Notes under the pieces: model-generated | What the model was told of the DNA's origin: nothing | The model's database searches: none | Seen by the model: the letters and a program-made list of their open reading frames with translations, nothing else | In this document: piece after piece, positions 1 through 64,000 of the stretch | Layout: the number at the start of each line of letters is the position of its first letter | Position numbering within the stretch: position 1 is the stretch's first letter | Position numbers and translations under genes: made by a program | Source of the DNA: Gemmatimonadota bacterium | Lineage (GTDB): Bacteria > Gemmatimonadota > Gemmatimonadetes > Gemmatimonadales > GWC2-71-9 | Direction: 5' to 3' | Length of the DNA stretch: 64,000 nucleotides | NCBI GenBank assembly: GCA_039586365.1 | Contig: JBDHKN010000006.1 | Coordinates: forward strand, 7,162 to 71,161

Positions 1-97
1 CGGAATGGCAATTCTCTCTACCCCACGTGGCCTGATGAGCGACCGCGATGCCCGCCGGCAGCGGGTTGGTGGTGAGTTGGTAGCCGTGGTCTGGTAA
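1..97 (+). CDS. rpsH: 30S ribosomal protein S8, C-terminal fragment (gene runs off the 5' edge)
   Basis: Frame from nt 2 reads [31 protein letters not shown], stop TAA at 95-97. This matches the conserved S8 C-terminus, and the position directly upstream of rplF is the usual spc-operon order. Confidence 0.85.
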
Positions 98-107
98 GGG
101 GGCGCAG

Positions 108-650
108 ATGTCTCGAATTGGCAAGAAGCCGGTGGCGGTCCCGAGCGGAGTGACGGTTCAGATCGATGGTACCCGAGTCACCGTCAAAGGACCCAAGGGA
201 CAGCTAAGTCGGAAATTGTCCTCGGAGATGACGATAGCTCTCGAGGAGGGGCGGGTCAGTGTGGTCCGTCCTTCCGATACGAAACGGCACCGCGCGCTCC
301 ATGGACTCACTCGAAGCCTGCTCAACAATATGGTAGAGGGAGTGACTAACGGCTTCAGCAAGAAGCTCGAGATCCAAGGTGTTGGCTACAAGGCGGAGCC
401 AACTGCGAGCGGGATAAGGGTGCTGGTGGGGTATTCGCATCCGGTTGACTACGACGCACCCGAAGGAATCAAGATCTCATGTGAGACTGGCGCTGTTGTG
501 CGGGTCGACGGTATCGACAAGGAACTCGTGGGACAGGTCGCGGCGGAGATTCGCAGAATTCGACCACCGGAGCCATACAAAGGCAAAGGCATCCGGTACG
601 AGGGTGAGCACGTTCGCCGTAAGGCGGGCAAGGCAGGAGCTAAAGCATGA
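108..650 (+). CDS. rplF: 50S ribosomal protein L6
   Basis: 180-aa ORF starting [17 protein letters not shown]...VKGPKGQL, a typical L6 N-terminus. Operon context supports it. Confidence 0.97.
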
Positions 651-1018
651 GGTGGATTGGAAAGCCGAAGAACAGGAAAGAACGCCGCTACCGGCGACAT
701 TTGCGAGTCCGCAAGAAGGTCAATGGCACAGCGGAGAGCCCGCGGCTCGTGGTCTTTCGTTCGCTCAAACACACGTATGCTCAGCTCGTTGACGATTCCA
801 GAGGTCGCACACTCGTGGGTGTGAGCGACAGATCGCGGGAGTTGGTGCGCGACAAGGCTGGGAAGGTGGGTGCGGCTCATGCGGTTGGAGTGTTGCTAGC
901 AAAGCGGGCTACTGATCTGGGTGTGAAGCGAGTAGTGTTCGATCGCGGAGGCTATCTATACCATGGGCGCGTCAAGGCTGTGGCTGACGGTGCCCGCGAA
1001 GGTGGACTGGAGTTCTAG
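647..1018 (+). CDS. rplR: 50S ribosomal protein L18
   Basis: 123-aa ORF with [15 protein letters not shown]...[19 protein letters not shown] and an L18 C-terminal [14 protein letters not shown]. Its ATGA overlaps the rplF stop. Confidence 0.95.
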
Positions 1019-1022
1019 GCAA

Positions 1023-1580
1023 ATGGCGCAAGAGAAAGAGCGTGGCCCTCGACGTGAGCGCCGAGAGCGTGAGTCGGAGCTAATTGAGAACGTCATTTCG
1101 ATCAATCGCGTAGCTAAAGTGGTGAAAGGTGGTCGACGGTTCTCCTTCAATGCACTCGTGGCTGTTGGTGACGGTAACGGGACGGTCGGTGTGGGAATGG
1201 GGAAGGCGAACGAGGTATCGGAGACGGTTCGTAAAGGCGTTGAGGCGGCGAAGCGCAATATGTGCGAGGTACCGCGTGCCGGAAGCACTATCCCACACGA
1301 AGTAGTTGGAACGCATGGTGCCGGCCGGGTTCTGCTGAAACCCGCTGCATCCGGAACCGGGGTAATCGCTGGCGGGCCAGTGCGATCGGTGCTCGAGTGC
1401 GCAGGGATCAGCGATATTCTGACTAAGTCGCTAGGATCCTCTAATGCCCTGAACATGGTCTGGGCGACGGTCGATGGACTCCACAGCCTGATGACTCCAG
1501 AACAGGTCGCGAGGGAACGCGAGTTGGACGTATCTGATATTGCGTACAGACCGCGGCAACGGGAGGAGGAAGATGCCTAG
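1023..1580 (+). CDS. rpsE: 30S ribosomal protein S5
   Basis: Internal ATG at 1023 of ORF 963-1580. Contains [39 protein letters not shown], the S5 signature. The 20 codons upstream of 1023 overlap rplR and are unlikely to be translated. Confidence 0.93.
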
Positions 1581-1950
1581 CGAGAGCGGGTCGCAGGCCA
1601 AAAAGGGCACGACTGCCGCCAAGAAAGGCAGGACCAAGAAGGCCGCGAAGAAGACAACTGCGAAGAAGACAACCGCGAAGAAGACAGCCAAGAAGAAGAC
1701 GGTTCGGAAAAGTCCCACTTCGCGCAAGAAGAGTGCGGCGGCCACTAGTCCCACAAATGATAGCTCTAAGAGACTCCGAGTACGGCAGGTGCGCTCTGGG
1801 ATCGGATACGCCACGCGTGTCCGCCGCACTCTGACTGCTCTAGGACTGAAACACCATCAAGACGAGGTAGTGGTCGTCGACAATCCCGCCATTCAGGGAA
1901 TGCTGAGACGAGTGCATCACCTTGTCAGGGTTACTTCCGAGGAAAGCTGA
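1573..1950 (+). CDS. rpmD: 50S ribosomal protein L30 with a long Lys/Ala/Thr-rich N-terminal extension
   Basis: C-terminal ~60 aa ([53 protein letters not shown]) is a canonical L30. ATG 1573 follows GGGAGGAGGA. No in-frame ATG/GTG/TTG lies between 1573 and the L30 core, so the KKxxAKK extension appears obligatorily translated. Confidence 0.85.
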
Positions 1951-2402
1951 TGTCTGAGGAACAGAAGCTCGGCTTGCACAACCTGCCCGCTCCGCCGGGA
2001 GCTGACAAGGCTCCGAAGCGGAAGGGACGGGGCACAGGCTCTGGGCTCGGTAAGACGGCCGGGCGCGGACATAAGGGGCAGCGCTCGAGAGCCAGTGGTA
2101 ACGTAAGGCCGGGATTTGAGGGGGGGCAGATGCCACTCATCCGGCGCGTACCCAAACGTGGCTTCATCAACCCATTCCGTGTGCCGAATCAGGTCGTGAA
2201 CCTGCGCGATTTGGAGAAAGTGGTAGGTGACGAGATCACTCCTGCAACGCTAATCGAGGCGGGGCTCGTGGGTGCCTCCGATTGTCCCGTCAAGATCCTG
2301 GCTACCGGCGAGGTCACACGGGCATACGTGATCAGAGGATGCACAACATCACGCACAGCTAGGGAGAAGATTGAGCAAGCAGGTGGTCGCATCGAGAACT
2401 GA
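1950..2402 (+). CDS. rplO: 50S ribosomal protein L15
   Basis: 150-aa ORF with [25 protein letters not shown], the L15 glycine-rich motif. Its start overlaps the rpmD stop. Confidence 0.95.
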
Positions 2403-2405
2403 CCC

Positions 2406-3716
2406 ATGACAGCACCTCGCATCCCGAATCTGTTCGCCGTACCGGAGCTCAAAGACAAGCTCCTGTTCACGCTAATGTGTCTCGCTATCTACAGGCTGGG
2501 TGCCCACATCGCAACGCCAGGCGTGGACGTCCAGGTGCTGGCCGACTTCATCCGTAACCAAGGGTCGCAGACTCTCTTCGGTGTCTACGACATGTTTGTT
2601 GGTGGAGGCCTCTCCCGCGCCACAGTGCTGGCGCTCGGGATCATGCCATACATATCCGCCTCCATCATGTTCCAGCTCGGGGGCGCGGTATTCCCGACCA
2701 TCGACAAGCTGCAAAAAGAAGAGGAGGGTCGGAAGAAGATCACCCAGTGGACCCGCTACCTGACGGTGCTGCTGTCGGTGGGCCAGGCGTACGGTTTTGC
2801 CATCTTCGCGGAACAACAGGGTGCTGTTCCCGGTGCGGGAATGGGCTTCCGCACGTTGACTGTACTGACACTCACGACTGGTGCGGTATTCGTGATGTGG
2901 CTAGGTGAGCAGATCACCGAGCGCGGCATCGGTAACGGCATGAGCCTCCTGATCTTCTTTTCGATAATGGAAGGAATGTGGCCTGGCCTGTTCCGGACGC
3001 TCGACTTCGTGCAGACGGGGGTGATCAACTTCCCCAAGCTGGCCGTGTTAGGTGGCGTCATGGTAGGCGTCGTGGCAGGGGTCGTCGCTGTGACTGTGGC
3101 AGCCAGGAGAATCCCGATTCAGATCCCCCGTAAGGTGATGGGACGTGGCCGAATCAGAGAAGGCCAGAAGACTTTCATCCCGATACGCATCAACTCGGCA
3201 GGAGTGATGCCCATCATCTTTGCTCAGGCTCTGATAATCGTGCCCGGTACCATAGCAACATTTAGCAATGTTGGATGGCTACGTGCGATGTCTGAGATGT
3301 TCCGCCCCGGTACGGGGGTGTACTACTCTACTTATGCGCTCTTGATCATCTTCTTCACTTACTTCTACACATCGATCATCTTCAACCCAGTGGATATTGC
3401 GGAAAACCTGAAGAAGCAGGGCGGTTTCATTCCAGGTGTGAAACCAGGAGCAGCTACCGCAGATTACATCGACACTGTGCTTAGTAGGGTTACGCTACCC
3501 GGTTCGTTGTTTCTCACGGTTGTTGCGCTACTGCCGTTCTTCATTTTTGACGCTTTCAATGTGCCGTTCCGATTCGGGGGAACTGCCCTGTTAATCGTTG
3601 TTGGTGTGGCGCTCGATACATGGGTACAAGTGCAGCAACATGCCCAGCTGCGTCATTACGACGATTTCATGAAACACGGGCGTGTCAAGTTCCGAGGACG
3701 GCGTCGCTACATGTAA
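2406..3716 (+). CDS. secY: Preprotein translocase subunit SecY
   Basis: 436-aa polytopic membrane ORF with LGIMPYISASIM and GEQITERGIGNGMSLLIF, which are SecY hallmarks. It follows rplO. Confidence 0.97.
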   Translation: MTAPRIPNLFAVPELKDKLLFTLMCLAIYRLGAHIATPGVDVQVLADFIRNQGSQTLFGVYDMFVGGGLSRATVLALGIMPYISASIMFQLGGAVFPTIDKLQKEEEGRKKITQWTRYLTVLLSVGQAYGFAIFAEQQGAVPGAGMGFRTLTVLTLTTGAVFVMWLGEQITERGIGNGMSLLIFFSIMEGMWPGLFRTLDFVQTGVINFPKLAVLGGVMVGVVAGVVAVTVAARRIPIQIPRKVMGRGRIREGQKTFIPIRINSAGVMPIIFAQALIIVPGTIATFSNVGWLRAMSEMFRPGTGVYYSTYALLIIFFTYFYTSIIFNPVDIAENLKKQGGFIPGVKPGAATADYIDTVLSRVTLPGSLFLTVVALLPFFIFDAFNVPFRFGGTALLIVVGVALDTWVQVQQHAQLRHYDDFMKHGRVKFRGRRRYM

Positions 3717-3849
3717 CCAAATCAGTGGTGCGCCAGTTCGTATCGGTGTAGGGTGAGTAATCTGGCGTAGGGAATCATACTCGGCGCTCCGAGTCACGGT
3801 GGCGATCCGTGGTTGGCGGTACCCTGCGCGCTATGGAGGTTATGGGAGT

Positions 3850-4623
3850 TTGGTGACAATCAAGTCGGTAAGGGAAATTGAGACGATGGCGGCGGCGGGT
3901 CGCATACTTGCTGACGCGTTGGCTCTCCTCTCTGAGCGGGTGAAGTCGGGCGTGAGCACTGAGGAGCTCGATGGGCTCGCAGAGGAGTTCATTCGCAGCC
4001 ACCCCGGAGCGCGACCGTCGTTCAAGGGGTTGTATGGCTTCCCCAAGTCGATCTGCACATCAATCAACCAGGAAATCGTGCACGGAATACCTTCGCGAAA
4101 CCGAGTCCTCCGCGACGGAGATATCCTGAGCATCGACTGTGGCGTCCTACTCGATGGCCTCCACGCAGACTCGGCAACTACGGTTCCGGTGGGTGAGATT
4201 GGTGACGGCGCCCGGGAGCTGCTCGAGGCGACCGAACGATCCTTGTTTGCAGGAATTCGCGCTGCCGTCCTGGGCAATCACGTGGGGGACATTGGCCATG
4301 CTGTCCAGCAGGTAGCTGAGGGAGCTGGCTTCAGCGTGGTGAGGGACCTGGTGGGCCACGGCATCGGCGCGAGCTTCCATGAAGAACCCCAGGTACCCAA
4401 CTACGGAGAGCCGAAACGCGGCCCGCGACTCGCCGCCGGAATGACGCTTGCCATTGAGCCCATGGTTAACACCGGGCGAGCCGATACGAGGACGCTAGAT
4501 GATAAGTGGACTATCGTTACCGCCGACGGATCGCTATCAGCCCATTTCGAGCACACGGTGGTGATCGCTGAAGAGGGGCCGCGGATACTCACGGCGGCTG
4601 AGGTTACGACTAAGGCGAACTAG
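3850..4623 (+). CDS. map: Type I methionine aminopeptidase
   Basis: ORF 3799-4623. The core from VTIKSVREIETMAAAGRILA, plus HGIPS, DCG and GHGIG..FHE motifs, is typical of MAP. TTG 3850 or GTG 3853 after GGAGG (3834-3838) fits family N-termini better than ATG 3799, so the start is uncertain. Confidence 0.9.
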   Translation: MVTIKSVREIETMAAAGRILADALALLSERVKSGVSTEELDGLAEEFIRSHPGARPSFKGLYGFPKSICTSINQEIVHGIPSRNRVLRDGDILSIDCGVLLDGLHADSATTVPVGEIGDGARELLEATERSLFAGIRAAVLGNHVGDIGHAVQQVAEGAGFSVVRDLVGHGIGASFHEEPQVPNYGEPKRGPRLAAGMTLAIEPMVNTGRADTRTLDDKWTIVTADGSLSAHFEHTVVIAEEGPRILTAAEVTTKAN

Positions 4624-4716
4624 GTGTACGAGCTCGGTTGGAGATCGGATGGGTTTCTTATGGGTCCCGGCGACGACGCGAGGTGCCGTTCCTGAGCGAT
4701 CTTCTGGTGGTTTCGC

Positions 4717-5508
4717 CTAGCGTGTCAGGACCTCCAGCAACCACCGGTGGATCTCCGGGTTCCCCGCCACGATAGGACCCTGGTGCACGACGTCCCAACC
4801 TCCGTCAGTGTCTGTCACCACTCCCCCGGCCTCCCGGACCAGTAGCGTTCCTGCTGCCACGTCCCAAGGTGCCAACGACAACTCCCAGAACCCGTCGAAA
4901 CGGCCCGAGCTAACGTCTACAAGATCAAGCGCGGCGGATCCTGCGCGCCGGATTCCGCTAGTACTGCACAGTATGTTGGCGAGATTTCTTAGATACTGCG
5001 GTAGCTGGTCCAACGCCTTGAATGGGAAACCGGTGCCGATCAAAGACAGAGCCGGATCGGACGTGTCTGACACCTCCAGTCGGCGTTCACCGGACCAGGC
5101 ACCCCCGCCTGCTGTGGCGTGATACACCATGTTGCGGGAGACATCGACCACGACGCCGACAATAAGTCTGCCGTCTACCATCGCAGCGATGCTTACCGCA
5201 TATGTTGGATATCCGTGCAGGAAGTTGGTAGTGCCGTCGAGAGGGTCCACGATCCACAACAGCCCACCCTCCTCACCGAGGCCGCCAGGTGTGAGTTCTT
5301 CACCCATTACTGCAGAGTCTGGAACCTCCCTGAGCAACATCTCCGTAATCAGCTGTTCTGATTCGCGGTCCACCTGCGTGACGAAGTCACTGGTCCCCTT
5401 TAGTCCCCAAGTGGCAGGCCGAGGTGGATGCTGTACCGACCGGATATATCCTGCCGCTCGCTGGGCTGTGTCCAGCGTCAGGGTCAGTATGTCTGCGTAT
5501 TTTCCCAA
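4717..5508 (-). CDS. Inositol monophosphatase family protein (SuhB-like)
   Basis: 263-aa ORF with WIVDPLDGTTNFLHGYP and a WDVAAG motif, characteristic of the IMPase family. Confidence 0.85.
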   Translation of the reverse strand: MGKYADILTLTLDTAQRAAGYIRSVQHPPRPATWGLKGTSDFVTQVDRESEQLITEMLLREVPDSAVMGEELTPGGLGEEGGLLWIVDPLDGTTNFLHGYPTYAVSIAAMVDGRLIVGVVVDVSRNMVYHATAGGGAWSGERRLEVSDTSDPALSLIGTGFPFKALDQLPQYLRNLANILCSTSGIRRAGSAALDLVDVSSGRFDGFWELSLAPWDVAAGTLLVREAGGVVTDTDGGWDVVHQGPIVAGNPEIHRWLLEVLTR

Positions 5509-5545
5509 CCTTGCGACCCCCTTGGTGTTTCCATAGCTTGCTCTG

Positions 5546-6544
5546 ATGCGACGAGTATTCTCAGGAATTCAGCCATCTGGCGAACTGCACCTCGGCAACT
5601 ACCTAGGTGCCGTGCAGAATTGGGTGCGGATGCAACAGGAGTATGAGTGTGTCTTCTGCATCGTCGATTACCACGCTGTAACCCAAGACTACGATCAAGC
5701 CGTCCTAAGCGCCCGCACATTCGATATGGCGGTCAGCCTCATTGCTGCCGGTATCGACCCTGAGCGCGCAATCCTGTTCGTACAATCACACGTTCCCGAG
5801 CACACTGAGCTGGGCTGGGTCTTCACTACGGTGACACCGATTGGTGAGCTCGAGCGGATGACCCAATTTAAGGATAAGTCTCGCCGTCACGAAAGTGTGT
5901 TGGCCGGACTTCTCAACTATCCTGTACTTCAGGCAGCTGACGTGCTGTTGTACAAAGCAGAGTTCGTACCGGTCGGTGACGACCAAGTCCAGCACGTTGA
6001 GCTGATGCGCGGGATAGCTCGGAAGTGGAATGCCAGGTACGCAGACGGCTACTTCCCAGAGCCACAAGCCGTGATCACGGAAGCGAGGCGGATAATCGGC
6101 CTGGACGGACAGGCCAAGATGTCGAAGAGTCTGGACAATACCATCGGTATCATGGAAAGCCCCGACAGCATTTGGAAGCGCCTCAGACCGGCGGTGACCG
6201 ATCCGGCTCGCGTGAAACGCACGGACCGTGGAACACCGGAAGTGTGCAATATCTACTCACTGCACCGGTACTTCTCTTCACCAGATGTGGTAACTGAAGT
6301 GGCAGACAAGTGCCGGTCCGCCGCCTGGGGGTGCTTGGACTGTAAGCAGGCCTTGGCCGAATCTGTGACTGGTGCCTTCGCTGATATGCGGGAGAGAGCA
6401 GCGGAGCTGAAGTCGGATCCCGGTAAAGTGCATGAGATTCTTCGCGCTGGTGCTGATCGGGCGCGTGGAATCGCAGTGCAAACGATGAGCGGCGTGCGTG
6501 AGCGGATGGGATTGATGTCTGCTAGGCTCTGGCAGAACGGGTGA
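5546..6544 (+). CDS. trpS: Tryptophan--tRNA ligase
   Basis: 332 aa. N-terminal GIQPSGELHLGNYLGA (HIGH-type) and KMSKS present, with class I TrpRS length and layout. Confidence 0.95.
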   Translation: MRRVFSGIQPSGELHLGNYLGAVQNWVRMQQEYECVFCIVDYHAVTQDYDQAVLSARTFDMAVSLIAAGIDPERAILFVQSHVPEHTELGWVFTTVTPIGELERMTQFKDKSRRHESVLAGLLNYPVLQAADVLLYKAEFVPVGDDQVQHVELMRGIARKWNARYADGYFPEPQAVITEARRIIGLDGQAKMSKSLDNTIGIMESPDSIWKRLRPAVTDPARVKRTDRGTPEVCNIYSLHRYFSSPDVVTEVADKCRSAAWGCLDCKQALAESVTGAFADMRERAAELKSDPGKVHEILRAGADRARGIAVQTMSGVRERMGLMSARLWQNG

Positions 6545-6627
6545 GATGGCGGCGCCGCAGAGTACATTTGATCTCAAGGCGGAGCAGGTGGGCGTCCGTA
6601 CGGCCCCCTCTATTCAACGGCCTTAGG

Positions 6628-7656
6628 GTGAAGCGAGCAGTCGTAGATCTGTCATCGTCGTTACCGATCTGGTCGATGCCTCCCGATTTGGTTGCCACAT
6701 TGCGTCGCGCTTTTGGTCTTGGCTGGGAGGTTGTTGAGGTAGCCGAACGAACTCCGAGTGAGGGTGATGAATCCGGTGCGTCGTTGGAGGTAGGGCACGC
6801 TGCTGTCGATGCGGAAGTGTACCTCGGATGGGGTGTCTCGTTGGAGGTGATCAAACAAGCCGGAGAGAAGCTTCGGTGGGTGCACACTGCTGCTGCTGGA
6901 GTCGGCAGCAGCATCACACCTGAGTTGCACTCCAGTCGTGCCGTCTTCACCAATTCCCGAGGCATACACGCGGCCCCGATCGCTGATTGGGTCGTCGCGG
7001 CGATCGGCTTCTGTGTACGCGGCTTTCACGTTGCAGTAGCAGCTCAAAGAGAGAAGCGGTGGGCTAGGAGTCAGCTGACTCAACTTGACAGCCCGATTCG
7101 GGAATTTGCTGATCTCCGAGTTGGTCTCGTAGGATATGGCGGTATCGGACGCGTGGTCGCCAGGCGTTGTCGGGCGCTGGGCATGACGGTTCGGGCTGTG
7201 CGCCGAAGCTCCCGCAAGGCGCGGCCTATGAACCTAGTCTGGCTAGGGTGTGCGGGTGATCTTCCTGACCTTGCTCGCCGGAGTGACGTTCTAGTGATTG
7301 CCGTTCCCCATACGCGGGAAACTGTGAGGCTGATTGACGAGTCGGTGTTGGCCTTGCTGCCGCGAGGGGCTTACGTTCTCAATGTGGCCCGGGGTGCGGT
7401 CCTGGACGAGGAAGCCGTAGTGAGTCACCTTGATAGCGGGCAGCTGGCAGGCTGTGTGCTGGATGTTTGTGGTGCCGAGCCGTTACCGGAGGATCACGAG
7501 TTTTGGTGCAATCCCAAGGTGTTTGTCACACCCCATGTGAGCGGCGTATCGCACGGGTTCTGGAAGCGGGAGATGGCTCTCATTCTCGAGAATATCGGTC
7601 GGCACAAGAAGGGTGACCGCCTCAGGAACTTAGTCGACATGGAGTCCGGTTATTGA
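6628..7656 (+). CDS. D-isomer-specific 2-hydroxyacid dehydrogenase family protein
   Basis: ORF 6541-7656 with NAD-binding VGLVGYGGIGRVVARR and a C-terminal family pattern (NVARG...D, TPHVSG). The Arg-rich first ~29 codons look untranslated, so GTG 6628 (VKRAVVDL) is proposed. Start is uncertain. Confidence 0.72.
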   Translation: MKRAVVDLSSSLPIWSMPPDLVATLRRAFGLGWEVVEVAERTPSEGDESGASLEVGHAAVDAEVYLGWGVSLEVIKQAGEKLRWVHTAAAGVGSSITPELHSSRAVFTNSRGIHAAPIADWVVAAIGFCVRGFHVAVAAQREKRWARSQLTQLDSPIREFADLRVGLVGYGGIGRVVARRCRALGMTVRAVRRSSRKARPMNLVWLGCAGDLPDLARRSDVLVIAVPHTRETVRLIDESVLALLPRGAYVLNVARGAVLDEEAVVSHLDSGQLAGCVLDVCGAEPLPEDHEFWCNPKVFVTPHVSGVSHGFWKREMALILENIGRHKKGDRLRNLVDMESGY

Positions 7657-7659
7657 TCT

Positions 7660-8727
7660 ATGGAGAGCATAATCAAAGCGGCGGTAGAGCGTGGCGCGTC
7701 CGACGTGCATATCAAGGCAGGTGACGTATTCCGCGCGAGAATTGGAGGTGAACTGAAGCCGCTCACCAAGCAACGGCTCACACCTGAGCAGACCAAGAGT
7801 ATCGCGCTTCGATTTATCGTTTCGGAGGAAGTCCGCAGCCGTGTTGACCAGATTCAGGACTACGATTGCTCATGGGGATCTCCTGGGATTGGCCGATTCC
7901 GAGTGAACATTCTGCGGCAGCGGTCATCGTTCATGATAGTAATGCGGGTCATTCCGTTTGAAGTTCCAACCCTGGATAAGCTGCAGCTCCCACGAGTCCT
8001 CGAGACGATTGCGGAGTTCGAACGCGGGATCGTCTTAGTCACTGGACCGACTGGTAGTGGGAAGAGCGCAACTATGGCAGGATTACTCAATCACATCAAC
8101 ACGACTAGTAAGCGGCACATCGTCACTCTGGAGGATCCAATAGAGTTCCTACATCGCGATCTCAATAGCTCTGTCACGCAGCGCGAGATTGGAGCTGACA
8201 CGACCAGTTTCAGCGTCGGGCTCAAGGCTGCGATGAGGCAAGACTGCAATGTCATAATGATCGATCAGCTGCCAGATCTGCTCACTGTTGACACGGCACT
8301 CAAAGTGGGCGAAATGGGTCATCTTCTCATGAGTACCCTACCAACGCCGGACGCCACCACCACAATTGCGCGTCTCGTAGCCATGTTCCCGCCTGACGAA
8401 CAGGAGATTGCGCGACAGAGACTGGCGAATACTCTGATGGCAGTTGTTTCGCAGCGGCTGCTTCCGCGAGCCGATGGGACCGGGAGGTGTCCCGTGTGTG
8501 AAGTGCTCATCTGCACACCAGAAATCAGCGATCTGATCAGCGACCGGACCCGAGTGGGTGACCTCAAGGGTTTCATTGCAAAGGGGGTCAACGAGAGCGG
8601 CATGCAGACTTTCGATCAACACCTGACGGATCTTGTGGATGGGAAAGTCATCACTCTGGAGGCGGCCAAGATCGCAGCCAACGATCCCACGGCGTTCGAG
8701 GATCGATTGGGTGAAGGTTCAGAGTAG
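7660..8727 (+). CDS. pilT: Type IV pilus retraction ATPase PilT family
   Basis: 355 aa with Walker A GPTGSGKSATMA and ASDVHI, HIVTLEDPIEF and REIG motifs typical of PilT/PilU. No other pilus genes are adjacent. Confidence 0.88.
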   Translation: MESIIKAAVERGASDVHIKAGDVFRARIGGELKPLTKQRLTPEQTKSIALRFIVSEEVRSRVDQIQDYDCSWGSPGIGRFRVNILRQRSSFMIVMRVIPFEVPTLDKLQLPRVLETIAEFERGIVLVTGPTGSGKSATMAGLLNHINTTSKRHIVTLEDPIEFLHRDLNSSVTQREIGADTTSFSVGLKAAMRQDCNVIMIDQLPDLLTVDTALKVGEMGHLLMSTLPTPDATTTIARLVAMFPPDEQEIARQRLANTLMAVVSQRLLPRADGTGRCPVCEVLICTPEISDLISDRTRVGDLKGFIAKGVNESGMQTFDQHLTDLVDGKVITLEAAKIAANDPTAFEDRLGEGSE

Positions 8728-8829
8728 CTATCCACAGCACGGCACCCGAGGGAAGCCGATTCTACTACCGGTCAGGATGGTTGAGATCCACTGGTACGTG
8801 TCCCGTTCCATCTAACCCTAGCTACAGAA

Positions 8830-9735
8830 ATGAATCAAAGACCTGACAGACCAAATGGACTCCTGGTTCCACTCACGACCCCGTTCGATAGCGCCACAGG
8901 GGACATCGCACCAATTCACTTGCGGGATAATGCGCGAGCGCTGCTGGAGGCTGGTGTAAACGGTCTCGTAGCGTGTGGATCTACTGGGGAAGCGGCTCTG
9001 CTCAACGAAGAAGAGTATTGCAGCGTTGTATCCTGGCTTCGTGACGTGGTTCCAGGTGATAAATGGCTCATAGCTGGGGCAGGTCGTGAAAGCACACGTG
9101 CCACTGTCAGCGCCTGTCGCGTTGCCGCCGACGAAGGTGCCGACGCTGTATTGGTGAGGGCCCCTTCATACTATGCACCTTCGCTAACCGGCGCGGCACT
9201 GACTGCTCACTTCGAAAAGGTAGCCGACGAGTCTCCAGTGCCGGTGCTGCTCTATAACATGCCTAAGTATACGCACATTGCCATGACGGATTCTCTGTTT
9301 GCGTCATTGTCCGATCACAGCAATGTCTGGGGAGCTAAGGATTCCTCAGGGGACATCAAGAACTTCGCTAGCTACCGCGATGCAGTCCCGCACTGGACGC
9401 TGCTCATCGGCTCAGGAGCATTGTACTACGCAGCTCTCGAGATGGGTGGTGCTGGAGCTGTCGCCGCAACTGGATGCTTCGCGGTTGGGCACACTCTTGA
9501 GATTGGCGCGGCGTTCGCAGCCGGTGACAGACGCCGGGCTGGTGCGGCTCAGGAGATCGTGGGACCGCTGCATCGTGAGATTGTTGGGGGGTTCGGAGTG
9601 GCTGGTGTGAAGGCTGCAGTGGACTTTGTTGGACTAGCTGGCGGTGCAGTCAGACCTCCCTTGCGTGATTTGCCAGACAAGGACCGTGACAAGGTGAGAG
9701 GCGTCCTACGCCCAGCCGGTCTGGTTTCTGATTAG
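8830..9735 (+). CDS. Dihydrodipicolinate synthase / N-acetylneuraminate lyase family protein
   Basis: 301 aa with GLVACGSTGEAALLNEEE and a YNMP motif, giving the DapA-family layout. The specific substrate cannot be assigned. Confidence 0.72.
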   Translation: MNQRPDRPNGLLVPLTTPFDSATGDIAPIHLRDNARALLEAGVNGLVACGSTGEAALLNEEEYCSVVSWLRDVVPGDKWLIAGAGRESTRATVSACRVAADEGADAVLVRAPSYYAPSLTGAALTAHFEKVADESPVPVLLYNMPKYTHIAMTDSLFASLSDHSNVWGAKDSSGDIKNFASYRDAVPHWTLLIGSGALYYAALEMGGAGAVAATGCFAVGHTLEIGAAFAAGDRRRAGAAQEIVGPLHREIVGGFGVAGVKAAVDFVGLAGGAVRPPLRDLPDKDRDKVRGVLRPAGLVSD

Positions 9736-9736
9736 T

Positions 9737-10849
9737 GTGCTGGACGTCGGCTGGGCCGCCCAATTCCTGCAACGGATCGCGGTGCCGCGCCTACCAGGAT
9801 CGGAATCTCTAAGGGACGTCGAAGCAGCCATCGTCGAGCGCTTGACTGAATCGGGCTACACGGTTTTCAAAGACAGTTTCATCGCCTCAGCAAGCCCACT
9901 CATATCGGCTTCGGTAGCCGGAGCCGGGTTCGGCTGGACCGCGCTAATCCTCGTACCGCTGTTGACCTTCGGACCGCCGGGTTGGACCGTGGCGCTCACT
10001 GGGATAGGTGCATTCACTCTGGTCTCGCTTTTGGCGGTTGGACTGTATCGGGGCTGGGTGGAGCTTGGTATGCTCAAGGCCGAGGCCGTCAACATCTGGG
10101 CAAAACGTGATCGGCCCGCAGTATGGCTGGTTGCACACTCTGACAGCAAATCCCAGCAGCTATCGCTAGGTGGGCGGGTATTGGCTGTCACGATACTGTG
10201 TGCGGGATTGGCCCTCATGATCGTGGCACTTACCCTCAGGATATTCACTCCGCTACCATGGTGGTTTGCGTTCCCGGTTGGCGTGGCGACAGCGTTAGGG
10301 GGCGGTGCACTATCTCGCGCTACGGTATCGAACGATTCTCCGGGAGCGGTCGACAATGCCACCGGCGTGTTGGCCGCACTGGTCGCCGCTGATGGCCTGC
10401 GAACCCGAGGCGATATTGGTGTGCTGATAACTGGTGCGGAGGAATTCGGCATGGCGGGAGCCGCTGCATGGACCAGCCAGTACGGTGGAGAAGGGATGTT
10501 CGTCAACTTTGACAGCCTCGATTCGCGTGGAAGCTACCGAGTGACGATCCATCGGGCTCGCGCTCAGGATGAGATGAGTGGCCGGGGCCAAGAGATCGCG
10601 AATGCGTTGACCTCACAGCTAACGAGTCTGGGACAAAGGGTCGTCTGTCGCAGCTTGCCTCCAGGGATACTGGTAGATGGAGTGGCCCTTGCTCGAGCTG
10701 GGATGCCGGGAGTATCCCTGAGCCGCGGTGACTGGAACACGCTGAGAGTAGTCCATACATCGAGGGACTCGAGCGATCGGGTCGACGTCGCCGCTGCTGT
10801 CATGGCGGGTAGGGCGACTGCTGCAGCGCTGGACGGTTGGCTTGGTTGA
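9737..10849 (+). CDS. Membrane-anchored M28 family metallopeptidase
   Basis: 370 aa. Several hydrophobic helices in the middle, then DNATGVLAALVAA and ITGAEEFGMAGAAAW, which are M28 zinc-ligand regions. Confidence 0.68.
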   Translation: MLDVGWAAQFLQRIAVPRLPGSESLRDVEAAIVERLTESGYTVFKDSFIASASPLISASVAGAGFGWTALILVPLLTFGPPGWTVALTGIGAFTLVSLLAVGLYRGWVELGMLKAEAVNIWAKRDRPAVWLVAHSDSKSQQLSLGGRVLAVTILCAGLALMIVALTLRIFTPLPWWFAFPVGVATALGGGALSRATVSNDSPGAVDNATGVLAALVAADGLRTRGDIGVLITGAEEFGMAGAAAWTSQYGGEGMFVNFDSLDSRGSYRVTIHRARAQDEMSGRGQEIANALTSQLTSLGQRVVCRSLPPGILVDGVALARAGMPGVSLSRGDWNTLRVVHTSRDSSDRVDVAAAVMAGRATAAALDGWLG

Positions 10850-10886
10850 CGGCCCTAGCGGTGAAGCCTAGCTTTCTCCGAAGGAT

Positions 10887-10913
10887 ACCCCGGGGGTAGC
10901 CCCGGGGTTTTTT
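10887..10913 (+). terminator. Rho-independent terminator after the M28 peptidase gene
   Basis: ACCCCGGGG-GTAG-CCCCGGGGT, a 9-bp GC-rich stem, followed by a T6 run. It lies 38 nt after the stop at 10849. Confidence 0.8.
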
Positions 10914-10943
10914 GCGCTCTACCCGCGGAAGGTGGGTTGCACA

Positions 10944-12227
10944 ATGTTTGGTCCTGTTGCCCGCTGCGTTGTCGTTGTGGGGGCTCAATGGGGGGACGAG
11001 GGGAAGGGCAAGATCGTCGACATTATGTCTCAACACGCCGATCTGGTAGTCCGCTATCAGGGAGGGGCCAACGCCGGCCACACTGTGGTGTGTGGCAAGG
11101 AACAGTTCATTCTTCACCTGGTTCCTTCCGGGATCCTCCATCAGTCGGCCCTCTGTCTCATAGCAAACGGCGTTGTGCTGGATCCGAATACGCTGATGGA
11201 AGAACTTGAGGCCCTGGAACAACGAGGGACTGAGGTTGAGGGGCGCCTGCTGATCTCTGACCGGGCCCACCTGGTGCTTCCCTATCACGTACTGCTGGAC
11301 CGGGCCCGCGAGAGGACAGGCAATATCGGCACTACTGGGCGGGGTATCGGGCCTGCGTATGAAGATAAGTATGGGCGGCGCGGTATTCGCGTGGGCGACC
11401 TGCGGGACGGAAACCGGCTCCAGGAGTTGGTCAGGAGTAACGTCGAGCGTGCCAACCGCCTTTGCGAGATGTTGGATTTCAGCGAACGGGCGGACTTGGC
11501 GGATCACGTGCGAATACTCGAACGGGTCAGGCCGAGGCTCCTACCACTCATAGCGGATACCGGCTTCCTTATACATGAGGCCATAAAGGCGCGGCGGAAC
11601 GTACTGCTTGAGGGAGCCCAGGGAACGCTGCTAGATGTGGATCATGGAACCTACCCATTCGTGACCTCATCTAACACGACCGCGGGGGGGGCAGCAACCG
11701 GATCGGGCATCGGTCCGACGTCAATCGAAGCCGTAGTGGGCGTTGTGAAAGCGTACACAACTCGTGTTGGGAACGGGCCACTGCCGACTGAAGCGAAAGA
11801 TGACGTGGGTAGGCGTTTACGAGAACTGGGGGGGGAGTATGGGGCCACCACGGGCAGGCCACGCCGATGCGGCTGGTTCGATGCTGTCGTCGCTTCGTAC
11901 GCGGCTCGAGTCAACGGTATCACGCAGCTGGCCGTGACGAAGCTCGATGTACTAGACACCGTCCCCTCGGTCCCGATCTGTGTGGGATATGAGCTGGATG
12001 GGGAACGAATGCTCTCTTTCCCGGCTGACATTGCTAGTCTCGATCGAATCGAGCCAGTATACCAGGAGATGGAAGGCTGGGTGACGTCCACGGGAGATGC
12101 ACGTCGACCCGATGATCTACCTCGCCAAGCTCGAGCCTACCTCGATCGGATTGCTGAGATGATCGGAGCACCTATCGAATACGTCAGCGTCGGGAGCCGT
12201 CGCGACCAGGTCATCCAGTTCAATTGA
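10944..12227 (+). CDS. purA: Adenylosuccinate synthetase
   Basis: VVVVGAQWGDEGKGKIVD N-terminal P-loop, with GGANAGHTV and TTGRGIGPAYEDK motifs. ATG 10944 within ORF 10932-12227. Confidence 0.97.
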   Translation: MFGPVARCVVVVGAQWGDEGKGKIVDIMSQHADLVVRYQGGANAGHTVVCGKEQFILHLVPSGILHQSALCLIANGVVLDPNTLMEELEALEQRGTEVEGRLLISDRAHLVLPYHVLLDRARERTGNIGTTGRGIGPAYEDKYGRRGIRVGDLRDGNRLQELVRSNVERANRLCEMLDFSERADLADHVRILERVRPRLLPLIADTGFLIHEAIKARRNVLLEGAQGTLLDVDHGTYPFVTSSNTTAGGAATGSGIGPTSIEAVVGVVKAYTTRVGNGPLPTEAKDDVGRRLRELGGEYGATTGRPRRCGWFDAVVASYAARVNGITQLAVTKLDVLDTVPSVPICVGYELDGERMLSFPADIASLDRIEPVYQEMEGWVTSTGDARRPDDLPRQARAYLDRIAEMIGAPIEYVSVGSRRDQVIQFN

Positions 12228-12282
12228 AGAGGTTGGAAGTGAACAGTCGGTCGCAAGTTCTAGAAGTCTGAATGTGAGGTTG

Positions 12283-14676
12283 TTACAGGAACTTGGTCAA
12301 CCGCTCACGAATGCTTCTACCGGGCGAGCGTTCCCTGCGGTTGCTGCCCTTGGAGTAGTAGCTGTAGTAACGGTCGTGTCGCTGACTCACGCTATTGAGG
12401 ACCACCCCAGCTATTCTAGCATGCACCCGGCCTAGCTGACTCATAGTCCGCTGCGCTGCTGACTCCTCAGTGTCACCACTCCTAAACACCAAGATCATTG
12501 CATCGACCGATGCGCCAACCACTATCGCGTCAGTCACCGGCAGGGCAGGAGGCGTGTCCAACACCACGTAGGCATAGTCGCGTCGAGCGTCGCCCAGTAA
12601 TTGCCGCATGGCATCCGATCCCAAGAGTTCTGCTGGATTGGGTGGCTTGGGACCGCTGGGTAGAACGTCGAGGTTCTCCGCGACGTCTGGTCTCATGGCT
12701 TCGCGCATGCTGGCGTTACCGATCAGCACGTCCGTGAGGCCGGGTTCGTCGACCAACTGGAAGGTCCGATGAATCAAAGGCCGCCGTAAATCTCCGTCGA
12801 TCAAGAGAACACGGTTGCCACTCTGCGCGAGCACCAAAGCCAGGTTTGCCGCGGTCGTGGATTTCCCTTCGCCAGGGCCAGGGCTCGTGACCGCAACGAC
12901 TTGAACTGGCCGCTCAGCTGCGACGAACGTCACGTTGGTCCTCAGTGAACGGTAGGCTTCGACGGTTGGGTCGTCGGGGTCGAGCACGCGCATGGCCAGT
13001 ATGGGCTTGCGCCCACCGTTGGCCACGACCGACAGCTTGGGCTCGTAGGGGATCAGGCCAAGCACTGGTACGCCGACAACACGTTCCACATCTGCTGCGG
13101 TTTTGATCGTCTGGTCTAGGTACTCGAGGAAGAAGGCTCCACCTATGCCGAGCAGTAACCCTACAAGCAGACCCAACAGGATCTTCTGCCTGAGATTTGT
13201 GCCGATCGGCATGGGGGGTGAAGCCCCATCCAGGATGGTCACGTACGGAGCAATCGAGGCTTCCTGCATCTGGACTTGCTGGTACTGTCCGAGCAAGTAA
13301 CTATATGTGTCGTGCAGTATGTCACGTTCGATTTCCAACTGTGCGATTCGAGTTGCCTTACCCGGAAAAGTCCCAAGTCGGGCTCGTAGTTCGGCAATGT
13401 TGGCACCCATTGCCGCGCGTCGGTCCTCCAAACCTTGAGCCGCAGCTTCTACGGCAGCCCTGAGGGCTTCGTGCCCCGCGCGAATGCGTTGGCTGATCGC
13501 ACCGACCTGGGGGTTGTCCTCACTCAATCCCAAAGCTCCAGCAGTTAGCGTCCTCTGTTCCTGGTACAGATCGAGCAGACTGTGAATCTGAAACACGATG
13601 GCCGCGTTGGCTGCGCTACCTTGTAGGGCCGCGAGCCGGTTCAGCGTTTCGATGCCGATTGAGTCTTCGTAGGCGAGCGCCTCTCGGAGCGTGGAGAGCT
13701 CGATCAGGATCCGCTGTCTCTCCTGTTCCGCAGACTGAATCGACTGAACGACGGCCCGCTCTTCTGCCGAGAGGTCAGTGATCTGCTGCCCCTCCTTGAA
13801 TTCCTGCAGCTCCCTGAGCTTCGCCTGGAGGTCGTTATCTGCCCGGTCTAGCTGCACCAATATGTGTTGCGCTCGCTGCGTGGCCAGTTGCCTTGCCCGG
13901 TCCGCTCCGTCGAGCCTGAGTTGCAGAGCGGACTGGTTGAGAACGTGCGGCACCAGAGTGGGATCGCTACCGGTGAACGTGATATCCACCGCGTTGGTGG
14001 CTTCCCTCACGCCGTACCAGACACTTGCGTTCACCCAGGCAGCCGCGGCTTCAGGACTCACGATACGGAACCGGACCATACCATCGGGCAGCTGCGCAGT
14101 GAGCAATTGAAACGAGAATCCAGGCCCCTCGACAGTCTCCTGGCGTGTCCCTGACCAGACCAGGGCACCAGTCAGTTCGTCCTGCAGTTGGAATCGCCGG
14201 GGCGCGTCTGAATGCAGCAGTACATAGTCTCCCAGGGGTGCGTCCGGCTCAACCTGCACAGCTGCGAATACGTTGCCACGGTGGACCGAGGGGTCGATGA
14301 GCTCTAGCTGCAGATCGAGAGCATCCACCACTCGCAGAGCGAGTTGTTGTGTTGTCAGCACAAGAGCTTCGGAGAGAACCGGGTCCGTGCGCAGGGCGAG
14401 TTCATCCACATCAATATCGTCCATGCGTGCGAACACTTGTTTCGGCGAACTTATCTGCACGGTTAGCTGCGATCTGTACTGTGTGACGGCATCTCGTCCA
14501 GTGAAGTACGCAGCACCGGTGACGAGCGCAGGGACGATCACGACCACCCGCCAGTGGTGAGATACAACGGCTGCGAGATCCTTGAGGTGGACCTCGCGTC
14601 CCGCTGAAGCTAGGCCAGCTGCAGGCAACTTCGCTGGCTTAGAGCCCGTGACACCCTCAGCCGTAGTGTGCGCCAC
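12283..14676 (-). CDS. Polysaccharide co-polymerase / tyrosine autokinase (Wzc/GumC-like)
   Basis: 797 aa. N-terminal chain-length-determinant region with coiled coils and a TM segment, a C-terminal CpsD-type ATPase (VTSPGPGEGKSTTAANLA, DTPP), and a Tyr-rich tail YYSYYSKG. Confidence 0.85.
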   Translation of the reverse strand: MAHTTAEGVTGSKPAKLPAAGLASAGREVHLKDLAAVVSHHWRVVVIVPALVTGAAYFTGRDAVTQYRSQLTVQISSPKQVFARMDDIDVDELALRTDPVLSEALVLTTQQLALRVVDALDLQLELIDPSVHRGNVFAAVQVEPDAPLGDYVLLHSDAPRRFQLQDELTGALVWSGTRQETVEGPGFSFQLLTAQLPDGMVRFRIVSPEAAAAWVNASVWYGVREATNAVDITFTGSDPTLVPHVLNQSALQLRLDGADRARQLATQRAQHILVQLDRADNDLQAKLRELQEFKEGQQITDLSAEERAVVQSIQSAEQERQRILIELSTLREALAYEDSIGIETLNRLAALQGSAANAAIVFQIHSLLDLYQEQRTLTAGALGLSEDNPQVGAISQRIRAGHEALRAAVEAAAQGLEDRRAAMGANIAELRARLGTFPGKATRIAQLEIERDILHDTYSYLLGQYQQVQMQEASIAPYVTILDGASPPMPIGTNLRQKILLGLLVGLLLGIGGAFFLEYLDQTIKTAADVERVVGVPVLGLIPYEPKLSVVANGGRKPILAMRVLDPDDPTVEAYRSLRTNVTFVAAERPVQVVAVTSPGPGEGKSTTAANLALVLAQSGNRVLLIDGDLRRPLIHRTFQLVDEPGLTDVLIGNASMREAMRPDVAENLDVLPSGPKPPNPAELLGSDAMRQLLGDARRDYAYVVLDTPPALPVTDAIVVGASVDAMILVFRSGDTEESAAQRTMSQLGRVHARIAGVVLNSVSQRHDRYYSYYSKGSNRRERSPGRSIRERLTKFL

Positions 14677-15030
14677 TCGGCGGCTCCGTCAAAGCCGCTG
14701 GCCAGGCGGCGCCCCTCAATTCTCGAGGCAGTGATGGGCTCCTGCAGTTAGAGCTGTAGGATTTCAAGACGCAGGCCGAATCGAGAACGTGGCTATTAGC
14801 AAATGTCTGTCTTCCGAAACTCGGTTGCGGGCTCACGGTGTGAGTGCCCTGCCACATGTTTCATTAGACTGAAGGGCTAGGCACGGCGGTCAGCTGTTTG
14901 GGGCAATATAAGGGAACTCGAAGAAGTTGCACAAGTCGTGATACTTCAAACTGTTACGTGCCATCGTGCAGGTATTTCTGAGCCGCCATTGGTATGTCTT
15001 AGTGACAGCTCACTCACTGCGTCCGAGTGT

Positions 15031-17550
15031 TTAGAAGGGTTTTCGGTTTCCTTGGTTCGTCCAAATGAGTACGACGCCGCAGCCGCTCTCGGCCCCCCCA
15101 TATTTCGCCGGCATTTCGGATGGGCTACGGTAGATCTCCATTCCGATAACTTCCTCCGGCTGAATCACCTGGGCAAGTGATTCGAAGGTGTCAAACGGAA
15201 TTTGCCTGTCATCAACGAACAGATTGGGGGCTGTGCATCCCCCGCCCGGGCCTGATGGCATGCCTGTCACCCGGAGCAGAGTCCCAGACATCCCATCTCT
15301 ACCATCGGGTACGATGATCACGCCGGGGATTGCGGTCAGGAGGTCGCCGATGTCCCTGGCCGCGCCGAGTCGGCTCTCGATCCCTTGGCGATCCATGAAT
15401 CGTCCCAATCCCCGCTCCCGCCTCTCAGAGAAACCGACGTCATCAAGGTATTGCACAGCGGTGGCGGAGACTTCGATTGGCTCCAGCGCAATGACTGCCG
15501 TGGGCTCGAGGAGCACACTGAGGGTCACCTGAGCTTCGCTCTCGTCGATCCAGAGTTCCTGCACCCAATTGCGGTATCCCGTGCGCCGGAACGAGATTGT
15601 GTTCGCGCCTCGCGCCCACTGGGCTGCGACGAGGTCAAAAGTCCCATCCTCGCGGCTCACCACCGATTCGCGGCCGTTGAGGCTCACTGCGACACCCTCG
15701 AGGCCCTGACCCGACGCCCGATCGACGACCAACCCGGAGAGGAGCGCCTGGGAGATCGTGGTCGTGCCGGGCTCATCGTCAATTCCCATGCCGAGATTGA
15801 CCATCCATATCGGCGGTGGTGCGGGATGAGAATAACTGTATGCCTGATCTGGACGCCTGTCCCACGCGTATAACAAGTCGCCTTCAGCCATCCGGGGAAA
15901 GATGACATTCGCGGTTCGGCTCTTCCTCCTCCGGTGGTCTGCCTTGATGGAAACCGGGCGTCCAACCGGCAGACCGCAGAGGACAAAGAAACCCGCGTCG
16001 TCAGTCTCACCAACTTGCTGCATATCTCTGATTGTGAATCGCTCATCATCCGGAACGACCTCTTGCCAGGACGCCGTAACACGCGCGCCGGAGACGGCTT
16101 CGTGGTCACTGCCCGCGACGCGGCCGACTACAACTCTCAGATCCTGACGATTGGAGCTTGTGCCGCAAAGGTGGGCCGCCATGGTGTTGGAGTGGGGGAT
16201 CGTCACCACGACCGTATCGGTGCGTTCACGGGCAAGATCTACGGTGATTTCCGGGGAATCCAAGCCGATTGAGTCGAGCCAGGGGTGCGCGAAAGAAACC
16301 GTGTACTCACCTTCCAACGGTACGGCAAGGTGGAACTCACCGTTGCGGTCCGTGGACGTCCAGAAGTCGGTTCCTGCGATCACCACGTGCCCGCCGGCGA
16401 GCGGTTGGGACTTTGTGCTGTCGAAAATCGGCCCAATTATATGCGCGAGCGTGGCTGGGTAGATCTTGGATCCGTCGCTAGCGGTGATCTCGAGGATCTC
16501 TCCTCCGATGTCCTGGAAGCCATTGATGACGGCTTCCTGCCGACGGGCACCCTCTACGGCATTGCCCCTCACCCGCACGTGGATGAGCGGAGTCCTCGCC
16601 TGCCATCGCTGGACTATCCATGCCCCGGAAGGGATCTTCATGAACTCAACTGTGGCTCCTGCACGTTCATCCGCCACGTTCCCGGGCAACTCGGTGTACG
16701 CAACTTCGAGTTTGTGGAGTTCGGATGTCGACTCGTCCAGCCAAAGCGCCCCTCTCACTTCGGTCACACTACGGTCCGGGGTGGGCTCAAAAGCAAGACC
16801 GACGCGTCCGGGGTGTTCGACGGAGTCGCGCACTACGTGAAAGCAATGAGTGCTCAGAAAGGCGTCGTCCAAGAGGACACGGGCATCCGGCACGTAGTAC
16901 CAATTCTCGTTGCCCCGCCGAACGATGTAGCCATCGGCTGCGAGTTGCGCTGCAGGAAGGCTCATGTAGGGCTGAGCCGTGACGCCCTCCCTAGTACGTC
17001 CGGTCTCTTTGGTTATGCGACGCCGGTTTGCAGAGAGATCTCTGGTGTAGCTGTACCTTCTATAGTGATATAGTTCCTGAGTCCCGCTCCAGGCCGTTGC
17101 TGCTAGGGCCTTGCGGATCTCTTCCCAAATGAGGCCCGTGGCGAGCGCTCGCTCAGGGTTCACGTGACAGCGATCCTCCCCGGCCACCTCTACTACATCG
17201 AGGCGCACCGGGAGTGCGGTGACCTCCAATGAGAGTGTGAGGATGGTGTCTGACAGGAGTTGAAAAGGGTCGGAGACAAAGGTGCCATAGCCGATCCGCT
17301 CGGATCGTAGGCGGTAGACACCACTGTTCGGGGCCGCTAGGTCGAACCGTCCCTCTGATGAAGTGAGAGCGCGAGCCACTTCCACGCTATCCTCGTTGAG
17401 GAGAACGACGAAACCGGTTCCAACCGGCACACCGTTAGTGGCATCTACGACCGTCCCCTGAACTGCCTGTGCGGCGAGGCTGAATGGCACTGACAAAACC
17501 AGTGCGGCAGCCGTGAGCGAAACCTCGAGTCTTGCCATTGCCCTTTGCAT
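15031..17550 (-). CDS. Secreted CarboxypepD_reg-repeat protein ending in a TonB-receptor Plug-like domain
   Basis: Signal-peptide-like start MQRAMARLEVSLTAAALVLSVPFSLAAQA (ATG 17550). Repeated G.V.D...G.P..GA.V segments. The last ~120 aa carry a Plug-like pattern (IGDLLTAIPGV...LFVDDRQI...EVIGMEIYRSPSEMPAKYGG...GVVLIWT). Confidence 0.6.
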   Translation of the reverse strand: MQRAMARLEVSLTAAALVLSVPFSLAAQAVQGTVVDATNGVPVGTGFVVLLNEDSVEVARALTSSEGRFDLAAPNSGVYRLRSERIGYGTFVSDPFQLLSDTILTLSLEVTALPVRLDVVEVAGEDRCHVNPERALATGLIWEEIRKALAATAWSGTQELYHYRRYSYTRDLSANRRRITKETGRTREGVTAQPYMSLPAAQLAADGYIVRRGNENWYYVPDARVLLDDAFLSTHCFHVVRDSVEHPGRVGLAFEPTPDRSVTEVRGALWLDESTSELHKLEVAYTELPGNVADERAGATVEFMKIPSGAWIVQRWQARTPLIHVRVRGNAVEGARRQEAVINGFQDIGGEILEITASDGSKIYPATLAHIIGPIFDSTKSQPLAGGHVVIAGTDFWTSTDRNGEFHLAVPLEGEYTVSFAHPWLDSIGLDSPEITVDLARERTDTVVVTIPHSNTMAAHLCGTSSNRQDLRVVVGRVAGSDHEAVSGARVTASWQEVVPDDERFTIRDMQQVGETDDAGFFVLCGLPVGRPVSIKADHRRRKSRTANVIFPRMAEGDLLYAWDRRPDQAYSYSHPAPPPIWMVNLGMGIDDEPGTTTISQALLSGLVVDRASGQGLEGVAVSLNGRESVVSREDGTFDLVAAQWARGANTISFRRTGYRNWVQELWIDESEAQVTLSVLLEPTAVIALEPIEVSATAVQYLDDVGFSERRERGLGRFMDRQGIESRLGAARDIGDLLTAIPGVIIVPDGRDGMSGTLLRVTGMPSGPGGGCTAPNLFVDDRQIPFDTFESLAQVIQPEEVIGMEIYRSPSEMPAKYGGAESGCGVVLIWTNQGNRKPF

Positions 17551-17684
17551 AGACAGCCTAATCGGGTCCGTGCTGGTTGTCCTCCACAGGCCTAACGCTG
17601 CTCCTCGGCATACGTGTGAATATACTGGATGGTGACCTGCAGGTTCCGCCATTCAATTCCAAGCCGTCCCCTGAGCCTGTGCAG

Positions 17685-19352
17685 CTACTCTGGCCCAATC
17701 CGCTCCGTCCAGAGGTTGACCGGTGCGTAGAGCTTGTAAACCGGGCACATCTCGGGATTGGCGCTCCACTGGGTGGCTAGGTACCGATCGAAGAAGTTCC
17801 ACACCACCAGACCGTCGTCACTCTCGGGCTCCAACAGGTATGCCGCCACGGGGCCAAGCGCCTGGGCGGTGCTGACGAACAACGTGCCGACAGGAAACTC
17901 CTTCTCAACCATCGCATACTCACCCCGCACGGAACTGGTGTAGTGCCCCTGGTTCAACCGGGTGGCAGGGATTACCTCGGTGACCGTGAAGGACTCGACC
18001 GTCAGCTTTGTTGTTTCCTTCAACTGCTCCACGGCCACTCCGTGCTGGAGCAACTTCTTGAGAACAGCATCGTCCTGGATGGGGATCAGATAACCGCGGG
18101 GAAAGCGGACTGTACGCTTAGGTGTATAGCGAGCGAGGTAGGGTACGTTTGCATATGTCTTCTTCACGCCTGTGGGTCGGTAGCGTGGACGACCACCGGG
18201 TCGCTCCATCAACTCCATCTCATATCCTTGGATCGTGATGTGCAAGTCGATTGGCGCGCGGTCGTACTCAACCACGAAGACATCTTGCCTTGAAGGATTT
18301 GCTCCCCGCGCGATGGCTCTCCGGTCAGCGTCGCGCACGAGTGCCACCATCTCGTCCCTATTGGCGTGAATATGATCGAGGAAGGCCAGAAAGAGGTTGT
18401 AAGCTCCCTGCACTCGGGTCTCGAAGTCGACGTACGGGTACTGCTCGTTCAAGACCGAGAAGCGGTTCCTCAGGCCCACATAGTTGCTTAGATACCGCGG
18501 TTGGGGTCCCAAAGGAATCCAACCCGTCTCCGGCTTGCTTGGGTCGATGAAGTCACCATGAGGGACGGTTAGCGTATGATATCCCTCACGCATGCGCTCT
18601 TCCACGGCCGGTAGCAGCACGTCAGCCATGTAGCTCAGGATAGCTGCATCGCCGTTGGGATTGAGGCCCCATGTCCAAGTGACCGGTTCCTGGTGGTAGG
18701 AACCATTGTGCGTGTGGCTGTCGAGGAAAAAGATGGGGTCCCAGCCGAGTAACACGTGCTGGATGAGTCCGGCCACCTCTGGGCTCTCGACCTTCATCCC
18801 GTCGCGGTTCAGGTCGAGGTTCTGTCCGTTGTAGCGTATGCCCACCCCCTGTTCTGGTCCCACTTGGTTAGTACGGTTCTGCGTGCTGATGTTCTCGTTT
18901 CCGTCTGCATTGAAAATGGGAGCAATTAGAATCACGAGCTTGTCGAGGTAGCCGGCTGTCTTTCCCAGTGTGATGTCTCGGGCAAGCATCTGGGCGGCTT
19001 CTTTCCCTTCGACCTCACCAGCGTGGATGTTGGCCTGGATGTACACCACCGCACGCTCGTCGTATCGCAGGTCGGTCGGCGATGCAGGCACTGGGTCGCC
19101 GATGACTATGAGTGGCACCTCTCTTCCCTCCGTGCTGGTTCCCATTGTCTCCACCCTGACCAAGGAACTCTGGCGCTGCAGCTGCCTGATGAACTCCATG
19201 ATATCCGCGTGGCGGGAAGTCGCTTTGAACCCACTCGCTTCAGCTACGGTCAGCAGGCCTTGCTGCCCGGCGAGTCCTGCGGTAGTACAGGGCAGAGCCG
19301 CAAACGCCAGGGCCACCCACCGTCCGATTTGGACTACTCTCATCCCTTTCAT
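17685..19352 (-). CDS. M14 family zinc carboxypeptidase (secreted)
   Basis: ATG 19352 preceded by GAGGAGAG. Signal peptide MKGMRVVQIGRWVALAFAALPC. IQANIHAGEVEGKEA matches the M14 HxxE zinc motif region. Confidence 0.78.
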   Translation of the reverse strand: MKGMRVVQIGRWVALAFAALPCTTAGLAGQQGLLTVAEASGFKATSRHADIMEFIRQLQRQSSLVRVETMGTSTEGREVPLIVIGDPVPASPTDLRYDERAVVYIQANIHAGEVEGKEAAQMLARDITLGKTAGYLDKLVILIAPIFNADGNENISTQNRTNQVGPEQGVGIRYNGQNLDLNRDGMKVESPEVAGLIQHVLLGWDPIFFLDSHTHNGSYHQEPVTWTWGLNPNGDAAILSYMADVLLPAVEERMREGYHTLTVPHGDFIDPSKPETGWIPLGPQPRYLSNYVGLRNRFSVLNEQYPYVDFETRVQGAYNLFLAFLDHIHANRDEMVALVRDADRRAIARGANPSRQDVFVVEYDRAPIDLHITIQGYEMELMERPGGRPRYRPTGVKKTYANVPYLARYTPKRTVRFPRGYLIPIQDDAVLKKLLQHGVAVEQLKETTKLTVESFTVTEVIPATRLNQGHYTSSVRGEYAMVEKEFPVGTLFVSTAQALGPVAAYLLEPESDDGLVVWNFFDRYLATQWSANPEMCPVYKLYAPVNLWTERIGPE

Positions 19353-19793
19353 GATGTCTCTCCTCAATCCTTGGCTCCCGAGCCACGTTGATACGTGTCT
19401 ATCCAAAGATAGCTCGCGCAGTTCTCTTGATTCGCAGTCGTGTCTCAATGACTAGAGGTCTCCTAGCCGTCTCACTGACTGGGCTTCCACGGCGTCGGGT
19501 TGGGCCGTCGCCATCCGACGGTGAAGGTCAACTTGTCCAAGATGGTACGCCAGAGCGGCAGCCAGGTGGGTCAACTTCGGCACCGTTGCAGTCATGGGAA
19601 TCCTCACCTCGCAGACGCCGTCAGTACGACTCGCAGCCGGTATCTGCCAGCAAAGTCCTGAGGGGCAGCGTCCAATTTCTGGGGAGTCTTCTGTCGTGAC
19701 ACCGGGCTGGCCATGGCGGCAGAGACTGGTCGTGGGTAGCAGGTTGGCAGCCCAGTGACGGTCCTGGGTCCATTAACGGTCACTGCCAGGCTG

Positions 19794-20288
19794 CTAGCCC
19801 CTGCCCGGGGGTGGGAAGGAGTGTGCCGAATACTGGATCTTCCATTCGCCGTCTCGTAGGACATAGATACTCGTGTAGGTGCCCGACGACCGTGCTGTGT
19901 CGCCGGCCGTGAGAATGGCTGTGAACTCAAAAGTGGCGGTGGAGACCGCTACGTCGCGGCTGAGCACATCAATGTGGATGTCTAGCCAGCGCAGGTCTGC
20001 CTCCACTACTCCGCCGAACTGAGCATCCATGATGTCGGCAAAGGCTCCATGAGAACGCGTCACCCGACCACGCGCCACATAGGTCAGCTCATCGCTATCG
20101 CGATAGTAGCTGAGCAGACGACCAAACTGCAGCGCGTTGGTTGCCTGGGGGATCTCGTCGAACAGCTGGCCAACCCTACTAGCGATTGCATCCCGTTCCT
20201 CGGGGGTGAGCAGGTGTTCGGACGCAGGTTCGCAGCCCAGGCTTAGGCCGACCAGCAGGCCAACCGCTGCAACATTTGACAGGGTCAT
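19794..20288 (-). CDS. SnoaL/DUF4440-like (NTF2-fold) lipoprotein
   Basis: 164 aa. Lipobox LVGLSLGC near the N-terminus and an NTF2-like C-terminal pattern (YTSIYVLRDGEWKI). The family call is tentative. Confidence 0.45.
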   Translation of the reverse strand: MTLSNVAAVGLLVGLSLGCEPASEHLLTPEERDAIASRVGQLFDEIPQATNALQFGRLLSYYRDSDELTYVARGRVTRSHGAFADIMDAQFGGVVEADLRWLDIHIDVLSRDVAVSTATFEFTAILTAGDTARSSGTYTSIYVLRDGEWKIQYSAHSFPPPGRG

Positions 20289-20618
20289 GATGGTCTCCGT
20301 CGTACAAGTCCGATCGATAGCAGGCGGCAGACCCGATTAGTACTGCCGGCCATCCTGTGCTCAGACACGGACAGGGTCAAGTAACCATCCCTGGTCGAGA
20401 GCTACAAGCCCTGCTGCCGCCACAAACCGAGGACTCGCGTTGCACGTTCTCGTCAAGACAGCAAGTGAACGTACGGCGTTGCTCCGGGTCCGAAGAAACT
20501 CCGTAGACCAGAATCCCCTCGATCCAGTCATTGGTCAGCTTGCTGGGCGCGTAGCCGACTTCTATACTTCTGGACTTCAATAACTTCCCTTTAACAAGTT
20601 GATCGCGAAGACTCCCCG

Positions 20619-21953
20619 ATGGCCGATACCTCGCTCATGGACAGACTCGTGTCGCTCGCCAAGCGACGTGGATTCGTTTACCAATCTTCCGAGATCTACG
20701 GTGGGGTCGGATCCGTGTGGGATTACGGGCCGCTGGGCGTCGAGCTCAAGAAGAACCTCAAAGAGCGCTGGTGGCGCTCCATGGTTCACGAGCGCGAGGA
20801 CATTGAGGGACTAGATGCCGCGATCCTGATGCACCCGAGGGTTTGGGAAGCCTCCGGACACGTGTCGGGATTCACCGATCCGCTGGTCGATTGCAGACAG
20901 TGCAAGAACCGGTTTCGTGATGATGATCCGCGGATCAAGGGGGAACCGGGGCATCCCGAGACCAAATGCCCAGTCTGCGGTAACAAGGGAACCTTGACCG
21001 AACCACGCCTTTTCAACCTCATGTTCAAGACCTTCATGGGGCCGGTGGAAGAGGACGCTGCGATCGTGTATCTGCGGCCGGAGACCGCTCAGGGCATCTA
21101 CGTCAACTACCTCAACGTGCAGCAATCCGCAAGGCAGAAGATTCCGTTTGGAATAGCTCAGGTCGGCAAGGCATTTCGCAACGAAATAACCCCTGGGAAC
21201 TTCATCTTCCGCACCCGCGAGTTCGAGCAGATGGAGATGCAGTTTTTTGTGAAGCCGGGTGACGACGACAAATGGTTCGAGGAATGGCGTGGCATCCGCA
21301 TGCAGTGGCACAAAGACCTCGGGATCGCTCCCGGGAAGCTGCGCTTTCACGAACACGCATCAGATGAATTAGCCCACTACGCCAAGGTTGCCTACGACAT
21401 CGAGTACCAATTCCCCTTCGGGTGGCAAGAATTCGAGGGTATCCACAATCGGACCGACTTCGACCTCCATCGCCACCAGGAATACTCAGGCAAGAAACTC
21501 GAGTACGTGGATACGGCCAACAATGAACGCTACATCCCCTACATAATCGAGACGTCGCTCGGGGCGGACCGGCTAGCATTGGTGGTTCTGGTTGACGCGT
21601 ATCGCGAGGAGGAGGTGCATGGGGAAAAGCGAGTCGTGCTTGGGCTCCATCCGACGATCGCGCCCGTCAAAGTAGGCGTCTTCCCATTGGTAAAGAAAGA
21701 CGGTATGCCGGAGCTGTCGCGCCGGATGTTCGACGACCTACGCTCACGGTTCCCGGCGTTCTATGACGACGGTGGGTCAATCGGTCGACGTTACCGGCGT
21801 CAGGACGAGGCGGGCACACCATTCGGGGTCACGGTGGACGGCCAAAGCCTCGAAGATGGCACCGTTACTGTTCGGCACCGGGACACGTTGGAGCAGGACA
21901 GGGTGAGCAAAGACCAACTGATTCAGTATGTCACTGAGCGACTGAGCGGGTGA
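20619..21953 (+). CDS. glyQS: Glycine--tRNA ligase (dimeric class II GlyQS type)
   Basis: 444 aa. [32 protein letters not shown], the RPETAQG motif, and CPVCG zinc-knuckle insertions typical of GlyRS. Confidence 0.95.
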
Positions 21954-22065
21954 GGATAGACAGGATCGTCTCTGCCGGGGAAGAGTTGCAGGAAACCCTC
22001 GGCCGGGAGCATACCTTACTCTCGCCGGTCACAAGAGCGAACCGGAATTTCAGAAAATCTTCTGA

Positions 22066-22290
22066 TTAGCCGGGTATCTCCCAGCCTGGCAAATGGAAGC
22101 TGCTCTTCAGGCGATGCTGCTGGAGCGTTTCGATGAGCGCTGGTACCCCAATCGCGCAGCCGGCAGGTTCCTTCATGAGTTGACGGAACACGGCCAGCAG
22201 ATCCCAACCGATCGCTTGGCCAAGGATGCTACTGGCTGCCGGCTCTGGCTCGAACCGGTGCGCGTTCGCTTGGAAGAGTTGTTGAATTGA
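22066..22290 (+). pseudogene. Possible orphan C-terminal remnant of a larger (metallopeptidase-like?) gene
   Basis: The frame is open only from 22066, after an in-frame TGA at 22063. The sequence ...LLERFDERWYPNRAAGRFLHELTEHGQQIPTDRLA... resembles the C-terminal end of longer proteins, and there is no upstream coding partner. Weak call. Confidence 0.3.
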
Positions 22291-22362
22291 GTCGCCAGCC
22301 GACAGCAGCTACGCATCAGCCGAAAGGTGAAGGCCGCCAGCTGAAAGCTCAACTTCGCCGCT

Positions 22363-22659
22363 CTAACCCCTCTTGCGCACGTACTCCGAGACTACATCCT
22401 GCGCGAATTCGAGAATCTGCTCCGGCGAATCGTCGGGATCGCACATCTCAGGCGTCTCGATGATATCGGTGACCATCTCTTCCCACCATGGTGCTTCCAG
22501 GATAGCCGTGCACCCTTCTGCGTCGAGTCCTACCCCGATCATCTCGTCCCGCGTCGGAATGTCGAATTCGATGCACACCCCGCCACCTGATCCACCGTCC
22601 TTCAGGCGGACCTTCTGTCGCAGGTACTTGATGATCGCCCGCAGTTCCTCGGAGTTCAT
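22363..22659 (-). CDS. Acidic hypothetical protein
   Basis: ATG 22659 lies 6 nt after AAGGAG. 98 aa (MNSEELRAIIKYLRQK...), no family recognised. Same strand as the NSS transporter and downstream of it. Confidence 0.4.
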   Translation of the reverse strand: MNSEELRAIIKYLRQKVRLKDGGSGGGVCIEFDIPTRDEMIGVGLDAEGCTAILEAPWWEEMVTDIIETPEMCDPDDSPEQILEFAQDVVSEYVRKRG

Positions 22660-22768
22660 TCGGGACTCCTTCACTGATCACTTTTCTCCACTGACTGCTC
22701 GCCTATCATACTTCACCGCTTGCTGCTGCACTACTCACCGCATACTGCCAGGGTGTCGTGACGTCGGC

Positions 22769-22870
22769 TCACTGCTGATCTTTCTTGGCAGACTGAAACA
22801 GCAGATACACAAATCCGCCCCAAACCCCCGCCAGCACGATGATCATCATGATCCAGCCGCTTGCGCTCAT
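22769..22870 (-). CDS. MetS-like small membrane subunit of the NSS transporter (33 aa, absent from the ORF track)
   Basis: Reverse strand reads MSASGWIMMIIVLAGVWGGFVYLLFQSAKKDQQ*: one TM helix plus a basic tail. Its ATG at 22870 lies one nt from the transporter stop at 22872-22874. Confidence 0.6.
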   Translation of the reverse strand: MSASGWIMMIIVLAGVWGGFVYLLFQSAKKDQQ

Positions 22871-22871
22871 A

Positions 22872-24335
22872 CTAGGCTCCTTCCTTTACGCCGACGCGGG
22901 CAGCCCACCAGCGGTTGAAGAGAATGAGTACCGCGATCAACAGCGCCCACTGCGCGAGCGTCGTTCCCAGGCTCAAGGTGTGGAACGGGTTCCACCAGCC
23001 CTCCGGGTCGTATACAGCTACAGCTTGATAGAACCACCAGATCATGAGCGCGACGAACTCCAAGGGGATTACGTACTTTATGACGAACACGAACCAGCGA
23101 CCAATGGGTCGCCGTTCCTCTGGGGTGTTGATCAGCCGGTCGCGGAATCGTCCCGCTCCGTACTTGGCTGCGGCCAGAGAAATGAAGAGACCAGACACTA
23201 TTAGCCCAAGTCCCCACACCCAGTCCTGATTCTGGAAGAATCCGAGCTTCCAAGCTGAGGGAAGTCCCAAGAGGAATCCGACCACCCCAACAAGTGGTAC
23301 CGCAATCTTACGCTTGATCCCTAGGTCGACGCCTATGCGCGTTGCCATCTCGATCATTGCAATGAGCGAGGACATTGCGGCAAAGCTCAGGGCGAGGAAA
23401 AACATGGCGAGGAATAGCTGTCCGGCCGGTATCTGTGCAAAGAGCTGAGGCATCCAGATAAAGGTCAGTCCTTCATTGCCCGCACCTAACGCTACTCGAG
23501 CTTCCACCTCCGGCAACACTGCGAAGACGGTGCACATGACCGCGATGCCGGCCAGCAGCGATGCGGTGTAGTCGCCAAACGCCGTAGTGTAACCGGTCAG
23601 CACGAAGTCGTGCTTCTTCTGGAGGTATACGCCGTAGGTCATTGCCAAGCCCCATGCTGCGCCGACGCTCCAGGCGGACTGACTCAACGCCTCGAGCCAC
23701 ACTTCGTGAGATAGTAAGTCACGCCAGACCGGCGTAAACAGGAATCCAAGGCCTTTGATTGCCCCGGGGAGGGTCACAGCCCGTATCGCTGCCACCGTCA
23801 ATAACACAAACAATATCGGAATCAGCAGGCGGTTAGTCCGTTCGATACCCTTGACGACTCCGCGGGAGATGATGAAACAGCCGACAGCCATCGCCAGAAA
23901 ATGAAAGTACACAGGCTGGATACCGCTGCTTGTGAAATTCTCCCAATACGTCTCAAAGTTGCCACTGGTGAATCCGGGGCCGAGCGTCGCGAAGAAATAT
24001 TTGATGCACCATCCAGTGACGACAGAGTAGTAGAACATGATGAAGCAGGTGCAGAGTCCCACAAAGGCACCCATCCAGTTGTACTTGCTCCCAATCAGAT
24101 GTCCGATAGCTCCCGCGGGACCCCTCCGAGTGTGCTTACCCAGTGCGAACTCGCTGATTATCAAGGGGAGGGACCAGGCAAACATGAACAGCAGCCAGGC
24201 GATCAGGAATGCACCGCCGCCGTTGGCGGCCGCAACTCGGGGAAACCGCCAGATATTTCCGGTTCCCACGGCCATGCCTATGGCCGCGAGCAGGATGCCC
24301 CAGCGGGTGCTGAATTGGTCGTTGTTTTCGGTCAT
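22872..24335 (-). CDS. Sodium-dependent transporter, neurotransmitter:sodium symporter (SNF/NSS) family
   Basis: ATG 24335 gives MTENNDQFSTRWGILLAAIGMAVGTGNIWRFP, the NSS signature, with ~11-12 TM segments. The upstream 51 codons of ORF 22872-24488 look non-coding. Confidence 0.9.
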   Translation of the reverse strand: MTENNDQFSTRWGILLAAIGMAVGTGNIWRFPRVAAANGGGAFLIAWLLFMFAWSLPLIISEFALGKHTRRGPAGAIGHLIGSKYNWMGAFVGLCTCFIMFYYSVVTGWCIKYFFATLGPGFTSGNFETYWENFTSSGIQPVYFHFLAMAVGCFIISRGVVKGIERTNRLLIPILFVLLTVAAIRAVTLPGAIKGLGFLFTPVWRDLLSHEVWLEALSQSAWSVGAAWGLAMTYGVYLQKKHDFVLTGYTTAFGDYTASLLAGIAVMCTVFAVLPEVEARVALGAGNEGLTFIWMPQLFAQIPAGQLFLAMFFLALSFAAMSSLIAMIEMATRIGVDLGIKRKIAVPLVGVVGFLLGLPSAWKLGFFQNQDWVWGLGLIVSGLFISLAAAKYGAGRFRDRLINTPEERRPIGRWFVFVIKYVIPLEFVALMIWWFYQAVAVYDPEGWWNPFHTLSLGTTLAQWALLIAVLILFNRWWAARVGVKEGA

Positions 24336-24789
24336 GTGTGCCCTCAGTGAGTTTTCGGATGGTTCCAAGCCCAAACTCTGGCCGGTCATTTTAGCCCGAT
24401 TCCAGGGAAATGGGAACAGCAGAGGGATGCTAGGGGTGCTACTCCGACAGCCCGAGTCATCATCTCTTTCCCCAACTGTCTGACGCAAGTCTCGGCCTCG
24501 GCGTAGCTAAATGCACCGGTGCGAAGTCCCCAAACTGAATCCAAGCCACTTGCGACTCACCCAATCCCTAAAGGCAATTTGGGAGGCAGTGTGCGACCTT
24601 TTGGAGCAACAAAGATGTTGCTCATTTCGTGCTCCAACTTGGAGTTTCCTGGCATCCGCCACGTTCCTGCGCTCAAGAATTGCGGTGTCGTTACTTTAGG
24701 TTTCTGGCGGGGATTCCGTTGGAACCTTATTATCCCGCGCCTGGGTTACAGCATTCTCCTGCCGTTTGATGATTCTCGGAGGTCTGTGC

Positions 24790-26103
24790 TTGAAGGAACA
24801 AAGCTCGAGCCACAAAGAACGTTCCCGCTCCGCAGTGCTATGTGAGCGTGCTGGCAAAGTGCTCGTGGGCGGAGTGAACAGTCCGGTGCGTGCCTTCCGA
24901 GCGGTGGGAGGCAAGCCGGTCTTCATAGACCGCATGGAGGGTGCGTGCGTCCACGACGTGGATGGAAACACCTATGTAGATCTAGTGGGCAGTTGGGGGC
25001 CCTCGGTTGTGGGGCACGCGCACGCGGACGTGGTTGAGGCGGTGCGAGAGGCGGCCGCACGGGGTCTGAGTTTTGGCGCTTGTTGTGCAGCGGAGGCTGA
25101 GTTGGCGGAACTCATCGTCGGGGCCGTGCCATCCATTGAGCTGGTCCGGTTCGTCAACAGCGGTACCGAAGCTACCATGAGTGCGATCCGCCTCGCACGG
25201 GCCGCCACGGGTAGGTCCAAGATCCTCAAGTTCGTGGGGTGCTACCATGGGCACGTCGACGGGCTGTTAGTGGCTGCCGGTTCGGGAGCGGCTACGTTTG
25301 GGGTGCCCGATTCGGCTGGTGTGCCTGCATCGTACACCCGTGAAACCCTACTGGCTCAATTCAATGACTTGAAGGCAGTAGAACGGGTCATGAGCCGGCA
25401 TGGCTCGGAGGTAGCCGCGATCTTGGTTGAGCCGGTGGCGGGGAATATGGGCTACGTGGAGCCGGTTCGCGGATTCTTGGGGGGGCTGCGCACACTGTGC
25501 GATGAACATGGCAGCCTGTTGATCTTCGACGAAGTGATGACCGGCTTCAGGGTCGCGTGGGGCGGTTATCAGAACTCTTGTGGCATCAATCCCAATTTGA
25601 CCTGCTTGGGCAAAGTCATTGGTGGTGGGATGCCGGTAGCAGCCTATGGTGGTGCGAAGGAACTCATGGAGCTGGTGAGTCCTCTGGGGCCAACCTATCA
25701 AGCCGGTACGCTGAGCGGCAGCCCCGTCGGCATGGCTGCCGGTATCGCGACTCTGAAGCTGTGCAAGGCGACCGGCTTCTACGATTCGCTACATGGCAAG
25801 TCCCTGCAACTTGCGCTGGGGCTCCAAGCAGCAGCAGCTGAGGCGGGTCTTACCGTGCAGACGGGTGCCACTGGAGGGATGTTGGGTATGGCTTTCCTGG
25901 ACCGGCCGGTGCGCAACTTCGCTGACGCGCAGGCCTGCAATCACGATCTGTTTGCTGCGTTCTTCCGAGCGATGCTGGACCGGGGCGTTTGGCTGCCACC
26001 CTCGGGATACGAAGCCATGTTCCTCTCCGCCGCGCACGACGACGACGCGATCGGGCGGATTCTCGACGCAGCAAGAGAGAGCTTCCGAATTCGACTGCCA
26101 TGA
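24790..26103 (+). CDS. hemL: Glutamate-1-semialdehyde 2,1-aminomutase
   Basis: GGVNSPVRAFRAVGG, SGTEATMSAIRLAR, DEVMTGFR and the GKVIGGG lysine motif. Start is uncertain: TTG 24790, 7 nt after GGAGG, or ATG 24766. Confidence 0.92.
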   Translation: MKEQSSSHKERSRSAVLCERAGKVLVGGVNSPVRAFRAVGGKPVFIDRMEGACVHDVDGNTYVDLVGSWGPSVVGHAHADVVEAVREAAARGLSFGACCAAEAELAELIVGAVPSIELVRFVNSGTEATMSAIRLARAATGRSKILKFVGCYHGHVDGLLVAAGSGAATFGVPDSAGVPASYTRETLLAQFNDLKAVERVMSRHGSEVAAILVEPVAGNMGYVEPVRGFLGGLRTLCDEHGSLLIFDEVMTGFRVAWGGYQNSCGINPNLTCLGKVIGGGMPVAAYGGAKELMELVSPLGPTYQAGTLSGSPVGMAAGIATLKLCKATGFYDSLHGKSLQLALGLQAAAAEAGLTVQTGATGGMLGMAFLDRPVRNFADAQACNHDLFAAFFRAMLDRGVWLPPSGYEAMFLSAAHDDDAIGRILDAARESFRIRLP

Positions 26104-26990
26104 ACTCCCTACGTGTGGGAACTCGTGGCAGCGATCTGGCGCTATGGCAGGCGAACTGGATCTGTGATCGGTTGCGCGATACGCACTCAGGTGTGGCGGC
26201 CGAGCTAGTTGTCATCAAGACCCACGGTGACGTGACTGCGGATGAGAGGTTCGGTCGGACCTGGCCTGTAGGAGCGTTCGTCAGGGCGTTGGAAACGGCC
26301 CTGCTCGACGAGAGGATCGATGTCGCGGTGCACAGCTGCAAAGACCTGCAGACCACTCAGACGAGCGGGCTGCGGATTGCGGCAACGCCGGTGCGGGAAG
26401 TCGCGAACGACGTGCTCCTAACCAGCACGGGCGTACGATTGGACAGCCTGCCTCCCCTCGCGCGCATCGGGACGAGCAGTCCGCGCCGGGCCGCCCAGAT
26501 ACTACAACTGGGGGACTTCGAGATCGTCCCTCTGCGGGGCAATGTTCCGACTCGTATAGCCAAGATGGAGCAGCAAGGTCTCGATGGGATCGTGCTGGCG
26601 GCGGCCGGGCTCAGGCGGTTGGGGATCGACTATCCCCACGCGATCGACCTCCCCACGGATAGCTTCGTTCCCGCGCCGGGCCAGGGTGCGTTGGCGGTTC
26701 AGGTGCGTGCAGGGAGTGAAGCCTCGGAGCTAGTGACGGTCCTGGAGGATCCGCCGACGCGCGCAGCCGTTACCGCCGAGCGGTGTCTCCTCCGCGAGAT
26801 CAACGCGGGCTGCCACACACCGGTCGGTGCGCTGGCCACGGTGGATGCCGGGACGATATCACTCCAGGCGCAGTTGTTCAGTGACGATTACAGGCGCTGC
26901 GTGGCAGGTAGCGAGTCGGGTATGATTCCCGAGGTCATCGGAGCAAGCTTAGCCCGCAGACTGATGGAAGAGCTACGGGGCCGGCGGTAG
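26100..26990 (+). CDS. hemC: Hydroxymethylbilane synthase (porphobilinogen deaminase)
   Basis: ATG 26100 (ATGA overlap with the hemL stop) gives MNSLRVGTRGSDLALWQANW, with IKTHGD, GTSSPRR, RGNVPTR and a GCHTPVGA cysteine motif. Confidence 0.93.
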   Translation: MNSLRVGTRGSDLALWQANWICDRLRDTHSGVAAELVVIKTHGDVTADERFGRTWPVGAFVRALETALLDERIDVAVHSCKDLQTTQTSGLRIAATPVREVANDVLLTSTGVRLDSLPPLARIGTSSPRRAAQILQLGDFEIVPLRGNVPTRIAKMEQQGLDGIVLAAAGLRRLGIDYPHAIDLPTDSFVPAPGQGALAVQVRAGSEASELVTVLEDPPTRAAVTAERCLLREINAGCHTPVGALATVDAGTISLQAQLFSDDYRRCVAGSESGMIPEVIGASLARRLMEELRGRR

Positions 26991-26997
26991 TAGCTGC

Positions 26998-28023
26998 TCA
27001 GCCGTGGGTTTCTTGCCACCAGCGGGCGTAGTCCAACGCTGCATAAGAGAATATCAGGTCTGCACCGGCGCGCGATATCCCCAAGAGCGCCTCTGTCATG
27101 CAGGCCCGGTAGTCGAGCCAACCCCTATCCGCCGCCGCTTTGATCATGGAGTATTCTCCGCTCACTTGGTATGCGGCGATTGGTAGTGCAGTACCTTTCC
27201 GGAGCCGGCTTATCACGTCGAGGTAGGGAAGAGCTGGTTTGACCATTAGGATGTCCGCACCCTCATCCTCGTCGAGCATGGCCTCGACTGACGCTTCGCG
27301 GGCGTTTGCCGGGTCAATCTGGTAAGTCTTTTTGTCCGTGGGGACGTTTGGGGCGGCAGCCGGGGCGGAATCGAGCGCCTCCCGAAATGGTCCGTAGTAC
27401 CCCGAGGCATACTTTGCGGTGTAACTCAGAATAGCCACGTCAAACGCCTCTGCCGCGTCTAGGGCAGCGCGGATGGCGGCGACCCGCCCATCCATCATGT
27501 CGGACGGAGCGACCATGTCTGCACCGGCTTCCGCATGCAGCACGGCCATCCTGGCCAACATATCTACGGTTTCATCGTTGAGTATTGTCCCATCTGGAGA
27601 GACCAGTCCGTCGTGTCCATGACTCGAATAGGGGTCAAGAGCGATATCAGTGACAATGTAGGCTTCGGGGATCGCTTGCTTCAGAGTCTGAACCGCTTGG
27701 CAGAGCAGGTTGTCCGGATTCACCGCCTCCTGCGCATCAGGTGTCTTGCGAGATGGATCGATGGCAGGGAACAGAGCGAAAGCACCTAGGCCCAGCGAAA
27801 GGGCCTCCTTACATCGCTTGATGATTAGATCTACCGACAGGCGGGCATGGCCAGGCATCGCTTCGATCGGCTGGGATATGTTCCGACCAGCTACTGTGAA
27901 CAGCGGCAGGACCAGGTGGTTGGGCCCGAGGTTGGCCTCCTGTACCAAGCCACGTATGACGGCGTTGCGTCGCAGTCGGCGGGGGCGACGCCACGGACGG
28001 GGAAGTTCGGACAGCGAATGCAT
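26998..28023 (-). CDS. hemB: Porphobilinogen synthase (delta-aminolevulinate dehydratase)
   Basis: 341 aa with RPRRLRRNAVIRGLVQE, VAPSDMMDGRV, YASGYYGPFREA, MVKPALPYLD and the active-site pattern. Confidence 0.95.
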   Translation of the reverse strand: MHSLSELPRPWRRPRRLRRNAVIRGLVQEANLGPNHLVLPLFTVAGRNISQPIEAMPGHARLSVDLIIKRCKEALSLGLGAFALFPAIDPSRKTPDAQEAVNPDNLLCQAVQTLKQAIPEAYIVTDIALDPYSSHGHDGLVSPDGTILNDETVDMLARMAVLHAEAGADMVAPSDMMDGRVAAIRAALDAAEAFDVAILSYTAKYASGYYGPFREALDSAPAAAPNVPTDKKTYQIDPANAREASVEAMLDEDEGADILMVKPALPYLDVISRLRKGTALPIAAYQVSGEYSMIKAAADRGWLDYRACMTEALLGISRAGADLIFSYAALDYARWWQETHG

Positions 28024-28150
28024 GCTACGTTCCTTTCGCCACTACAGTCAGTCAAGCTATCGCCTTCGAAAGTAATTGACCCACCGCCAAGCTCGAGCGA
28101 TAGGGGGGAGTCTGTCCGTTGTGAGCTGCAGCACACCAAGACCCGTAAAC

Positions 28151-28166
28151 GTGACAAAAATCTCGC
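28151..28166. promoter_or_regulatory. Rex-type operator box 1 (GTGA-N8-TCGC), abutting the -35 of the rex promoter
   Basis: GTGACAAAAATCTCGC. One of seven copies of the consensus cGTGAcAAAtATCTCACa, which fits the known Rex half-site pattern TGTGA-N8-TCACA. Confidence 0.55.
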
Positions 28167-28172
28167 AAGGCC

Positions 28173-28200
28173 TTGACTCGGGTCCGCCGAGCGCTAAAAT
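28173..28200 (+). promoter_or_regulatory. Sigma70-like promoter of rex
   Basis: TTGACT (28173-28178), 16 nt, TAAAAT (28195-28200), bracketed by Rex boxes 1 and 2. Confidence 0.6.
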
Positions 28201-28218
28201 GAGAAAAGTCGCACAAAC

Positions 28219-28234
28219 GTGACGAATATCTCGC
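28219..28234. promoter_or_regulatory. Rex-type operator box 2, in the rex leader
   Basis: GTGACGAATATCTCGC, 18 nt downstream of the -10 hexamer. Confidence 0.55.
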
Positions 28235-28278
28235 AAAGCGCCAGCGAAGGCAGTGTTCCGTCGCTGAGCGGAGGTGCT

Positions 28279-28914
28279 TTGGCACGCCTTAGAAGATTGG
28301 TACTCGAACGATTGATGCGGTACTATCGGTTCCTCTCGGGATCGACGGGCAGGAAGTCGCCCAAGACAGTCACGAGTGCTCAAATCGCCGAGGCTCTGGA
28401 TCTCGATCCCACCCAAGTGCGCAAGGATTTCGGTGCCATCGGTCTCCTCGGCATGGGCCGAGTCGGATTCGATAGATGTGAGGTATGCCGTTCTATCAGG
28501 GTGGTCATGGGTTTCGACCAGGAATATGAGGCAGTGGTGATAGGCGCCGGTAACCTGGGTGCCGCACTCATGACTTATTCTGGGTTTGATTCCTATGGGT
28601 TGCGCATAGTGGCGGCCTTCGACAATGACCGGCGTGTCATAGGCCGTAAAATCGCAGGACATAAGATTCAATCCACCAGGTCGCTCACGCCGTTCATCAA
28701 AAAGCATGCGATTCGCCTCGCTATCCTCACGACGCCGGTCGAGGTGTCTCAGAAGGTCACGGATCGTCTGGTAGCGACCGGCATAGAGGCGATCTGGAAC
28801 TTCACTCCCACTCACCTCGTGGTACCGCCGAGCGTATTCGTGCGGAACGAGCACATTTCGCTGGGTTTGTCGGTGCTCGCGTACCATTTGAAGGAAGACG
28901 CGGCGGAGGAGTAG
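28279..28914 (+). CDS. rex: Redox-sensing transcriptional repressor Rex
   Basis: LERLMRYYRFL winged-helix start, QVRKDF, and Rossmann VVIGAGNLGAALMTYSGF. TTG 28279 after GGAGG gives a ~211-aa protein of typical Rex length. The track start GTG 28219 coincides with operator box 2 and lacks an RBS. Confidence 0.85.
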   Translation: MARLRRLVLERLMRYYRFLSGSTGRKSPKTVTSAQIAEALDLDPTQVRKDFGAIGLLGMGRVGFDRCEVCRSIRVVMGFDQEYEAVVIGAGNLGAALMTYSGFDSYGLRIVAAFDNDRRVIGRKIAGHKIQSTRSLTPFIKKHAIRLAILTTPVEVSQKVTDRLVATGIEAIWNFTPTHLVVPPSVFVRNEHISLGLSVLAYHLKEDAAEE

Positions 28915-29016
28915 GCGGCCGTGGCGTCCCCCGGGGATTTCCCGAAAATAATGCCAAGGATTTCTGAAGGGTCGTGCTGCCGCATTGCCCTTGGCGCCCA
29001 GTCCCAATGGTAAATC

Positions 29017-29032
29017 GTGACGATAATCTCAC
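29017..29032. promoter_or_regulatory. Rex-type operator box 3
   Basis: GTGACGATAATCTCAC, GTGA-N8-TCAC. Confidence 0.55.
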
Positions 29033-29048
29033 ATACTCATGAGATATC

Positions 29049-29064
29049 GTGATAAATATCTCGT
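29049..29064. promoter_or_regulatory. Rex-type operator box 4
   Basis: GTGATAAATATCTCGT, 32 nt after box 3. It is embedded in the perfect inverted repeat GAGATAT-N8-ATATCTC (29041-29062). Confidence 0.5.
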
Positions 29065-29115
29065 AATCCTTCGCAATGCACTTGCCTCCGCCGGACCGGG
29101 CTGCCAGATTGAATC

Positions 29116-29131
29116 GTGACAAAAATCTCAC
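29116..29131. promoter_or_regulatory. Rex-type operator box 5
   Basis: GTGACAAAAATCTCAC, 67 nt after box 4. Confidence 0.55.
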
Positions 29132-29147
29132 ACTGAGCAGGTTTACC

Positions 29148-29163
29148 GTGACAAATATCTCAC
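29148..29163. promoter_or_regulatory. Rex-type operator box 6, abutting the -35 of the apr promoter
   Basis: GTGACAAATATCTCAC followed by AAGGCCTTGAC, the same junction as box 1 at the rex promoter. Confidence 0.55.
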
Positions 29164-29169
29164 AAGGCC

Positions 29170-29197
29170 TTGACGGGGGTGTTTCACGAGCTAATAT
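29170..29197 (+). promoter_or_regulatory. Sigma70-like promoter of aprBA (and possibly the downstream cluster)
   Basis: TTGACG (29170-29175), 16 nt, TAATAT (29192-29197). This implies a ~225-nt leader before the aprB ATG at 29430. Confidence 0.6.
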
Positions 29198-29215
29198 GAG
29201 CTTGAGCGTGAAATC

Positions 29216-29231
29216 GTGACAAAAATCTCAC
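29216..29231. promoter_or_regulatory. Rex-type operator box 7, just downstream of the apr -10
   Basis: GTGACAAAAATCTCAC, 18 nt after TAATAT. This is the same geometry as box 2. Confidence 0.55.
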
Positions 29232-29429
29232 AACCCAGGCGCAGTCGCTGCGCACCCGAATTGGACGTCTTTTGGTAGCGTGTCTGACGGGTAGAGCAGC
29301 TGTCGATGTGGTCCGCGCCGACTCTCTGTTGCTTGGCGCCTGTCGGCAGATGATGCCGGTGTGGATTTCCAATTGCAGGTTGGGTCGTATTCCCGGGATG
29401 CCCTATCTGAGTAGAAAGGAAGAAGGAAG

Positions 29430-29897
29430 ATGCCAAGTTTCGTAAACCCGGACAAATGTGACGGATGCAAGGCTCTCGACAAGACGGCCTGTCAGTTCAT
29501 TTGCCCGAACGACCTCATGGTCTTGAACAAGGATACCATGAAGGCCTTCAACCAGGATCCACAGATGTGCTGGGAGTGCTACAGCTGCGTGAAGATCTGT
29601 CCGACGCAGGCGATTGAGGTACGTGGGTACGCTGACTTCGTGCCGCTGGGAGCGAGTGTTACGGCGATGCGCAGTACCGAGGACATCATGTGGACGGTTC
29701 AGTTCCGCAGTAAGGAGATCAAGCCGAAGCGGTTCAAGTTTCCCCACCGTAGGGGTGTTGAGGAAGGCAAAGCACAGCCATTCGATCACTATCCGACGGG
29801 CGACGATGATATCAAGAGCCCGACCTTGATGTGTGAGCCAGCCGGACTGAATACCGATAGAGGTCCGGTGAAAATGGACAAGGTGCCGACGGTGTAG
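29430..29897 (+). CDS. aprB: Adenylylsulfate (APS) reductase beta subunit
   Basis: MPSFVNPDKCDGCKALDKTACQFICPNDLM...CWECYSCVKICPTQAI, two [4Fe-4S] motifs, plus the extended C-terminal tail typical of AprB. RBS GAAAGGAAGAAGGAAG. Confidence 0.95.
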   Translation: MPSFVNPDKCDGCKALDKTACQFICPNDLMVLNKDTMKAFNQDPQMCWECYSCVKICPTQAIEVRGYADFVPLGASVTAMRSTEDIMWTVQFRSKEIKPKRFKFPHRRGVEEGKAQPFDHYPTGDDDIKSPTLMCEPAGLNTDRGPVKMDKVPTV

Positions 29898-29961
29898 TCG
29901 AGCACGGTCATGCAAAGAACTTGTTTCTTCGGCTGAGGAAACTCCAAGGAGAAGAGCGAAA

Positions 29962-31854
29962 ATGCCGAAATTTGAAACCGTAACGGTTGAGACGGACCTG
30001 CTGATCTGCGGCGGCGGGATGGCCGCCTGCGGTGCAGCTGTGGAAGCGGCGTACTGGGCCAAAAGGCATGGGCTGAAGGTCACGGTGGTCGACAAGGCGG
30101 CGATGGACCGCTCTGGGGCTGTCGCGATGGGCCTCTCTGCCATCAACCAGTACGTGGACCTGAACAGCGGTAACAACACGCTGAACGATTACATCGACTA
30201 CGTCCGCAACGACCTCATGGGTATCACGCGTGAGGATCTGGTAGCGAGCATCGCACGTCACGTGGACTCGACTGTCCACCTCTTCGAGAAGTGGGGTCTG
30301 CCCATCTGGAAGGACCAGGACGGCAACTATGTCCACGAGGGTCGTTGGCAGTTGATGATCAATGGTGAGTCGTACAAAGTCATCGTTGCCGAGGCAGCCA
30401 AGAACGCCCTGGCTGAGGCCGGTGGGGAGTACTTCGAGCGCGTCTTCATAACCCACCCACTGATGGACGGTGACAAGTGCGTGGGTGCGATTGGCTTCAG
30501 CGTCAGAGAGAACAAGGTGTATGTCTTCAAGGCCAAGGCCACGTTGGTGGCCATGGGTGGAGCGGTGCACGTGTTCAAGCCGCGCTCCACTGGTGAGGGC
30601 TTCGGCCGTTCCTGGTATCCGCCGTTCAACTCCGGCGCCAGCGCCTTTTTCACAATCTATGCCGGTGCCGAGATGACCTGTCAGGAAGTCCGGTTCATTC
30701 CGGTGCGCTTCAAAGACGCGTACGGACCGGTCGGTGCGTGGTTCCTGCTATTCAAGTCTATCGCAACGAATGCTTACGGCGGCAACTACATGCAGGACAA
30801 CGCCGCAGAGCTCGACAAGTGGGAGCCCTACGGCAAGGTGAAGCCGCGTCCCGCCAACATCCGCAATTGGCTGATGATGTTGGATGTAATGGAAGGCAAG
30901 AGCCCCATCTACATGCAGACAGCCGATGCCATCAAGGCAATTGCCGACAAAGCACCGGACGAGAAGGCCGCTAAGAAGAAGCTGAAGGAGCTGGAAGCAG
31001 AAGCTTGGGAGGACTTCCTCGACATGACGATCTCGCAGGCGATTCTCTGGGCTGCAACGAATGTCGAGCCCGAAAGGAAGCCGTCCGAGATCATGGCTTG
31101 TGATCCCTACTTCATCGGCTCCCACTCCGGTGCGTCCGGGGCTTGGGTCTCTGGACCGGAAGACCTCCAGACTGCGGAGACCAAGGCTGAGTACTTCTGG
31201 GGCTATCCGCACATGACGACGGTCAAAGGGATGTTCGCCGCGGGTGACGCCTCGGGAGCTTCGAGCCACAAGTTCTCATCCGGCTCGCACGCCGAAGGCC
31301 GTATTGCCGCCAAGGGAGCCATCTCCTACATCGTCGACAACAACACCCCACCCAACGTGGACCAGAAGCAGGTCGACGCGTTGACAGAGGAGATCCTGAA
31401 GCCACTCGACACCTTTGAGCAGTTCAAGGGTGCCACGACTGATCCGAACATCAATCCCAACTACATCCGCCCAACGCAGTTCATGTACCGGCTGCAGAAG
31501 ATCATGGACGAGTATTCGGGTGGTGTGTCGAGTCAGTTCAAGACCAATGACAAGCTCCTCGAGAAGGGCATGGAGTTGCTGGGTTACCTCAAGGAAGATG
31601 CTGGTCAACTCGCGGCGGAGAACCTACACGAGCTGATGCGGTGCTGGGAGAACGTCCATCGGATGTTCCAGGCGGACGCGCACATGCGTTCCATTCTCTT
31701 TCGTGAGGAGACTCGTTGGCCAGGTTACTACTTCCGGGCTGACAAGCCAAGCATGGACGACAAGAATTGGCTCGCCTTCTGCAATTGTGTTTACAAGAAG
31801 GACACGGGCGAGTGGGAGATGATCAAGAGGCCTGTCAAGCGCATCACAGCGTAG
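29962..31854 (+). CDS. aprA: Adenylylsulfate (APS) reductase alpha subunit (FAD)
   Basis: 630 aa with N-terminal FAD fold DLLICGGGMAACGAA and AprA-specific blocks (RWQLMINGESYK, FAAGDASGASSHKFSSGSHAEGR, RWPGYYFRAD). Confidence 0.97.
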   Translation: MPKFETVTVETDLLICGGGMAACGAAVEAAYWAKRHGLKVTVVDKAAMDRSGAVAMGLSAINQYVDLNSGNNTLNDYIDYVRNDLMGITREDLVASIARHVDSTVHLFEKWGLPIWKDQDGNYVHEGRWQLMINGESYKVIVAEAAKNALAEAGGEYFERVFITHPLMDGDKCVGAIGFSVRENKVYVFKAKATLVAMGGAVHVFKPRSTGEGFGRSWYPPFNSGASAFFTIYAGAEMTCQEVRFIPVRFKDAYGPVGAWFLLFKSIATNAYGGNYMQDNAAELDKWEPYGKVKPRPANIRNWLMMLDVMEGKSPIYMQTADAIKAIADKAPDEKAAKKKLKELEAEAWEDFLDMTISQAILWAATNVEPERKPSEIMACDPYFIGSHSGASGAWVSGPEDLQTAETKAEYFWGYPHMTTVKGMFAAGDASGASSHKFSSGSHAEGRIAAKGAISYIVDNNTPPNVDQKQVDALTEEILKPLDTFEQFKGATTDPNINPNYIRPTQFMYRLQKIMDEYSGGVSSQFKTNDKLLEKGMELLGYLKEDAGQLAAENLHELMRCWENVHRMFQADAHMRSILFREETRWPGYYFRADKPSMDDKNWLAFCNCVYKKDTGEWEMIKRPVKRITA

Positions 31855-32037
31855 GCTAAATAGATCTGCCAGGATTCTTGGGCGTCGCGGTGCGGCGTCC
31901 GAGGGTCCTGACTCCTGAATCAACTTCGATTTTCCTTCGTGCAAGTCCGAAGGCGTCTTTACAGACTGTGGGGCCGTGAACGGATGATCGCGGTTCCCGG
32001 ACCAATCCGAAGGACCGTTGAGCAACCGAGGAATCCC

Positions 32038-32322
32038 ATGGCAGACACACGTCGAACCTGCCCCCACTGCGGATCCCACCTCAAGAAGTGGTTGGTTCCG
32101 GCTGAGGCGAGCTGGAGCGAGGAGTTCTTCTTTGTCTGTTTCAATGACGACTGCTCCTACTATAAGGACGGCTGGCGCTGGATGAAAGAGAAGTACAACC
32201 AAGAAGCTTCCTATCGATACATGATCAATCCAACTACCGGTGCCGCATCGATGATACCAGTGTGGTCTGACTCCGCAACTCGGGAAATGGTGGTGGAGGA
32301 TGCCGAAGGAGATGAAGCATGA
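32038..32322 (+). CDS. Small zinc-ribbon protein of unknown function (apr/qmo-embedded)
   Basis: ATG 32038, 8 nt after GAGGA, gives 94 aa: MADTRRTCPHCGSHL...FVCFNDDCSYYKDGWRWM... (CxxC ... CxxxxC) with an acidic tail. Its stop overlaps the next start (ATGA at 32319-32322). Confidence 0.6.
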   Translation: MADTRRTCPHCGSHLKKWLVPAEASWSEEFFFVCFNDDCSYYKDGWRWMKEKYNQEASYRYMINPTTGAASMIPVWSDSATREMVVEDAEGDEA

Positions 32323-33209
32323 GCGACGGTCAGGACTCCCCGACCAGGGACCAACGTGAACAGCTGCAAGAGAAGATATTGACGGAATACCCTCGGCTCG
32401 GGCGGGACGACACGTTCCAGTTCTCTTGTCACCCCGGCGTGTCCTGCTTCAACAAGTGCTGCGGCGACGTCAACATATTCCTTTCTCCATATGATGTACT
32501 GCGAATGAAGCGGCGGCTCGGCATGAGTTCGACCGCTTTTCTGGACAAATACGCCCTCATGCCCGTTCAGAAGGACATGAAGACACCCGTCGTCATGCTG
32601 CGTATGAACGAGGACGATACTAAGAGTTGCCCTCACTTGACGGGCGGGGGGTGCGGCATCTACTCGGACCGACCATGGCCTTGTCGCATGTATCCGTTGG
32701 GGTTGGCGGCACAAAAGGATACGTCAGATGGATGGCGGGGTGATCGGTTCTATTTCGTGCTGCAAGAAGAAGGGTGTAAGGGATTCGGGGAAGGGCAGCA
32801 GTGGACGGTGCAGCAGTGGCTCGATGACCAAGGCATCGGCGAGTACGACGAATGGGGAGAAGCGTTCAAGGAACTGGCGCTTCACAAGTTCTTCGAGGAA
32901 GGTGGCGTCCTTTCACCTGAGAAGATGCACATGTTCTTCACTGCGTGCTACGACTTGGACAAGTTCCGGGAGTTCGTGTTCGGTAGCACGCTGTTGCAGC
33001 GGTTCGAGATGGACGAAGACTTCGTTGAAGAAATGCGCTACGAGGATGAAGCGTTGTTGCGGTTCGCGTTCTTGTGGCTGCGATTCAGTCTCTTCGGCGA
33101 GCCAACAATGAAGGTGAAGAAGGGCGTTTTCGAAGCCTTCAAGGGAAGCGTCGACAAGAAGCGGTTGTTCGACAGAGAGTTGGTCAAGACCTCCGAAGGG
33201 GATGCATGA
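32319..33209 (+). CDS. YkgJ-family (UPF0153) cysteine-cluster protein, long form
   Basis: 296 aa. CHPGVSCFNKCCGD and CPHLTGGGCGIYSDRPWPCRMYP match the YkgJ/CxxCxxCC family pattern. Overlaps both neighbours' stop/start codons. Confidence 0.75.
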   Translation: MSDGQDSPTRDQREQLQEKILTEYPRLGRDDTFQFSCHPGVSCFNKCCGDVNIFLSPYDVLRMKRRLGMSSTAFLDKYALMPVQKDMKTPVVMLRMNEDDTKSCPHLTGGGCGIYSDRPWPCRMYPLGLAAQKDTSDGWRGDRFYFVLQEEGCKGFGEGQQWTVQQWLDDQGIGEYDEWGEAFKELALHKFFEEGGVLSPEKMHMFFTACYDLDKFREFVFGSTLLQRFEMDEDFVEEMRYEDEALLRFAFLWLRFSLFGEPTMKVKKGVFEAFKGSVDKKRLFDRELVKTSEGDA

Positions 33210-34474
33210 TGAGCGGGCATGGCAAGAAGGGAAAGATCCTCGTGGTTGGTGGCGGGATCAGCGGTGTGACTGCAGCTGTGGAAGCAGCCGAGGCGGGTTG
33301 CGAGGTGGTGCTGGTGGAGAGGAATCCGTACTTGGGTGGCCGGGTGGCTCAAATGAACCAGTACTTCCCGAAACTCTGTCCGCCCAATTGCGGCTTGGAG
33401 ATAAACTTCCGTCGCATGAAGACCAATCCGCGGATTCAAATTCTAACGACGTCGGAAGTCGAGCAGATCACTGGTGCACCGGGCCACTACAAGGCAACGA
33501 TCCGCCAGCATCCGCGGTTTGTAAACAGTAAATGCACCGGTTGCGGCGCATGCGTAGATGCTTGTCCAGTGGAGCGGCCCGACGCATTCAACTACGGAAT
33601 GGGGTCGACCAAGGCAGTGTACCTGCCCTACGAGATGGCCTACCCGATGCGGTTCGTGATCGACGGCAGCGTGTGCCCCGGAGCAGAGTGCGGCAAGTGC
33701 GTACCGGCGTGTCCCTACGATGCCATCGACCTGGCCATGCAACCGGGGGTAATCGAACTGGAAGTCCAGGCGGTTGTCTGGGCCACCGGCTGGGACCCCT
33801 ACGATGCGAAGAAGATCGAAGGTCTGGGTTTTGGGACATATCCGAACGTGATAACCAATGTCATGATGGAGCGGCTGGCTGCACTCGGTGGTCCCACTGC
33901 AGGAAAGATTCAGCGACCCTCGGATGCCAAGGAAATCGAGTCGGCAGCGTTCGTTCAGTGTGCCGGTTCTCGCGACGAAAACTACCTGAAGCACTGCTCT
34001 GGAGTGTGCTGTCTCGGATCGCTCAAGCAGGCCCGCTACGTTCGCGAACAGTATCCCGAGGCGCAGATCTACATCTTCTACATCGACATCCGCGCACCAG
34101 GTCGGCTCGAGGATTTCTTCGTGGCGACCGAGGCAGACGAGAGACTCACTCTGATCAAAGGCAAAGTCGCTAAGATCGTCGAAGATTCGGCTAGTGGCGA
34201 TCTGCAGGTCGAGGCGGAGGACACGCTCTCGGGTGAGCGGGTGATACAGAAGGTAGATCTCGTTGTGCTGGCGACAGGTTTGGTGCCAAACGGTGCCGGT
34301 GCCACACAGGTCGAGGGTGGCTTGTCGACCGATGAGGACGGGTTCCTGCAGACCGAGCAGTCGCTTGGTGGACTGCTGGCCGCCGGATGTGCTAAGCGCC
34401 CGACGGAAGTGGCAACATGTGTTCGTGATGCCACCGGCGCTGTAGCAAAGGCTTTGCACTTCAGCGGGGAGTAG
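33206..34474 (+). CDS. qmoA: Quinone-interacting membrane-bound oxidoreductase subunit A (HdrA-like flavoprotein)
   Basis: ATGATG at 33206 overlaps the upstream stop. KILVVGGGISGVTAAVEAAEAGCEVVLVERNPYLGGR FAD fold, CTGCGACVDACP ferredoxin motif, and the GCAKRP C-terminal FAD motif. Confidence 0.9.
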   Translation: MMSGHGKKGKILVVGGGISGVTAAVEAAEAGCEVVLVERNPYLGGRVAQMNQYFPKLCPPNCGLEINFRRMKTNPRIQILTTSEVEQITGAPGHYKATIRQHPRFVNSKCTGCGACVDACPVERPDAFNYGMGSTKAVYLPYEMAYPMRFVIDGSVCPGAECGKCVPACPYDAIDLAMQPGVIELEVQAVVWATGWDPYDAKKIEGLGFGTYPNVITNVMMERLAALGGPTAGKIQRPSDAKEIESAAFVQCAGSRDENYLKHCSGVCCLGSLKQARYVREQYPEAQIYIFYIDIRAPGRLEDFFVATEADERLTLIKGKVAKIVEDSASGDLQVEAEDTLSGERVIQKVDLVVLATGLVPNGAGATQVEGGLSTDEDGFLQTEQSLGGLLAAGCAKRPTEVATCVRDATGAVAKALHFSGE

Positions 34475-34478
34475 AGCG

Positions 34479-36722
34479 GTGGAAAAGAAAGTAGCCGTTT
34501 ACATATGCCAAGGTTGCGATATCGGAGCCTCGTTGGATGTCGGGGCGCTGAGCAAGGTTGCCACTGGTGAGTGCAACGCGGCGATTTGCCGTGACCACGA
34601 ATGTCTCTGCTGCGACGAAGGCCGCGAAATGATAAAGCAGGATGTCCGGGAGGGCGCCAACGCTCTGGTGGTCGCTGCCTGCTCACCGCGCTTCATGACT
34701 GACGTCTTCATGTTCGATGGGTGCCGGACGGAACGGGTGAACTTGCGGGAGCACGTGGTCTGGAGCCACGAGCCAAACGACGAAGACACCCAGATGCTCG
34801 CTGACGACTATCTGCGCATGGGGGTAGCGCGGGCAAAGAAAGCGGAACTGCCCGATTCCTTCGAGACAGAGATCAACAAGACTGTTCTCGTGGTAGGGGG
34901 CGGGGCGACGGGCATGACGGCAGCCTTGGACGCAGCTGGTGCTGGCTACGAAGTGGTGCTGGTGGAAAGAGAGGAACAACTGGGTGGCTGGGCCGGCAAG
35001 TTCAAGTATCGGTTCCCGCTGAGTGCACCCTACCGAGAGCTGGAGTTGGTCGATCTCAAGCCGCGCATTGAAGCGGTCGAGAGCAATGAACGGATCAAGG
35101 TCTACAAAGGTGCCACGATAGGGCGCATTGACGGACAGCCCGGACAGTTTGATGTCTCTGTCAAGGCCAATGGCTCGTCAGCCGAGTTCCGTGTCGGCGC
35201 TATCGTGCAGGCAACGGGCTGGAAGCCATACGACGCGTCCAAACTTGGCCACTTGGGATACGGTCGCTGCCCCAACGTGATCACCAACGTTGAGATGGAG
35301 GAGTTGATCGCTGCCGGCAAGATCAACCGTCCCTCCGATGGTAAGCCCGCCCGTCGCATTGCCTTCATCCAGTGCGCGGGATCTCGCGATAAGGAACACT
35401 TGCCGTACTGCTCGGGAGTGTGTTGTCGCGTGACGATCAAGCAAGCGATGGTTGCCCGGCAGTACGACTCGGAGACTGAGGCCTACGTGCTCTACAAGGA
35501 CATCCGCACGCCGGGTCAATACGAGGACTTTTATCGCCGGGCTCAAGAAGACAGCGGCATCTTCTTCACCAAGGCGGAGGTCGTGGGTGTCGAGGAGACG
35601 GGAGAGCACAACCTGCAGGTGGAAGCAAAGGACACGCTGCTCGGTGACAGGATCTTGGTCGAGGCCGACTTGGTCGTCTTGGCCACCGGTATGGTGCCCA
35701 CCGCGGCTGATGGAGAGCTAATCCGCCGCTTCGTAGACGCCAAGGCGGTCGTCGCAAAAGGCGAAGCAGGTGCACAACTGGAAGCGGCCAAGAAGACGGT
35801 GGAGGAACTGCAGCATGTTGAGGGAACCTCGATTCTCAATTTGACCTATCGGCAGGGACCGGACCTCCCGTCTCTCAAATACGACTTCCCCGACTCGCAT
35901 TTCATCTGTTTCCCTTACGAGACACGACGCACCAGTATCTATACGGCCGGCTGCCTGCGCGCACCGAGTGATTCCCTGGTTTCTATGGAGGACGGTGCCG
36001 GTGCTGCGCTCAAGGCAATTCAGAGCCTAGAGTTGGCCGCCAAAGGAGAGGCGGTGCATCCTCGTTGGGGTGATGCTTCCTTTCCCGACTTCTTCCTGCA
36101 GCGGTGTACGCAGTGCAAGCGGTGCACTGAGGAATGCCCCTTTGGAACTCTGAACGAGGATGTCAAGGGCACGCCGCAACCCAATATCACTCGCTGCCGC
36201 CGGTGCGGCATTTGTATGGGCGCGTGTCCCGAACGGATCATCTCGTTCAAAGACTACTCCGTAGAAATCATCTCCTCGATGATCAAATCGGTTGAGATCC
36301 CCGACGAGTTCGAGGAGAAGCCTCGTCTGCTCGGCCTGATCTGTGAGAATGATGCCTATCCCACTCTTGACACAGCCGGCCTCAAGCGAATCAAGCACAG
36401 CGCGTTCATTCGCCTTATACCGGTGCGGTGCCTGGGATCCGTAAACATCGTCTGGATTGCCGACGCTTTGTCGCGTGGCTTTGACGGAATCCTGCTAGTC
36501 GGATGCAAGTCGGGCGACGACTACCAGTGCCATTTCATCCGCGGCAGCGAACTGATGGGCACGCGAAGCGACAACATCCGTGAGAAGCTCACCCAACTGG
36601 CCCTGGAAGAGGAACGCGTGCGGCTGGAGCAACTGCCTATCTCCGAATACGAGAGGCTACCGCAAATCATCAACGAGTTTGCGGAGCAGATTGAAGAGAT
36701 TGGATTGAACCCGTTCAAGTGA
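34479..36722 (+). CDS. qmoB: Qmo subunit B (HdrA-like with C-terminal MvhD-like domain)
   Basis: 747 aa. VLVVGGGATGMTAALDAAGAGYEVVLVERE, two CxxCxxCxxxCP motifs (CTQCKRCTEECP, CRRCGICMGACP), and an MvhD-like end (ILLVGCKSGDDYQCHF). Confidence 0.9.
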   Translation: MEKKVAVYICQGCDIGASLDVGALSKVATGECNAAICRDHECLCCDEGREMIKQDVREGANALVVAACSPRFMTDVFMFDGCRTERVNLREHVVWSHEPNDEDTQMLADDYLRMGVARAKKAELPDSFETEINKTVLVVGGGATGMTAALDAAGAGYEVVLVEREEQLGGWAGKFKYRFPLSAPYRELELVDLKPRIEAVESNERIKVYKGATIGRIDGQPGQFDVSVKANGSSAEFRVGAIVQATGWKPYDASKLGHLGYGRCPNVITNVEMEELIAAGKINRPSDGKPARRIAFIQCAGSRDKEHLPYCSGVCCRVTIKQAMVARQYDSETEAYVLYKDIRTPGQYEDFYRRAQEDSGIFFTKAEVVGVEETGEHNLQVEAKDTLLGDRILVEADLVVLATGMVPTAADGELIRRFVDAKAVVAKGEAGAQLEAAKKTVEELQHVEGTSILNLTYRQGPDLPSLKYDFPDSHFICFPYETRRTSIYTAGCLRAPSDSLVSMEDGAGAALKAIQSLELAAKGEAVHPRWGDASFPDFFLQRCTQCKRCTEECPFGTLNEDVKGTPQPNITRCRRCGICMGACPERIISFKDYSVEIISSMIKSVEIPDEFEEKPRLLGLICENDAYPTLDTAGLKRIKHSAFIRLIPVRCLGSVNIVWIADALSRGFDGILLVGCKSGDDYQCHFIRGSELMGTRSDNIREKLTQLALEEERVRLEQLPISEYERLPQIINEFAEQIEEIGLNPFK

Positions 36723-36739
36723 CCCTAGGAGCGCCGAGG

Positions 36740-36844
36740 ATGTCCGAGGCCCTATTGTTGAAACCGGACCGGAAGTTCGTCGAGGCGATCGTCGCATCAG
36801 GTGGTGACGGATCTGGGCTCAGTGGGGTCTCAGAGACCGTCTAA
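36740..36844 (+). pseudogene. qmoC: 34-codon ORF encoding only the conserved QmoC N-terminus (remnant or leader of split qmoC)
   Basis: MSEALLLKPDRKFVEAIVASGGDG... follows the QmoC N-terminal pattern (xPDxxFVxxxxxxGGD) but then runs out of frame to a TAA that overlaps the next ATG (TAATG at 36842-36846). RBS AGGAG/GAGGA upstream. Confidence 0.5.
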
Positions 36845-37911
36845 TGGCGGACCCTGACATCTGGCTTTGCCACCAGTGCAACGACTGTTCCAAGAAATGC
36901 CCGCGCGGGGCACGACCGGGTGACGTGCTCGCAGCGGTACGCAAACAAGCGGTGCAGTACCATTCGGCTCCGCGGTTTCTTGGCAACTTGGTGAATCGCA
37001 CCAAGTACTTCCCGCTGCTGTTCATGGCTTTGCCGGCAATACTACTGGCGCTGGCACTTACGGTTCGCGAGCCCCTGGAGCAGTTGCTCTCGCTCGGTGA
37101 GCCCCACGAAGCTCTGTACGCTGCGTTTTTCCCCCATTGGCTGCTGATCGGGTTCTACGCGTCCTTCACGGGTTTGGCCTTCATCGGTGCTGTGGTAGGC
37201 GTTGTGCGGTTCTGGCAAGCGATGCGAGTTGCTGACGCAGGTACCGATTCGGGACCACAGACTCTCGGAGTTGTACCCAGTATGGTACGGACCCTCAGAT
37301 CGATCCTCTTCCATGACAAGTTCGCCAAGTGTACGGATCAAGCCTCTCGGCGCTGGACGCATTTGCTGGCTTTCTACGGTTTCGTAGCGTTGTTCGTGGT
37401 CACGATCTGGGCGACCATCGACCTTTACTTAATGCCCGTATTTGGAGTGGATTCGCTCTATCCCTTTGACCTTCTTCACCCTATGAAGCTGCTCGCGAAC
37501 GTAGGTGGTGTGGTGTTGGTGGTCGGGTGTGTGAAGGCGATAACTGACCGCAGGCGTAGCCAATCGTCGGTCACCACGGCATTCGACAATCTCTTTGTTT
37601 GGTTGCTGCTGGGTGTGGCCGTTACGGGGTTCCTGACTGAGGTGTTCCGGTTCGCAATAGAGGGCGCAGGGCAATCAGGACTGACATTCAGCGCCTATTT
37701 CACGTATTTCGTACACCTGGTACTGGTGTTCGGGCTGCTGGTTTACCTGCCCTATTCGAAGTTCGCTCACTTGATATACCGCACGGTTGCTCTGGTTTAC
37801 GCCGAGCATTCTGGACGGAACTTAGACGGTCGCCAACTGCTGCCGGCGGCAGGCGCCCGGCCGCAGATTGAATCTCATGCTGACAAGGCCATCGAGGCCG
37901 CAAACGCGTGA
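36844..37911 (+). CDS. qmoC: Qmo subunit C, N-terminally truncated form (one Fe-S motif plus a heme-b membrane domain)
   Basis: [28 protein letters not shown] followed by ~6 TM helices (HdrE/NarI-like). The frame is also open upstream from 36808 (RIWAQWGLRDRL), which corresponds to canonical QmoC sequence following its first Fe-S motif. Confidence 0.85.
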
Positions 37912-37925
37912 CAGGGGAACAAAAC

Positions 37926-39158
37926 ATGGATCAGCTAGTCAAGCCACATGGCAAAGAAAAGAAGCTCAAGCCCCTTATTCTCAAGGGCAAGGAGCTTGGT
38001 GAGGAACAGAAGAAAGCCGAGTCTCTCAAGAAGATCACCATGACTTCACGCGAGACGGGAGATGCCATCATGATGGGCATCGGCGGGTTCACACCGCTCG
38101 ATGGCTTCATGGGCAGTGCCGACTGGAAGGGTGTCTGCACGGACATGAAGCTGAGCGACGGAACGTTCTGGCCGATTCCCGTGACTGTGTCGGCTACGAA
38201 GCATGACGCCGACTCGATCAAAGAGGGTCAGGAAGTGACCCTGGTCGACGAAGAGACCGGGACCAACATGGCCACAATGAAGGTGACGGAAAAGTACACC
38301 ATCGATAAGCAGTTGGAGTGCAAAGAAGTGTACAGGACGGATGATTCGGAACATCCCGGCGTAGCGATGGTGATGGCGCAGGAGGACTTCAATCTGGGCG
38401 GGCCAATCAAGGTTCTGAGTGAGAGTTACTTCCCAGAGGAGTTCAAAGATGTCTACATGCGGCCCGCTGAGTCGCGGCAGCTGTTCAATGAGAAGGGGTG
38501 GCGGACCGTAGCTGCGTTGCAGTTGCGCAACCCGATGCACCGCTCGCACGAGTACCTGGCCAAGATCGCTTTGGAAGTTCTGGACGGCCTGTTTATCCAT
38601 CAATTGGTCGGCAAACTGAAACCGGGCGACATACCGGCCGATGTTCGAGTCAACTGTATCAACACTTTGGTGGAGAACTACTTCCTGAAGGACTCGGTTG
38701 TTCAGGGCGGTTACCCACTCGACATGCGCTACGCTGGGCCACGCGAGGCCCTACTCCACGCGGTGTTTCGGCAGAACTATGGATGCAGTCACTTGATTGT
38801 GGGCCGTGACCACGCTGGAGTAGGTAGCTACTACGGACCGTTCGACGCGCAAGAGATCTTCCATGAGATACCGGCGGGAGCACTCGAGACCCAACCGCTG
38901 AAGATCGACTGGACCTTCTACTGCTTCAAGTGTCGCGGCATGGCTTCCATGAAGACCTGCCCGCATGGCAAGGATGACCGGCTTCTATTGAGCGGCACGG
39001 TTCTGAGAAAGACTCTCTCGGAGGGTGGAGATCCACCAGATGACTTCAGCCGTCCTGAGGTGTTGGCCATTCTGAAGGACTACTACTCCGGTCTGGAAGA
39101 GAAGGTCGAGATAAAGCTACACCAGTTCGCAACGGGGGATGTGAAGAAGAAGAAGTGA
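37926..39158 (+). CDS. sat: Sulfate adenylyltransferase (ATP sulfurylase)
   Basis: MDQLVKPHG..., [22 protein letters not shown], and a zinc-type CFKC...CPH motif. GTG 37908, which overlaps the qmoC stop, is an alternative start. Confidence 0.95.
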
Positions 39159-39324
39159 AGGATTGGCCGTACGTGAAGACCGTGCCACAGTACACGGCTG
39201 ACCTGTGAGCGTATCGCTCGAGTGAACGGCTTCGCCGCGGGCAACTAACAGCGACATGTAGACCGCAACCAGGCCATGATGAGCGGCCAGATGTGAAACG
39301 TGGGCCCAAGAACGGAGGACGTAG

Positions 39325-39642
39325 ATGGAACAGAAGGAATTCGGTGGTAGGCTGCTAGAAATCGACGAGGACGGATTCATCCAGGATCCCGATGCTTGGG
39401 ATCAGGCCGTTGCCGCCGATCTTGCGAAGACCGAAGGCGTTGACAACATGACGGACGATCACTGGAAGGTCGTCAACTATTTGAGGGAGTACTATCTCGA
39501 GTACAACATGGCTCCCATGATCCGCAAGCTTTGCAAGCAGACGGGCTTCAAGCTGAAGGAGATCTACGATCTGTTTCCCAGCGGCCCGGCGAAGGGTGCC
39601 TGTAAGGTGGCTGGACTTCCCAAGCCTACCGGCTGTGTGTGA
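39325..39642 (+). CDS. dsrC: DsrC (dissimilatory sulfite reductase-associated sulfur carrier)
   Basis: 105 aa. HWKVVNYLREYY and the C-terminal arm CKVAGLPKPTGCV, with both conserved cysteines. Confidence 0.95.
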   Translation: MEQKEFGGRLLEIDEDGFIQDPDAWDQAVAADLAKTEGVDNMTDDHWKVVNYLREYYLEYNMAPMIRKLCKQTGFKLKEIYDLFPSGPAKGACKVAGLPKPTGCV

Positions 39643-39651
39643 TCTGAGTGA

Positions 39652-39694
39652 CTCGCGGGCCGGACTAATGCCGCACGCGTTGTCCGGCCGCGAG
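39652..39694 (+). terminator. GC-rich hairpin immediately after dsrC (possible terminator or processing site)
   Basis: CTCGCGGGCCGGAC ... GTCCGGCCGCGAG, a ~13-bp stem with one bulge and a 16-nt loop, starting 10 nt after the stop. There is no T-run. A second hairpin CAGCCAG-N7-CTGGCTG lies at 39721-39741. Confidence 0.4.
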
Positions 39695-39775
39695 CCGCAA
39701 TAGGAGCAACTTGGATCGCTCAGCCAGCTGGCCGCTGGCTGACACTCACTGGCAACAAAGGAGGAGGGCAGGATC

Positions 39776-40309
39776 TTGTCTCTGGACGTACTGTTGCGCA
39801 ACAGTGAAGATGCCATCCTTTCGAGATGGTTAGACGACGCATTGGCTGTGTATCCCGGAGATTCAGCTGCAATATTCAAGCGCGAGAAGGATCCCTTCGC
39901 CAACCCCATTGGACGCAGCCTCCGGGAAGGAACGCGAGGAATTCTCCGTGCCCTAGTGAACGGAAAGAATGCCGAAGTGGTGCGCCAACATGTGTCCGAG
40001 ATCATGAGGATCGGGGCGGTGCAACAGCATTCGCCCTCCCGGGCAATCGGTTTCCTGTTTTCTCTCAAGGGTGCGATCCGAGCTGAACTGCATGGAGCAG
40101 TCACGCAAGCCGAATATTCGTCCGCGTTGGCGGAACTAGACAACCAGATCGATCAGATTGGTCTGATGGCCTTCGACATCTACGTCCAGTACAGAGAGCA
40201 AGTGTGCGAGCTACGCATCAACGAAGTCAAGCGGCAGGTCTCTCGGATTGTGGACAAGATGAACAGGCGTGTTCCTGATCAGGAATTGGTCCAGATCGAT
40301 CACCCATGA
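39776..40309 (+). CDS. dsrT: DsrT-like protein (RsbRD N-terminal-type domain)
   Basis: 177 aa, TTG start after GGAGGAGGG. LSRWLDDALAVYP...DPFANPIG pattern, positioned directly upstream of dsrMKJOP as described for dsrT. Confidence 0.62.
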   Translation: MSLDVLLRNSEDAILSRWLDDALAVYPGDSAAIFKREKDPFANPIGRSLREGTRGILRALVNGKNAEVVRQHVSEIMRIGAVQQHSPSRAIGFLFSLKGAIRAELHGAVTQAEYSSALAELDNQIDQIGLMAFDIYVQYREQVCELRINEVKRQVSRIVDKMNRRVPDQELVQIDHP

Positions 40310-40349
40310 GAGTGTCGGTGGGAGTGAACGTGAGAAGGAAGGGTTTCTG

Positions 40350-41339
40350 ATGAACATCCTGGTGCCCCTCTTAGGTGTGGGTGGGCTCTTCCTGCTGGGC
40401 TTACTCGGTGCAGCAGCCGGAATGCAGTGGCTTTTCGGTATTCTGTTACCCTACGTTGCCCTGGCTCTCTTTCTCGGCGGTCTGATATACCGGGTCATTA
40501 GTTGGGCGAACATCCCCGTTCCTTTCCGGATCCCGACAACATGTGGGCAGCAGAAGTCACTGCCTTGGATTAGGCAGCAAAAGCTGGACAATCCCAGCAC
40601 CACGCTTGGTGTCGTAGGGAGAATGGCGCTGGAGGTACTCTTCTTCCGCTCGTTGCTGAGGAACACCAAGACCGCATTGGTCGATGGCGACAAGCTTGCC
40701 TATGGAACTGATCTATCGCTTTGGCTCGGAGCCATGGCGATGCACTGGTCGCTGTTGATAGTCCTGATCAGACACCTGCGGTTTTTCACCAATCCGGTCC
40801 CCTCCCTTGTGACATTTATTGAACAGACTGACGGGTTCATGGAGGTGGGTCTGCCGGTCATCTTCGCGACCACAATCGTATTCGCTGTGGCATTGGCATA
40901 TCTGCTATACAGGAGGGTCGCCAATCCCCAGGTGAGATACATCTCACTGGCCGGCGACTACTTCGCGCTGTTTCTGCTGTTGGGAATCGGTATGAGCGGA
41001 TTCTGGCTCAGGCACCTGGCCAAGACAGACGTAACAGCAGTCAAAGAACTCGTCCTGGGATTGACGTATTTCGCGCCCAGCGTCCCAGACGGAATAAGCC
41101 CACTGTTCTTTGGGCACCTCTTTCTGGTGTCTGTGCTGCTGAGCTACTTCCCGGTCAGTAAGCTGCTGCACATGCCCGGTGTGTTTCTGAGCCCGACTCG
41201 GAACATGGCAAACAACAATCGAGCGGTTAGGCACGTGAACCCGTGGGATTACCCCGTCAAAGTGCACAGCTACGAAGAGTATGAGGATGAACTCAGGGAC
41301 AAGATGAAAGCGGCCGGCATCCCGGTCGAGAGGCAATAG
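40350..41339 (+). CDS. dsrM: DsrM (NarI-like diheme-b membrane subunit)
   Basis: ATG 40350 (MNILVPLLGVGG...). Five or more TM helices, a NarI/HdrE-type pattern including LLHMPGVFLSPTRN, followed by dsrK. Confidence 0.9.
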   Translation: MNILVPLLGVGGLFLLGLLGAAAGMQWLFGILLPYVALALFLGGLIYRVISWANIPVPFRIPTTCGQQKSLPWIRQQKLDNPSTTLGVVGRMALEVLFFRSLLRNTKTALVDGDKLAYGTDLSLWLGAMAMHWSLLIVLIRHLRFFTNPVPSLVTFIEQTDGFMEVGLPVIFATTIVFAVALAYLLYRRVANPQVRYISLAGDYFALFLLLGIGMSGFWLRHLAKTDVTAVKELVLGLTYFAPSVPDGISPLFFGHLFLVSVLLSYFPVSKLLHMPGVFLSPTRNMANNNRAVRHVNPWDYPVKVHSYEEYEDELRDKMKAAGIPVERQ

Positions 41340-41343
41340 ATCG

Positions 41344-42987
41344 ATGTCAAAGCCGGACGAATCAGACTATTACAGGCAGGAAGACCTGCTGAAGCTGGAC
41401 TGGCGCCCCCCCAATACGGCGTGGATGGACACTCCTGTGGACATCAGGCCGGGTTCGTTCATATATCCCGGCAAAGCCAAGAATCTCAAGGTTCTGGACT
41501 TGCCGAATCCGAGGGACTGGGCGGTAACGGACGACGACTGGAAGCTTCCTGAGGGCTGGAAGCGGACTGTCTTGGAGGGGATGGCGGAGCGGCTGAAGCG
41601 ATATCGCACGTTCAGGATCTTCATGGACACCTGTGTACGTTGCGGGGCCTGCGCAGATAAGTGCCACTTCTTCATCGGTAGTGGTGACCCAAAGAACATG
41701 CCGGTACTCCGGGCCGAACTGCTGCGGTCCATCTACCGCAAGGATTTCACGGCGCTGGGTAGGGTCTTCGGCAGGCTGGCTGGCGGCCGCGAACTCACCG
41801 AAGACGTGATCAAGGAGTGGTTTTACTACTTCTTCCAGTGTACTGAGTGTAGGCGTTGCTCGGTCTTCTGTCCTTACGGCATCGACACGGCCGAGATCAC
41901 TATGATCGGGAGGGAGCTGCTGGGCCTCCTCGGGGTTTACGTAAACTGGGTGATCGAGCCGGTCGCAAACTGCTACAAGGTGGGAAACCACTTGGGAATA
42001 CAGCCACACGGCCTGGCGGACACCTTGGAGTTCATGGCGGGTGACATCGAAGAAGCGACTGGCATCAAAGTCGACATCCCGATCAACAAGAAGGGCGCTG
42101 AGATCCTTTTCGTCACCCCGTCGGGCGATTTCGTGGCCGATCCTGGAATCTACACGTGTATGTCCTATATGCTGCTGTTCCATGAACTGGGGATCGACTA
42201 CACCTGGAGTACGTACGCTTCTGATGGGGGCAATTTCGGGCTGTTCACATCACATGAGATGATGAAACGCCTCAACGCCAAGATCTACGCCGAGGCCAAG
42301 CGTTTGGGAGTAAAGTGGATCTTGGGAGGCGAGTGCGGCCACATGTGGAGGGTAATCCATCAGTACATGGATACCATGAATGGTCCGGCTGACTTCCTGG
42401 AGGTGCCTCAGTCTCCCATAACAGGAACCGTGTTCGAGAACGCTCGATCCACAAAGATGACGCACCTGATGGAGTTCACTGCTGACCTAATCCGGCATGG
42501 AAAGCTGAAGCTCGATCCCTCACGCAATGACCACATCAGGGTCACCTTCCACGACTCGTGTAACCCGGCCCGAGCCATGGGCATCTTTGAAGAACCACGC
42601 TACGTCTTGCGAAATGTGTGCAACAACTTCTTCGAGATGCCCGAGAACACCATACGGGAGCAAACGTTTTGCTGTGGAGGTGGTGCCGGGCTGGGAACGG
42701 ACGAGAACATGGAGATGCGGTTGCGCGGTGGCCTTCCGAGGGGTAACGCGGTGAGGTACGTGCAAGAGAAGCACGGGGTGAATCAGCTTGCCGCGATGTG
42801 TGCTATCGACCGGGCAACCCTGGTGACCGTGTGTGACTACTGGGCACCTGGAGTCAAGGTGACCGGTATCAGCGAGCTGGTTGCAAATGCCATGATCTTC
42901 CGGGGTGAGAACAAGCGGACGCACAACCTACGTTTGGAACCGATCCCTGGGATGGGAGCTGAGGAGGGGGAACCCAGCGATGACTGA
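41344..42987 (+). CDS. dsrK: DsrK (HdrD-like catalytic Fe-S subunit)
   Basis: 547 aa. CVRCGACADKCHFF, CTECRRCSVFCPYG, and CCG-domain motifs (HDSCN, FCCGGGAG). Confidence 0.93.
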   Translation: MSKPDESDYYRQEDLLKLDWRPPNTAWMDTPVDIRPGSFIYPGKAKNLKVLDLPNPRDWAVTDDDWKLPEGWKRTVLEGMAERLKRYRTFRIFMDTCVRCGACADKCHFFIGSGDPKNMPVLRAELLRSIYRKDFTALGRVFGRLAGGRELTEDVIKEWFYYFFQCTECRRCSVFCPYGIDTAEITMIGRELLGLLGVYVNWVIEPVANCYKVGNHLGIQPHGLADTLEFMAGDIEEATGIKVDIPINKKGAEILFVTPSGDFVADPGIYTCMSYMLLFHELGIDYTWSTYASDGGNFGLFTSHEMMKRLNAKIYAEAKRLGVKWILGGECGHMWRVIHQYMDTMNGPADFLEVPQSPITGTVFENARSTKMTHLMEFTADLIRHGKLKLDPSRNDHIRVTFHDSCNPARAMGIFEEPRYVLRNVCNNFFEMPENTIREQTFCCGGGAGLGTDENMEMRLRGGLPRGNAVRYVQEKHGVNQLAAMCAIDRATLVTVCDYWAPGVKVTGISELVANAMIFRGENKRTHNLRLEPIPGMGAEEGEPSDD

Positions 42988-43360
42988 CAAGGCAAAGGCA
43001 ATTGCCGGTCTGGCTGTCTTCGTCGTTCTGGTGACATATCCCTTCTGGTCCGGGCTGGGATCTGATGCAGAAGCTGGCGCACCCGAGCTGGAGCTGCCCG
43101 AGGACGAAGCCAATTGTGTGGAAGAGACGCAGTTTATGACGGCGAACCACATGGACTTGTTGAACCAATGGCGGAACGCGGTAGTGCGCGACGGCGAAAG
43201 GGAGTACATGTCGACCTCAGGTGAACGGCACGTGATGAGCCTGACCGGTACGTGTATGGGATGTCACAGCAACAGGGACGCGTTTTGCACGCGGTGTCAT
43301 GACTACTCGGACGTGTCACCGGCCTGCTGGGATTGTCATGTCGAGCCGGAAGGGAGCTGA
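42980..43360 (+). CDS. dsrJ: DsrJ (periplasmic triheme cytochrome c)
   Basis: ATG 42980 overlaps the dsrK end. N-terminal anchor helix, the conserved NCVEETQFM..H segment, and three CxxCH motifs (CMGCH, CTRCH, CWDCH). Confidence 0.9.
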   Translation: MTDKAKAIAGLAVFVVLVTYPFWSGLGSDAEAGAPELELPEDEANCVEETQFMTANHMDLLNQWRNAVVRDGEREYMSTSGERHVMSLTGTCMGCHSNRDAFCTRCHDYSDVSPACWDCHVEPEGS

Positions 43361-43363
43361 ACG

Positions 43364-44167
43364 ATGGGGGTGAGCCGACGCGATTTTCTCAAGGAGGCCG
43401 GATCCGCTGCATTGGGCGTGGGCTGTGGCTTGCCGTTCCTGGGCACTGGGTGCAGGGCCGGGAGTGAAGAGCCACATGAAGCTGAATCGTCTGCAAGCCA
43501 ATGGGCGATGGTGGTTGATATCGAGAAGTGCCGCAGCGAGGAAGTGCGGCGAGTCTGTACGGAAGCCTGCAATATCGCGCACAATGTTCCTGCGATCCCT
43601 GATCCGGCAGAAGAGATCAAATGGATCTGGGCAGAGCATTATGAGAACGTTTTTCCCGATCAAGTCCACAACCGCACGGCCGCCTTCATAAGACAGACAC
43701 CGGTGCTCGTGCTCTGCAACCATTGTGACAACCCACCCTGCGTAAGGGTATGTCCCACCCAGGCTACTTGGAAGCGGGAGGCGGATGGAATCGTAATGAT
43801 GGACATGCACCGGTGCATAGGCTGTCGCTATTGCATGGCGGCATGTCCCTACGGATCCAGGAGCTTCAACTGGGGTGACCCGCGTGAGTACATCCCGACG
43901 GACGAGAACGGCCAGTTTCTGTCGGATTACCCGACACGGTCGAAGGGTGTGGTGGAAAAGTGCAACTTCTGCGCAGAGAGATTGCGGGAGGGACTTCGGC
44001 CGGCCTGTGTGGAAGCGGTGAACCAGATACCGGGTGGGGAGGGGGCACTGACGTTCGGGGATCTGAGTGATCCGGAGTCAGAGGTCAGTCGTATGTTGAG
44101 TGAGACTAATACGATCAGCAGAAGAGTAAACCTAGGAACCGGCCCAAATGTGTACTATAAGATCTAA
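43364..44167 (+). CDS. dsrO: DsrO (periplasmic ferredoxin-like, Tat-exported)
   Basis: Twin-arginine signal MGVSRRDFLKEAG. Poly-ferredoxin motifs CNHCDNPPCVRVCP, CIGCRYCMAACP and CNFCAERL. Confidence 0.9.
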   Translation: MGVSRRDFLKEAGSAALGVGCGLPFLGTGCRAGSEEPHEAESSASQWAMVVDIEKCRSEEVRRVCTEACNIAHNVPAIPDPAEEIKWIWAEHYENVFPDQVHNRTAAFIRQTPVLVLCNHCDNPPCVRVCPTQATWKREADGIVMMDMHRCIGCRYCMAACPYGSRSFNWGDPREYIPTDENGQFLSDYPTRSKGVVEKCNFCAERLREGLRPACVEAVNQIPGGEGALTFGDLSDPESEVSRMLSETNTISRRVNLGTGPNVYYKI

Positions 44168-44209
44168 CTTGCTACGCGCGACAATCGGGAGAACCAAGAG
44201 GTAGCCGCT

Positions 44210-45370
44210 ATGCTGGAAACCGCATTCCGCGGGGGTAGGAAGTATTGGATTCTCCTAGGGGTCTGGGGATTGTTGATCCTTGTTGGCTTGGGAGCCTATG
44301 GCAGGCAGTTGGTGGAAGGTCTGCGTATCACCGGTATGAGCCAAGACGTGACTTGGGGATTGTACATCGCGCAATTCACTTTCCTCGTCGGTGTGGCAGC
44401 TTCTGCAGTAATGGTGGTTTTGCCGTACTACCTGCACAACTACAAGGCGTTCGGCAAGATGGTGATTCTGGGCGAGTTTCTCGCCATTTCGGCGGTGCTC
44501 ATGTGCATGTTGTTCGTCTTCGTCGACATGGGTCAGCCCAGGAGGGTGCTCAACGTACTGCTCCACCCTACCCTCAACTCCGTGATGTTCTGGGATTTCC
44601 TGGTCCTTGGAGGCTACGGCATCATAAACTTCGTTGTCGGGGCCGTGACATTTGACGCCGAGCGGAAGGGAACCCCTGCGCCCAGGTGGATCAAGCCGCT
44701 AATCTACCTTTCGATCCCTTGGGCGGTCAGCATCCATACGGTCACGGCCTTTCTCTATTCAGGGCTTGAAGCCAGGTCATTCTGGATGACCGCTATATTG
44801 GCTCCCCGTTTCTTGGCTTCGGCATTTGCGTCGGGCCCCAGCCTGTTGATCGTGCTGGCTCTGATTCTGCGGAGGTTCACCAAGTTCGACCCCGGCAAGG
44901 AAGCTATTCAGAAGCTGGCTCTGATAGTCACCTATGCGATGGTGATTAACGTCTTCTTCGTAGGCGTCGAGCTGTTTTCCGGCCTATACAGTGACATGCC
45001 GCACCATGTGCATGCGTTCGAGTATCTGTTCGTTGGCCTGCACGGGCATGCCGCTCTCACTCCTTGGGTGTGGGTTGGCGAGGTCTTCACGGTGTGTTGT
45101 GTTGTGGGTCTGTTGATCCCCAAGGTACGTAGGCAGGAGAAGTACTTGGCAGTGCTTGCCGTTGGGGTGATCACCGCCATTTGGATCGAGAAGGGTGTCG
45201 CAATGGTGGTGACTGGCTTCATTCCGTCGCCACTGGGCAGGATAACGGAGTATGCGCCAACAGCGCCGGAGATCGCAATCACGATCGGTGTCTACGCGTT
45301 GGGGTTCTTCGTGCTTACAGTGCTTTACAAGATGGTTGTGAGTGTTAGAGAACAGTTGGATCTAGCTTGA
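44210..45370 (+). CDS. dsrP: DsrP (NrfD/PsrC-like integral membrane subunit)
   Basis: 386 aa, ~10 TM helices, with an NrfD-like N-terminal pattern ([15 protein letters not shown]). Follows dsrO. Confidence 0.9.
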
Positions 45371-45419
45371 AAGAAGGAGCGGTAACAACGCCATCATTCC
45401 AAGACCAAAGGAGATGACG

Positions 45420-46640
45420 ATGGCAGACTTAGGTAGCAACGGTACGCCGTTACTGGACGAACTGGAGAAAGGGCCGTGGCCCAGTTTTGTCACGGAAATC
45501 AAGCAGACTGCCGGGTTTAGCAAACCAGCCGAGCAGTTGTTGGCGTTGCTGGAACGGTCCTACAGAGAGAGAATTGGTCACTGGAAGCACGGCGGTATTG
45601 TGGGTGTGATGGGATACGGTGGAGGCGTGATCGGCCGCTACAACGATCTACCTGAGGAATATCCGGAGATCGCCCATTTCCACACTCTGCGGGTCAACAT
45701 GCCTACCGGTTGGTTCTACACGTCCGAGGCGTTGAGAACGATCTGTGACATTTGGGAGAGACACGGCTCCGGATTGACAAACATGCATGGGTCCACGGGT
45801 GACATCATCTTGTTGGGCACCACGACGGACGAGCTCGAGCCGACTTTTGCCGAGTTGACTGCCAACAGTTTCGACCTGGGTGGATCCGGTTCCGATATGC
45901 GCACGCCTAGCGCGTGTGTGGGTCCTGCCCGGTGCGAATGGGCTTGCTACGACACGCTACACCTGTGCAATGACCTTACACAACATTTCCAAGACGAGCT
46001 GCACCGCCCAGCATTTCCCTACAAGTTCAAGTTCAAGTGTGCGGGCTGTCCGAACGACTGTGTGGCGTCAGTAGCCAGAGCAGATATGTCGATTATCGGC
46101 ACCTGGCGGGACGAGATCCAGATCGATCAGGCAGAGGTGAAAGCTGCGGCCAAGACGGGACTCGACATCCAGAAGGATGTCTGCTTCCTTTGCCCCACCA
46201 AATGCATCGAGTGGGATGGCAAGAAGCTGGAGATCGACGACGAGAACTGCGTGAAGTGCATGCACTGTATCAACGTTATGCCCAAGGCGTTGCGCCCCGG
46301 CAAAGATCGTGGGGCGACGATTCTGCTCGGTGCCAAAGCACCGATTGTCGAAGGTGCATTGTTATCCTCGGTGTTGGTCCCGTTCATGAAACTCGAACCA
46401 CCGTATGATGAGCTCAAGGACCTCGTGGAGAGGATTTGGGATTTCTGGGGCGAGCACGGCAAGAACCGAGAGCGTGTGGGAGAGCTGATGCAGCGTGTGG
46501 GGCTGGGGAACTTCTTGGAGGCGATCGAGGTGGAGCCGATTCCGGAAATGATCGCGTATCCGCGAGAGAACCCATACGTATTCTACGAAGAGTACTATGA
46601 AGAAGGCGAAGAAGGGGAAGAAGCGGAGGAGGACGAGTAA
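45420..46640 (+). CDS. dsrA: Dissimilatory sulfite reductase alpha subunit, reductive bacterial-type sequence features
   Basis: [89 protein letters not shown] 45420, 6 nt after AAGGAG, is preferred to 45414. Unusual poly-Glu tail. Confidence 0.97.
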
Positions 46641-46702
46641 AGCAACCGGATCAGTGGATCCGACAGAGCATTAAAAAACAATCGTTCTTGGGAGATATAT
46701 CG

Positions 46703-47779
46703 ATGGCAACCGAGAGAATAACTGATATCGGGCCTCCGCATTACGAAAAATTCCTACCACCCGTGATAAAGCAAAACTACGGGAAGTGGAAATACCACGA
46801 GATCCTCAGGCCCGGCGTGATGGTTCACGTGGCCGAATCCGGCGACAAGCTCTTCACGGTGCGTGCGGCCTCACCACGGCTGCTCGGCATCAAGAAGATC
46901 CGCGAGTTCGCGGATCTGGCGGACAAGTATTGTGGTGGGCACCTCCGCTTCACTAGCCGCAACAACGTCGAATTCCTGCTTACGGACGATTCGAAGATCA
47001 ACGATCTCATCGCCGACCTGAAGAAATTGGGACATCCGGTGGGCGGCATAGGCAACGCGATCTCCAACATCGTTCACACGCAGGGATGGGTACACTGCCA
47101 CTCAGCTGCGACGGATGCATCCGGTGTTGTGAAAGCGGTGATGGACGATCTGTGTGGGTACTTCACTGGCGATATCGAACTGCCAGGCAAGCTGCGGGTC
47201 GCCCTTGCGTGCTGTCTCAATATGTGTGGTGCGGTGCACTGTTCGGACATCGCGATCCTAGGTATACACCGCAGGCCGCCAAGAATCCAAGCTGGTCTGA
47301 ATAAGGTATGCGAAATCCCCAACGTGGTGGCTTCCTGTCCCACGGCAGCAATCCGGCCGGCAACAGTTGACGGTGCTCCCACGGTAGAGATAGATGAAGA
47401 GAACTGCATGTTCTGCGCGAACTGTTTCTCGGTCTGCCCGGCACTACCAATGGCTGACGCGCTCAACGACGGTGTATCCATCTGGGTCGGGGGGAAAGTC
47501 TCGAACGCCCGCAAGGAACCAACCTTCTCCAAGCTGGCTATTCCGTTCTTGCCCAACAATCCGCCGCGGTGGCCGGAGGTGACTGAGGCTGTGCGGAACA
47601 TAGTGGAAGTATGGGTCAAGAACGCCCGCAAGTTCGAGCGGATGGGTGAGTTCATCGAGCGTATCGGCTGGCCCCGTTTCTTCAAGATGACGGGCATTGA
47701 GTTCGCTAAAGAGCATATTGACGATTACAAATACGCGGGCCTTTCGTACAAACGGTCTGCACAGCTCAGACACAACTAG
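46703..47779 (+). CDS. dsrB: Dissimilatory sulfite reductase beta subunit
   Basis: [73 protein letters not shown], and a ferredoxin insert [12 protein letters not shown]. Confidence 0.97.
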
Positions 47780-47789
47780 GAGGTGTACG

Positions 47790-48035
47790 GTGGCCGTCAC
47801 GCCCGAAGAAGTAGCGGACGCCATGTACGAGTTGGTCAAGGAGTATCAGGGCAAGAAGAAGCTCAAAGCCGGTGACTTGACCAAGGCGATGATCCAGAAG
47901 TATGGCGAAGGCGAAGTGGACAAGAAGCTGTGCAAGGCCGCCATCCGGACTCTGATGGATTCGGGAAGGTGTGTCTACACGTACTTCGGCGGCAGCTTCA
48001 TAGAACTCCCGCCCGAGGAAGGCGTTGAGAGGTAG
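47790..48035 (+). CDS. dsrD: DsrD-like small winged-helix protein
   Basis: GTG 47790, 6 nt after AGGAGG, gives 81 aa. Lys-rich centre (QGKKKLKAGDLTK) and a C-terminal ...AIRTLMDSGRCVYTYFGGSFIEL resembling the DsrD ...ILTALV...YWSSGSTTMY pattern. Located directly after dsrB. Confidence 0.7.
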   Translation: MAVTPEEVADAMYELVKEYQGKKKLKAGDLTKAMIQKYGEGEVDKKLCKAAIRTLMDSGRCVYTYFGGSFIELPPEEGVER

Positions 48036-48147
48036 GCTGTCTCCCGGGGGGAAAGTGATGTCAGATGCATGCACTCTCCGCTCCCAGCGGGCGGAAGAGG
48101 CGTGTGTCTGTGACGATAGATAATCACGTGTCACGCGAGGTGATCGT

Positions 48148-49824
48148 ATGGCTATGAAGAAGGTCAAGAAAAAGAAGAAGTCTTTCGGTTCGAGGGGCGG
48201 CGCCTCGCGTGACCAATCGCCACTGCGACCCAAACACGTGGAGAAGAAGCCCCCATGTAGGGATACATGTCCGAGCGGCAACGATATTCGCAAGTTTCTG
48301 ACGACGCTCGCTCATGCTGAGCGGCTAGGAAAGACGGCGGAGCAAGCACTCCAAGAAGCTTGGGAGGTCTACACGGACACTAGTCCGTTTCCGTCGGTGT
48401 GTGGCCGGGTATGTCCGGCTCCATGTGAAACCGGATGCAACCGGAAGGACCTCGATGGTGCGGTGAGTATCAATAAGGTCGAACGGGCCATCGGCGACTT
48501 CGGTCTGGCGAGGGGTCTCAAGCTGAAGGCCCTCTCTGATGAGAAGAAACCGCAGAAGATAGCCGTCGTAGGCGCGGGTCCCAGTGGCCTTTCCTGTGCC
48601 TACCAGCTGGCTCGGCGCGGATATGGCGTAACCGTCTTCGAGTCCACGGAGAAGACTGGCGGCATGTTGCGGTGGGGCATCCCCGGGTATCGGCTACCCG
48701 AATCGGTACTCGACGGAGAGATCCAGAAGATCCTCGACCTGGGAGTGGAACTCAAGTGCGGCGTGAAGGTGGGCAAGGACATCACCGTTGATGAGCTGAA
48801 GCAGTCATACGATGCCGTATACGTCGCGCTCGGCGCCCAGCAGGGAGTCACTCTGGGCGTTGAAGGTGAGGATGCTCCCAACGTGTTCTCCGGAGTGGAT
48901 TTCCTCAGCCGTTTCCACCACGGTGAAAAGCTGGACCTGGGCAAGGATGTGGTGGTAATCATCGTCGGTGGAGGTGACACCGCCATCGACGCGGCGCGGA
49001 TCTGCAAACGGCTGGGCGCCAATGTAACGATCCTATACCGCCGAACCCGCAAGGAGATGCCGGCGATCGATGAGGAAGTCGATGAGGCGATCAAAGAAGG
49101 CATCACAATCGAGTTTCTGGCCGCACCAATAGGTTTCCGCAAAGAGGGCGACCTCGTCGTAGCGATGCGAGCTATCCGCATGGAGTTGGGTGAGCCGGAC
49201 TCGTCAGGTCGTCGTCGACCGGTTCCCATCGAGGGTTCGGAGTTCGAGATACCCGCCAGCGCAGTCATCTCTGCGGTGAGTCAGGCACCCGATTTCGGCG
49301 GCTTCGAGGATCTCATCGAAGGCAAGGATTGGATCAAGGTCGACAACCAGGGGGCAACCAAGGTGGCAGGAATATGGGCTGGTGGCGACGTGACAGCCCT
49401 GGATCTAGTCACGACTGCCGTAGGTCACGGTCGGCGCGCAGCCGAGGCGATCGAACGCAAATTCCTGGGCAGGCAATTCGAAGAAGACAGGATGACGGTG
49501 ATCAGAAGTGATCGTATGCTGTTGGATCACTACGACAAGATAGACCGTCAAGAACCTGCAGCCCTGGATGTTGGCGAGCGTTTGACCTCGATCGAAACGG
49601 AAGTCAACTTGGGTCTAACCGATGACCAAGTGCTGACTGAAGCGCGGCGCTGCATGAGCTGCGGATACTGCATCGATTGCGAGAAGTGCTGGATGTACTG
49701 TCAGGACCAGGCGATTGACAAGCCGCTGCAGAAGGGATTGCTGTATCCGTTCAAGATGCAGAACTGCACAGGCTGCAGTAAGTGTGCGGAAATATGCCCT
49801 TGTGGCTTCATAGAGATGCACTGA
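48148..49824 (+). CDS. dsrL: DsrL-type NAD(P)H:acceptor oxidoreductase (GltD-like flavoprotein with a C-terminal 2x[4Fe-4S] ferredoxin domain)
   Basis: 558 aa. GRVCPAPCETGCNR, IAVVGAGPSGLSCAYQLARRGYGVTVFE, IVGGGDTAIDAAR, and a C-terminal CMSCGYCIDCEKCWMYCQ...CTGCSKCAEICPCG. N-terminus MAMKKVKKKKKS. Confidence 0.85.
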   Translation: MAMKKVKKKKKSFGSRGGASRDQSPLRPKHVEKKPPCRDTCPSGNDIRKFLTTLAHAERLGKTAEQALQEAWEVYTDTSPFPSVCGRVCPAPCETGCNRKDLDGAVSINKVERAIGDFGLARGLKLKALSDEKKPQKIAVVGAGPSGLSCAYQLARRGYGVTVFESTEKTGGMLRWGIPGYRLPESVLDGEIQKILDLGVELKCGVKVGKDITVDELKQSYDAVYVALGAQQGVTLGVEGEDAPNVFSGVDFLSRFHHGEKLDLGKDVVVIIVGGGDTAIDAARICKRLGANVTILYRRTRKEMPAIDEEVDEAIKEGITIEFLAAPIGFRKEGDLVVAMRAIRMELGEPDSSGRRRPVPIEGSEFEIPASAVISAVSQAPDFGGFEDLIEGKDWIKVDNQGATKVAGIWAGGDVTALDLVTTAVGHGRRAAEAIERKFLGRQFEEDRMTVIRSDRMLLDHYDKIDRQEPAALDVGERLTSIETEVNLGLTDDQVLTEARRCMSCGYCIDCEKCWMYCQDQAIDKPLQKGLLYPFKMQNCTGCSKCAEICPCGFIEMH

Positions 49825-49828
49825 CCTT

Positions 49829-51238
49829 GTGAGCACACCGCGAGTACTGATCGCAGGGCTACGCGGAGGCAGCGGCAAGACGGTAATATCTCTGGGACTC
49901 GTGGCAACCTGGCGCAAGCAAGGTTGTCACGTTTCGCCCTTCAAGAAGGGACCAGACTACATCGATGCAGCCTGGCTATCGGCTGCGGCAGGCAAACCCT
50001 GCCGGAACCTCGATCTCTTCCTCATGACCCCAGATACGGTCCTGCGCTCGTTCGCAGCTGCGGCCGGGCCGGCCGACGTGGCTGTCATAGAGGGCAATCG
50101 CGGGTTGTTCGACGGCATGGACGCCCGGGGCAGCTACAGCACGGCCGAGTTGGCCAAGTTGCTGAAGAGCCCGGTGTTGCTCGCTGTCGATTGCACAAAG
50201 GCAACGCGTACCATCGCGGCAATGGTCCTAGGTTGTCAGAGACTCGATCCCAGCGTCTCGCTTCGCGGTGTCATTCTGAACAATGTGGCCGGTCCTCGGC
50301 ACGAGTCGGTGCTGCGTGAAGCAATGGCTGAGATCAGCGGGCTGCCCGTGGTGGGTGCGCTGGGCCGAATCCCCGGAGAGCTCTTTCCAGAACGGCACCT
50401 TGGGCTCGTGCCACCCCAAGAGCACGAGCAATTGTCTCCAGCGATACAACAGGCCGCCAGTGCGGTCGAACAGCAGTTGGACTTGGCCGCCATCTGGGAC
50501 ATTGCGCGCCAAGCTCCAGAGCTCGACCCCCACGACTCGAATCCGACTGCCACAGGTGACGAGGGGCGGAATGCCGTCAGGATCGGTGTGTTCCGCGACG
50601 CTGCATTTCAGTTCTACTATCCCGAGAACCTCGAGGCCCTGGTTCGGCAGGGGGCGATCTTGCTGGAGGTTTCTCCGCTCCACGATACTGCGCTACCGGA
50701 CGTGGATGCCCTGTACCTCGGGGGAGGATTTCCGGAGACAGCAGCACCGGCGTTGGCAGACAACAGGCAATTCCTGGACTCGCTACGTGACTCAGTCAAC
50801 AGTGGCTTGCCGGTATACGCAGAGTGCGGGGGAGCGGTCTTTCTGGGGGAGAAGCTCCTCTACAATCATAGAGAATACCCGATGGCGGGCATACTACCAG
50901 TCGTTTTCTGCTTCGAGGCAAAACCGCGGGGGCACGGCTACGCCGTACTCGAAACCGTGGAGAACAACCCGTTTTTCACAGTCGGGGAATGTCTCCAAGG
51001 GCATGAGTTCCACTACACCCACATGCAGTCGTCTGCGGTGGAGGATCTGAAGTTCGCATTCCGGGTCCGTCGCGGCTATGGATTCGATGGCCAAAGGGAC
51101 GGCTTGTGTTATCGCAATGTGCTCGCGTCCTACACTCACCTGCATGCGTTGGGGACGGAGAGTTGGGCTCCGTCCGTGGTTCGGGCCGCCACCCGGTTCA
51201 AGTCGCGGAGCGCGAGCCATACTGGCGTTGGCCTCTAG
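49829..51238 (+). CDS. dsrN: DsrN (cobyrinate a,c-diamide synthase homologue, putative siroheme amidase)
   Basis: 469 aa. IAGLRGGSGKTVISLGL P-loop and a glutamine-amidotransferase half with ECGG. Located after dsrL in the dsr cluster. Confidence 0.85.
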   Translation: MSTPRVLIAGLRGGSGKTVISLGLVATWRKQGCHVSPFKKGPDYIDAAWLSAAAGKPCRNLDLFLMTPDTVLRSFAAAAGPADVAVIEGNRGLFDGMDARGSYSTAELAKLLKSPVLLAVDCTKATRTIAAMVLGCQRLDPSVSLRGVILNNVAGPRHESVLREAMAEISGLPVVGALGRIPGELFPERHLGLVPPQEHEQLSPAIQQAASAVEQQLDLAAIWDIARQAPELDPHDSNPTATGDEGRNAVRIGVFRDAAFQFYYPENLEALVRQGAILLEVSPLHDTALPDVDALYLGGGFPETAAPALADNRQFLDSLRDSVNSGLPVYAECGGAVFLGEKLLYNHREYPMAGILPVVFCFEAKPRGHGYAVLETVENNPFFTVGECLQGHEFHYTHMQSSAVEDLKFAFRVRRGYGFDGQRDGLCYRNVLASYTHLHALGTESWAPSVVRAATRFKSRSASHTGVGL

Positions 51239-51250
51239 GAGGACGGAACC

Positions 51251-51904
51251 GTGCCGATCATCACAATCTCGCGGGGGACGTTGAGTGGCGGACAAGCGGT
51301 GGCTGAGTGTCTCGCTGGTAGACTTGGGTACCCGTGTGTCGGTCGCGAGATCGTTCAAGAAGCGGCCCGAAAGCTGGGTGTATCTGAGGAGACCCTGAGT
51401 GGGAAGTTCGAGACCCCCCCTGGACGATGGCATCGGCTGACTAACGAGCGTAGGCTGTACCTTCACGCGGTTCAGGCTGCCCTAGCGGACCAGTGTGTGA
51501 CTGGGGAGCTGGTTTACCACGGTCTGGCTGGGCAGCTGCTGCTGCGGGGCCAGCCCGGAGTGCTGCGAGCCCGGCTTATTGCACCATTGGATATGCGAGT
51601 GCGTGCCTTGACGGAAGCACACCATAGAATGAGCCCCAAGGCTGCGGAGGAATTCATCGAGAGCGTGGATGAAGACCGCAGGCGTTGGGTCAGACTGATG
51701 TACGGAGCCGACGTCGAGGACCCATCTCTGTACGATCTAACGATCAACCTACAGTCCATTTCCACTGAGACAGCGTGTACGAGCATTGCGGAAGCGGTTG
51801 CACAGCCACAGTACAAGATAACGGACGAAGTAAGGGCGAAGCTGGAGGCGTTCGCGGCCCAATGCCACGAACAACTGCAGGCGGCTGCGTCGCAGCGCTC
51901 ATGA
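51251..51904 (+). CDS. Cytidylate-kinase-like family protein (PF13189-type, degenerate P-loop), paralog 1
   Basis: 217 aa, GTG start. IITISRGTLSGGQAVAECLAGRLGY has the family's SR.xGSGG pattern in place of GxxGxGKS/T. Function unknown. Confidence 0.65.
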   Translation: MPIITISRGTLSGGQAVAECLAGRLGYPCVGREIVQEAARKLGVSEETLSGKFETPPGRWHRLTNERRLYLHAVQAALADQCVTGELVYHGLAGQLLLRGQPGVLRARLIAPLDMRVRALTEAHHRMSPKAAEEFIESVDEDRRRWVRLMYGADVEDPSLYDLTINLQSISTETACTSIAEAVAQPQYKITDEVRAKLEAFAAQCHEQLQAAASQRS

Positions 51905-51993
51905 GGCGGATGAACTGTTCATGCCGCTTGCAGGCACAAAGTTGGCTAGCAGGGCGAACTAGCGCCGTCGCCGACGTTAAAGAGGGCTGAAGA

Positions 51994-52812
51994 GTGGCGA
52001 TCATTACCATCAGTCGAGGAAGCAAGAGTGGCGGGCAGGAAATGGCGGAATGTCTGGCCGCGCAACTGCAGTATCGCATCGTTGGACGAGAGATTGTACA
52101 GGAAGCGGCTACCAGGCTCGACGTTTCAGAGGAGGCCTTGAGCCACCAGATGGAGCACACACCCAAGCTGTGGGATAGGCATGCTGCGACGCGGCGGCTA
52201 TATGTGGCGGCCGTGCAAGCGGCCCTCGCCGAGTATGTGGCCGAGGGAGATCTGGTGTACCATGGCTTGGCGGGACAACTACTCCTGAGGGGCCTACCGG
52301 CTGTGCTGCGGGTGCGGCTCATCGCACCGAGAGAGAGGCGGGTCCGAACGCTGGTGGAGACGCGTCAGATGGATGAGGCCTCGGCCGAAGAGTTCATTCA
52401 GCATGTCGATGGAGCACGTGCTCGCTGGGTCAAAATGATGTACGGCGAAAACATCGAGGACCCGGCACTTTATGACATGGTGGTAAACCTGGAGACCATG
52501 TCTGTGCCCGGTGCCTGTGCTGCACTCGCGACTGTGGCAAAGCGGCCGGACTTTGCGGTTACTGGTGAGGTAAAGGCGTGTCTACGGGACTTTCGCTTGG
52601 CGTCCAACGTCAAAGTCGCGCTAGCGAGAGCACGTGAGACACGGCCTCACATTCTGGACGTGTGGGTCAGAGGGGGCGTCGTCGAGATATCCGGCAGCGT
52701 TCCCGTCCTCAAAACAGGCCGGATGGGGGATCGTATCAGCGAGGTAGCACGTTCTGTCCCCGGCGTTGAGGAAGTCCGTATGAAGCTGCAGTGGTACGAC
52801 CCGTATCCTTAG
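51994..52812 (+). CDS. Cytidylate-kinase-like family protein, paralog 2, with a C-terminal BON-like domain
   Basis: 272 aa. IITISRGSKSGGQEMAECLAAQLQY, with about half of positions identical to paralog 1 by eye over ~190 aa. The extra C-terminus VKVALARA...VWVRGGVVEISGSVP...VARSVPGVEEVRMKL resembles a BON domain. Confidence 0.65.
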   Translation: MAIITISRGSKSGGQEMAECLAAQLQYRIVGREIVQEAATRLDVSEEALSHQMEHTPKLWDRHAATRRLYVAAVQAALAEYVAEGDLVYHGLAGQLLLRGLPAVLRVRLIAPRERRVRTLVETRQMDEASAEEFIQHVDGARARWVKMMYGENIEDPALYDMVVNLETMSVPGACAALATVAKRPDFAVTGEVKACLRDFRLASNVKVALARARETRPHILDVWVRGGVVEISGSVPVLKTGRMGDRISEVARSVPGVEEVRMKLQWYDPYP

Positions 52813-52851
52813 GACAGAATCGCGCGTTGGACGAGTGAAGGTGAGGGGTGA

Positions 52852-53922
52852 GTGTCCGACTCTACTGAACAGCCTATGCCTACTATCGCGAGCACACCTG
52901 CCACAACAGGGCAGGTGCTCATAGATCCGGGAACAGCGGAAGGTCCTCAGCGGTTGCGCGTACTTCCTGCGGTGATCCGCCTAGCGGTGTTGCTCTTTGT
53001 CATCATGTTGCTCAACCCGACGGAGGTGCACGCGTGCCAGGAAGCAGCAGTGGCGGCCGACACCAGTATGACCTCATGGTGGGTGTGGCCGCTTGTTCTC
53101 TTCCTAATCACGTTTGTCATGGGGATCCTGGCTGCTCTAGGTGGTGTTGGAGGGGGAGTGCTCTTCGTGCCAATTGTCAGCGGTTTCTTCCCATTTCACC
53201 TCGACTTCGTTCGCGGCTGCGGACTGTTAGTGGCGCTGAGCGGTGCACTTGCCGCGGGTCCGGGTTTCTTGAAGATGAACTTGGCCAGTCTGCGCTTGGC
53301 CATGCCTGTGGCGTTGATTGCATCCACTTGTGCCATTATCGGCGCCATGATCGGGCTCGCGCTCCCGACGAACGTTGTGCAGACGGCGCTAGGTGCCACC
53401 ATCCTGGGGATAGTCGCCCTAATGATGGCAGCGAAGAAGTCAGAGTTCCCCGAAGTCGCCGAAGCGGACCGCCTCTCTTCAGCGCTCAAGATCTATGGTG
53501 TGTATACTGAGGCCAGTCTGGGCCGGGCGATAGACTGGAAAGTGCACCGGACGGTATACGGTCTACTTCTATTCATCATCATCGGTGTCATGGCAGGCAT
53601 GTTTGGGCTCGGCGCGGGTTGGGCCAACGTTCCGGTTCTGAACCTGGTTATGGGTGCCCCGCTCAAGATCAGCGTGGCCACCAGCAAGTTTCTCCTCTCC
53701 ATAACGGATACGTCGGCGGCTTGGATCTATGTTAACAATGGTGCTGTGATCCCGATGATGGTTGTCCCCTCGCTGGTCGGCATCATGCTGGGCTCTTTCA
53801 TCGGCGTGCGAATTTTGCGGGTCGCCAAGCCGGCGTTTGTTCGCAAGATGGTGATCGGACTGTTGCTTTTCGCCGGTGCCAAAGCGATCACCAAAGGACT
53901 AGACCTCCCGTTCATCGTCTAG
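52852..53922 (+). CDS. TauE/SafE (TSUP, DUF81) family anion permease
   Basis: 356 aa. LAALGGVGGGVLFVPI and a repeated 4-TM-type architecture typical of TSUP sulfite/sulfonate exporters. Has a long N-terminal extension. Confidence 0.8.
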   Translation: MSDSTEQPMPTIASTPATTGQVLIDPGTAEGPQRLRVLPAVIRLAVLLFVIMLLNPTEVHACQEAAVAADTSMTSWWVWPLVLFLITFVMGILAALGGVGGGVLFVPIVSGFFPFHLDFVRGCGLLVALSGALAAGPGFLKMNLASLRLAMPVALIASTCAIIGAMIGLALPTNVVQTALGATILGIVALMMAAKKSEFPEVAEADRLSSALKIYGVYTEASLGRAIDWKVHRTVYGLLLFIIIGVMAGMFGLGAGWANVPVLNLVMGAPLKISVATSKFLLSITDTSAAWIYVNNGAVIPMMVVPSLVGIMLGSFIGVRILRVAKPAFVRKMVIGLLLFAGAKAITKGLDLPFIV

Positions 53923-53941
53923 CAGAACATGAGGCATCGCA

Positions 53942-54388
53942 ATGTCTGAGGACGCAATAGAGTCGAGACCCAACGAAGAACAGTTGCTGTACGCCAAGAT
54001 CCTGGAGATTGGCATGTTCGTTGGGCTGGGGCTTCTGCTCGTAACGTTCTTCCTCTATGTCTCTGGCATAGTCGCGCCGGCGGTGCCGGTTGAGGAATTG
54101 CCCAAGTATTGGGAAATGAGCGTCCACGATTATTTGGAAGCCACAAACCACGACTATGTACACCGGGAACACGCCATCACGGGTTGGTCTTGGCTCTCTG
54201 TACTTGGAAAGGGAGACTACCTCAATTTTCTGGGGATCGCCCTACTATCTGGAGTGACGGTCGTCTGCTATTTGGGGATTGTGCCGACGCTAATCAAGAA
54301 GAGGGATCTTGTCTTCGCTGCCATCTCCTTGATGGAAGTCGTGATCCTGACGCTCGCGGCGAGCGGCATCCTCAGTGTCGGGCACTAG
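53942..54388 (+). CDS. Small membrane protein, DUF1634-like partner of TSUP permeases
   Basis: 148 aa with 3-4 TM helices, 19 nt downstream of the TauE/SafE gene. The family call is from memory of the DUF81-DUF1634 pairing and is tentative. Confidence 0.45.
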   Translation: MSEDAIESRPNEEQLLYAKILEIGMFVGLGLLLVTFFLYVSGIVAPAVPVEELPKYWEMSVHDYLEATNHDYVHREHAITGWSWLSVLGKGDYLNFLGIALLSGVTVVCYLGIVPTLIKKRDLVFAAISLMEVVILTLAASGILSVGH

Positions 54389-54437
54389 CACTTGGGTTTC
54401 TGAAGGCGGCAGTGTGACTACTGATTCTAGCGGAACC

Positions 54438-54911
54438 ATGCGGTTCCTTCCGATAGGACTTGACGTCCGTGGCAGGGTTTGCCTGGTTGTTGGCGGTGGG
54501 AGTGTAGGGACTCGCAAGGCAGTGACACTTGCTCAGGCGGGTGCAGCCGTAACGGTAGTCTCGCCTGTCGTCACTGCTGAACTTGCCGAGCAGATACGCG
54601 CTGGCCGCATCAATTGGGTGGAGGGAAAGTTCCGAGACGGGCATCTGTCTGGTGTCTTCCTCGCGGTTGCTGCTACGGATGACGATGCCTTGAATGCCAT
54701 AGTCGTCAGGGTCGCGGGGGAGCGTGGTGCCCTGGTCTGCGATGCCTCGTCAGCCGAGCGCTCTCAAGTGATCTTCGGCGCTGTGCTGGAGAGTGATGAA
54801 GCCACCGTTGCCGTCTTCACGGATGGCCGAAATCCAGCACAGGCTAGGCGGACACGCGACCAGATTGCAGGTTTCATTGCCGCGGAACGCAAGGTTGGGC
54901 CTCAGTCCTGA
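54438..54911 (+). CDS. sirC: Precorrin-2 dehydrogenase / sirohydrochlorin ferrochelatase (SirC/CysG N-terminal type)
   Basis: MRFLPIGLDVRGRVCLVVGGGSVGTRKAVTLAQAGAAVTVVSP, a Rossmann motif characteristic of siroheme synthase N-domains. Alternative starts are 54375 and 54414. Confidence 0.8.
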   Translation: MRFLPIGLDVRGRVCLVVGGGSVGTRKAVTLAQAGAAVTVVSPVVTAELAEQIRAGRINWVEGKFRDGHLSGVFLAVAATDDDALNAIVVRVAGERGALVCDASSAERSQVIFGAVLESDEATVAVFTDGRNPAQARRTRDQIAGFIAAERKVGPQS

Positions 54912-55097
54912 TTTGCCTGTGTCGACGAACTTGATCGGATTGGAGAGAGGAGCGGTGAGCAAGACGCTGGATTAGATTCAAGACGCAGTCCCCCTGCAGG
55001 CAATCTCGCTCGGATGTCTTAGACACTCCACCGAAACATCTTGCCATGAGAAGGCTGTGAGCGAGGTGCCTGTAGTGAATTTGTCGCAGAGTGAGCC

Positions 55098-57344
55098 ATG
55101 TCCACGTTCACCACAGACAGCTCGGCAACATCACCCATGCACCAGGGGCGTAGCTCGCTAGTGCCGGGGCGGCGGGGAGTGTTGTTGCTCAATCTGGGAA
55201 TGCCTGGCCGAAGTGACCCTTCTTCCGTGCGCCAGTTCCTCTTGCAGTTTCTTGACGATCCTCTCGTCATCGGCTCGCTCCCGGAACTCAGGTGGCTCCG
55301 ACGGGGTCTGCGCAGTTGGATGCTCCGCTTGCGGGCAGCGCGCCTGGTGGATTCCTGCCGCACATACAGGGAGGATAGCGGGTCTCAGCCGAACATCATT
55401 GCGGAACAGGCTGCTGCGCTGGGTGCTGTTCTTCCAGAGCACTGGCGGGTATTCACGGGTACACGCTATGGGGAACCATCGATCTCTGCAGTGCTGAAGC
55501 AGATGCAGGACGAGGGTATCGAGCGAATCGTGGCAGTACCGCTGTATCCGCAATTCGACCAGGCGACCACAGGCACGATCATGCGCGAACTGTACCGTGT
55601 CGTGGGTGAAACGGCACGAAGTATGAGCCTTGCCACTCGTGCTGCGTGGCACGACGACAGCGGCTACGTGAGTGCCCAAGCGAGATTGATTGCGGAATGG
55701 GCACAGTCCCATGATCTGTGGCCGGATGACTCGCACTTGCTCTTCACGGCCTACGGTCCACCCGGTTCCGGCGTGCAGCGCGAAGATACGTACGCGCCAC
55801 AGATGAGGAGAACGGTCGATCTGGTGGCTCAACGGTTAGGCTGGTCTGCGGATCTAGTGTCATTAGCCTTCCAGGGACGGTTCGGTATGGAGCCGGGCCC
55901 CGCATGTAGGCCCATCGCCGGCGACGAGCTGGAGCGACTTGCTCGTTTGGGTGTCAAGAAGGTGCTCGTCTGCCACCTCACCTTTGCCGAGCAGGGTGTG
56001 GGTGCCGTGCGGCAGATAGATGGGCAGTCCCAGAAGTTGTTCGCAGCAAGCGGAGGTCGTCTCCACAATTGCCCGACTCTCTACACACAGAGACCGTTTA
56101 TCTCCGCGTTGCGAAGCTTGGTAATAGGAGGTCCTAGGCCGGCTTCGGGCCGAGGGGCTAAACCTCTTCTGGTGCCCAGACTCGACACGGGTCTGACGGA
56201 CGACGATCCGAAGGCTCTGGTGATGATCGGGACGTCGCTGGCAAGGCGGCTGCGGTCCGGGCGCGGTCCGCATCTGAAGCACAACCACCCTGGCGTGTTC
56301 GCCAAGGTACGCAAGTCACGGAAGACCTTGCTGGGATTCCTGGATTGGGTCCGTGAGGAGGGGATTGTCAAGGAGGCGTTCGTCTGGAACACGTGCCAGC
56401 GGCTCGAGTTCTACGGATGGCTCGCGGATCCGGATGACTCCGTCGACCGCGAGTGGGTCGTCGCGACAGTGCGGAGCAGACTGTTCGAGACCGAACCAGA
56501 AGACCTCCATGTCAACGTGTTGTTTGGCGTCAACGCCTGGCATCACCTAATGCGCACAGCGTCTGGATTGAATAGCGCGCTGCCAGGGGACACGGACGTG
56601 GTGGCACAACTGCAAACGTCCTGCCAGATAGCCGAACGTGCGAGGGTTGCGGGCCCAATCGCAGCTCGACTGGTAAGGAGCGCAGTGGAGCTGACCCACA
56701 AAGTACGCGCTGAAACTGCGTGGGGCCAGTTCAGCTCTGGGTACTGCCTCGCTGCTCTGTCCCACGTTCGTGCAGTGAGCGGCGTCGATCTAGACGCGTG
56801 TCGCCACCTCGTCATTGGTGGCTCAGCCACGTCACGTTCAGTGCTGTCCACACTGTCTCAGGAGTTCGCTGTCCCCCAACATAGAATGACGTTGGCTTAT
56901 CGAGACCACCATGGTCAGATGAAGCTATTGCGGGCGGCTCTCGGCCACGGCAAACGCCAGCGCGTGCATTCGTATTCAGAGGAAAGTGTCCTGCGCGCGA
57001 TCGCTGACGCAGACTTTGTGTTTTTCGGTATCGATCACCCACAACCGGTATTGGACGCTGAGGTGATCGGTGGTTTGCGGGATTTCACGAAGCGACCTCT
57101 GACGATCGTCGATTTCAATAGCTATGGTTCAATGCGCTACTCGAGTATCCCTGATGGTGTGAGAGTGTGGACCGAAGCAGAGTTGGATCGAGCAGTTGCG
57201 GCGTATGCCGACCTGATGTGCTCTCGGGCCGAGTTCTCCGCGGCCGTAGAAGCCATGGAAACGTGGATAGAAGACCGCCTACCGGTGTCCGATGTGGATG
57301 CTGACTCCAAGACTGAAATCAGTGCAGCCAAGAGTACTATATGA
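55098..57344 (+). CDS. Fusion protein: ferrochelatase-like N-domain plus glutamyl-tRNA reductase (HemA)-like C-domain
   Basis: Residues ~25-330 carry HemH-family blocks (LLLNLGMPGRSDPSSVRQFLLQFLDDPLVI, VAVPLYPQFDQATTG). Residues ~340-748 carry HemA blocks (FVWNTCQRLEFY vs STCNRTEIY; HLMRTASGLNSALPGDTDVVAQ vs [22 protein letters not shown]). It is a single uninterrupted 748-codon ORF. Confidence 0.7.
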   Translation: MSTFTTDSSATSPMHQGRSSLVPGRRGVLLLNLGMPGRSDPSSVRQFLLQFLDDPLVIGSLPELRWLRRGLRSWMLRLRAARLVDSCRTYREDSGSQPNIIAEQAAALGAVLPEHWRVFTGTRYGEPSISAVLKQMQDEGIERIVAVPLYPQFDQATTGTIMRELYRVVGETARSMSLATRAAWHDDSGYVSAQARLIAEWAQSHDLWPDDSHLLFTAYGPPGSGVQREDTYAPQMRRTVDLVAQRLGWSADLVSLAFQGRFGMEPGPACRPIAGDELERLARLGVKKVLVCHLTFAEQGVGAVRQIDGQSQKLFAASGGRLHNCPTLYTQRPFISALRSLVIGGPRPASGRGAKPLLVPRLDTGLTDDDPKALVMIGTSLARRLRSGRGPHLKHNHPGVFAKVRKSRKTLLGFLDWVREEGIVKEAFVWNTCQRLEFYGWLADPDDSVDREWVVATVRSRLFETEPEDLHVNVLFGVNAWHHLMRTASGLNSALPGDTDVVAQLQTSCQIAERARVAGPIAARLVRSAVELTHKVRAETAWGQFSSGYCLAALSHVRAVSGVDLDACRHLVIGGSATSRSVLSTLSQEFAVPQHRMTLAYRDHHGQMKLLRAALGHGKRQRVHSYSEESVLRAIADADFVFFGIDHPQPVLDAEVIGGLRDFTKRPLTIVDFNSYGSMRYSSIPDGVRVWTEAELDRAVAAYADLMCSRAEFSAAVEAMETWIEDRLPVSDVDADSKTEISAAKSTI

Positions 57345-57387
57345 CTTCATTGAGTGATCCACTCGTTGTGTTGGCGCTCCGATCTCG

Positions 57388-57744
57388 ATGCTGATCTTGA
57401 TTGCACACGGCAGCCGGCGGTCAGAATGGAGAGCGTCTGCAGAGGGTCTGGTCAAATCGCTGCAAACGGACATAGGTCGCGACGCTGTACAGCTCGCTTA
57501 CATGGATTGTACACCGCCGACGCTCATGGAAGTAGTATCCAAAGCGGTACAGCAAGGAATCAAACGAATTCGAGTGCTGCCACTATTTCTAACAGCCGAA
57601 GGACACGTGACCCGTGATATTCACCCTCTTGTGGAGGAGGCACGTGAGTCATATGCCGATGTTGTGTTGGAGCTGCTACCACCAGTTGGCCAGCATCCGA
57701 TGTTCCTGGAACTACTGAAGACAATTGCCATCCGGGAGCCGTGA
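57388..57744 (+). CDS. cbiX: Short CbiX-type sirohydrochlorin chelatase
   Basis: 118 aa. MLILIAHGSRRSEW and VLPLFLTAEGHV (catalytic-His regions), with the length of CbiX(S). Confidence 0.8.
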   Translation: MLILIAHGSRRSEWRASAEGLVKSLQTDIGRDAVQLAYMDCTPPTLMEVVSKAVQQGIKRIRVLPLFLTAEGHVTRDIHPLVEEARESYADVVLELLPPVGQHPMFLELLKTIAIREP

Positions 57745-57748
57745 ATAC

Positions 57749-59296
57749 ATGACGACCGACGGAAGCAAACGGCCACCTGGTATCGTCTATCTAGTGGGTG
57801 CCGGTCCTGGGGATCCCGGTCTAATCACGCTGCGCGCTGTTGAGTGTCTTGGACGGGCCGATGTGGTCATATACGATTATCTCGTCAACCCGGTCCTAGT
57901 CAGGCACGCCGCGGCTGCTGCGGAACTCGTCTGTCTTGGTCGCCCAACTACAGGACGCACTGTCTCCCAGGCAGAGATCAACCAACTAATGCTGGAGGCG
58001 GCTCAGGACGGCAAGATAGTCGTGCGGTTGAAGGGTGGGGATCCCTCGGTATTTGGCCGTGGGGCCGACGAGACAGGAGCCCTGCGGGAGGCAGGAATCC
58101 CCTTCGAGGTTATTCCGGGCATCACAGCTGGCCTAGCGGTCGGAGCCTACTGCGAAATCCCAATTACCCATCACGAGGATGCATCAGCTATCGCGTTGAT
58201 AACGGGTCGGGAACGTGACGAGAAAGGGGAGTCTGCCATTGATCACGCTGCGCTGGCCCGCTTCCCTGGCACACTCGTCTTCTACATGGGAGTCGAAAAG
58301 GTGACTCAGTGGAGCCAAGGCTTGATCGGACACGGAAAGCCACCCGAGACTCCCGTTGCAGTCGTTCGGTGGTGCACGCGTGCCCAGCAGCAAGAGATCC
58401 GCTGCACGCTGGGTACGGTTGCCGATACCATTAGGGACCACGCGCTGCGTCCACCGGCACTGTTCGTAGTAGGCAAAGCGGTGGACCGCGCGCCTGTGCG
58501 CTCCTGGTTCACAGAGCGACCGCTGTTCGGGCAGCGAATTCTCGTACCGGGATCGCAGACAACGTCTGACAGACTGCGCGACAGACTTGCAGAACTCGGG
58601 GCGGATGCGATCACGCAGCCGGCGATTCGGATTAGCGAACCGGCTGACTGGGCAGCCGTGGATGATGCACTGGACAAGCTTGGCCAATACGATTGGCTGG
58701 TGTTCTCGAGTGGAAACGGCGTTGACTACTTGCTCAGAAGAATTGAATACCGGGGTGGGGATGTGCGCTGGCTAGGACGCATCAAGCTTGCGGCTATGGG
58801 CTCGGGCACTGCCGAGCGGTTGGCCCACTATCACCTCAAAGCAGATCTGGTCCCTGCGCAGTTCGTGGCGGAATCCCTGGCGGGTACACTTGTGGGAGAA
58901 GCTGAACGCAGGCGATTTCTGCTGGCCCGGGCTAGCAGGGGTCGGGAAGTGCTGGCAATGGAGCTGAGAGAGGCTGGGGCCCACGTCGATCAGATTGTTG
59001 TGTACGACAGTGTTGATGTTGAGGAACCCGACCCTGACGTAGCCGCTCAGCTCACGGCTGGGGCGATCCATTGGATCACAGTCACGAGTTCGGCCGTAGC
59101 CCGCTCCCTGGTGAACCTCTACGGTGACGACCTTGCAGCGGCGAGAATCGCCAGCATCGGTCCAGTGACCTCTGGTACACTACGCGATTTGGGTCACGAA
59201 CCTTCAGTCGAGGCCACGCCACAATCGATCGAGGGTCTGGTGGAGGCGATTCAGCGTTTGTCGACTGTCGACCGACGACTGACGATGCACGATTGA
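57749..59296 (+). CDS. cobA-hemD: Bifunctional uroporphyrinogen-III C-methyltransferase / uroporphyrinogen-III synthase
   Basis: N-half: VYLVGAGPGDPGLITLRAVECLGRADVVIYD and RLKGGDPSVFGR (SUMT). C-half of ~250 aa with a HemD-like pattern (ILVPGSQ...WLVFSSGNGV...WITVTSS). Confidence 0.9.
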   Translation: MTTDGSKRPPGIVYLVGAGPGDPGLITLRAVECLGRADVVIYDYLVNPVLVRHAAAAAELVCLGRPTTGRTVSQAEINQLMLEAAQDGKIVVRLKGGDPSVFGRGADETGALREAGIPFEVIPGITAGLAVGAYCEIPITHHEDASAIALITGRERDEKGESAIDHAALARFPGTLVFYMGVEKVTQWSQGLIGHGKPPETPVAVVRWCTRAQQQEIRCTLGTVADTIRDHALRPPALFVVGKAVDRAPVRSWFTERPLFGQRILVPGSQTTSDRLRDRLAELGADAITQPAIRISEPADWAAVDDALDKLGQYDWLVFSSGNGVDYLLRRIEYRGGDVRWLGRIKLAAMGSGTAERLAHYHLKADLVPAQFVAESLAGTLVGEAERRRFLLARASRGREVLAMELREAGAHVDQIVVYDSVDVEEPDPDVAAQLTAGAIHWITVTSSAVARSLVNLYGDDLAAARIASIGPVTSGTLRDLGHEPSVEATPQSIEGLVEAIQRLSTVDRRLTMHD

Positions 59297-59362
59297 CTAA
59301 TGGCAAAGGGCGATCCGTGGCCGATCTCCCGAGCTACGTCGTCAACGCTGAATGATCAGTCG

Positions 59363-60025
59363 TCAATAGTCAGTCGTCAATCGGCTGGCTAGTTGGGCCA
59401 CAGTAGTTCGCTTGAGCACTCTGTCTTCGTACAAATCCACCGGACCCTCGTCAGAGAGCAAGTCCTGCCTTCCTGTCAGGATGGCGGCCTGCCCCAGCTC
59501 TCCCAGACACCAGACAGCCATGCCGCGAGACTGCGGCTTGGGGTCCTTCAGGGCTGCGGCAATCGCCGGCATGACTTCCTGAACATGATCGCCTGCTAGA
59601 GCGCCAACACGACCTATGGCCCAGAGTGCGCCAGGTCTGAAGTGCTCGAGATCCTCCTCAGCTAGCTCCAAAATCAGTGTCACTACTATTGGTATGTACT
59701 CGCCGAAGAGCGCCGGCATGTGGTGAACAACTTCGGCAATTGCCTCCGGTGCGTGCCAGCAGATGCCGCCAGACTCTTCGGTTATCAGCCAGAACAAGCG
59801 CCGCAGGTGTTCTCGGACGTAGGCGGGATCGTCGTTCGCGATGCGGACGGCCGCCAATGCCTGTGCCTCGACGGCACGCCAGCAGATTTGTGGATCCTCG
59901 TCATAGGTGAGAGAAATGAGGACTTTGAGGATACGCCTCCTCGTCGCCGCCATTTCAGCAATCTGTTCAAGTTGCCCTTGATCGAGCAGCTGTCGCAGGG
60001 TGTGTTTGAGTGCGATGTGTGCCAT
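59363..60025 (-). CDS. HEAT/armadillo-like repeat protein (possibly DVU0298-type family)
   Basis: ATG 60025 (MAHIALKHTLRQLL...). Helical-repeat composition with ICWRAVEA...ICWHAPEAIAEV...ALWAIGRVG...AVWCLGELG. The family name is recalled, not verified. The upstream 65 codons of the track ORF look non-coding. Confidence 0.45.
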   Translation of the reverse strand: MAHIALKHTLRQLLDQGQLEQIAEMAATRRRILKVLISLTYDEDPQICWRAVEAQALAAVRIANDDPAYVREHLRRLFWLITEESGGICWHAPEAIAEVVHHMPALFGEYIPIVVTLILELAEEDLEHFRPGALWAIGRVGALAGDHVQEVMPAIAAALKDPKPQSRGMAVWCLGELGQAAILTGRQDLLSDEGPVDLYEDRVLKRTTVAQLASRLTTDY

Positions 60026-60241
60026 CCGTAGTAATCCTAGATTGTCGCCGGCCCTACTCCCGGGAGATACCCCACGAAGCATACCGTGTCTATCTGCGAC
60101 GTCAATTTCAGTATAGTGCAACCTGTGTGACTGTTGTCTGATTGCTCTTTCATCACGGAGTGCTATACTGAAAAACCAGTGTGGGTTGGAGAACCGAGGT
60201 GCATGGATTGCGGGAGACACGTACTGGAAGGAGGATGTCGC

Positions 60242-61585
60242 ATGAGCGACCGTGAGGGCATAGCAGCTCTTTGGACCAAGGAAGACTGGTGGGCGGTCTG
60301 GCTCGGGTTGGGGATCATCGCCTGTGCGATCGTCTTCTTTGTGGCAGGAGGCACGCTCAGACCATTGGCCGTCAGCCCTCCGAGGGATTGGACGGTATTT
60401 TCAAGGGTAACATCACATTTTGCTGAGAACTGGATCTGGTACGTTCTGCTCTACCTGGTGTTCGGCGGCGTATTCACGTTGAGTACGTCTGTCATGGGCC
60501 ACAAGGCGAAGCAATACGTACCCGGCTTCACGCTGATATTCCTGGTCTCAGTTTTCATCCTAGTAGTCAGCCAGAGTCAGTTCTTCCACTACTACAGTCT
60601 GGAGGCGCCGTTGGTGGCGCTCATCCTGGGCCTTTTCGTCGGGAACTTCGCCAGGCTGCCCGATTGGCTCGACAGTTCTCTCAGGACCGAGTACTACATC
60701 AAGACAGGCATTGTTTTGCTGGGTGCAACCTTGCCGCTGACCTTGATCGTCACCGCTGGGCCGATCGCCTTTCTTCAAGCTACTATTGTATCGCTCTGCA
60801 CATGGCTGGCAATGTTTTTCTTCGCGACCCGCGTGTTCAAACTCGACAAGCGCTTCGGAGCGGTACTTGGAGCCGGTGGTGCTGTGTGTGGAGTCTCTGC
60901 ATCCATCGCGGTTGGTGGAGCGGTGAAGGCAGACAAGGAACACGTGGCAATCAGCATATCGATTGTATCTCTGTGGGCACTCGTCATGATCTTCTTCCTG
61001 CCACTGGCGAGCAAGGCTCTGGGCCTTCATCCGGGCGTGGCGGGAGCCTGGATAGGAACCAGCGAGTTTGCTGACGCCGCGGGCTACGCGGCCGCGCAGA
61101 CTATTGCTTCGAACTCCGGCAACGAAGCTGCCATCCAGACCTTCACTCTCATGAAAGTGATCGGACGGGATATCTGGATCGGGATCTGGGCGTTCGTGCT
61201 GTCGATCGTCTCTGTGGCCCTGTGGGAGCGAGGGTCCAACACGGGGGGCTCGACGGTGGGAGTAGGGGTCATATGGTCACGATTCCCGAAGTTCGTTATC
61301 GGGTTCTTCCTCGCCTCAGTAATCATGAGCATCCTGGTGGCGAGTTCCTCGGCCGACTACGCAGCCGACATTACACCGAGGCTCATTACGCCCATCAAGA
61401 CACTGCGGACTTGGACGTTTGTCTTCACGTTCCTTTGCATCGGTCTCACCACACGATTTCGTGATCTGGCCAAGTTTGGAATGCCACCCTTCTGGGCATT
61501 TACTGTCGGTGTTCTCGTGAATGTTCCACTGGGCTACTTCTTGTCCACAGTGGTTTTCGGTGACTACTGGATGGCTGTGCAGTGA
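60242..61585 (+). CDS. YeiH/UPF0324-type putative sulfate-exporter family membrane transporter
   Basis: ATG 60242, 7 nt after GGAGG. ~447 aa, 10 or more TM helices, with the KTGIVLLGATL motif typical of the family. Confidence 0.68.
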   Translation: MSDREGIAALWTKEDWWAVWLGLGIIACAIVFFVAGGTLRPLAVSPPRDWTVFSRVTSHFAENWIWYVLLYLVFGGVFTLSTSVMGHKAKQYVPGFTLIFLVSVFILVVSQSQFFHYYSLEAPLVALILGLFVGNFARLPDWLDSSLRTEYYIKTGIVLLGATLPLTLIVTAGPIAFLQATIVSLCTWLAMFFFATRVFKLDKRFGAVLGAGGAVCGVSASIAVGGAVKADKEHVAISISIVSLWALVMIFFLPLASKALGLHPGVAGAWIGTSEFADAAGYAAAQTIASNSGNEAAIQTFTLMKVIGRDIWIGIWAFVLSIVSVALWERGSNTGGSTVGVGVIWSRFPKFVIGFFLASVIMSILVASSSADYAADITPRLITPIKTLRTWTFVFTFLCIGLTTRFRDLAKFGMPPFWAFTVGVLVNVPLGYFLSTVVFGDYWMAVQ

Positions 61586-61604
61586 AGCAATCGCTGTGAT
61601 CTAG

Positions 61605-61641
61605 GCAATCAGCTGCCAGCAGATTGCTGGCAGCTGATTGC
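61605..61641. terminator. Perfect 17-bp hairpin between convergent genes (bidirectional terminator candidate)
   Basis: GCAATCAGCTGCCAGCA-GAT-TGCTGGCAGCTGATTGC, lying between the YeiH stop (61585) and the Fe-S protein stop (61650). There is no flanking T-run. Confidence 0.6.
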
Positions 61642-61649
61642 TGATGGCT

Positions 61650-63269
61650 CTAATGCATCTCCCACTCGATGAACCCAGGTTCCACATCAGTCATGCAGTT
61701 CACAATCAACTCAACCAGGCCGTCATAGAGAATGGAGTGTTTCTCCCATAGGTCGTAGTAGTTGAACAGGTCGCGCAACTGACCTTTACAGTTCGAGCAT
61801 GGTGCACAAACGTATTTCTGAATTGACGGATCGAGCTCGTCCTTGAAGGCATTCAGGATCTGCTCCATCTTCTTGCGGCCGCTGACCTGGGCCCGCCAAT
61901 CAGCGAAGTTGTGGCCCGACATGATCGCAAATCCACTGCCCCCTCCGCAGCAATAATTGTCCACGCCGTGGGGCGTCATCTCCCTGAACCGCGGAGCGAT
62001 CTTCCTGATGACACGTCGCTGTGGCTCAACTATACCCATCAGCCTGACAACGTTGCACGGATCGTGCAAGGTGACGGGGAAATCGTTGCGCAACGGATCG
62101 ACCTTGACCCTCCCAGAAGAAACGAGATTCTCCAGTGTCACGAAACAGCTTTCCCGTGGGATGTTGAGGTCGCCGGTCAACACGCGGTCAGCGATTACCG
62201 TGAGGGCTTTGTGGGCGTGTCCACACTCCCCGAGCACGATCTTCTTTACTCCGAGCTTCTTGGCGATCTGAGCATGCTGGATGGCGACACGGGCAAACTG
62301 AGCGTCGTCATACCAAACACCATAGTTGACGCTGTCGTAACCAGCAAGTTCGCTCGACATGGTCCAGTTCAAGCCAGCTGACTCGAATATTACTGCAAAC
62401 GCCCCGGGATTCATGGGCCAAGACAGGATTTCGCCGGCGTTGTGGATCAGCAGTATGTCGGCGCCCTCCTTGTCCCACGGAGTCTCGATCGTCAAGCCCG
62501 TTTTCTCAGAGACGTCCTCATCTATGAACTCCATATTGTCCTTGACCACGATGGCGTTCATACCCGTAGAAGATCCGACCTTGAGTTGCTGGACGGAGCC
62601 GGCCTCGTGCAGTTCTTTGGGGGCTATACCCATCTCCATGCTGAAGACCTTGCGGATCTCGTGTGCGATCAATGCATTGTCGACGCCGATCGGGCAGGTC
62701 TGGGCACAACGCCGGCATAGGTTGCAGCGATAGGCTAGCTCTGCCAGACGAGCAACCGTGGTCCAGTTCAGCTCTATCTCTCCGTCCTGCCAGGCCTGAA
62801 GCATTCCGCCATTTCCCTTGTGCTTGACGTGTTTCTTGTACAAGCGGCGAAAAACCTCTGAGCGATAGGCAGGTCGATAGACAGGATTGTTCCCGCTTGC
62901 CTCATAGATGTGACATGCATCCGAGCAAGTGTGGCAGGTGGCACAGTGCTCCATCGACATCAGGAGCGGCTGCAGGAAAGTCCAGTTGTTCTCCTTGGTG
63001 AACAGCTTCTGCAGTCCAGAGAGGAACTGCGCAACCAGCTTGTCCTCCTCTTCTTTGGTCTTGGGCTTCGGGATGCTGACGGCAATCGTGTCGTCCATTG
63101 AGGACTCGTATGTCTCCTCAGCCTTTTCGCTCAAGGGCTTGAAGTCCGGCGTAGCCTCAGGAGTCTGGAATGGTTCTGGGAGAGGCTTGAAATCCTCTTT
63201 TCTCAGCTCGGTCAGCTTCGCCGACGGCTTGGATATATCTTCGATTCTTACCCGCTTCCTCGTTTGCAT
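61650..63269 (-). CDS. HdrD/DsrK-like Fe-S oxidoreductase (CCG-domain protein)
   Basis: ATG 63269. CATCHTCSDACHIY and CNLCRRCAQTCPIG ferredoxin motifs, CCG-domain motifs (HDPCN, YCCGGGSG, CAPCSNC), and a ~100-aa acidic/Pro-rich N-terminal extension. Confidence 0.8.
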   Translation of the reverse strand: MQTRKRVRIEDISKPSAKLTELRKEDFKPLPEPFQTPEATPDFKPLSEKAEETYESSMDDTIAVSIPKPKTKEEEDKLVAQFLSGLQKLFTKENNWTFLQPLLMSMEHCATCHTCSDACHIYEASGNNPVYRPAYRSEVFRRLYKKHVKHKGNGGMLQAWQDGEIELNWTTVARLAELAYRCNLCRRCAQTCPIGVDNALIAHEIRKVFSMEMGIAPKELHEAGSVQQLKVGSSTGMNAIVVKDNMEFIDEDVSEKTGLTIETPWDKEGADILLIHNAGEILSWPMNPGAFAVIFESAGLNWTMSSELAGYDSVNYGVWYDDAQFARVAIQHAQIAKKLGVKKIVLGECGHAHKALTVIADRVLTGDLNIPRESCFVTLENLVSSGRVKVDPLRNDFPVTLHDPCNVVRLMGIVEPQRRVIRKIAPRFREMTPHGVDNYCCGGGSGFAIMSGHNFADWRAQVSGRKKMEQILNAFKDELDPSIQKYVCAPCSNCKGQLRDLFNYYDLWEKHSILYDGLVELIVNCMTDVEPGFIEWEMH

Positions 63270-63271
63270 GC

Positions 63272-64000
63272 CTAGTTCTCCTCGACACCGGAGGTTGCCA
63301 CGTCGACCCAATTCTTCTTTCCGTCCCCTCGAATGTGGGGCGCTGACCAACTCACCGGATACTGCAAGGCCTCGGACACCTTACGTTCGATCTTTCCGCC
63401 TTTGAAGCTCGGCTCGTCACTCCACCTGATATCATGCCACATGAAGTACTTGGTAAAGAAATGCGACATATGAGTGAGAGGGATGTAAGCCACCAGGAGA
63501 CAGCCCAGCACAATCTCGAGTGCAACCAAGACTGACGGGGCGTCGAGGCTCGAAAGGTTGAACGTCACGAGCTGGGTGAAGAACGCCCTGAGACCAGAGA
63601 AAGTCGGATCTACGGTAGCGTGCGCTAACAAGGCCACGGCCAACGTCACGATGAAGAAGGCAAGATTGAAGAAATCGGAGTGCTTGGTGTACTCGCGGTA
63701 GTCCGCATTGAAGGTTCGTCGCACGAGAAGTGCAACGGAACCCACCAGACCAAGGCCCAATCCCACATACCCAACCAAGTAGGTCAGGTGGTAGACGGTC
63801 CGTCCCAGCACTCCTCCATCGGCTGAGATGTCCATGCCAGCGGCACCGGCAATCCCTCCCAAAACCAACAAGCCAACCAGACCACCGAGCAGGTACAAAC
63901 CGAAATGGAACGGAAACGAGCGGAGCCATTGTTGCAGGTTGTGTTCGCGAACGCCGGCAAGCAATAGAATTTCGGGAACCATGAACTTCAGTTCGCCAAG
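63272..64000 (-). CDS. NarI/DsrM/HdrE-like heme-b membrane subunit (may extend past the window edge)
   Basis: Five TM helices and YIPLTHMSHFFTKYF, the same type of motif as LLHMPGVF in DsrM. Its stop lies 2 nt before the downstream Fe-S gene start. The frame remains open upstream of ATG 63982 to nt 64000. Confidence 0.7.
   Translation of the reverse strand, partial: LGELKFMVPEILLLAGVREHNLQQWLRSFPFHFGLYLLGGLVGLLVLGGIAGAAGMDISADGGVLGRTVYHLTYLVGYVGLGLGLVGSVALLVRRTFNADYREYTKHSDFFNLAFFIVTLAVALLAHATVDPTFSGLRAFFTQLVTFNLSSLDAPSVLVALEIVLGCLLVAYIPLTHMSHFFTKYFMWHDIRWSDEPSFKGGKIERKVSEALQYPVSWSAPHIRGDGKKNWVDVATSGVEEN

Follow-up and report, generated by a model that had tools for sequence, protein, structure and literature searches.

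Does a locus in which dsrD stands beside dsrL encode a hybrid sulfur metabolism? The original prediction, made on the 64-kb window considered here (the whole stretch of DNA that was analysed), took DsrL as a marker of sulfur oxidisers and read its position next to dsrD and reductive-looking DsrAB as a mixed marker set reported from only a few organisms. Both premises are outdated. Since 2020, DsrL has been divided into DsrL-1, the type of oxidisers, and DsrL-2, and wherever DsrL is paired with DsrA of the reductive bacterial type it is always type 2 (PMC7596348). DsrD, DsrL-2C and reductive DsrAB occur together across about ten phyla (PMC10591310), and among 68 related species-level loci dsrL directly follows a dsrD-like gene in 60, an adjacency far beyond chance; the other eight have a dsrN-sized gap of 1.4-2.0 kb from dsrD to dsrL, with dsrN detected in six of them. 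Since the dsrABDL-2 arrangement has been explicitly described (PMC7596348, section 17; PMC10591310), DsrL alongside reductive DsrA is of type 2 and the lineage is itself already known, the set is not mixed but a coherent reductive one, DsrABD with DsrL-2. This combination is known, common and ordinary, and what looks like a hybrid sulfur metabolism is the published DsrABD-DsrL-2 reductive module, with nothing unusual about it. We consider it likely that the window holds the standard reductive Dsr module of an organism that reduces sulfate or sulfite, embedded in a complete island for sulfate respiration in a Gemmatimonadota MAG.

Layout of the island and its host

The island runs on the plus strand in the order aprBA, two small genes, qmoABC, sat, dsrC, dsrT, dsrMKJOP, dsrA, dsrB, dsrD, dsrL and dsrN, and the whole pathway, aprBA through dsrN, is encoded in one contiguous stretch of the window:

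29430..29897, plus strand: aprB, adenylylsulfate reductase beta subunit (TIGR02060, 186 bits, cutoff 136)
29962..31854, plus strand: aprA, adenylylsulfate reductase alpha subunit (TIGR02061, 878 bits, cutoff 642)
31939-32322, plus strand: Ogr/Delta-like zinc-finger protein in the aprA-qmoA interval (PF04606, 31.6 bits)
32319-33209, plus strand: CxxCxxCC-domain protein in the same interval (PF03692, 32.8 bits)
33074-34474 (ORF), plus strand: qmoA (HdrA-like match), its true start probably near 33230
34479-36722, plus strand: qmoB (HdrA-like match)
36844-37911, plus strand: qmoC (NF038018, 284 bits, slightly below the cutoff of 300)
37908..39158, plus strand: sat, sulfate adenylyltransferase (NF003166, 522 bits, cutoff 387)
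39325..39642, plus strand: dsrC, 105 aa (six-frame motif search; PF04358, 131 bits)
39776..40309, plus strand: dsrT-like gene (PF14361 RsbRD_N, 63.7 bits)
40269..45370, plus strand: dsrM, dsrK, dsrJ, dsrO and dsrP (NF038037, NF045796, NF038038, NF045797 and NF045798, each above its cutoff)
45414..46640, plus strand: dsrA, reductive bacterial type by its sequence (TIGR02064, 573 bits, cutoff 393)
46688..47779, plus strand: dsrB (TIGR02066, 494 bits, cutoff 341)
47790..48035, plus strand: dsrD of a divergent subfamily, 81 aa (synteny, transitive profile link, predicted fold)
48148..49824, plus strand: dsrL, type DsrL-2 (NF009410, 577 bits, cutoff 516)
49829..51238, plus strand: dsrN, sirohaem a,c-diamide synthase homologue (NF002204 and TIGR00379, 431-440 bits)
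51251..53922, plus strand: two paralogous cytidylate-kinase-like genes and a TauE/SafE-family exporter (PF13189 twice, PF04972, PF01925)

The gene identifications and coordinates of the original prediction hold, with family models exceeding their cutoffs for AprA, AprB, Sat, DsrC, DsrA, DsrB and DsrMKJOP; this includes the presence of sat, aprBA, qmoABC, dsrT and dsrMKJOP (Pfam and NCBIfam models) and the order dsrABD-dsrL-dsrN with dsrD adjoining dsrL; dsrN starts 4 nt past the dsrL stop. The dsrC gene at 39325-39642 had not been listed there, yet is present, and the C-terminus of its product (...GACKVAGLPKPTGCV) keeps both functional cysteines. The position of the dsrT-like gene directly 5' of dsrM is kept across related loci. 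Downstream of dsrN, the second cytidylate-kinase-like paralogue carries a BON domain (PF04972), and in many relatives the cytidylate-kinase-like pair and the TauE/SafE exporter likewise accompany the island in synteny.

One and the same contig carries the island and a ribosomal-protein/secY operon, and those SecY homologues that bear names are all from Gemmatimonadota. This physical linkage to core Gemmatimonadota genes supports the host assignment without recourse to binning, which is therefore not its sole basis. Earlier publications already present the lineage as a putative sulfate reducer of cosmopolitan distribution in sediments. Sulfate reduction was inferred for the sister bin SG8-17, described as Gemmatimonas-like, by Baker 2015 (PMC4411801); this bin (dsrAB clade DSR-J) belongs to the same lineage as the window, and SG8_17 encodes a DsrD-like protein with 95% identity to that of the window. 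Loffler 2020 also has the lineage in its trees of DsrA and DsrL, which include Gemmatimonadales das_tool.cocacola.36 and Planctomycetes RBG_13_63_9 (PMC7596348), while the supplement of Diao et al. 2023 has no Gemmatimonadota among its entries (PMC10591310). Related DsrL proteins are 63-84% identical to that of the window and their gene order is alike; what sets the window apart from the SG8-17 and Loffler-tree relatives is the linkage of its island to the ribosomal-protein/secY operon.

Enzyme types and the direction of the pathway

That DsrAB looked reductive, as originally predicted, is borne out by neighbour-joining trees built with few references. Window DsrA forms one clade with the enzymes of D. 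vulgaris, D. norvegicum and A. fulgidus (97.5% bootstrap), and DsrA proteins from dsrABEFHC clusters and phages form a clade of their own (95% in the same tree); the oxidative DsrB clade is monophyletic at 100%, with window DsrB outside it. Against DsrA structures in the PDB, window DsrA scores 566 bits (A. fulgidus) and 528 bits (D. vulgaris), and its motif reads G-H-W-K-H-G-G, not G-Y-W-K-G. Oxidative DsrA references were found neither among PDB entries nor on plasmids; they came first from viral contigs bearing the rDSR1F primer signature and then from a metagenome scan, and were classed by gene context, the DsrE, DsrF and DsrH encoded there being confirmed by Pfam. At the DNA level the DSR1F primer has no match at the dsrA site when two mismatches are allowed, and only the protein motif is informative. 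As judged from these trees and alignments, window DsrAB is of the reductive bacterial type.

The 558-aa product of dsrL has N-terminal Fer4_20, Pyr_redox_2 and C-terminal Fer4_21 domains. Matches to PF14691, PF07992 and PF00070 mark an NfnB/GltD-like FAD and NAD(P)H core, residues 35-440 of which score 255-258 bits against the NfnB structures 4YLF and 5JCA, and Cys37, 41, 89, 93 and 97 as well as Glu112 are kept in at least 65 of 66 relatives. A two-[4Fe-4S] ferredoxin domain follows at the C-terminus (PF14697, residues 507-557), its cysteines between 502 and 552 being invariant or almost so in the 66 relatives. Such a domain on a linker is a published feature of DsrL-2 and is absent from NfnB and GltD (PMC7596348); together with the match of NF009410 over the full length (residues 18-557), it identifies the protein as DsrL rather than ordinary GltD or NfnB.

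Further published features of DsrL-2 are a YRR motif and the lack of two DsrL-1A traits, an insertion of ~32 aa and a long linker; DsrL-2 accompanying reductive DsrA further has Ser/Thr at the position of NfnB Cys39 and Arg at that of Cys42 (PMC7596348). In window DsrL the motif is Y297-R298-R299, present in 66/66 relatives and in none of nine DsrL proteins from dsrEFH clusters, the linker is short and a 31-column gap in the alignment stands in place of the ~31-aa insertion. Ser24 is found in 64/66 relatives and Arg27 in 63/66; at these columns DsrL from dsrEFH clusters has S/T-x-K-C, with Cys for Arg27, and these proteins, at 642-665 aa, are longer and carry the 31-aa insertion. The DsrL tree, a neighbour-joining tree with few references in which DsrL-2A and 2B are unsampled, likewise splits the window clade from the dsrEFH-cluster clade (82.5% and 100% bootstrap). 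These features place the 558-aa protein, on its sequence, in DsrL-2 of the reductive-associated kind, and we tentatively assign it to DsrL-2C because of Arg27 and the context of DsrD and reductive DsrAB. Its NADP(H) specificity and electron transfer to DsrAB are predicted from DaDsrL-2, which is strictly NADP(H)-dependent (PMC7596348). The originally suggested link to NAD(P)H-coupled sulfite reduction agrees, in its NADPH form, with this biochemistry.

The dsrABDL-2 clusters of Loffler 2020 and Diao 2023 have the same order of dsrAB, dsrD and a dsrL with YRR, no dsrEFH attached, and the same inferred function, NADPH-driven sulfite reduction. The type enzyme that has been characterised biochemically, DsrL-2 of Desulfurella amilsii, is alike by description (YRR, short NAD(P)-binding domain and linker, reductive DsrA), but this organism is without sat and apr, both present in the window; window DsrL is probably about as distant from it as is marine acidobacterial DsrL-2 (38% identical). 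Ca. Sulfotelmatobacter and Ca. Sulfomarinibacter also combine DsrD, DsrL-2 and reductive DsrAB with the full sulfate pathway. Peatland and marine Acidobacteriota share the DsrD subfamily at 67% identity, whereas their DsrL is just 50-51% identical, and in the peatland acidobacterial MAGs dsrL pairs with dsrC and dsrD with dsrN, unlike in the window. Two of the MAGs with published dsrABDL-2 clusters, Nitrospirae/CG2-30-53-67 and Actinomycetota GCA_003599855, carry an extra oxidative dsrAB-dsrL set, none of which is seen in the window, where by comparison aprBA to dsrN is contiguous. Oxidative dsrABEFHCMKLJOPN clusters of the Allochromatium type, taken from metagenomes, encode homologous DsrA, B, C, M, K, L, J, O, P and N, but they have dsrEFH, lack dsrD and show the DsrA motif G-Y-W-K-G.

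The absence of dsrEFH from the window, also part of the original prediction, holds: no ORF in the 64 kb matches PF02635 (DsrE/DsrF) or PF04077 (DsrH), models that recognise genuine DsrE/F/H of oxidative clusters with 100-116 bits, and a tblastn search of the window and of 78 related loci with the latter proteins is negative. With dsrD present and dsrEFH absent, the context in the window and in the loci of its relatives is reductive. A second DsrEFH type, from reductive-type genomes, was described in 2026 (PMC13293266); the searches above cover the type found in oxidative clusters. By the published biochemistry of other organisms, sulfate would be activated and then reduced to sulfite by Sat, AprBA and QmoABC, sulfite would be converted by reductive-type DsrAB with DsrC into the DsrC trisulfide, and the latter would be reduced by the membrane complex DsrMKJOP. 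DsrD would bind DsrAB and activate it allosterically, the Fe-S flavoprotein DsrL-2 would pass electrons from NADPH, not NADH, to DsrAB, and DsrN would amidate the sirohaem cofactor.

It is conceivable, but in our estimation rather unlikely, that these genes run at least part-time in the oxidative or disproportionating direction, oxidising sulfide or sulfur by way of DsrC, DsrAB, AprBA and Sat, with DsrL-2 reducing NADP+ and TauE exporting sulfite. Indeed, the TauE/SafE exporter is syntenic with the island, and the literature leaves the direction open for DsrD-bearing reductive-type DsrAB, as in peatland Acidobacteria, the combination being found also in sulfide oxidisers and sulfur disproportionators such as Desulfurivibrio and cable bacteria (PMC8794893); however, all known rDsr oxidisers are without DsrD (PMC8794893). 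Known oxidisers with oxidative rDsrAB also have DsrL-2, but this oxidiser-linked DsrL-2 keeps Cys as the fourth distal-cluster ligand, whereas Arg at this position, as in the window, is reported only for DsrL-2 with reductive DsrA (PMC7596348). Moreover, none of the 78 relatives has dsrEFH of type I within 10 kb of dsrL, and DsrL-2C beside reductive DsrAB is an indicator of reduction according to Diao et al. (PMC10591310). Sulfate respiration in the reductive direction is therefore the reading that we prefer.

Identity of the 81-residue protein

The dsrD ORF begins with GTG 10 nt after the dsrB stop, with AGGAGG 7 nt upstream, and this 10-nt gap is conserved in related loci; a dsrD-like gene follows dsrB in 69 loci. 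Its product nevertheless has no match to PF08679 or to any NCBIfam model even at E up to 10, and phmmer against the PDB returns no match, 1UCR included. Nine DsrL-linked orthologues from other phyla likewise miss PF08679, which scores 118 bits on DsvD, and in every DsrL-2-linked cluster examined DsrD escapes the Pfam and NCBIfam models. We therefore have to consider that the protein is an unrelated small winged-helix DNA-binding regulator that lies 3' of dsrB by coincidence. All 120 homologues among the matches listed are annotated as hypothetical. An AlphaFold2 model (pLDDT 89; helices 5-19, 27-38 and 45-58, strands 62-65 and 69-72) predicts the H-b-H-H-b-b topology of a winged helix, a generic fold, and Foldseek against the PDB retrieves generic winged-helix regulators only, the best being of the Fur, PadR and MCM types (E 0.006 or weaker), with 1UCR outside the top 50.

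Despite this, it appears improbable that the protein is anything other than DsrD. Profile searches grade into proteins at or near the PF08679 threshold: 5 of 42 diverse subfamily members match this model at E <=0.01, and the family profile retrieves, with E 9e-7, a protein (P0369) that passes the threshold (27.1 against 24.2 bits) and is encoded between a gene end and dsrN, in the context dsrB-like/dsrD/dsrN. With a shallow profile, hhalign against 1UCR gives a probability of just 0.2; with a deeper one the alignment to DsvD is in register from end to end (E 0.004), at a probability of only 8%, and it pairs Tyr63 and Gly67 with Tyr54 and Gly58 of DsvD in a wing that otherwise differs (YTYFGGS in place of YWSSGSTT). 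The lysine-rich patch (Lys23, 24, 26, 32, 45 and 49) is invariant, and acidobacterial members of the subfamily that are ~67% identical are the DsrD of the literature. It is the deeper profile and the intermediate sequences that settle the identity. On this indirect evidence from sequence and model, the 81-aa protein is a divergent DsrD, predicted to bind and activate DsrAB; such binding and allosteric activation have been demonstrated with the DsrD of A. fulgidus and of D. vulgaris only (PMC8794893).

The subfamily stands beside DsrL-2 under at least eight phylum-level labels; its marks are the wing YTYFGGS, Cys48 and Cys61, conserved within the Gemmatimonadota clade, and its escape from PF08679. 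Speculatively, and with a small chance of being right, the DsrL-2-linked DsrD could form a distinct subfamily co-adapted with DsrL-2, such that DsrAB, DsrD and DsrL act as one NADPH:sulfite reductase assembly and the hairpin described below sets the ratio of DsrABD to DsrL. On this reading, pipelines that rely on the Pfam DsrD model score such genomes as lacking dsrD and could assign their sulfur metabolism the wrong direction. The absence of dsrD serves as a marker of oxidative metabolism, so that the escape of DsrD from the Pfam and NCBIfam models can mislead.

The spacer between dsrD and dsrL

Two elements were considered in this spacer:

48063..48109, plus strand: GC-rich imperfect hairpin (dG -29 kcal/mol, z -5.5)
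48110..48127, no strand: GTGA-N10-TCAC, the "Rex-like" site, a chance match

The palindromic half-sites at 48110-48127, 20 nt 5' of the dsrL start, exist as originally noted, but it is highly improbable that a Rex-type NADH-sensing repressor acts on them to couple dsrL expression to redox state: the motif occurs twice in the window where 1.5 occurrences are expected by chance (41 of 100 shuffles reach that count), GTGA-N4-12-TCAC is found in none of 54 orthologous dsrD-dsrL spacers, no promoter-like site lies close by, and the Rex operator is an 18-bp palindrome, TTGTGAA-W4-TTCACAA (PMC2883068), so that its half-sites are 6 nt apart (GTGA-N6-TCAC), whereas the site here has N10 spacing and is without the flanking TT/AA. 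A Rex operator before dsrL was thus rejected on frequency, half-site spacing and conservation.

What the spacer offers as a candidate for regulation is instead a conserved hairpin. Folding each sequence against its shuffles yields a hairpin with z < -2 in 35 of 48 related spacers, and an inverted-repeat search places its 3' end at a median of 39 nt before the dsrL start, with stem sequences that vary by lineage. RNAalifold, applied to the spacers as aligned by MAFFT, returns no consensus structure because loop lengths differ, and no T-run is seen 3' of the hairpin, so that a classical intrinsic terminator is not shown. By analogy with other organisms, the hairpin most likely terminates transcription in part or stabilises a 3' end, which would leave more dsrABD than dsrLN mRNA. 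Its covariation score is 0.244, compared with 0.164 in shuffles, and it is as a structure that the hairpin is conserved between dsrABD and dsrLN.

Gene content of the island and its host

The Dsr genes of the window make up the reductive DsrABD-DsrL-2 module, which has been described before, as has the lineage that carries it here. They lie in a single unbroken block of + strand genes, flanked on either side by tetrapyrrole/sirohaem genes:

108-3716: ribosomal protein operon (L6, L18, S5, L30, L15) and secY, sharing a contig with the island
24766-28023: upstream tetrapyrrole genes hemL, hemC, hemB
29.4-53.9 kb, +: the gene block
within the block, +: sulfate activation genes aprB, aprA, two small genes, qmoA, qmoB, qmoC, sat, in this order
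31939-33209, +: the aprA-qmoA insert, encoding an Ogr/Delta-like zinc-finger protein and a CxxCxxCC (PF03692) protein
within the block, +: Dsr core dsrC, dsrT, dsrM, dsrK, dsrJ, dsrO, dsrP, dsrA, dsrB, the 81-aa gene, dsrL, dsrN, in this order
39325-39642, +: dsrC, between sat and dsrT, with a C-terminal CysB-X10-CysA motif and both functional cysteines (PF04358, 131 bits)
48063-48109: GC-rich hairpin in the dsrD-dsrL spacer (dG -29 kcal/mol, z -5.5)
51251-53922, +: 3' of dsrN, a pair of PF13189 cytidylate-kinase-like paralogues, of which the second has a BON domain, plus a TauE/SafE exporter
54375-59296: downstream genes for a precorrin-2-dehydrogenase-like protein, a ferrochelatase-GlutR_N fusion (748 aa), CbiX and a methylase/HemD fusion

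The dsrD/dsrL cluster of the original prediction is real and its genes were correctly identified, as judged by family models and synteny: AprA, AprB, Sat, DsrM, DsrK, DsrJ, DsrO, DsrP, DsrA and DsrB all exceed curated family-model cutoffs. To that gene list we add dsrC, which was located through a search for its C-terminal cysteine motif. dsrC is overlapped on the other strand by a longer, seemingly spurious ORF (39355-40143) with no Pfam match. The qmoA ORF overlaps the CxxCxxCC gene, and thus the true start of qmoA is probably near 33230. Roughly 15-20 related loci share the synteny of the cytidylate-kinase-like pair and exporter. An extra pair of genes on the - strand (61650-63982) encodes a DsrK-like protein with CCG and Fer4 domains and a DsrM-like protein of the NarI type; comparable additional dsrMK-like pairs occur 3' of dsrN in several related loci.

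The ribosomal and secY genes tie this horizontally mobile island to its host independently of binning, the named SecY homologues all being from Gemmatimonadota (81-94% identity). The exact DsrL and the exact 81-aa protein are both recorded on one NCBI contig of 201,401 bp.

DsrAB type, DsrL subtype and frequency of the arrangement

The window DsrA scores 566 bits against the Archaeoglobus fulgidus enzyme and 528 bits against those of D. vulgaris and D. norvegicum in the PDB. Since the PDB references for DsrA are reductive enzymes only, oxidative references were gathered in two steps. Viral contigs were scanned for the coding signature (K-G-Y-W-K-G) of primer rDSR1Fa, which matches Allochromatium, Alkalilimnicola and SUP05-related symbionts (Loy et al.), yielding phage-borne dsrA at 40-48% identity. 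A metagenome scan with a phage-borne sequence as query then retrieved long bacterial contigs with the canonical order dsrA-dsrB-dsrE-dsrF-dsrH-dsrC-dsrM-dsrK-dsrL-dsrJ-dsrO-dsrP, two of which have Pfam-confirmed DsrE, DsrF and DsrH (100-116 bits). In a DsrB-rooted neighbour-joining tree of DsrA from the window, 20 related genomes and the references (200 bootstraps), the window and its 20 relatives form one clade with the three crystallised reductive enzymes (97.5%), separate from a clade of dsrEFH-context and phage sequences (95%). The window DsrB likewise falls outside the oxidative clade (100%), and the primer site in the window DsrA reads G-H-W-K-H-G-G, as in the reductive structures. Judged from these sequences, and as far as distance trees with a small set of references allow, the predicted reductive type of the window DsrAB holds.

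Oxidative and DsrL-2-linked reductive sequences are sister groups for DsrA; for DsrB, in a paralogue-rooted neighbour-joining tree, the oxidative clade arises inside the DsrL-2-linked reductive sequences. This DsrB branching may be a long-branch artefact, or it may echo an origin of oxidative Dsr in DsrL-2-linked lineages, as has been proposed. Oxidative-type dsrA was seen on T4-like phage contigs (L093, L096, L120 and L140); L096, from IMG/VR, carries dsrA and dsrB together, adjoining Gp59-like, PhoH and lysozyme genes, and three phage contigs carry two copies of dsrA in tandem.

The 558-aa protein is DsrL, as predicted: its match to NF009410 (577 bits) is full-length, and it bears a C-terminal two-cluster ferredoxin domain in addition to its NfnB/GltD core. 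Its subtype was assessed with the diagnostic features of Löffler et al. (PMC7596348), each compared with DsrL of dsrEFH clusters. The YRR motif at residues 297-299 is invariant in relatives (66/66) and found in none of nine oxidative-cluster proteins; the roughly 31-aa insertion of the latter, which are 642-665 aa long, is missing; and the distal-cluster ligand positions hold Ser24 and Arg27 (S-P-L-R-P) rather than S/T-x-K-C-P, the arginine state being reported only for DsrL-2 paired with reductive DsrA (PMC7596348). The window group and the dsrEFH-cluster group also split in the DsrL tree (82.5% and 100%). By these features the protein is assigned to DsrL-2 of the reductive-associated kind, relative to a comparison set made up of dsrEFH-cluster DsrL.

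The predicted lack of dsrEFH in the window is borne out. No window ORF matches the DsrE/F or DsrH models, and tblastn with confirmed DsrE, DsrF and DsrH gave nothing in the window (best E 0.038, inside qmoB) or in 78 related loci, the tblastn queries being DsrEFH from oxidative clusters. A DsrEFH type II was described in 2026 from reductive-type genomes (PMC13293266).

These 78 loci came from one scan of species-representative genomes with the window DsrL. Most carry Gemmatimonadota labels and some Planctomycetota; those at 50-59% identity are from Ignavibacteria, Spirochaetales, Zixibacteria, 'delta proteobacteria', Tariuqbacter, LCP-89 and Acidobacteriota. The order dsrA-dsrB-dsrD-dsrL(-dsrN) is kept wherever the contig is sufficiently long. 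In 60 of 68 loci dsrD and dsrL are immediate neighbours, in that order; the other eight have a dsrN-sized interval of 1.4-2.0 kb, with dsrN detected in six. The idea of a rare mixed marker set is therefore superseded by this adjacency and by the literature: a 'dsrABDL-2 arrangement' is described (PMC7596348, section 17), as is the DsrL-1/DsrL-2 division, with type 2 in all reductive-type organisms that have DsrL (PMC7596348), and DsrD with DsrL-2C is a reductive signature across many phyla (PMC10591310). A Gemmatimonas-like organism, SG8-17, is described as a putative sulfate reducer (PMC4411801), and published DsrA and DsrL trees contain Gemmatimonadales and Planctomycetes sequences (PMC7596348).

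Identity of the small gene after dsrB

Direct searches with the 81-aa protein (47790-48035) found no match to PF08679, NCBIfam or the DsrD structure 1UCR (DsvD), and all 120 listed homologues are 'hypothetical' and without a Pfam domain. A family profile run against 1.84 billion representatives found 167 proteins. Five of 42 diverse full-length family members match PF08679; P0369, a protein from this profile search, exceeds the gathering threshold (27.1 versus 24.2 bits), and its gene lies directly after a gene end and directly before dsrN. A diverse family profile aligns in register with DsvD over 59 columns (E 0.004), matching the wing tyrosine and glycine, and the AlphaFold2 model (pLDDT 89) is a winged helix of DsrD topology. 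The gene starts 10 nt after dsrB in the window and most relatives, and acidobacterial members of its subfamily, which are the proteins named DsrD in the literature, are about 67% identical to it. On these indirect tests, the 81-aa protein is very probably a divergent DsrD.

PF08679 likewise gives no match to any of nine orthologues that are linked to DsrL in other phyla (DsvD control, 118 bits). DsrD next to DsrL-2, in the window and at related loci L054-L066, is missed by PF08679 and NCBIfam under every phylum label examined; surveys scoring dsrD by these models would record DsrL-2-linked dsrD as absent.

The spacer before dsrL

The Rex-like site proposed before dsrL (GTGA-N10-TCAC, 48110-48127) is a chance match: the window contains two copies of the pattern, where 1.5 would be expected, its spacing is unlike that of the Rex operator (TTGTGAA-W4-TTCACAA), and it recurs in none of 54 orthologous spacers. 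The hairpin of the same spacer has counterparts. Of 48 related spacers, 35 contain a local hairpin that scores z below -2; the median distance from its 3' end to the dsrL start codon is 39 nt, and pair counts exceed shuffled and slid controls. Between lineages the stems are entirely different in sequence, such that structure and not sequence is conserved (spacers of related loci L001-L074). In acidobacterial loci a hairpin immediately follows the dsrD stop, and there is none where dsrN starts 24-30 nt after dsrD. There is no T-run 3' of the hairpin and no sigma-70-like promoter near it. We infer, as the most economical reading, that it would separate dsrABD from dsrLN, either as a partial terminator or as a 3' structure that stabilises mRNA.

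What the first reader, a model, noticed from the sequence alone, without database searches (positions are those of the whole stretch)
51251..52812. Tandem P-loop-degenerate cytidylate-kinase-like paralogs (one with a BON domain) embedded between dsrN and the TauE permease
Two adjacent genes encode proteins of the cytidylate-kinase-like-2 type. Their N-termini are IITISRGTLSGGQ and IITISRGSKSGGQ, in which the Walker lysine/serine of true kinases is replaced. About half of their positions are identical by eye. The second gains a ~80-aa C-terminal BON-like domain, which is usually associated with membranes or osmotic-shock proteins.

They have no assigned function and, to my knowledge, are not part of any described dsr gene set. 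They nevertheless sit inside the co-directional cluster, 12 nt after dsrN and 39 nt before the anion permease. Candidate roles are nucleotide (APS/AMP/PAPS) sensing, regulation of the transporter, or siroheme-amide handling. All three are speculative.
Basis: partly seen in the sequence, partly recalled or inferred. Interest (0 to 1): 0.65.

Follow-up and report, generated by a model that had tools for sequence, protein, structure and literature searches.

The report
Kinase-like protein pair partnered with TauE permease
Two neighbouring genes in a Gemmatimonadota sulfate-reduction island encode kinase-shaped proteins that lack the kinase catalytic lysine, and across many phyla their relatives sit next to a TauE-type anion permease, so they most likely act as sensor or regulatory partners of a sulfur-oxyanion transporter rather than as enzymes of the dsr pathway.

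Summary
ORFs 51251-51904 (217 aa) and 51994-52812 (272 aa) are 57% identical paralogs of Pfam PF13189 (Cytidylate_kin2). The second carries a C-terminal BON domain. Both give confident NMP-kinase-fold models.

The "degenerate" P-loop (R-G-x-x-S-G-G, Gly in place of the Walker Lys) is a trait of the whole family, not a local decay. The BON domain is ancestral: the shorter paralog is a Gemmatimonadota-specific duplicate that lost it.

The main result is that dsrN is not the conserved neighbour. The conserved neighbour is the downstream TauE/TSUP permease, together with a small membrane protein and a short SirC-like gene.
- TauE lies directly downstream in 20 of 26 Gemmatimonadota loci.
- In other phyla it lies within 1.5 kb in 26 of 54 loci.
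- Several of these loci have no dsr genes within 10 kb.

Relatives are fused to receiver (REC) or CBS domains or to two transmembrane helices, and also sit beside SulP and DASS sulfate transporters.

Best model (inferred, about 0.45): non-catalytic, membrane-proximal ligand sensors that regulate a sulfur-oxyanion permease. I found no published description. Moderately interesting.

The parts
49829..51238 (+). dsrN (siroheme/cobyrinic-acid a,c-diamide synthase family). Upstream neighbour in this lineage only, not a conserved partner.
   Evidence: CbiA + GATase_3; NF002204 at 440 bits. Directly upstream of the pair in 10 of 26 Gemmatimonadota-type loci, plus L004 and the window.
51251..51904 (+). 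CK2a: 217-aa PF13189 protein with an NMP-kinase-like core and one C-terminal helix, and no BON sheet.
   Evidence: PF13189 at 2.1e-36. AF2 model pLDDT 87, pTM 0.83, ending after helix 192-214. Orthologues 60-94% identical in Gemmatimonadota. Clade bootstrap 99.
51269..51295 (+). CK2a modified phosphate-binding loop (S7-R-G-T-L-S-G-G-Q15), with no Walker Lys/Thr.
   Evidence: Sequence. G13 and G14 are invariant and S7, R8, G9 at least 90% conserved in 40 orthologues. Register against E. coli Cmk.
51905..51993 (.). 89-nt spacer between the paralogs, with an AGAGGG ribosome-binding site before the GTG.
   Evidence: Sequence. No Rfam family and no terminator-like site there. Spacing in orthologous loci is 3-107 nt.
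51994..52812 (+). CK2b: 272-aa PF13189 + BON protein.
   Evidence: PF13189 at 2.9e-36 and BON at 26.5 bits. AF2 model pLDDT 88.8, pTM 0.86. Foldseek best hits 3hdt and 3fdi, then CoaE, CMP and shikimate kinases. Orthologues almost all 272 aa.
52012..52038 (+). CK2b modified phosphate-binding loop (S7-R-G-S-K-S-G-G-Q15). R8 aligns with Cmk G12 and G14 with the Walker Lys18.
   Evidence: hhalign and hmmsearch give the same register. R8, G9, G13, G14 invariant in 43 orthologues.
52564..52797 (+). BON domain of CK2b (residues about 191-268, alpha-beta-beta-alpha-beta). Cytoplasmic by inference, since there is no signal peptide.
   Evidence: Profile hits to OsmY at 6e-9 and DolP/YraP at 3e-4. Secondary structure H191-212, E221-226, E229-237, H244-253, E260-268.
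52852..53922 (+). TauE/TSUP-family permease, the conserved genomic partner of the CK2 genes.
   Evidence: PF01925 at 1.2e-34. Same-strand downstream within 1.5 kb in 20 of 26 Gemmatimonadota-type and 20 of 54 other-phylum loci. Top Pfam family among immediate neighbours. Also seen in L086, L087, L089, L091, L092.
53942..54388 (+). M148: small predicted membrane protein that always follows this TauE.
   Evidence: No Pfam hit. Orthologues weakly match PF27327 AF_1016. Follows TauE in essentially all Gemmatimonadota loci.
54375..54911 (+). Short SirC/CysG-N-like NAD-binding protein. Overlaps M148 by 14 nt and is the last member of the conserved five-gene module.
   Evidence: PF13241 at 8e-26. TIGR01470 at 103 bits, cutoff 62. 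Follows TauE-M148 even where no other siroheme genes are nearby.

Best explanation
CK2a and CK2b are cytoplasmic proteins with an NMP-kinase fold, belonging to the uncharacterised PF13189 family. Their phosphate-binding loop has an invariant Arg and a Gly-rich turn but no Walker Lys/Thr, so they are most likely ligand binders rather than Mg-ATP phosphotransferases.

Proposed mechanism:
1. The two paralogs work together, probably as a heteromer. CK2b supplies a BON domain that holds the complex at the inner face of the membrane.
2. There they act as accessory or regulatory subunits of the adjacent TauE/TSUP anion permease (with its small membrane partner M148).
3. They tune import or export of a sulfur oxyanion (sulfate or sulfite) for the sat-apr-dsr pathway. 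The input signal would be a bound anionic or nucleotide ligand and, in relatives, phosphorelay signals.

What is shown: the fold, the loop chemistry, the BON domain, the duplication history, and the cross-phylum gene linkage to TauE and to signalling domains.

What is inferred: heteromer formation, membrane docking, ligand binding without catalysis, and control of the permease.
For: - Fold and loop: confident NMP-kinase-fold models, nearest to 3hdt/3fdi and then to CMP, shikimate and dephospho-CoA kinases. The Walker Lys position is an invariant Gly and the first P-loop Gly is an invariant Arg. Both proteins score far below the (d)CMP-kinase equivalog cutoff (29-36 against 102 bits).
- Linkage to TauE within the phylum: TauE lies same-strand downstream within 1.5 kb in 20 of 26 Gemmatimonadota-type loci.
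- Linkage in other phyla: TauE lies within 1.5 kb in 26 of 54 loci and within 10 kb in 39 of 54. Its density is 0.13 per kb in the 0-2 kb bin against 0.04-0.06 per kb further out. TauE is the joint top Pfam family among 99 immediate neighbours.
- Independent metagenome contigs: L089, L091 and L092 each show CK2 followed directly by TauE.
- Independence from dsr: L086 carries two CK2:TauE units in tandem with no dsr gene within 10 kb.
- Base rate: TSUP genes number about 7-9 per sulfate-reducer genome (PMC5840216), which I estimate gives a few percent chance expectation per 20 kb.
- Membrane theme: the BON domain, and a subfamily that carries two C-terminal predicted TM helices in addition.
- Signalling theme: fusions CK2-BON-CBS and CK2-REC. 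CBS and REC genes are adjacent to single-copy homologues. In L087 one CK2-REC precedes TauE and another lies next to SulP+STAS beside a dCache histidine kinase. In Gemmatimonadota the module travels with an HK / REC / CBS / Na_sulph_symp block.
- Obligate pairing: CK2a and CK2b are adjacent in every Gemmatimonadota-type locus where both positions are visible, except L082, which holds a single divergent copy. Both keep the same invariant residues.
Against: - There is no direct evidence of any protein-protein contact, ligand binding or effect on transport. Everything functional rests on gene neighbourhood and domain logic.
- Roughly half of the non-Gemmatimonadota homologues have no TauE within 1.5 kb. 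Some sit beside other things instead: REC pairs only, PPDK-like genes, MFS or CLC transporters.
- Several arginines (R32, R116, R142) remain conserved, so an unconventional catalytic activity cannot be excluded.
- The sampled loci are the 80 closest relatives out of more than 572, and related genomes share synteny by descent, so the counts overstate the number of independent events.
- The substrate and direction of this TauE are unknown.
- I could not examine model coordinates to test whether the conserved residues form one pocket.
Confidence: 0.45

Rival explanations
1. They are active small-molecule or nucleotide kinases (or another kind of phosphotransferase or hydrolase) that use an unconventional Arg-containing P-loop. 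In this view they act on a metabolite of the sulfate-reduction or siroheme pathway such as AMP, APS or a tetrapyrrole intermediate.
For: - The kinase fold is complete, with LID-like and NMP-like helices.
- There is remote but significant similarity to archaeal (d)CMP kinase TIGR02173, E = 6e-9 and 1e-6.
- R8, R116 (100% of 97 representatives), D139 and R142 are strongly conserved, as expected of a phosphate-handling site.
Against: - The Walker Lys is an invariant Gly, and the Ser/Thr that would ligate Mg2+ is absent across the family.
- Scores are far below the CMP-kinase equivalog cutoff.
- Fusion to REC, CBS and BON domains or TM helices, and adjacency to permeases, is typical of regulatory modules rather than metabolic kinases.
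- The neighbours vary in pathway (dsr, apr, sat, or none) while the permease stays constant.
Confidence: 0.15
2. They are dedicated dsr accessory proteins that work with DsrN or siroheme. Possible jobs would be handling siroheme amide or delivering cofactor to DsrAB.
For: - There is a 12-nt gap after dsrN, on the same strand.
- dsrN is the upstream neighbour in 10 of 26 Gemmatimonadota-type loci, plus L004 and the window.
- A SirC-like gene is always in the module, and CysG-N or TP_methylase genes recur next to CK2-BON in Acidobacteriota (L055, L065, L076, L081).
Against: - The pair occurs without dsrN or dsrAB nearby in L001/L002, L009, L013, L016, L021, L035, L044 and L086.
- In other phyla the homologue sits next to sat, aprBA, a CLC channel or REC genes rather than dsrN.
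- Classical dsr gene sets and synteny surveys do not list such a gene (PMC10504309).
- No feature of the proteins suggests tetrapyrrole binding.
Confidence: 0.07
3. They are output or adaptor modules of a two-component phosphorelay. Their target would not be TauE itself but, for example, other transporters (DASS, SulP), enzymes or the stress response. TauE would then simply be a frequent co-regulated gene.
For: - CK2-REC fusions exist.
- REC domains tie with TauE as the most frequent immediate neighbour.
- REC-REC-CK2 arrays occur in 'delta proteobacterium' MAGs with TauE 4-5 kb away.
- A CK2-REC lies next to SulP and a histidine kinase in L087.
- The HK/REC/CBS/DASS block travels with the module in Gemmatimonadota.
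Against: - In the window itself no HK or REC gene turned up, either in the tblastn screen of the whole window or among the ORFs annotated with Pfam, yet the CK2-TauE adjacency is kept.
- TauE is the tightest and most widespread neighbour, usually within 0.3 kb on the same strand.
- This rival overlaps with the best explanation rather than excluding it.
Confidence: 0.2
4. They are general BON-type stress or osmoprotection proteins, and their position next to TauE and dsr reflects inherited synteny without a shared function.
For: - BON domains are classically linked to osmotic and envelope stress, as in OsmY and DolP (PMC7806268).
- Many of the sampled loci come from related MAGs.
Against: - The linkage to TauE recurs in different gene orders and in phyla as distant as Chloroflexota, Acidobacteriota, Thermodesulfobacteriota and Gemmatimonadota.
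- It is duplicated within one locus (L086).
- It holds for three different CK2 architectures: CK2-BON, CK2-BON with two TM helices, and CK2-REC.
- The proteins lack a signal peptide, unlike OsmY and DolP.
Confidence: 0.08

Closest known systems
PF13189 Cytidylate_kin2 family, including the structural-genomics proteins 3hdt (Clostridium symbiosum 'putative kinase') and 3fdi (Eubacterium ventriosum 'uncharacterized protein')
   Same: Both window proteins pass the Pfam cutoff by about 100 bits. Their best structural matches are 3hdt and 3fdi. They share the Arg + GSGG loop.
   Different: 3hdt and 3fdi have no BON domain and are only 16-18% identical. Neither has a known function, so membership gives no mechanism. 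The tandem heterologous pair and the TauE linkage have not been described for this family.
Bona fide cytidylate (CMP) kinase: Cmk, TIGR02173/TIGR00017, for example E. coli Cmk b0910
   Same: Same P-loop NMP-kinase fold. There is remote sequence similarity to the archaeal CMP kinase model. The beta1/P-loop/alpha1 segments are colinear.
   Different: The Walker A sequence GxxGxGK[ST] is replaced by RGxxSGG, with Lys18 becoming Gly. Scores of 29-36 bits fall well short of the 102-bit cutoff. The proteins carry an extra BON domain and sit in a transporter and signalling context. They are not CMP kinases.
BON-domain proteins OsmY, DolP/YraP and Kbp
   Same: The CK2b C-terminus matches OsmY and DolP BON domains at profile level and has the alpha-beta-beta-alpha-beta topology. 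DolP's BON domain binds anionic phospholipid for localisation (PMC7806268), which offers a precedent for membrane docking.
   Different: OsmY and DolP are periplasmic dual-BON proteins with a signal peptide or lipobox. CK2b has a single BON fused to a cytoplasmic kinase-like core and no signal peptide. In topology it is closest to cytoplasmic Kbp (BON + LysM, a K+ sensor), which I cite from my own knowledge and from the titles.
Cytoplasmic nucleotide-sensing regulatory modules of transporters (CBS pairs on CLC, MgtE and OpuA; STAS on SulP; RCK/KTN on K+ channels), and the APS-kinase-like allosteric PAPS-binding domain of Penicillium chrysogenum ATP sulfurylase
   Same: The functional logic is the same: a soluble ligand-binding domain encoded with, or fused to, a membrane transporter or sulfur-pathway enzyme, which modulates it. 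Relatives are fused to CBS domains and lie next to CLC, SulP+STAS and DASS genes. The P. chrysogenum case, recalled from my own knowledge and not tested here, is a precedent for a catalytically dead P-loop-kinase fold serving as a sulfonucleotide sensor.
   Different: The fold family differs (PF13189). The module is a separate polypeptide, or a pair of them, rather than a fused domain. No interaction or ligand has been shown. This is a likeness in how it might work, not family membership.
TSUP/TauE permeases with proposed sulfur-oxyanion roles: Cupriavidus TauE sulfite exporter and Corynebacterium glutamicum CysZ sulfate importer
   Same: The partner gene at 52852-53922 is a PF01925 member inside a sat-apr-qmo-dsr island. 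TSUP proteins are candidate sulfate transporters of sulfate reducers (PMC5840216).
   Different: No accessory kinase-like subunit has been reported for the characterised TSUP members. The substrate and direction of this one are unknown.

Membership tests
Pfam PF13189 Cytidylate_kin2 | HMM score above the gathering threshold (28 bits) over the full-length domain | tested here: met
   126.2 and 125.7 bits, covering profile positions 1-174/175 of 176.
Pfam PF13189 Cytidylate_kin2 | P-loop NMP-kinase fold resembling the solved family members | tested here: met
   AF2 models with pLDDT 87-89. Foldseek top hits 3hdt and 3fdi, E = 3e-9 to 4e-7, TM (target-normalised) 0.77-0.84.
Pfam PF13189 Cytidylate_kin2 | Family-typical N-terminal loop I-(T/A)-I-x-R-x-x-(G/S)-S-G-G in place of Walker A | tested here: met
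   ITISRGTLSGG and ITISRGSKSGG in the window, against 3fdi IAIGREFGSGG and 3hdt ITIEREYGSGG. R8, G9 and G14 are 83-87% conserved in 97 representatives.
Cytidylate (CMP) kinase, EC 2.7.4.25 (TIGR02173 / Cmk) | Walker A motif GxxGxGK[ST] with a catalytic Lys | tested here: not met
   Cmk K18 aligns with the invariant G14, and Cmk G12 with R8 (invariance).
Cytidylate (CMP) kinase, EC 2.7.4.25 (TIGR02173 / Cmk) | Score above the NCBIfam equivalog cutoff (102.1 bits) | tested here: not met
   36.2 and 28.8 bits.
Cytidylate (CMP) kinase, EC 2.7.4.25 (TIGR02173 / Cmk) | CMP phosphorylation activity | not testable with these tools
   Needs an enzyme assay.
BON domain (PF04972) | Sequence match to the BON profile | tested here: met
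   The single sequence scores 26.5 bits, just under the cutoff of 27. The orthologue profile hits OsmY at 6e-9 and DolP at 3e-4. Many orthologues are pre-annotated PF04972.
BON domain (PF04972) | alpha-beta-beta-alpha-beta fold | tested here: met
   H191-212, E221-226, E229-237, H244-253, E260-268, with pLDDT about 90-98.
OsmY/DolP-type periplasmic BON proteins | Signal peptide or lipobox and a dual-BON architecture | tested here: not met
   The N-terminus is beta-strand 1 of the kinase core (MAIITISRG), and there is only one BON domain.
Canonical dsr gene set (obligate component of Dsr-dependent metabolism) | Consistent co-occurrence and co-localisation with dsrAB/dsrN wherever the gene occurs | tested here: not met
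   Adjacent to dsrN in 10 of 26 Gemmatimonadota-type loci (plus L004 and the window). Absent from the 10-kb neighbourhood in L001, L009, L013, L016, L021, L035, L044 and L086, and in most other-phylum loci.
Canonical dsr gene set (obligate component of Dsr-dependent metabolism) | Enrichment near dissimilatory sulfur genes above chance | tested here: met
   apr/qmo/sat/dsr lie within 10 kb in about 10 of 54 other-phylum loci (Acidobacteriota, Chloroflexota, Methylomirabilales and others) and in at least 11 of 26 Gemmatimonadota-type loci. My rough estimate of chance expectation is 1-2%; this is an estimate, not a computed control.
Transporter-associated regulatory subunit (a functional class, not a sequence family) | Conserved adjacency or fusion with membrane transporter genes across lineages | tested here: met
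   TauE within 1.5 kb in 46 of 80 loci. Also next to SulP, DASS and CLC genes. 2-TM-anchored variants exist.
Transporter-associated regulatory subunit (a functional class, not a sequence family) | Physical interaction with the transporter and modulation of its activity | not testable with these tools
   Needs multimer modelling, pull-downs and transport assays.

The most novel reading that the evidence does not exclude
The CK2a/CK2b pair is a heteromeric pseudokinase sensor that binds an adenylated sulfur or energy-status nucleotide (APS, AMP or ADP) or a sulfur oxyanion. Docked to the membrane by the BON domain, and in relatives under phosphorelay control, it gates a TSUP permease. That permease would be the dedicated sulfate importer or sulfite valve of non-classical sulfate reducers. 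This would be the first case of an NMP-kinase-fold pseudoenzyme regulating a membrane transporter, and it would give a function to the widespread PF13189-BON family.
Probability: 0.2. Interest if true: 0.75.

Novelty: new variant of a known kind. Interest (0 to 1): 0.55.

Why it matters
Which proteins move sulfate in and sulfite out of dissimilatory sulfate reducers is still unsettled. TSUP/TauE proteins are abundant candidates with no way to tell the relevant copies apart (PMC5840216).

A conserved, cross-phylum pairing of one TSUP subgroup with a kinase-like BON protein marks out specific permeases. That subgroup sits inside sat-apr-qmo-dsr islands and is tied to REC, CBS and histidine-kinase signalling genes. 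It suggests those permeases are post-translationally controlled.

The finding also gives a first testable functional hypothesis for PF13189+BON. This is a large family (4279 hits at E <= 1e-3 among 50%-identity cluster representatives) with two solved structures and no known function.

If the proteins prove to be plain accessory or stress proteins, the result still corrects the idea that they are dsr-specific.

Tried and rejected
- Local P-loop decay: rejected. The loop is a family-wide trait.
- BON gained by CK2b: rejected in favour of loss in CK2a. Outgroup homologues carry BON, and the NJ tree gives CK2a 99, CK2b 97 and the two together 72 bootstrap.
- Conserved cysteines (C20, C175/176, C204/205) as a redox or metal site: not pursued. 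They are present in only 24-40% of the wider family, and the window's CK2b has Ser at 204.
- Promoter and terminator scan of 45-60.5 kb: counts no higher than in shuffles, so uninformative about co-transcription.
- Rfam scan of 45-60 kb: nothing, so the 89-nt spacer holds no known RNA.
- First greedy ORF caller for neighbourhoods: it lost the target gene in 15 loci to antisense ORFs in high-GC DNA. I replaced it with a GC3-filtered caller and then a six-frame HMM scan that needs no gene calls.
- Global hhalign against E. coli Cmk beyond the P-loop: failed. Only the N-terminal register is tool-supported; the loss of Cmk R131/D132 equivalents is my reading, not a result.
- Exact-sequence contig lookup for the window's CK2b: not on record.
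- The TSUP family paper PMC3917603: not held.
- Literature searches for PF13189, 'cytidylate kinase-like' and 'cytidylate kinase' with dsrAB: no functional study found.
- Two context lookups (P0268, P0310) returned contigs too short to add much.
Full report
**Observation.** CK2a is 51251-51904 (+, GTG start, 217 aa) and CK2b is 51994-52812 (+, GTG start, 272 aa). The gap after the dsrN stop (51238) is 12 nt and contains an AGGAGG that overlaps the stop codon. The gap to the TauE ORF (52852) is 39 nt. The two paralogs are separated by 89 nt. Both match Pfam PF13189 Cytidylate_kin2 over the full domain, at 126 bits against a cutoff of 28. They are 57% identical over 201 residues, E = 1e-77.

The BON call on CK2b is marginal for the single sequence, at 26.5 bits against a cutoff of 27. 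It is secure at profile level: an alignment of 43 orthologues hits OsmY at 6e-9 and DolP/YraP at 3e-4. The AlphaFold model also shows a clean alpha-beta-beta-alpha-beta unit at residues 191-268. Hundreds of orthologues at 55-94% identity, nearly all exactly 272 aa for CK2b, show these are real genes under constraint. The antisense ORFs across the region are the usual high-GC artefacts.

**Context in the window.** The genes lie in a co-directional sulfur island:
- aprBA, qmoAB and sat;
- dsrMKJOP, dsrA, dsrB, dsrD, dsrL and dsrN;
- CK2a and CK2b;
- TauE, then a 148-aa membrane protein (M148);
- a short CysG-N/SirC-like NAD-binding protein, a ferrochelatase-GluTR fusion, CbiX and CobA-HemD.

hemL, hemC and hemB lie upstream. 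The first 24 kb of the window is housekeeping. The closest named relatives are Gemmatimonadota MAGs. The SG8_17 orthologues are 93-94% identical and annotated 'hypothetical protein'. Marine Gemmatimonadota with sat/apr/qmo/dsr clusters have been described (PMC11316326), but those descriptions do not mention these genes.

**What the proteins are.**
- *Fold.* Both give confident models: pLDDT 87-89, pTM 0.83-0.86. The fold is that of a P-loop NMP kinase. The best Foldseek matches are the two uncharacterised structural-genomics PF13189 proteins 3hdt and 3fdi, followed by dephospho-CoA, CMP and shikimate kinases.
- *P-loop.* Two independent alignments give the same register against annotated E. 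coli Cmk (L085). CK2 R8 lies opposite the first Walker glycine (G12), and CK2 G14 lies opposite the catalytic Lys18. Both alignments are statistically weak, and the register rests on the shared beta-1 strand.
- *Conservation.* R8, G9, G13 and G14 are invariant in the CK2b alignment. In the CK2a alignment G13 and G14 are invariant and R8 and G9 are at least 90% conserved. R8, G9 and G14 are 83-87% conserved across 97 diverse representatives. 3fdi and 3hdt have the same Arg + GSGG loop.
- *Consequence.* The missing Walker Lys/Thr is the signature of the whole family, not a local degeneration. Both proteins also score far below the (d)CMP kinase equivalog cutoff. They are therefore not cytidylate kinases.
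- *Other residues.* Conserved R32/E33, Y89-H90-G91, R116 (100%), D139, R142 and W145 suggest an anion or nucleotide pocket is retained. That is inference, because I could not inspect the coordinates.

**History of the pair.**
- Single-copy homologues in Acidobacteriota, 'delta proteobacteria'/Thermodesulfobacteriota, Myxococcota, Chloroflexota and Methylomirabilales already carry the BON domain and are about 270 aa long.
- An NJ tree of the kinase-like core puts CK2a (bootstrap 99) and CK2b (97) as sister clades (72), nested among these single-copy proteins.
- CK2a ends after the helix that corresponds to the first BON helix.
- The likely history is therefore a duplication in the Gemmatimonadota lineage followed by loss of the BON sheet in CK2a, not a gain in CK2b.
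- The two genes are adjacent in every Gemmatimonadota-type locus where both positions are visible, except L082, which holds a single divergent copy. Both keep the family's invariant residues. This is what one expects of partners in a heteromer (inference).

**The conserved partner is TauE, not dsrN.** I scanned one genome per GTDB species and kept the 80 best of more than 572 relatives. I then scored their neighbourhoods with the window's proteins.

Among the 26 Gemmatimonadota-type GTDB loci, the upstream gene varies:
- dsrN in 10 loci (also in L004 and the window);
- a HisKA-like protein, REC-REC and a dCache histidine kinase in L006 and L008 (a HisKA-like gene also lies upstream in L018);
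- a DsrE-like gene in L009 (adjacent, as in L001/L002) and L080 (about 3 kb away);
- unrelated genes in six loci.

The downstream TauE-M148-SirC-like trio is nearly constant. A scan that does not depend on gene calls, using an iterated TauE HMM, gives these counts:

| Group | Loci | TauE same strand, downstream, within 1.5 kb | TauE within 1.5 kb | TauE within 10 kb |
|---|---|---|---|---|
| Gemmatimonadota-type | 26 | 20 | 20 | 21 |
| Other phyla | 54 | 20 | 26 | 39 |

In other phyla, TauE density is 0.13 per kb in the first 2 kb against 0.04-0.06 per kb further out. Pfam independently ranks TauE joint first, level with receiver domains, among 99 immediate neighbours. TSUP genes number roughly 7-9 per sulfate-reducer genome (PMC5840216), which I estimate gives a chance expectation of a few percent per 20 kb.

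Further loci show the same pairing:
- The Longimicrobiales locus L086 reads Rex, CK2a, CK2b, TauE, M148, SirC-like, then a 472-aa CK2 and a second TauE, with no dsr gene within 10 kb.
- Independent metagenome contigs show CK2-BON and CK2-BON-2TM proteins each followed directly by TauE.

**Link to sulfur metabolism.** About 10 of 54 other-phylum loci have apr, qmo, sat or dsr genes within 10 kb, in differing arrangements:
- after sat in Terriglobia;
- before aprBA in Acidobacteriota and Methylomirabilales;
- between TauE-DUF1634-like and dsrN in Chloroflexi;
- after dsrMKJOP and a CLC channel in an unclassified bacterium.

In the tree, the six of these homologues that I included form a clade of their own. 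The family is therefore recurrently recruited to dissimilatory sulfur islands, but through the permease module rather than as a Dsr component.

**Link to signalling and to the membrane.**
- Relatives are fused to CBS domains (454-463 aa) or to a receiver domain (347-408 aa).
- A 480-520 aa subfamily ends in two predicted transmembrane helices.
- CBS-pair and receiver genes flank many single-copy homologues.
- In L087, one CK2-REC precedes a DVU0150-family gene and TauE. A second CK2-REC lies beside a SulP+STAS sulfate transporter, a dCache histidine kinase and two receivers.
- In several Gemmatimonadota, the CK2/TauE module travels with a block made of a dCache histidine kinase, four receiver domains, a CBS-pair protein and a Na+/sulfate-symporter-family gene. 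None of these has a DNA-binding output domain.
- This block is absent from the present window.

**Mechanism proposed.** The shown facts are:
- a kinase fold without the catalytic Lys/Thr;
- a BON domain on a protein with no signal peptide;
- an obligate tandem pair;
- tight cross-phylum adjacency to a TSUP permease;
- fusions to REC, CBS and TM segments.

Putting these together, I propose that CK2a/CK2b form a non-catalytic, membrane-proximal ligand sensor. It would serve as an accessory or regulatory subunit of the TauE permease and so tune sulfate or sulfite traffic for the sat-apr-dsr pathway. Heteromer formation, BON-mediated docking, the ligand and the control of transport are all inferred. 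I put this at about 0.45.

**Rivals.**

| Rival | Confidence | Main argument |
|---|---|---|
| Unconventional active kinase | 0.15 | Conserved arginines favour it; loop chemistry and domain context count against it |
| Phosphorelay output acting on targets other than TauE | 0.20 | Overlaps with the main model |
| General BON stress protein with inherited synteny | 0.08 | Weakened by linkage across phyla, gene orders and architectures |
| Dedicated DsrN/siroheme factor | 0.07 | Contradicted by loci without dsr |

**Comparison with what is known.** The proteins are members of PF13189, and CK2b of the PF13189+BON architecture. They fail the defining tests for CMP kinase and for OsmY/DolP-type periplasmic BON proteins. 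In how they may work, they resemble CBS, STAS or RCK regulatory modules of transporters. From my own knowledge, and untested here, they also resemble the catalytically dead APS-kinase-like PAPS-sensing domain of fungal ATP sulfurylase.

I found no paper on the function of PF13189. Its only literature appearances are in a BON-architecture survey and in incidental gene lists. Nothing links it to dsr or TSUP genes.

**Limits.**
- All functional statements rest on comparative genomics.
- The 80 loci are the closest relatives and are not phylogenetically independent.
- The chance expectations are my estimates, not computed controls.
- The NJ tree is simple.

**Verdict.** The finding is better described as a conserved kinase-like/BON plus TauE permease module that Gemmatimonadota have placed inside their dsr-siroheme operon. 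Novelty: a new variant of a known kind, namely transporter-associated sensor subunits built from an uncharacterised pseudokinase-like family. Interest: 0.55.

Noticed in passing
window 55098-57344 (+): A 748-aa fusion of a full ferrochelatase (HemH, PF00762) with a glutamyl-tRNA reductase (PF05201 N-terminal domain; TIGR01035 spans residues 403-673). It joins the last and first enzymes of haem synthesis in one protein. It is conserved downstream of the SirC-like gene in other Gemmatimonadota (L001, L004, L006, L009).
   Followed up: partly
window 53942-54388 (+): The 148-aa predicted membrane protein always follows this TauE and overlaps the next gene by 14 nt. It has no Pfam family, and orthologues match PF27327 (AF_1016) only weakly. 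In a Chloroflexi locus (L061 9355-9846) a weak DUF1634-like protein occupies the equivalent position, between TauE and CK2-BON. It may be a TSUP accessory subunit.
   Followed up: partly
window 54375-54911 (+); also L086 12299-12787, L065 about 9296-9757, L076 about 9310-9756: The CysG-N/SirC-like NAD-binding protein is short (160-178 aa, covering about 145 of the 205 model positions). It stays with TauE-M148 even where no other siroheme genes are nearby. It also sits next to CK2-BON in Acidobacteriota. There is a weak TrkA_N hit (E = 0.007). It could be a genuine precorrin-2 dehydrogenase or an NAD(H)-sensing regulatory domain of the permease module.
   Followed up: no
L001 11493-17806; L004 15554-20654; L014 14894-20816; L006 100-4850: A conserved signalling and transport block travels with the CK2/TauE module in other Gemmatimonadota but is absent from this window. 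It consists of a HisKA-like 216-aa protein, a REC-REC protein, a dCache histidine kinase, two single-domain receivers, a CBS-pair protein and a Na+/sulfate-symporter-family (DASS) gene. No DNA-binding output domain is present anywhere in the block.
   Followed up: partly
L087 7592-16635: Two CK2-receiver fusion proteins occur in one locus. One precedes a DVU0150-family small protein and TauE. The other lies beside a SulP+STAS sulfate transporter and a dCache histidine kinase. So CK2 proteins are paired with three different anion-transporter families: TSUP, SulP and DASS.
   Followed up: partly
window 60134-61585 (+) and 61650-63982 (-): Downstream of the siroheme genes lie a YeiH/PF03601 membrane protein (from my own knowledge, the putative sulfate exporter family) and, on the opposite strand, an HdrD/DsrK-like CCG protein with a DsrM-like NarI-type cytochrome b. 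This looks like a second DsrMK-like module.
   Followed up: no
window 47697-48035 and 48148-49824 (+): dsrD and dsrL occur together right after dsrAB, combining a 'reductive' marker with a gene once thought typical of sulfur oxidisers. The listed dsrD ORF starts at a TTG that overlaps dsrB by 83 nt. The true start is probably further downstream, because orthologues are about 85 aa (L004).
   Followed up: no
window 36844-37911 (+) and 32319-33209 (+): The 355-aa ORF between qmoB and sat, where qmoC would be expected, has no Pfam match at all. A 296-aa CxxCxxCC-domain ORF sits between aprA and qmoA and overlaps the listed qmoA start.
   Followed up: no
CK2a residues C20, C176, C205 (window 51308-51310, 51776-51778, 51863-51865); CK2b C20, C175: Cysteines are conserved at matching positions in both paralogs across Gemmatimonadota (C20, C175/176, C204/205). 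They are present in only 24-40% of the wider family, and the window's CK2b has Ser at 204. Many CK2b orthologues also have Cys at position 7, immediately before the invariant Arg. A possible redox or persulfide site was not examined in 3D.
   Followed up: partly
L003/L080 (CP070812.1, Gemmatimonadota chromosome) 10001-11073: In this Gemmatimonadota chromosome record the CK2b gene is called as only 141 aa, and no TauE hit follows within the locus. Many neighbouring genes also look fragmented. This is either pseudogenisation of the module or frameshift errors in the assembly.
   Followed up: no
L026, L027, L031, L034, L038 (downstream of CK2-BON and TauE): In Acidobacteriota/Thermoanaerobaculia-type and 'delta proteobacterium' loci, the CK2-BON-TauE pair is followed by a roughly 850-aa ORF. 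Four immediate neighbours of CK2-BON genes in the Pfam survey carried PPDK_N + PEP-utilizers domains (a swivelling phosphohistidine enzyme). This is another phosphotransfer component recurrently linked to the module.
   Followed up: no

Follow-up and report, generated by a model that had tools for sequence, protein, structure and literature searches.

A conserved gene fusion of a ferrochelatase-like domain and a divergent glutamyl-tRNA reductase homologue in Gemmatimonadota

Introduction

In most bacteria, archaea and plants, tetrapyrrole synthesis is committed, and most heavily regulated, at the step catalysed by glutamyl-tRNA reductase (GluTR). In the 64,000-nucleotide stretch of Gemmatimonadota DNA analysed here (hereafter the window), the only GluTR homologue is joined to a ferrochelatase-like (HemH) domain, and both halves depart from the familiar catalytic motifs. 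What does such a protein do: does it work at the start of the pathway, at its end, at both, or as a regulator? We addressed this question by comparing the two halves with characterised enzymes, with relatives of the fusion, and with the gene contexts in which these occur.

Results

The fusion gene is real and conserved

The initial annotation had described a single 748-codon HemH::HemA reading frame, which was borne out by the ORF coordinates (Table 1) and by Pfam matches in both halves. The same architecture is common to 75 homologous database clusters, and dN/dS among the closer relatives compared was below 0.4 in both halves, which rules out the frameshift or assembly artefact that had been raised as a concern. 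The fusion gene is thus real and conserved, and is under purifying selection over its full length. Identity to relatives was 30–43% in the N-terminal half, 48–60% in the C-terminal half and about 60–89% in neighbouring genes. All five motif strings on which the initial annotation was built (FTAYGPP, FAEQGVGAV, TCQR, GDTDV and GGSATS) were verified at their coordinates. Our full-text literature searches and reviews yielded no description, either of a natural HemH–GluTR fusion or of the GluTR clade to which the C-terminal half belongs.

An AlphaFold2 model of the fusion protein had a mean pLDDT of 84.5, and its best Foldseek matches in the PDB were GluTR (5yjl, 1gpj, 4n7r) and ferrochelatases. 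The inter-domain geometry of the model is unreliable (pTM 0.54), so we draw no argument from inter-domain contacts.

Table 1. Features of the fusion gene and of the tetrapyrrole genes in the window
Feature	Position	Strand	Remarks
dsrN-like a,c-diamide synthase	49829..51238	+	in conserved dsrAB...dsrN...sirC-fusion block
hemL (glutamate-1-semialdehyde aminomutase)	24766..26103	+	needs GluTR product; TIGR00713 score 565.8, above cut-off 527.3
hemC	25989..26990	+	passes NCBIfam equivalog cut-off
hemB	26998..28023	-	passes NCBIfam equivalog cut-off
sirC (precorrin-2 dehydrogenase)	54375..54911	+	directly upstream of fusion; syntenic in most related Gemmatimonadota loci
Whole fusion ORF, HemH-like and GluTR-like halves	55098..57344	+	748 aa, ATG start
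Ferrochelatase-fold domain, residues ~24-345	55167..56132	+	judged non-catalytic here; Pfam, TIGR00109, Foldseek
FTAYGPP, at SAHSLP motif site	55743-55763	+	string verified
Y219 codon, catalytic-His position	55752..55754	+	human H263, B. subtilis H183; alignment to human ferrochelatase
FAEQGVGAV, at (S/T)DH(I/L)ETL acidic motif site	55983..56009	+	Q299/G300/G302 for D340/H341/E343
Inter-domain linker, residues 346-372	56133..56213	+	partly disordered in model; pLDDT <50 at 362-367
GluTR catalytic-domain homologue, residues ~373-545	56214..56732	+	PF05201; Foldseek 5yjl, 1gpj, 4n7r
TCQR	56391..56402	+	nucleophile Cys433 and Arg435 retained; alignment
GDTDV, at canonical GE.QI site	56586..56600	+	D498, D500 for Glu, Gln
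Rossmann-type nucleotide-binding domain and two short helices	56733..57287	+	clade motifs GGSATS, YRDHHGQM, FGID, DFNSYGS
GGSATS loop	56817..56834	+	first Gly and Thr as in canonical GxGx(M/T), second Gly replaced by Ser; alignment
Small cbiX-type class II chelatase	57388..57744	+	candidate sirohydrochlorin ferrochelatase; 43 nt downstream of fusion
cobA-hemD fusion (uroporphyrinogen-III methyltransferase and synthase)	57725..59296	+	

The ferrochelatase-like half has lost its catalytic residues

The N-terminal half matched Pfam Ferrochelatase (PF00762; residues 26–342, E 9e-55, 186 bits) and passed TIGR00109 with a score of 143.1 (cut-off 124.6). By Foldseek it matched human, yeast and B. subtilis ferrochelatase, with target-normalised TM scores of 0.7–0.79, and the core motifs YPQ(F/Y)..TTG and W.D..GY..A.A are kept. 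It shares its fold with ferrochelatase (HemH; PpfC/CpfC) and passes the Pfam and TIGR00109 thresholds, but the catalytic His is replaced, as are the acidic motif D-H-x-E and the porphyrin-pocket Trp. In the alignment with human ferrochelatase, Y219 lies under the SAHSLP His, Q299/G300 under D340/H341, G302 under E343 and A270 under W310, the pocket Trp. The G302 column was confirmed by ferrochelatase chains carrying the E343Q and E343D variants, which show Q and D there. As the initial annotation had proposed, the catalytic residues are missing; with the His, Asp, His, Glu and Trp equivalents all replaced, we judged the HemH half of this gene to be non-catalytic. The name "ferrochelatase", which relatives carry in source databases, is therefore probably wrong as a functional label here.

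Across the family, the catalytic-His column holds His in 36 of the 75 members, and Tyr only in the query, P0002 and P0003. Which residues replace the catalytic and pocket ones varies even among close clades (Y, D, S, P, Q, E and others). In approximately 45 of the 75 (about 60%), a stretch of ~55 residues in the N-terminal lid region has been lost. Some relatives keep intact SAH(S/G)(L/M)P and DCLETLEE motifs and, judging from these, are very probably bifunctional; P0042 and P0074 are among the relatives with an intact HemH half. The earlier idea of a divergent bifunctional enzyme thus fits such relatives but not the query gene, in which the residues are replaced. Catalytically degenerate HemH halves are kept in several separate lineages (P0095, P0103–P0108, P0114, P0118, P0124, P0131), and one degenerate fusion (L028) shares its operon with a separate ferrochelatase. 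The HemH half is the fastest-evolving segment in the gene block, evolving ~2-fold faster than the C-terminal half, yet it remains constrained (dN/dS 0.30–0.37).

The C-terminal half belongs to a divergent clade of GluTR homologues

The C-terminal half spans residues ~373–730, of which Pfam GlutR_N (PF05201) matched residues 409–540 with an E value of 1e-18. T432, C433 and R435 of the T-C-x-R motif were invariant among 47 aligned relatives, as were E437, H483 and S493 across relatives; G497 and D500 were invariant as well. The H..R...GL.S segment of canonical GluTR is likewise kept. We take the glutamate-recognition residues of E. coli GluTR to be T49, R52, E54, H99, S109, E114 and Q116. The equivalents of the first five are retained as T432, R435, E437, H483 and S493, and the Glu and Gln of the GE.QI motif are replaced by D498 and D500. 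In E. coli GluTR, this Glu and Gln help to place the amino group of the substrate, and the Gln is important for hydride transfer. Where canonical GluTRs have GE.QI, PG(D/E)x(D/E)(V/I) predominates in the clade, typically as PG(D/E)x(D/E)V, and variants occur.

The closest structural match was the NADPH-bound GluTR 5yjl (Foldseek E 3e-16), and constraint within the gene is strongest in the Rossmann part (dN/dS 0.09–0.11). Invariant residues of the nucleotide domain are G574, T578, R602 (the Arg site of NRT) and D672 (the Asp site of D(I/L)AVPR); the C-terminal half therefore has in common with canonical GluTR the initial Gly and the Thr of its cofactor loop, the Arg that follows beta2 and the beta5 Asp. 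The surrounding motifs differ: canonical NRT, SxT and D(I/L)AVPR read YRD, GID and DFN in the query, and the clade as a whole has GGS(A/T)T(S/T), YR(D/G)H, GID and DFN(S/T)xGS instead of GxGx(M/T), NRT, SxT and D(I/L)AVPR. In the initial annotation, the change from GxGxxG to GGSATS was counted as a substitution. The string is correct, but the third Gly is not conserved among canonical GluTRs either, and the true difference in the loop is the second Gly, which is Ser here. Nor are the deviations in this half a local decay; they are near-invariant signatures of the whole clade.

Canonical GluTR (HemA/GtrR; TIGR01035; 1GPJ, 4N7R, 5YJL) has a three-domain architecture, described together with its mechanism (PMC7242693, PMC4726326). 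The C-terminal half shares the two-domain core fold and differs in ending early: the Rossmann domain is followed only by helices at 693–708 and 713–725, and the canonical dimerisation domain is absent. The region after TCxR spans ~315 residues, compared with ~380 in canonical GluTRs, which leaves this half ~55–65 residues shorter at the C-terminus. The absent domain is the basis of the canonical V-shaped dimer and of the docking model with GSAM.

The curated GluTR models both failed to recognise this half, with scores of 76.9 for TIGR01035 (cut-off 209.55) and 83.1 for NF000744 (cut-off 429). Canonical GluTRs matched it at E ~1e-13 or weaker, and 64 representatives matched it at E ≤ 1e-30. On these sequence comparisons, the C-terminal half is assigned to a distinct, strongly conserved and uncharacterised clade of GluTR homologues.

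The window carries a tetrapyrrole gene set with no other hemA

A profile of 40 canonical GluTRs, searched against all six-frame ORFs of the window, matched only the fusion gene. This agrees with the initial annotation, which had noted the lack of a separate hemA in an otherwise complete set. The set itself was also recovered: hemL, hemC and hemB pass equivalog cut-offs, and sirC, cbiX and cobA-hemD were found (Table 1). As the window carries a bona fide hemL, glutamate-1-semialdehyde must come from some source. The rest of the window showed neither ahb genes nor another hemH or hemA. Scans of the window for tRNAs and Rfam families returned nothing, and no riboswitch or tRNA-Glu linkage was evident.

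The clade occupies the hemA slot in related loci

Seventeen loci from Gemmatimonadota metagenome-assembled genomes (MAGs) keep the order dsrAB-x-dsrN-(tauE-small TM gene)-sirC-fusion-cbiX-cobA/hemD, and in one Gemmatimonadota block (L006) hemB, hemC and hemL follow directly after the fusion. In distant relatives, the C-terminal clade sits at the hemA slot of otherwise complete or near-complete heme operons. The order is fusion-hemN-hemE-hemY-hemB opposite hemD-hemC-hemL in L002/L003 and in the Planctomycetota contig L004, fusion-hemN-hemE-hemY in L027, and fusion-hemE-hemN-hemY-solo ferrochelatase-hemL-hemC-hemD with adjoining hemB in L028. In L023, an unfused hemH overlaps a 403-aa GluTR-like gene and is followed by hemN-hemE. 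The clade thus resembles canonical GluTR in being found in operons with hemL, hemB, hemC and hemD. No canonical hemA was found in the window, nor in the flanking regions of 28 related loci; L001–L026 were searched with the 40-sequence profile, and L027 and L028 by their gene tables, which contained no other GlutR_N gene.

Other fusions were also observed. P0091 is a HemH+GluTR'+HemN fusion of 1269 aa, and SirC+GluTR' fusions without a HemH domain occur in P0075, P0089 and L021. Every fusion partner of the GluTR-like domain that we saw is a tetrapyrrole enzyme. Standalone members of the clade occur too, P0117 being one. A low-GC subgroup of standalone proteins (P0160, P0162, P0188, P0215; contig GC 29.6%) was considered as leptospiral HemA, and this assignment was dropped as nothing linked it to Leptospira.

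Discussion

We consider the gene to be a divergent GluTR that feeds tetrapyrrole synthesis, mainly toward siroheme, and carries a non-catalytic ferrochelatase remnant; we put the probability of this reading at roughly 60%. The assignment as GluTR draws on the hemA slot, the status as sole GluTR homologue at the loci, the presence of hemL, the invariant catalytic residues and the constrained Rossmann domain. As the deviations of the HemA half are a conserved hallmark of a clade that occupies the hemA slot, they argue for a working rather than a degenerate enzyme. Cys433 would attack Glu-tRNA to form a thioester, which a nicotinamide cofactor held in the remodelled Rossmann domain would reduce to glutamate-1-semialdehyde for HemL. 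Most likely, the gene supplies the entry step in making siroheme, the cofactor of the sulfite reductase encoded nearby. Against this reading stand the scores below the curated GluTR cut-offs, the Ser at the second Gly of the cofactor loop together with the altered nucleotide-contact motifs, the two Asp residues that replace the Glu and Gln of GE.QI, and the missing dimerisation domain.

The ancestral state was probably a hemH gene adjacent to, and overlapping, hemA' where heme operons begin; the two genes fused in many lineages, and the clade has lost the canonical dimerisation domain. Recruitment of the fusion into the dsrN-sirC-X-cbiX-cobA/hemD siroheme block would then have been followed by loss of the catalytic His, Asp and Glu from the HemH half, which probably persists as a folded, non-catalytic appendage; scaffolding, partner docking and ligand sensing are candidate roles.

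A rival reading takes the C-terminal half as a non-reductase GluTR paralogue, which would either still form the Cys-thioester with Glu-tRNA and then hydrolyse it or pass on the glutamyl group, or serve as a regulatory or structural subunit; a canonical hemA elsewhere would then provide the ALA precursor. Remodelling of the cofactor loop and of all other nucleotide-contact motifs, the change from GE.QI to GD.DV and the scores below the equivalog cut-offs would fit this, as would the esterase activity of canonical GluTR without NADPH (PMC4726326). We regard it as rather improbable, given that the clade holds the hemA position in five complete or near-complete heme operons of deeply separated lineages with no other GluTR homologue, that no canonical GluTR match was found in the window or in L001–L026, and that the context suggests no acceptor substrate. 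Moreover, no part of the gene is more constrained than the nucleotide domain, in which the first Gly and the Thr, the Arg at the 2'-phosphate position and the Asp of beta5 are preserved. Far less credible still is that the gene itself is bifunctional, its HemH half chelating metal, perhaps into sirohydrochlorin, through unconventional residues such as Tyr219. In its favour are the intact fold with a TIGR00109 score above the cut-off, the very probable bifunctionality of relatives whose motifs are intact, and the Tyr kept in the three closest sequences; however, all five catalytic and pocket equivalents are replaced, by residues that differ among close clades, in the fastest-evolving segment of the block, and only 43 nt downstream is a dedicated cbiX chelatase gene.

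The initial annotation raised the idea of a built-in end-product sensor, in which the HemH half would bind heme, siroheme or a porphyrin and throttle a working GluTR allosterically. Heme feedback classically acts on GluTR (PMC4726326, PMC10991733), and an ancestral pairing of the first and last enzymes of the pathway would suit product sensing. The purifying selection on a non-catalytic HemH half (dN/dS 0.30–0.37) and its retention in several lineages, in L028 even beside a separate ferrochelatase, are consistent with such a role. This constraint, however, could reflect only upkeep of the fold of a fused domain. Degenerate members show no conservation at the positions that contact porphyrin (the equivalents of the His, the Trp and the acidic motif), the lid-region deletion affects ~45 of the 75 members, and the SirC::GluTR' variants do without a HemH domain, all of which make the sensor unlikely. 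A broader proposal, which we consider less likely than not, is that of an uncharacterised GluTR class that lacks the dimerisation domain and forms a physical unit with ferrochelatase. Once chelatase activity is dispensable, the chelatase domain would be kept to control ALA synthesis, either in response to tetrapyrroles or as an assembly module, and the remodelled nucleotide site may reflect a different reductant preference. Such a class would occur in Gemmatimonadota, Planctomycetota, Zixibacteria and other metagenomic lineages, and its ferrochelatase unit would couple the first and last steps of the pathway.

Whichever role the HemH half plays in the divergent GluTR that we favour, the fusion differs from known ones. 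HemH-HemQ of Cutibacterium acnes, CysG/Met8p and CobA-HemD likewise place pathway enzymes in one polypeptide, and the HemH-HemQ fusion historically served to discover a pathway step (PMC13564367). These fusions join consecutive or nearby steps, whereas the HemH–GluTR fusion joins the first and last steps of heme synthesis, and one partner appears to have become a pseudoenzyme in the Gemmatimonadota lineage. Known controllers of GluTR (heme binding by plant GluTR, GBP, FLU and bacterial HemX) follow the same principle, tying entry into the pathway to the state of its end product (PMC4726326, PMC10991733). Unlike the HemH-like half, they are either proteins in their own right or short N-terminal segments, and have no relation to chelatases.

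If our reading is true, a GluTR clade that lacks the dimerisation domain and bears another signature at the cofactor site would broaden how the enzyme is defined and challenge the universality of the model of a V-shaped dimer channelling to GSAM. Because the curated GluTR models miss the clade, genomes that carry it appear to lack hemA, and TIGR00109 labels it "ferrochelatase" even after loss of the chelatase residues. Pathways reconstructed for dsr-carrying Gemmatimonadota and for Planctomycetota would then be in error at the first and the last step alike. As one fused partner has repeatedly decayed into a pseudoenzyme that is retained, the family could reveal how enzymes give rise to regulatory or scaffold domains. 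Together with this gene, the dsrAB-dsrN-sirC-cbiX-cobA/hemD block of these sulfur-metabolising bacteria would form a nearly self-contained cassette leading from glutamyl-tRNA to siroheme amide, located beside the sulfite reductase.

Fusion ORF and its family

The ORF joining a HemH-like N-half to a glutamyl-tRNA reductase (GluTR)-like C-half was uninterrupted. All five motif strings that the initial annotation had reported were found at the expected coordinates, and its overall observation of a HemH-HemA fusion was correct. In an AlphaFold2 model that drew on 47 relatives, within-domain confidence was high (mean pLDDT 84.5); the domain orientation was not confident (pTM 0.54). The model's top PDB matches were Arabidopsis and Methanopyrus GluTRs and human, yeast, and Bacillus ferrochelatases. 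When 5.8 billion proteins were searched by word index, 75 homologous clusters were retrieved, 74 of which had the same two-domain architecture, and those named by organism came from MAGs of Gemmatimonadota, Zixibacteria, and Planctomycetota. In codon alignments to its two closest relatives (78% and 85% identical), dN/dS was highest in the HemH-like half (0.30-0.37), intermediate in the GluTR catalytic domain (0.19-0.24), and lowest in the Rossmann domain (0.09-0.11); the values for nine neighbouring genes spanned 0.06 to 0.18. The shared architecture of 74/75 clusters, together with this codon-level constraint, ruled out an artefact. Our literature search found no published description of a natural HemH-GluTR fusion, and the claim of novelty holds within that literature.

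Features of the window and of related loci (L numbers)
Position	Feature	Observation
55098-57344 (+)	HemH-like/GluTR-like fusion	748 aa
Residues 26-342	Ferrochelatase domain	Pfam, E 9e-55
Residues 409-540	GlutR_N domain	Pfam, E 1e-18
25989-26103	Longest hemC ORF/hemL end	115-nt overlap
28057-29007 (-)	Predicted 316-aa ORF	Directly upstream of hemB, same strand; no Pfam or NCBIfam match
29962-51238	Dissimilatory sulfur island	aprA-like flavoprotein, qmo/hdr-like genes, sat, dsrMKJOP, dsrAB, dsrN; 558-aa gltD/DsrL-like NAD(P)-binding Fe-S flavoprotein
36844-37911 (+)	Predicted 355-aa ORF	Between qmo-like genes and sat; no Pfam match
39776-40309	RsbRD_N-domain gene	In sulfur island
51251-51904	Cytidylate_kin2-family gene	Tandem paralogue of next, between dsrN and tauE
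51994-52812	Cytidylate_kin2-family gene	Carries BON domain
52852-54388	TauE/SafE-family permease, 148-aa membrane protein	Conserved pair directly 5' of sirC
59363-60220 (-)	HEAT-repeat protein	After cobA-hemD
60134-61585 (+)	Cons_hypoth698 (YeiH-like) membrane protein	After cobA-hemD
L021:1536-3443	SirC+GluTR-like gene
L024:10001-11062	Low-GC standalone GluTR-like gene	Cluster P0225
L028:16147-17166	Solo 339-aa ferrochelatase-family gene	Atypical motifs AAHGTVVSP ... FTTDNAETA; in degenerate-HemH fusion operon

GluTR-like half

Compared with GluTR structures, the C-half has TCQR for TCNR, GDTDV for GE.QI, and GGSATS for GAGKMG. These differences had been read as substitutions in catalytic motifs; they are present, but not as substituted or decayed motifs, since they are near-invariant clade signatures in the hemA position. 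Conservation across the family was far higher in the C-half than in the N-half, with NTC(Q/H)RxE(F)YG and HHLMRTASGLNSxLPGDxDV near-invariant in the catalytic domain, and (V/I)IGGS(A/T)TSRS, YR(D/G)HHGQ(M/L)KLLR, GKRLRV(H/Q)SY, FGIDxxEP, and DFN(S/T)FGS elsewhere. The C-half belongs to a GluTR clade of its own and is not a product of decay.

The canonical cofactor loop reads GxGx(M/T)x in ~50 canonical sequences, its third Gly not being conserved; the clade shares its first Gly and its Thr, with Ser replacing the second Gly. The canonical NRT arginine and the D(I/L)AVPR-strand aspartate also have counterparts in the clade, R602 and D672. Canonical GluTRs, which have a three-domain architecture including a dimerisation domain (PMC4726326), extend ~55-65 residues further, whereas the fusion stops after two short helices and therefore lacks the dimerisation domain.

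The C-half did not reach curated GluTR equivalog cut-offs. An exhaustive phmmer search with it returned 64 representatives at E <= 1e-30, with canonical GluTRs appearing only at ~1e-13 or weaker. In a neighbour-joining tree (no support values), the divergent sequences formed one clade apart from canonical GluTRs, including standalone members of ~390-400 aa and a low-GC subgroup of ~355-375 aa. This subgroup (29.6% GC; P0225, P0160, P0162, P0188, and P0215) combines a canonical-looking GSGxT loop with the DFNS motif, its gene adjoining resB/ccsA with hemD nearby, and may be an evolutionary intermediate.

HemH-like half

In an alignment with human ferrochelatase, Y219 aligned to the catalytic His, Q299/G300 to D340/H341, A270 to W310, and G302 to E343, a column marked by the E343Q and E343D variant chains. 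At the catalytic positions, Y, Q, G, and G/D/H occur in the query and the two sequences nearest to it. Among the 75 family members, the catalytic His was kept in 36, the Glu in 34, and both in 28, and about 45 carried a ~55-residue deletion equivalent to query residues 36-92. Gemmatimonadota relatives shared 30-43% identity with the N-half and 48-60% with the C-half, compared with ~60-89% in neighbouring genes. These residue states, deletions, and lower identity argue that catalysis was lost in the query gene, and repeatedly elsewhere. The N-half nevertheless passed the TIGR00109 hemH cut-off, which fits the name 'ferrochelatase' given to several relatives in source databases.

The HemH-like half of the query gene would thus be a pseudoenzyme remnant whose fold is still held by selection. 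SirC can stand in its place in some variants, and a non-catalytic structural or partner-binding role fits what we observed. A ligand-sensing role, as in the (siro)heme sensor suggested initially, is possible but unsupported.

Heme operons and other architectures

Members in heme operons retain the canonical SAH(S/G)(L/M)P...GDPY and DCLETLEE motifs and are probably bifunctional. The order fusion-hemN-hemE-hemY-hemB, with hemD-hemC-hemL divergent, occurred on a 0.8-Mb metagenomic contig and in a Planctomycetota MAG, and neither heme locus contained another GluTR homologue. A deep-branching member (32% identity) headed fusion-hemN-hemE-hemY. One operon with a degenerate-HemH fusion, fusion-hemE-hemN-hemY-ferrochelatase(339 aa)-hemL-hemC-hemD with hemB adjacent, encodes each heme step once, the fusion C-half being the sole first-step candidate. 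In locus L023 the parts are unfused: a 349-aa hemH overlaps a 403-aa GluTR-like gene by 4 nt, followed by hemN and hemE, likely the pre-fusion state. Other architectures were HemH+GluTR'+radical-SAM (HemN-like; P0091, 1269 aa), GluTR' being the clade's GluTR-like domain, and SirC+GluTR' (P0075/L005, P0089, and a gene in L021). All fusion partners seen for GluTR' are tetrapyrrole enzymes.

Siroheme/dsr block in Gemmatimonadota

The block dsrA-dsrB-(gltD/DsrL-like)-dsrN-(two cytidylate-kinase-like genes)-tauE-small membrane protein-sirC-fusion-cbiX-cobA/hemD recurred in 17 loci from GTDB Gemmatimonadota MAGs and in both of the closest relatives. In one locus, hemB, hemC, and hemL stood directly 3' of the fusion; in the window these three genes are found 27-30 kb upstream, next to apr, qmo-like, sat, and dsrMKJOP genes. 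The hemC Pfam domain starts at residue 41 of the longest ORF, so translation probably begins 3' of the hemL stop.

The Cytidylate_kin2 pair, which has no obvious function in a siroheme or dsr context, is conserved in L025, the closest relative, and a gene combining Cytidylate_kin2 and BON domains was seen close to the SirC::GluTR' locus L005. The HEAT-repeat gene recurs 3' of the cassette in both loci. The TauE/SafE permease and the 148-aa protein (weak AF_1016 match in L001) showed 63-90% identity in many Gemmatimonadota loci; the pair may be tied to the cassette as an exporter of sulfite or other anions. In L019, L020, and L022, tblastn matches to the dsrA, dsrN, fusion, and cobA-hemD regions came in pieces in different frames, which suggests frameshifts in these MAG contigs, possibly long-read assembly errors or pseudogenes.

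First step of the pathway

Every six-frame ORF in the window and in loci L001-L026 was searched with a profile of 40 canonical GluTRs. The profile matched only the fusion's gene family, apart from weak Rossmann matches to sirC, and no other GluTR gene in the window, in agreement with the earlier remark that a separate hemA is absent there. The window's hemL scored above its equivalog threshold; the cell therefore uses the C5 route, which requires GluTR activity (PMC7242693). With the cassette genes, every step from glutamyl-tRNA to siroheme, plus amidation, is therefore encoded if the fusion supplies step one. Reductase activity and cofactor choice of the C-half, like the function of the inactive HemH-like domain, are inferred. 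The initial interpretation thus needs re-centring: a chelatase half that is non-catalytic here stands, but the HemA motifs are read as clade signatures. The central object, as the sequences suggest, would be a divergent clade of GluTR with an ancestral coupling to ferrochelatase, located where hemA should be.
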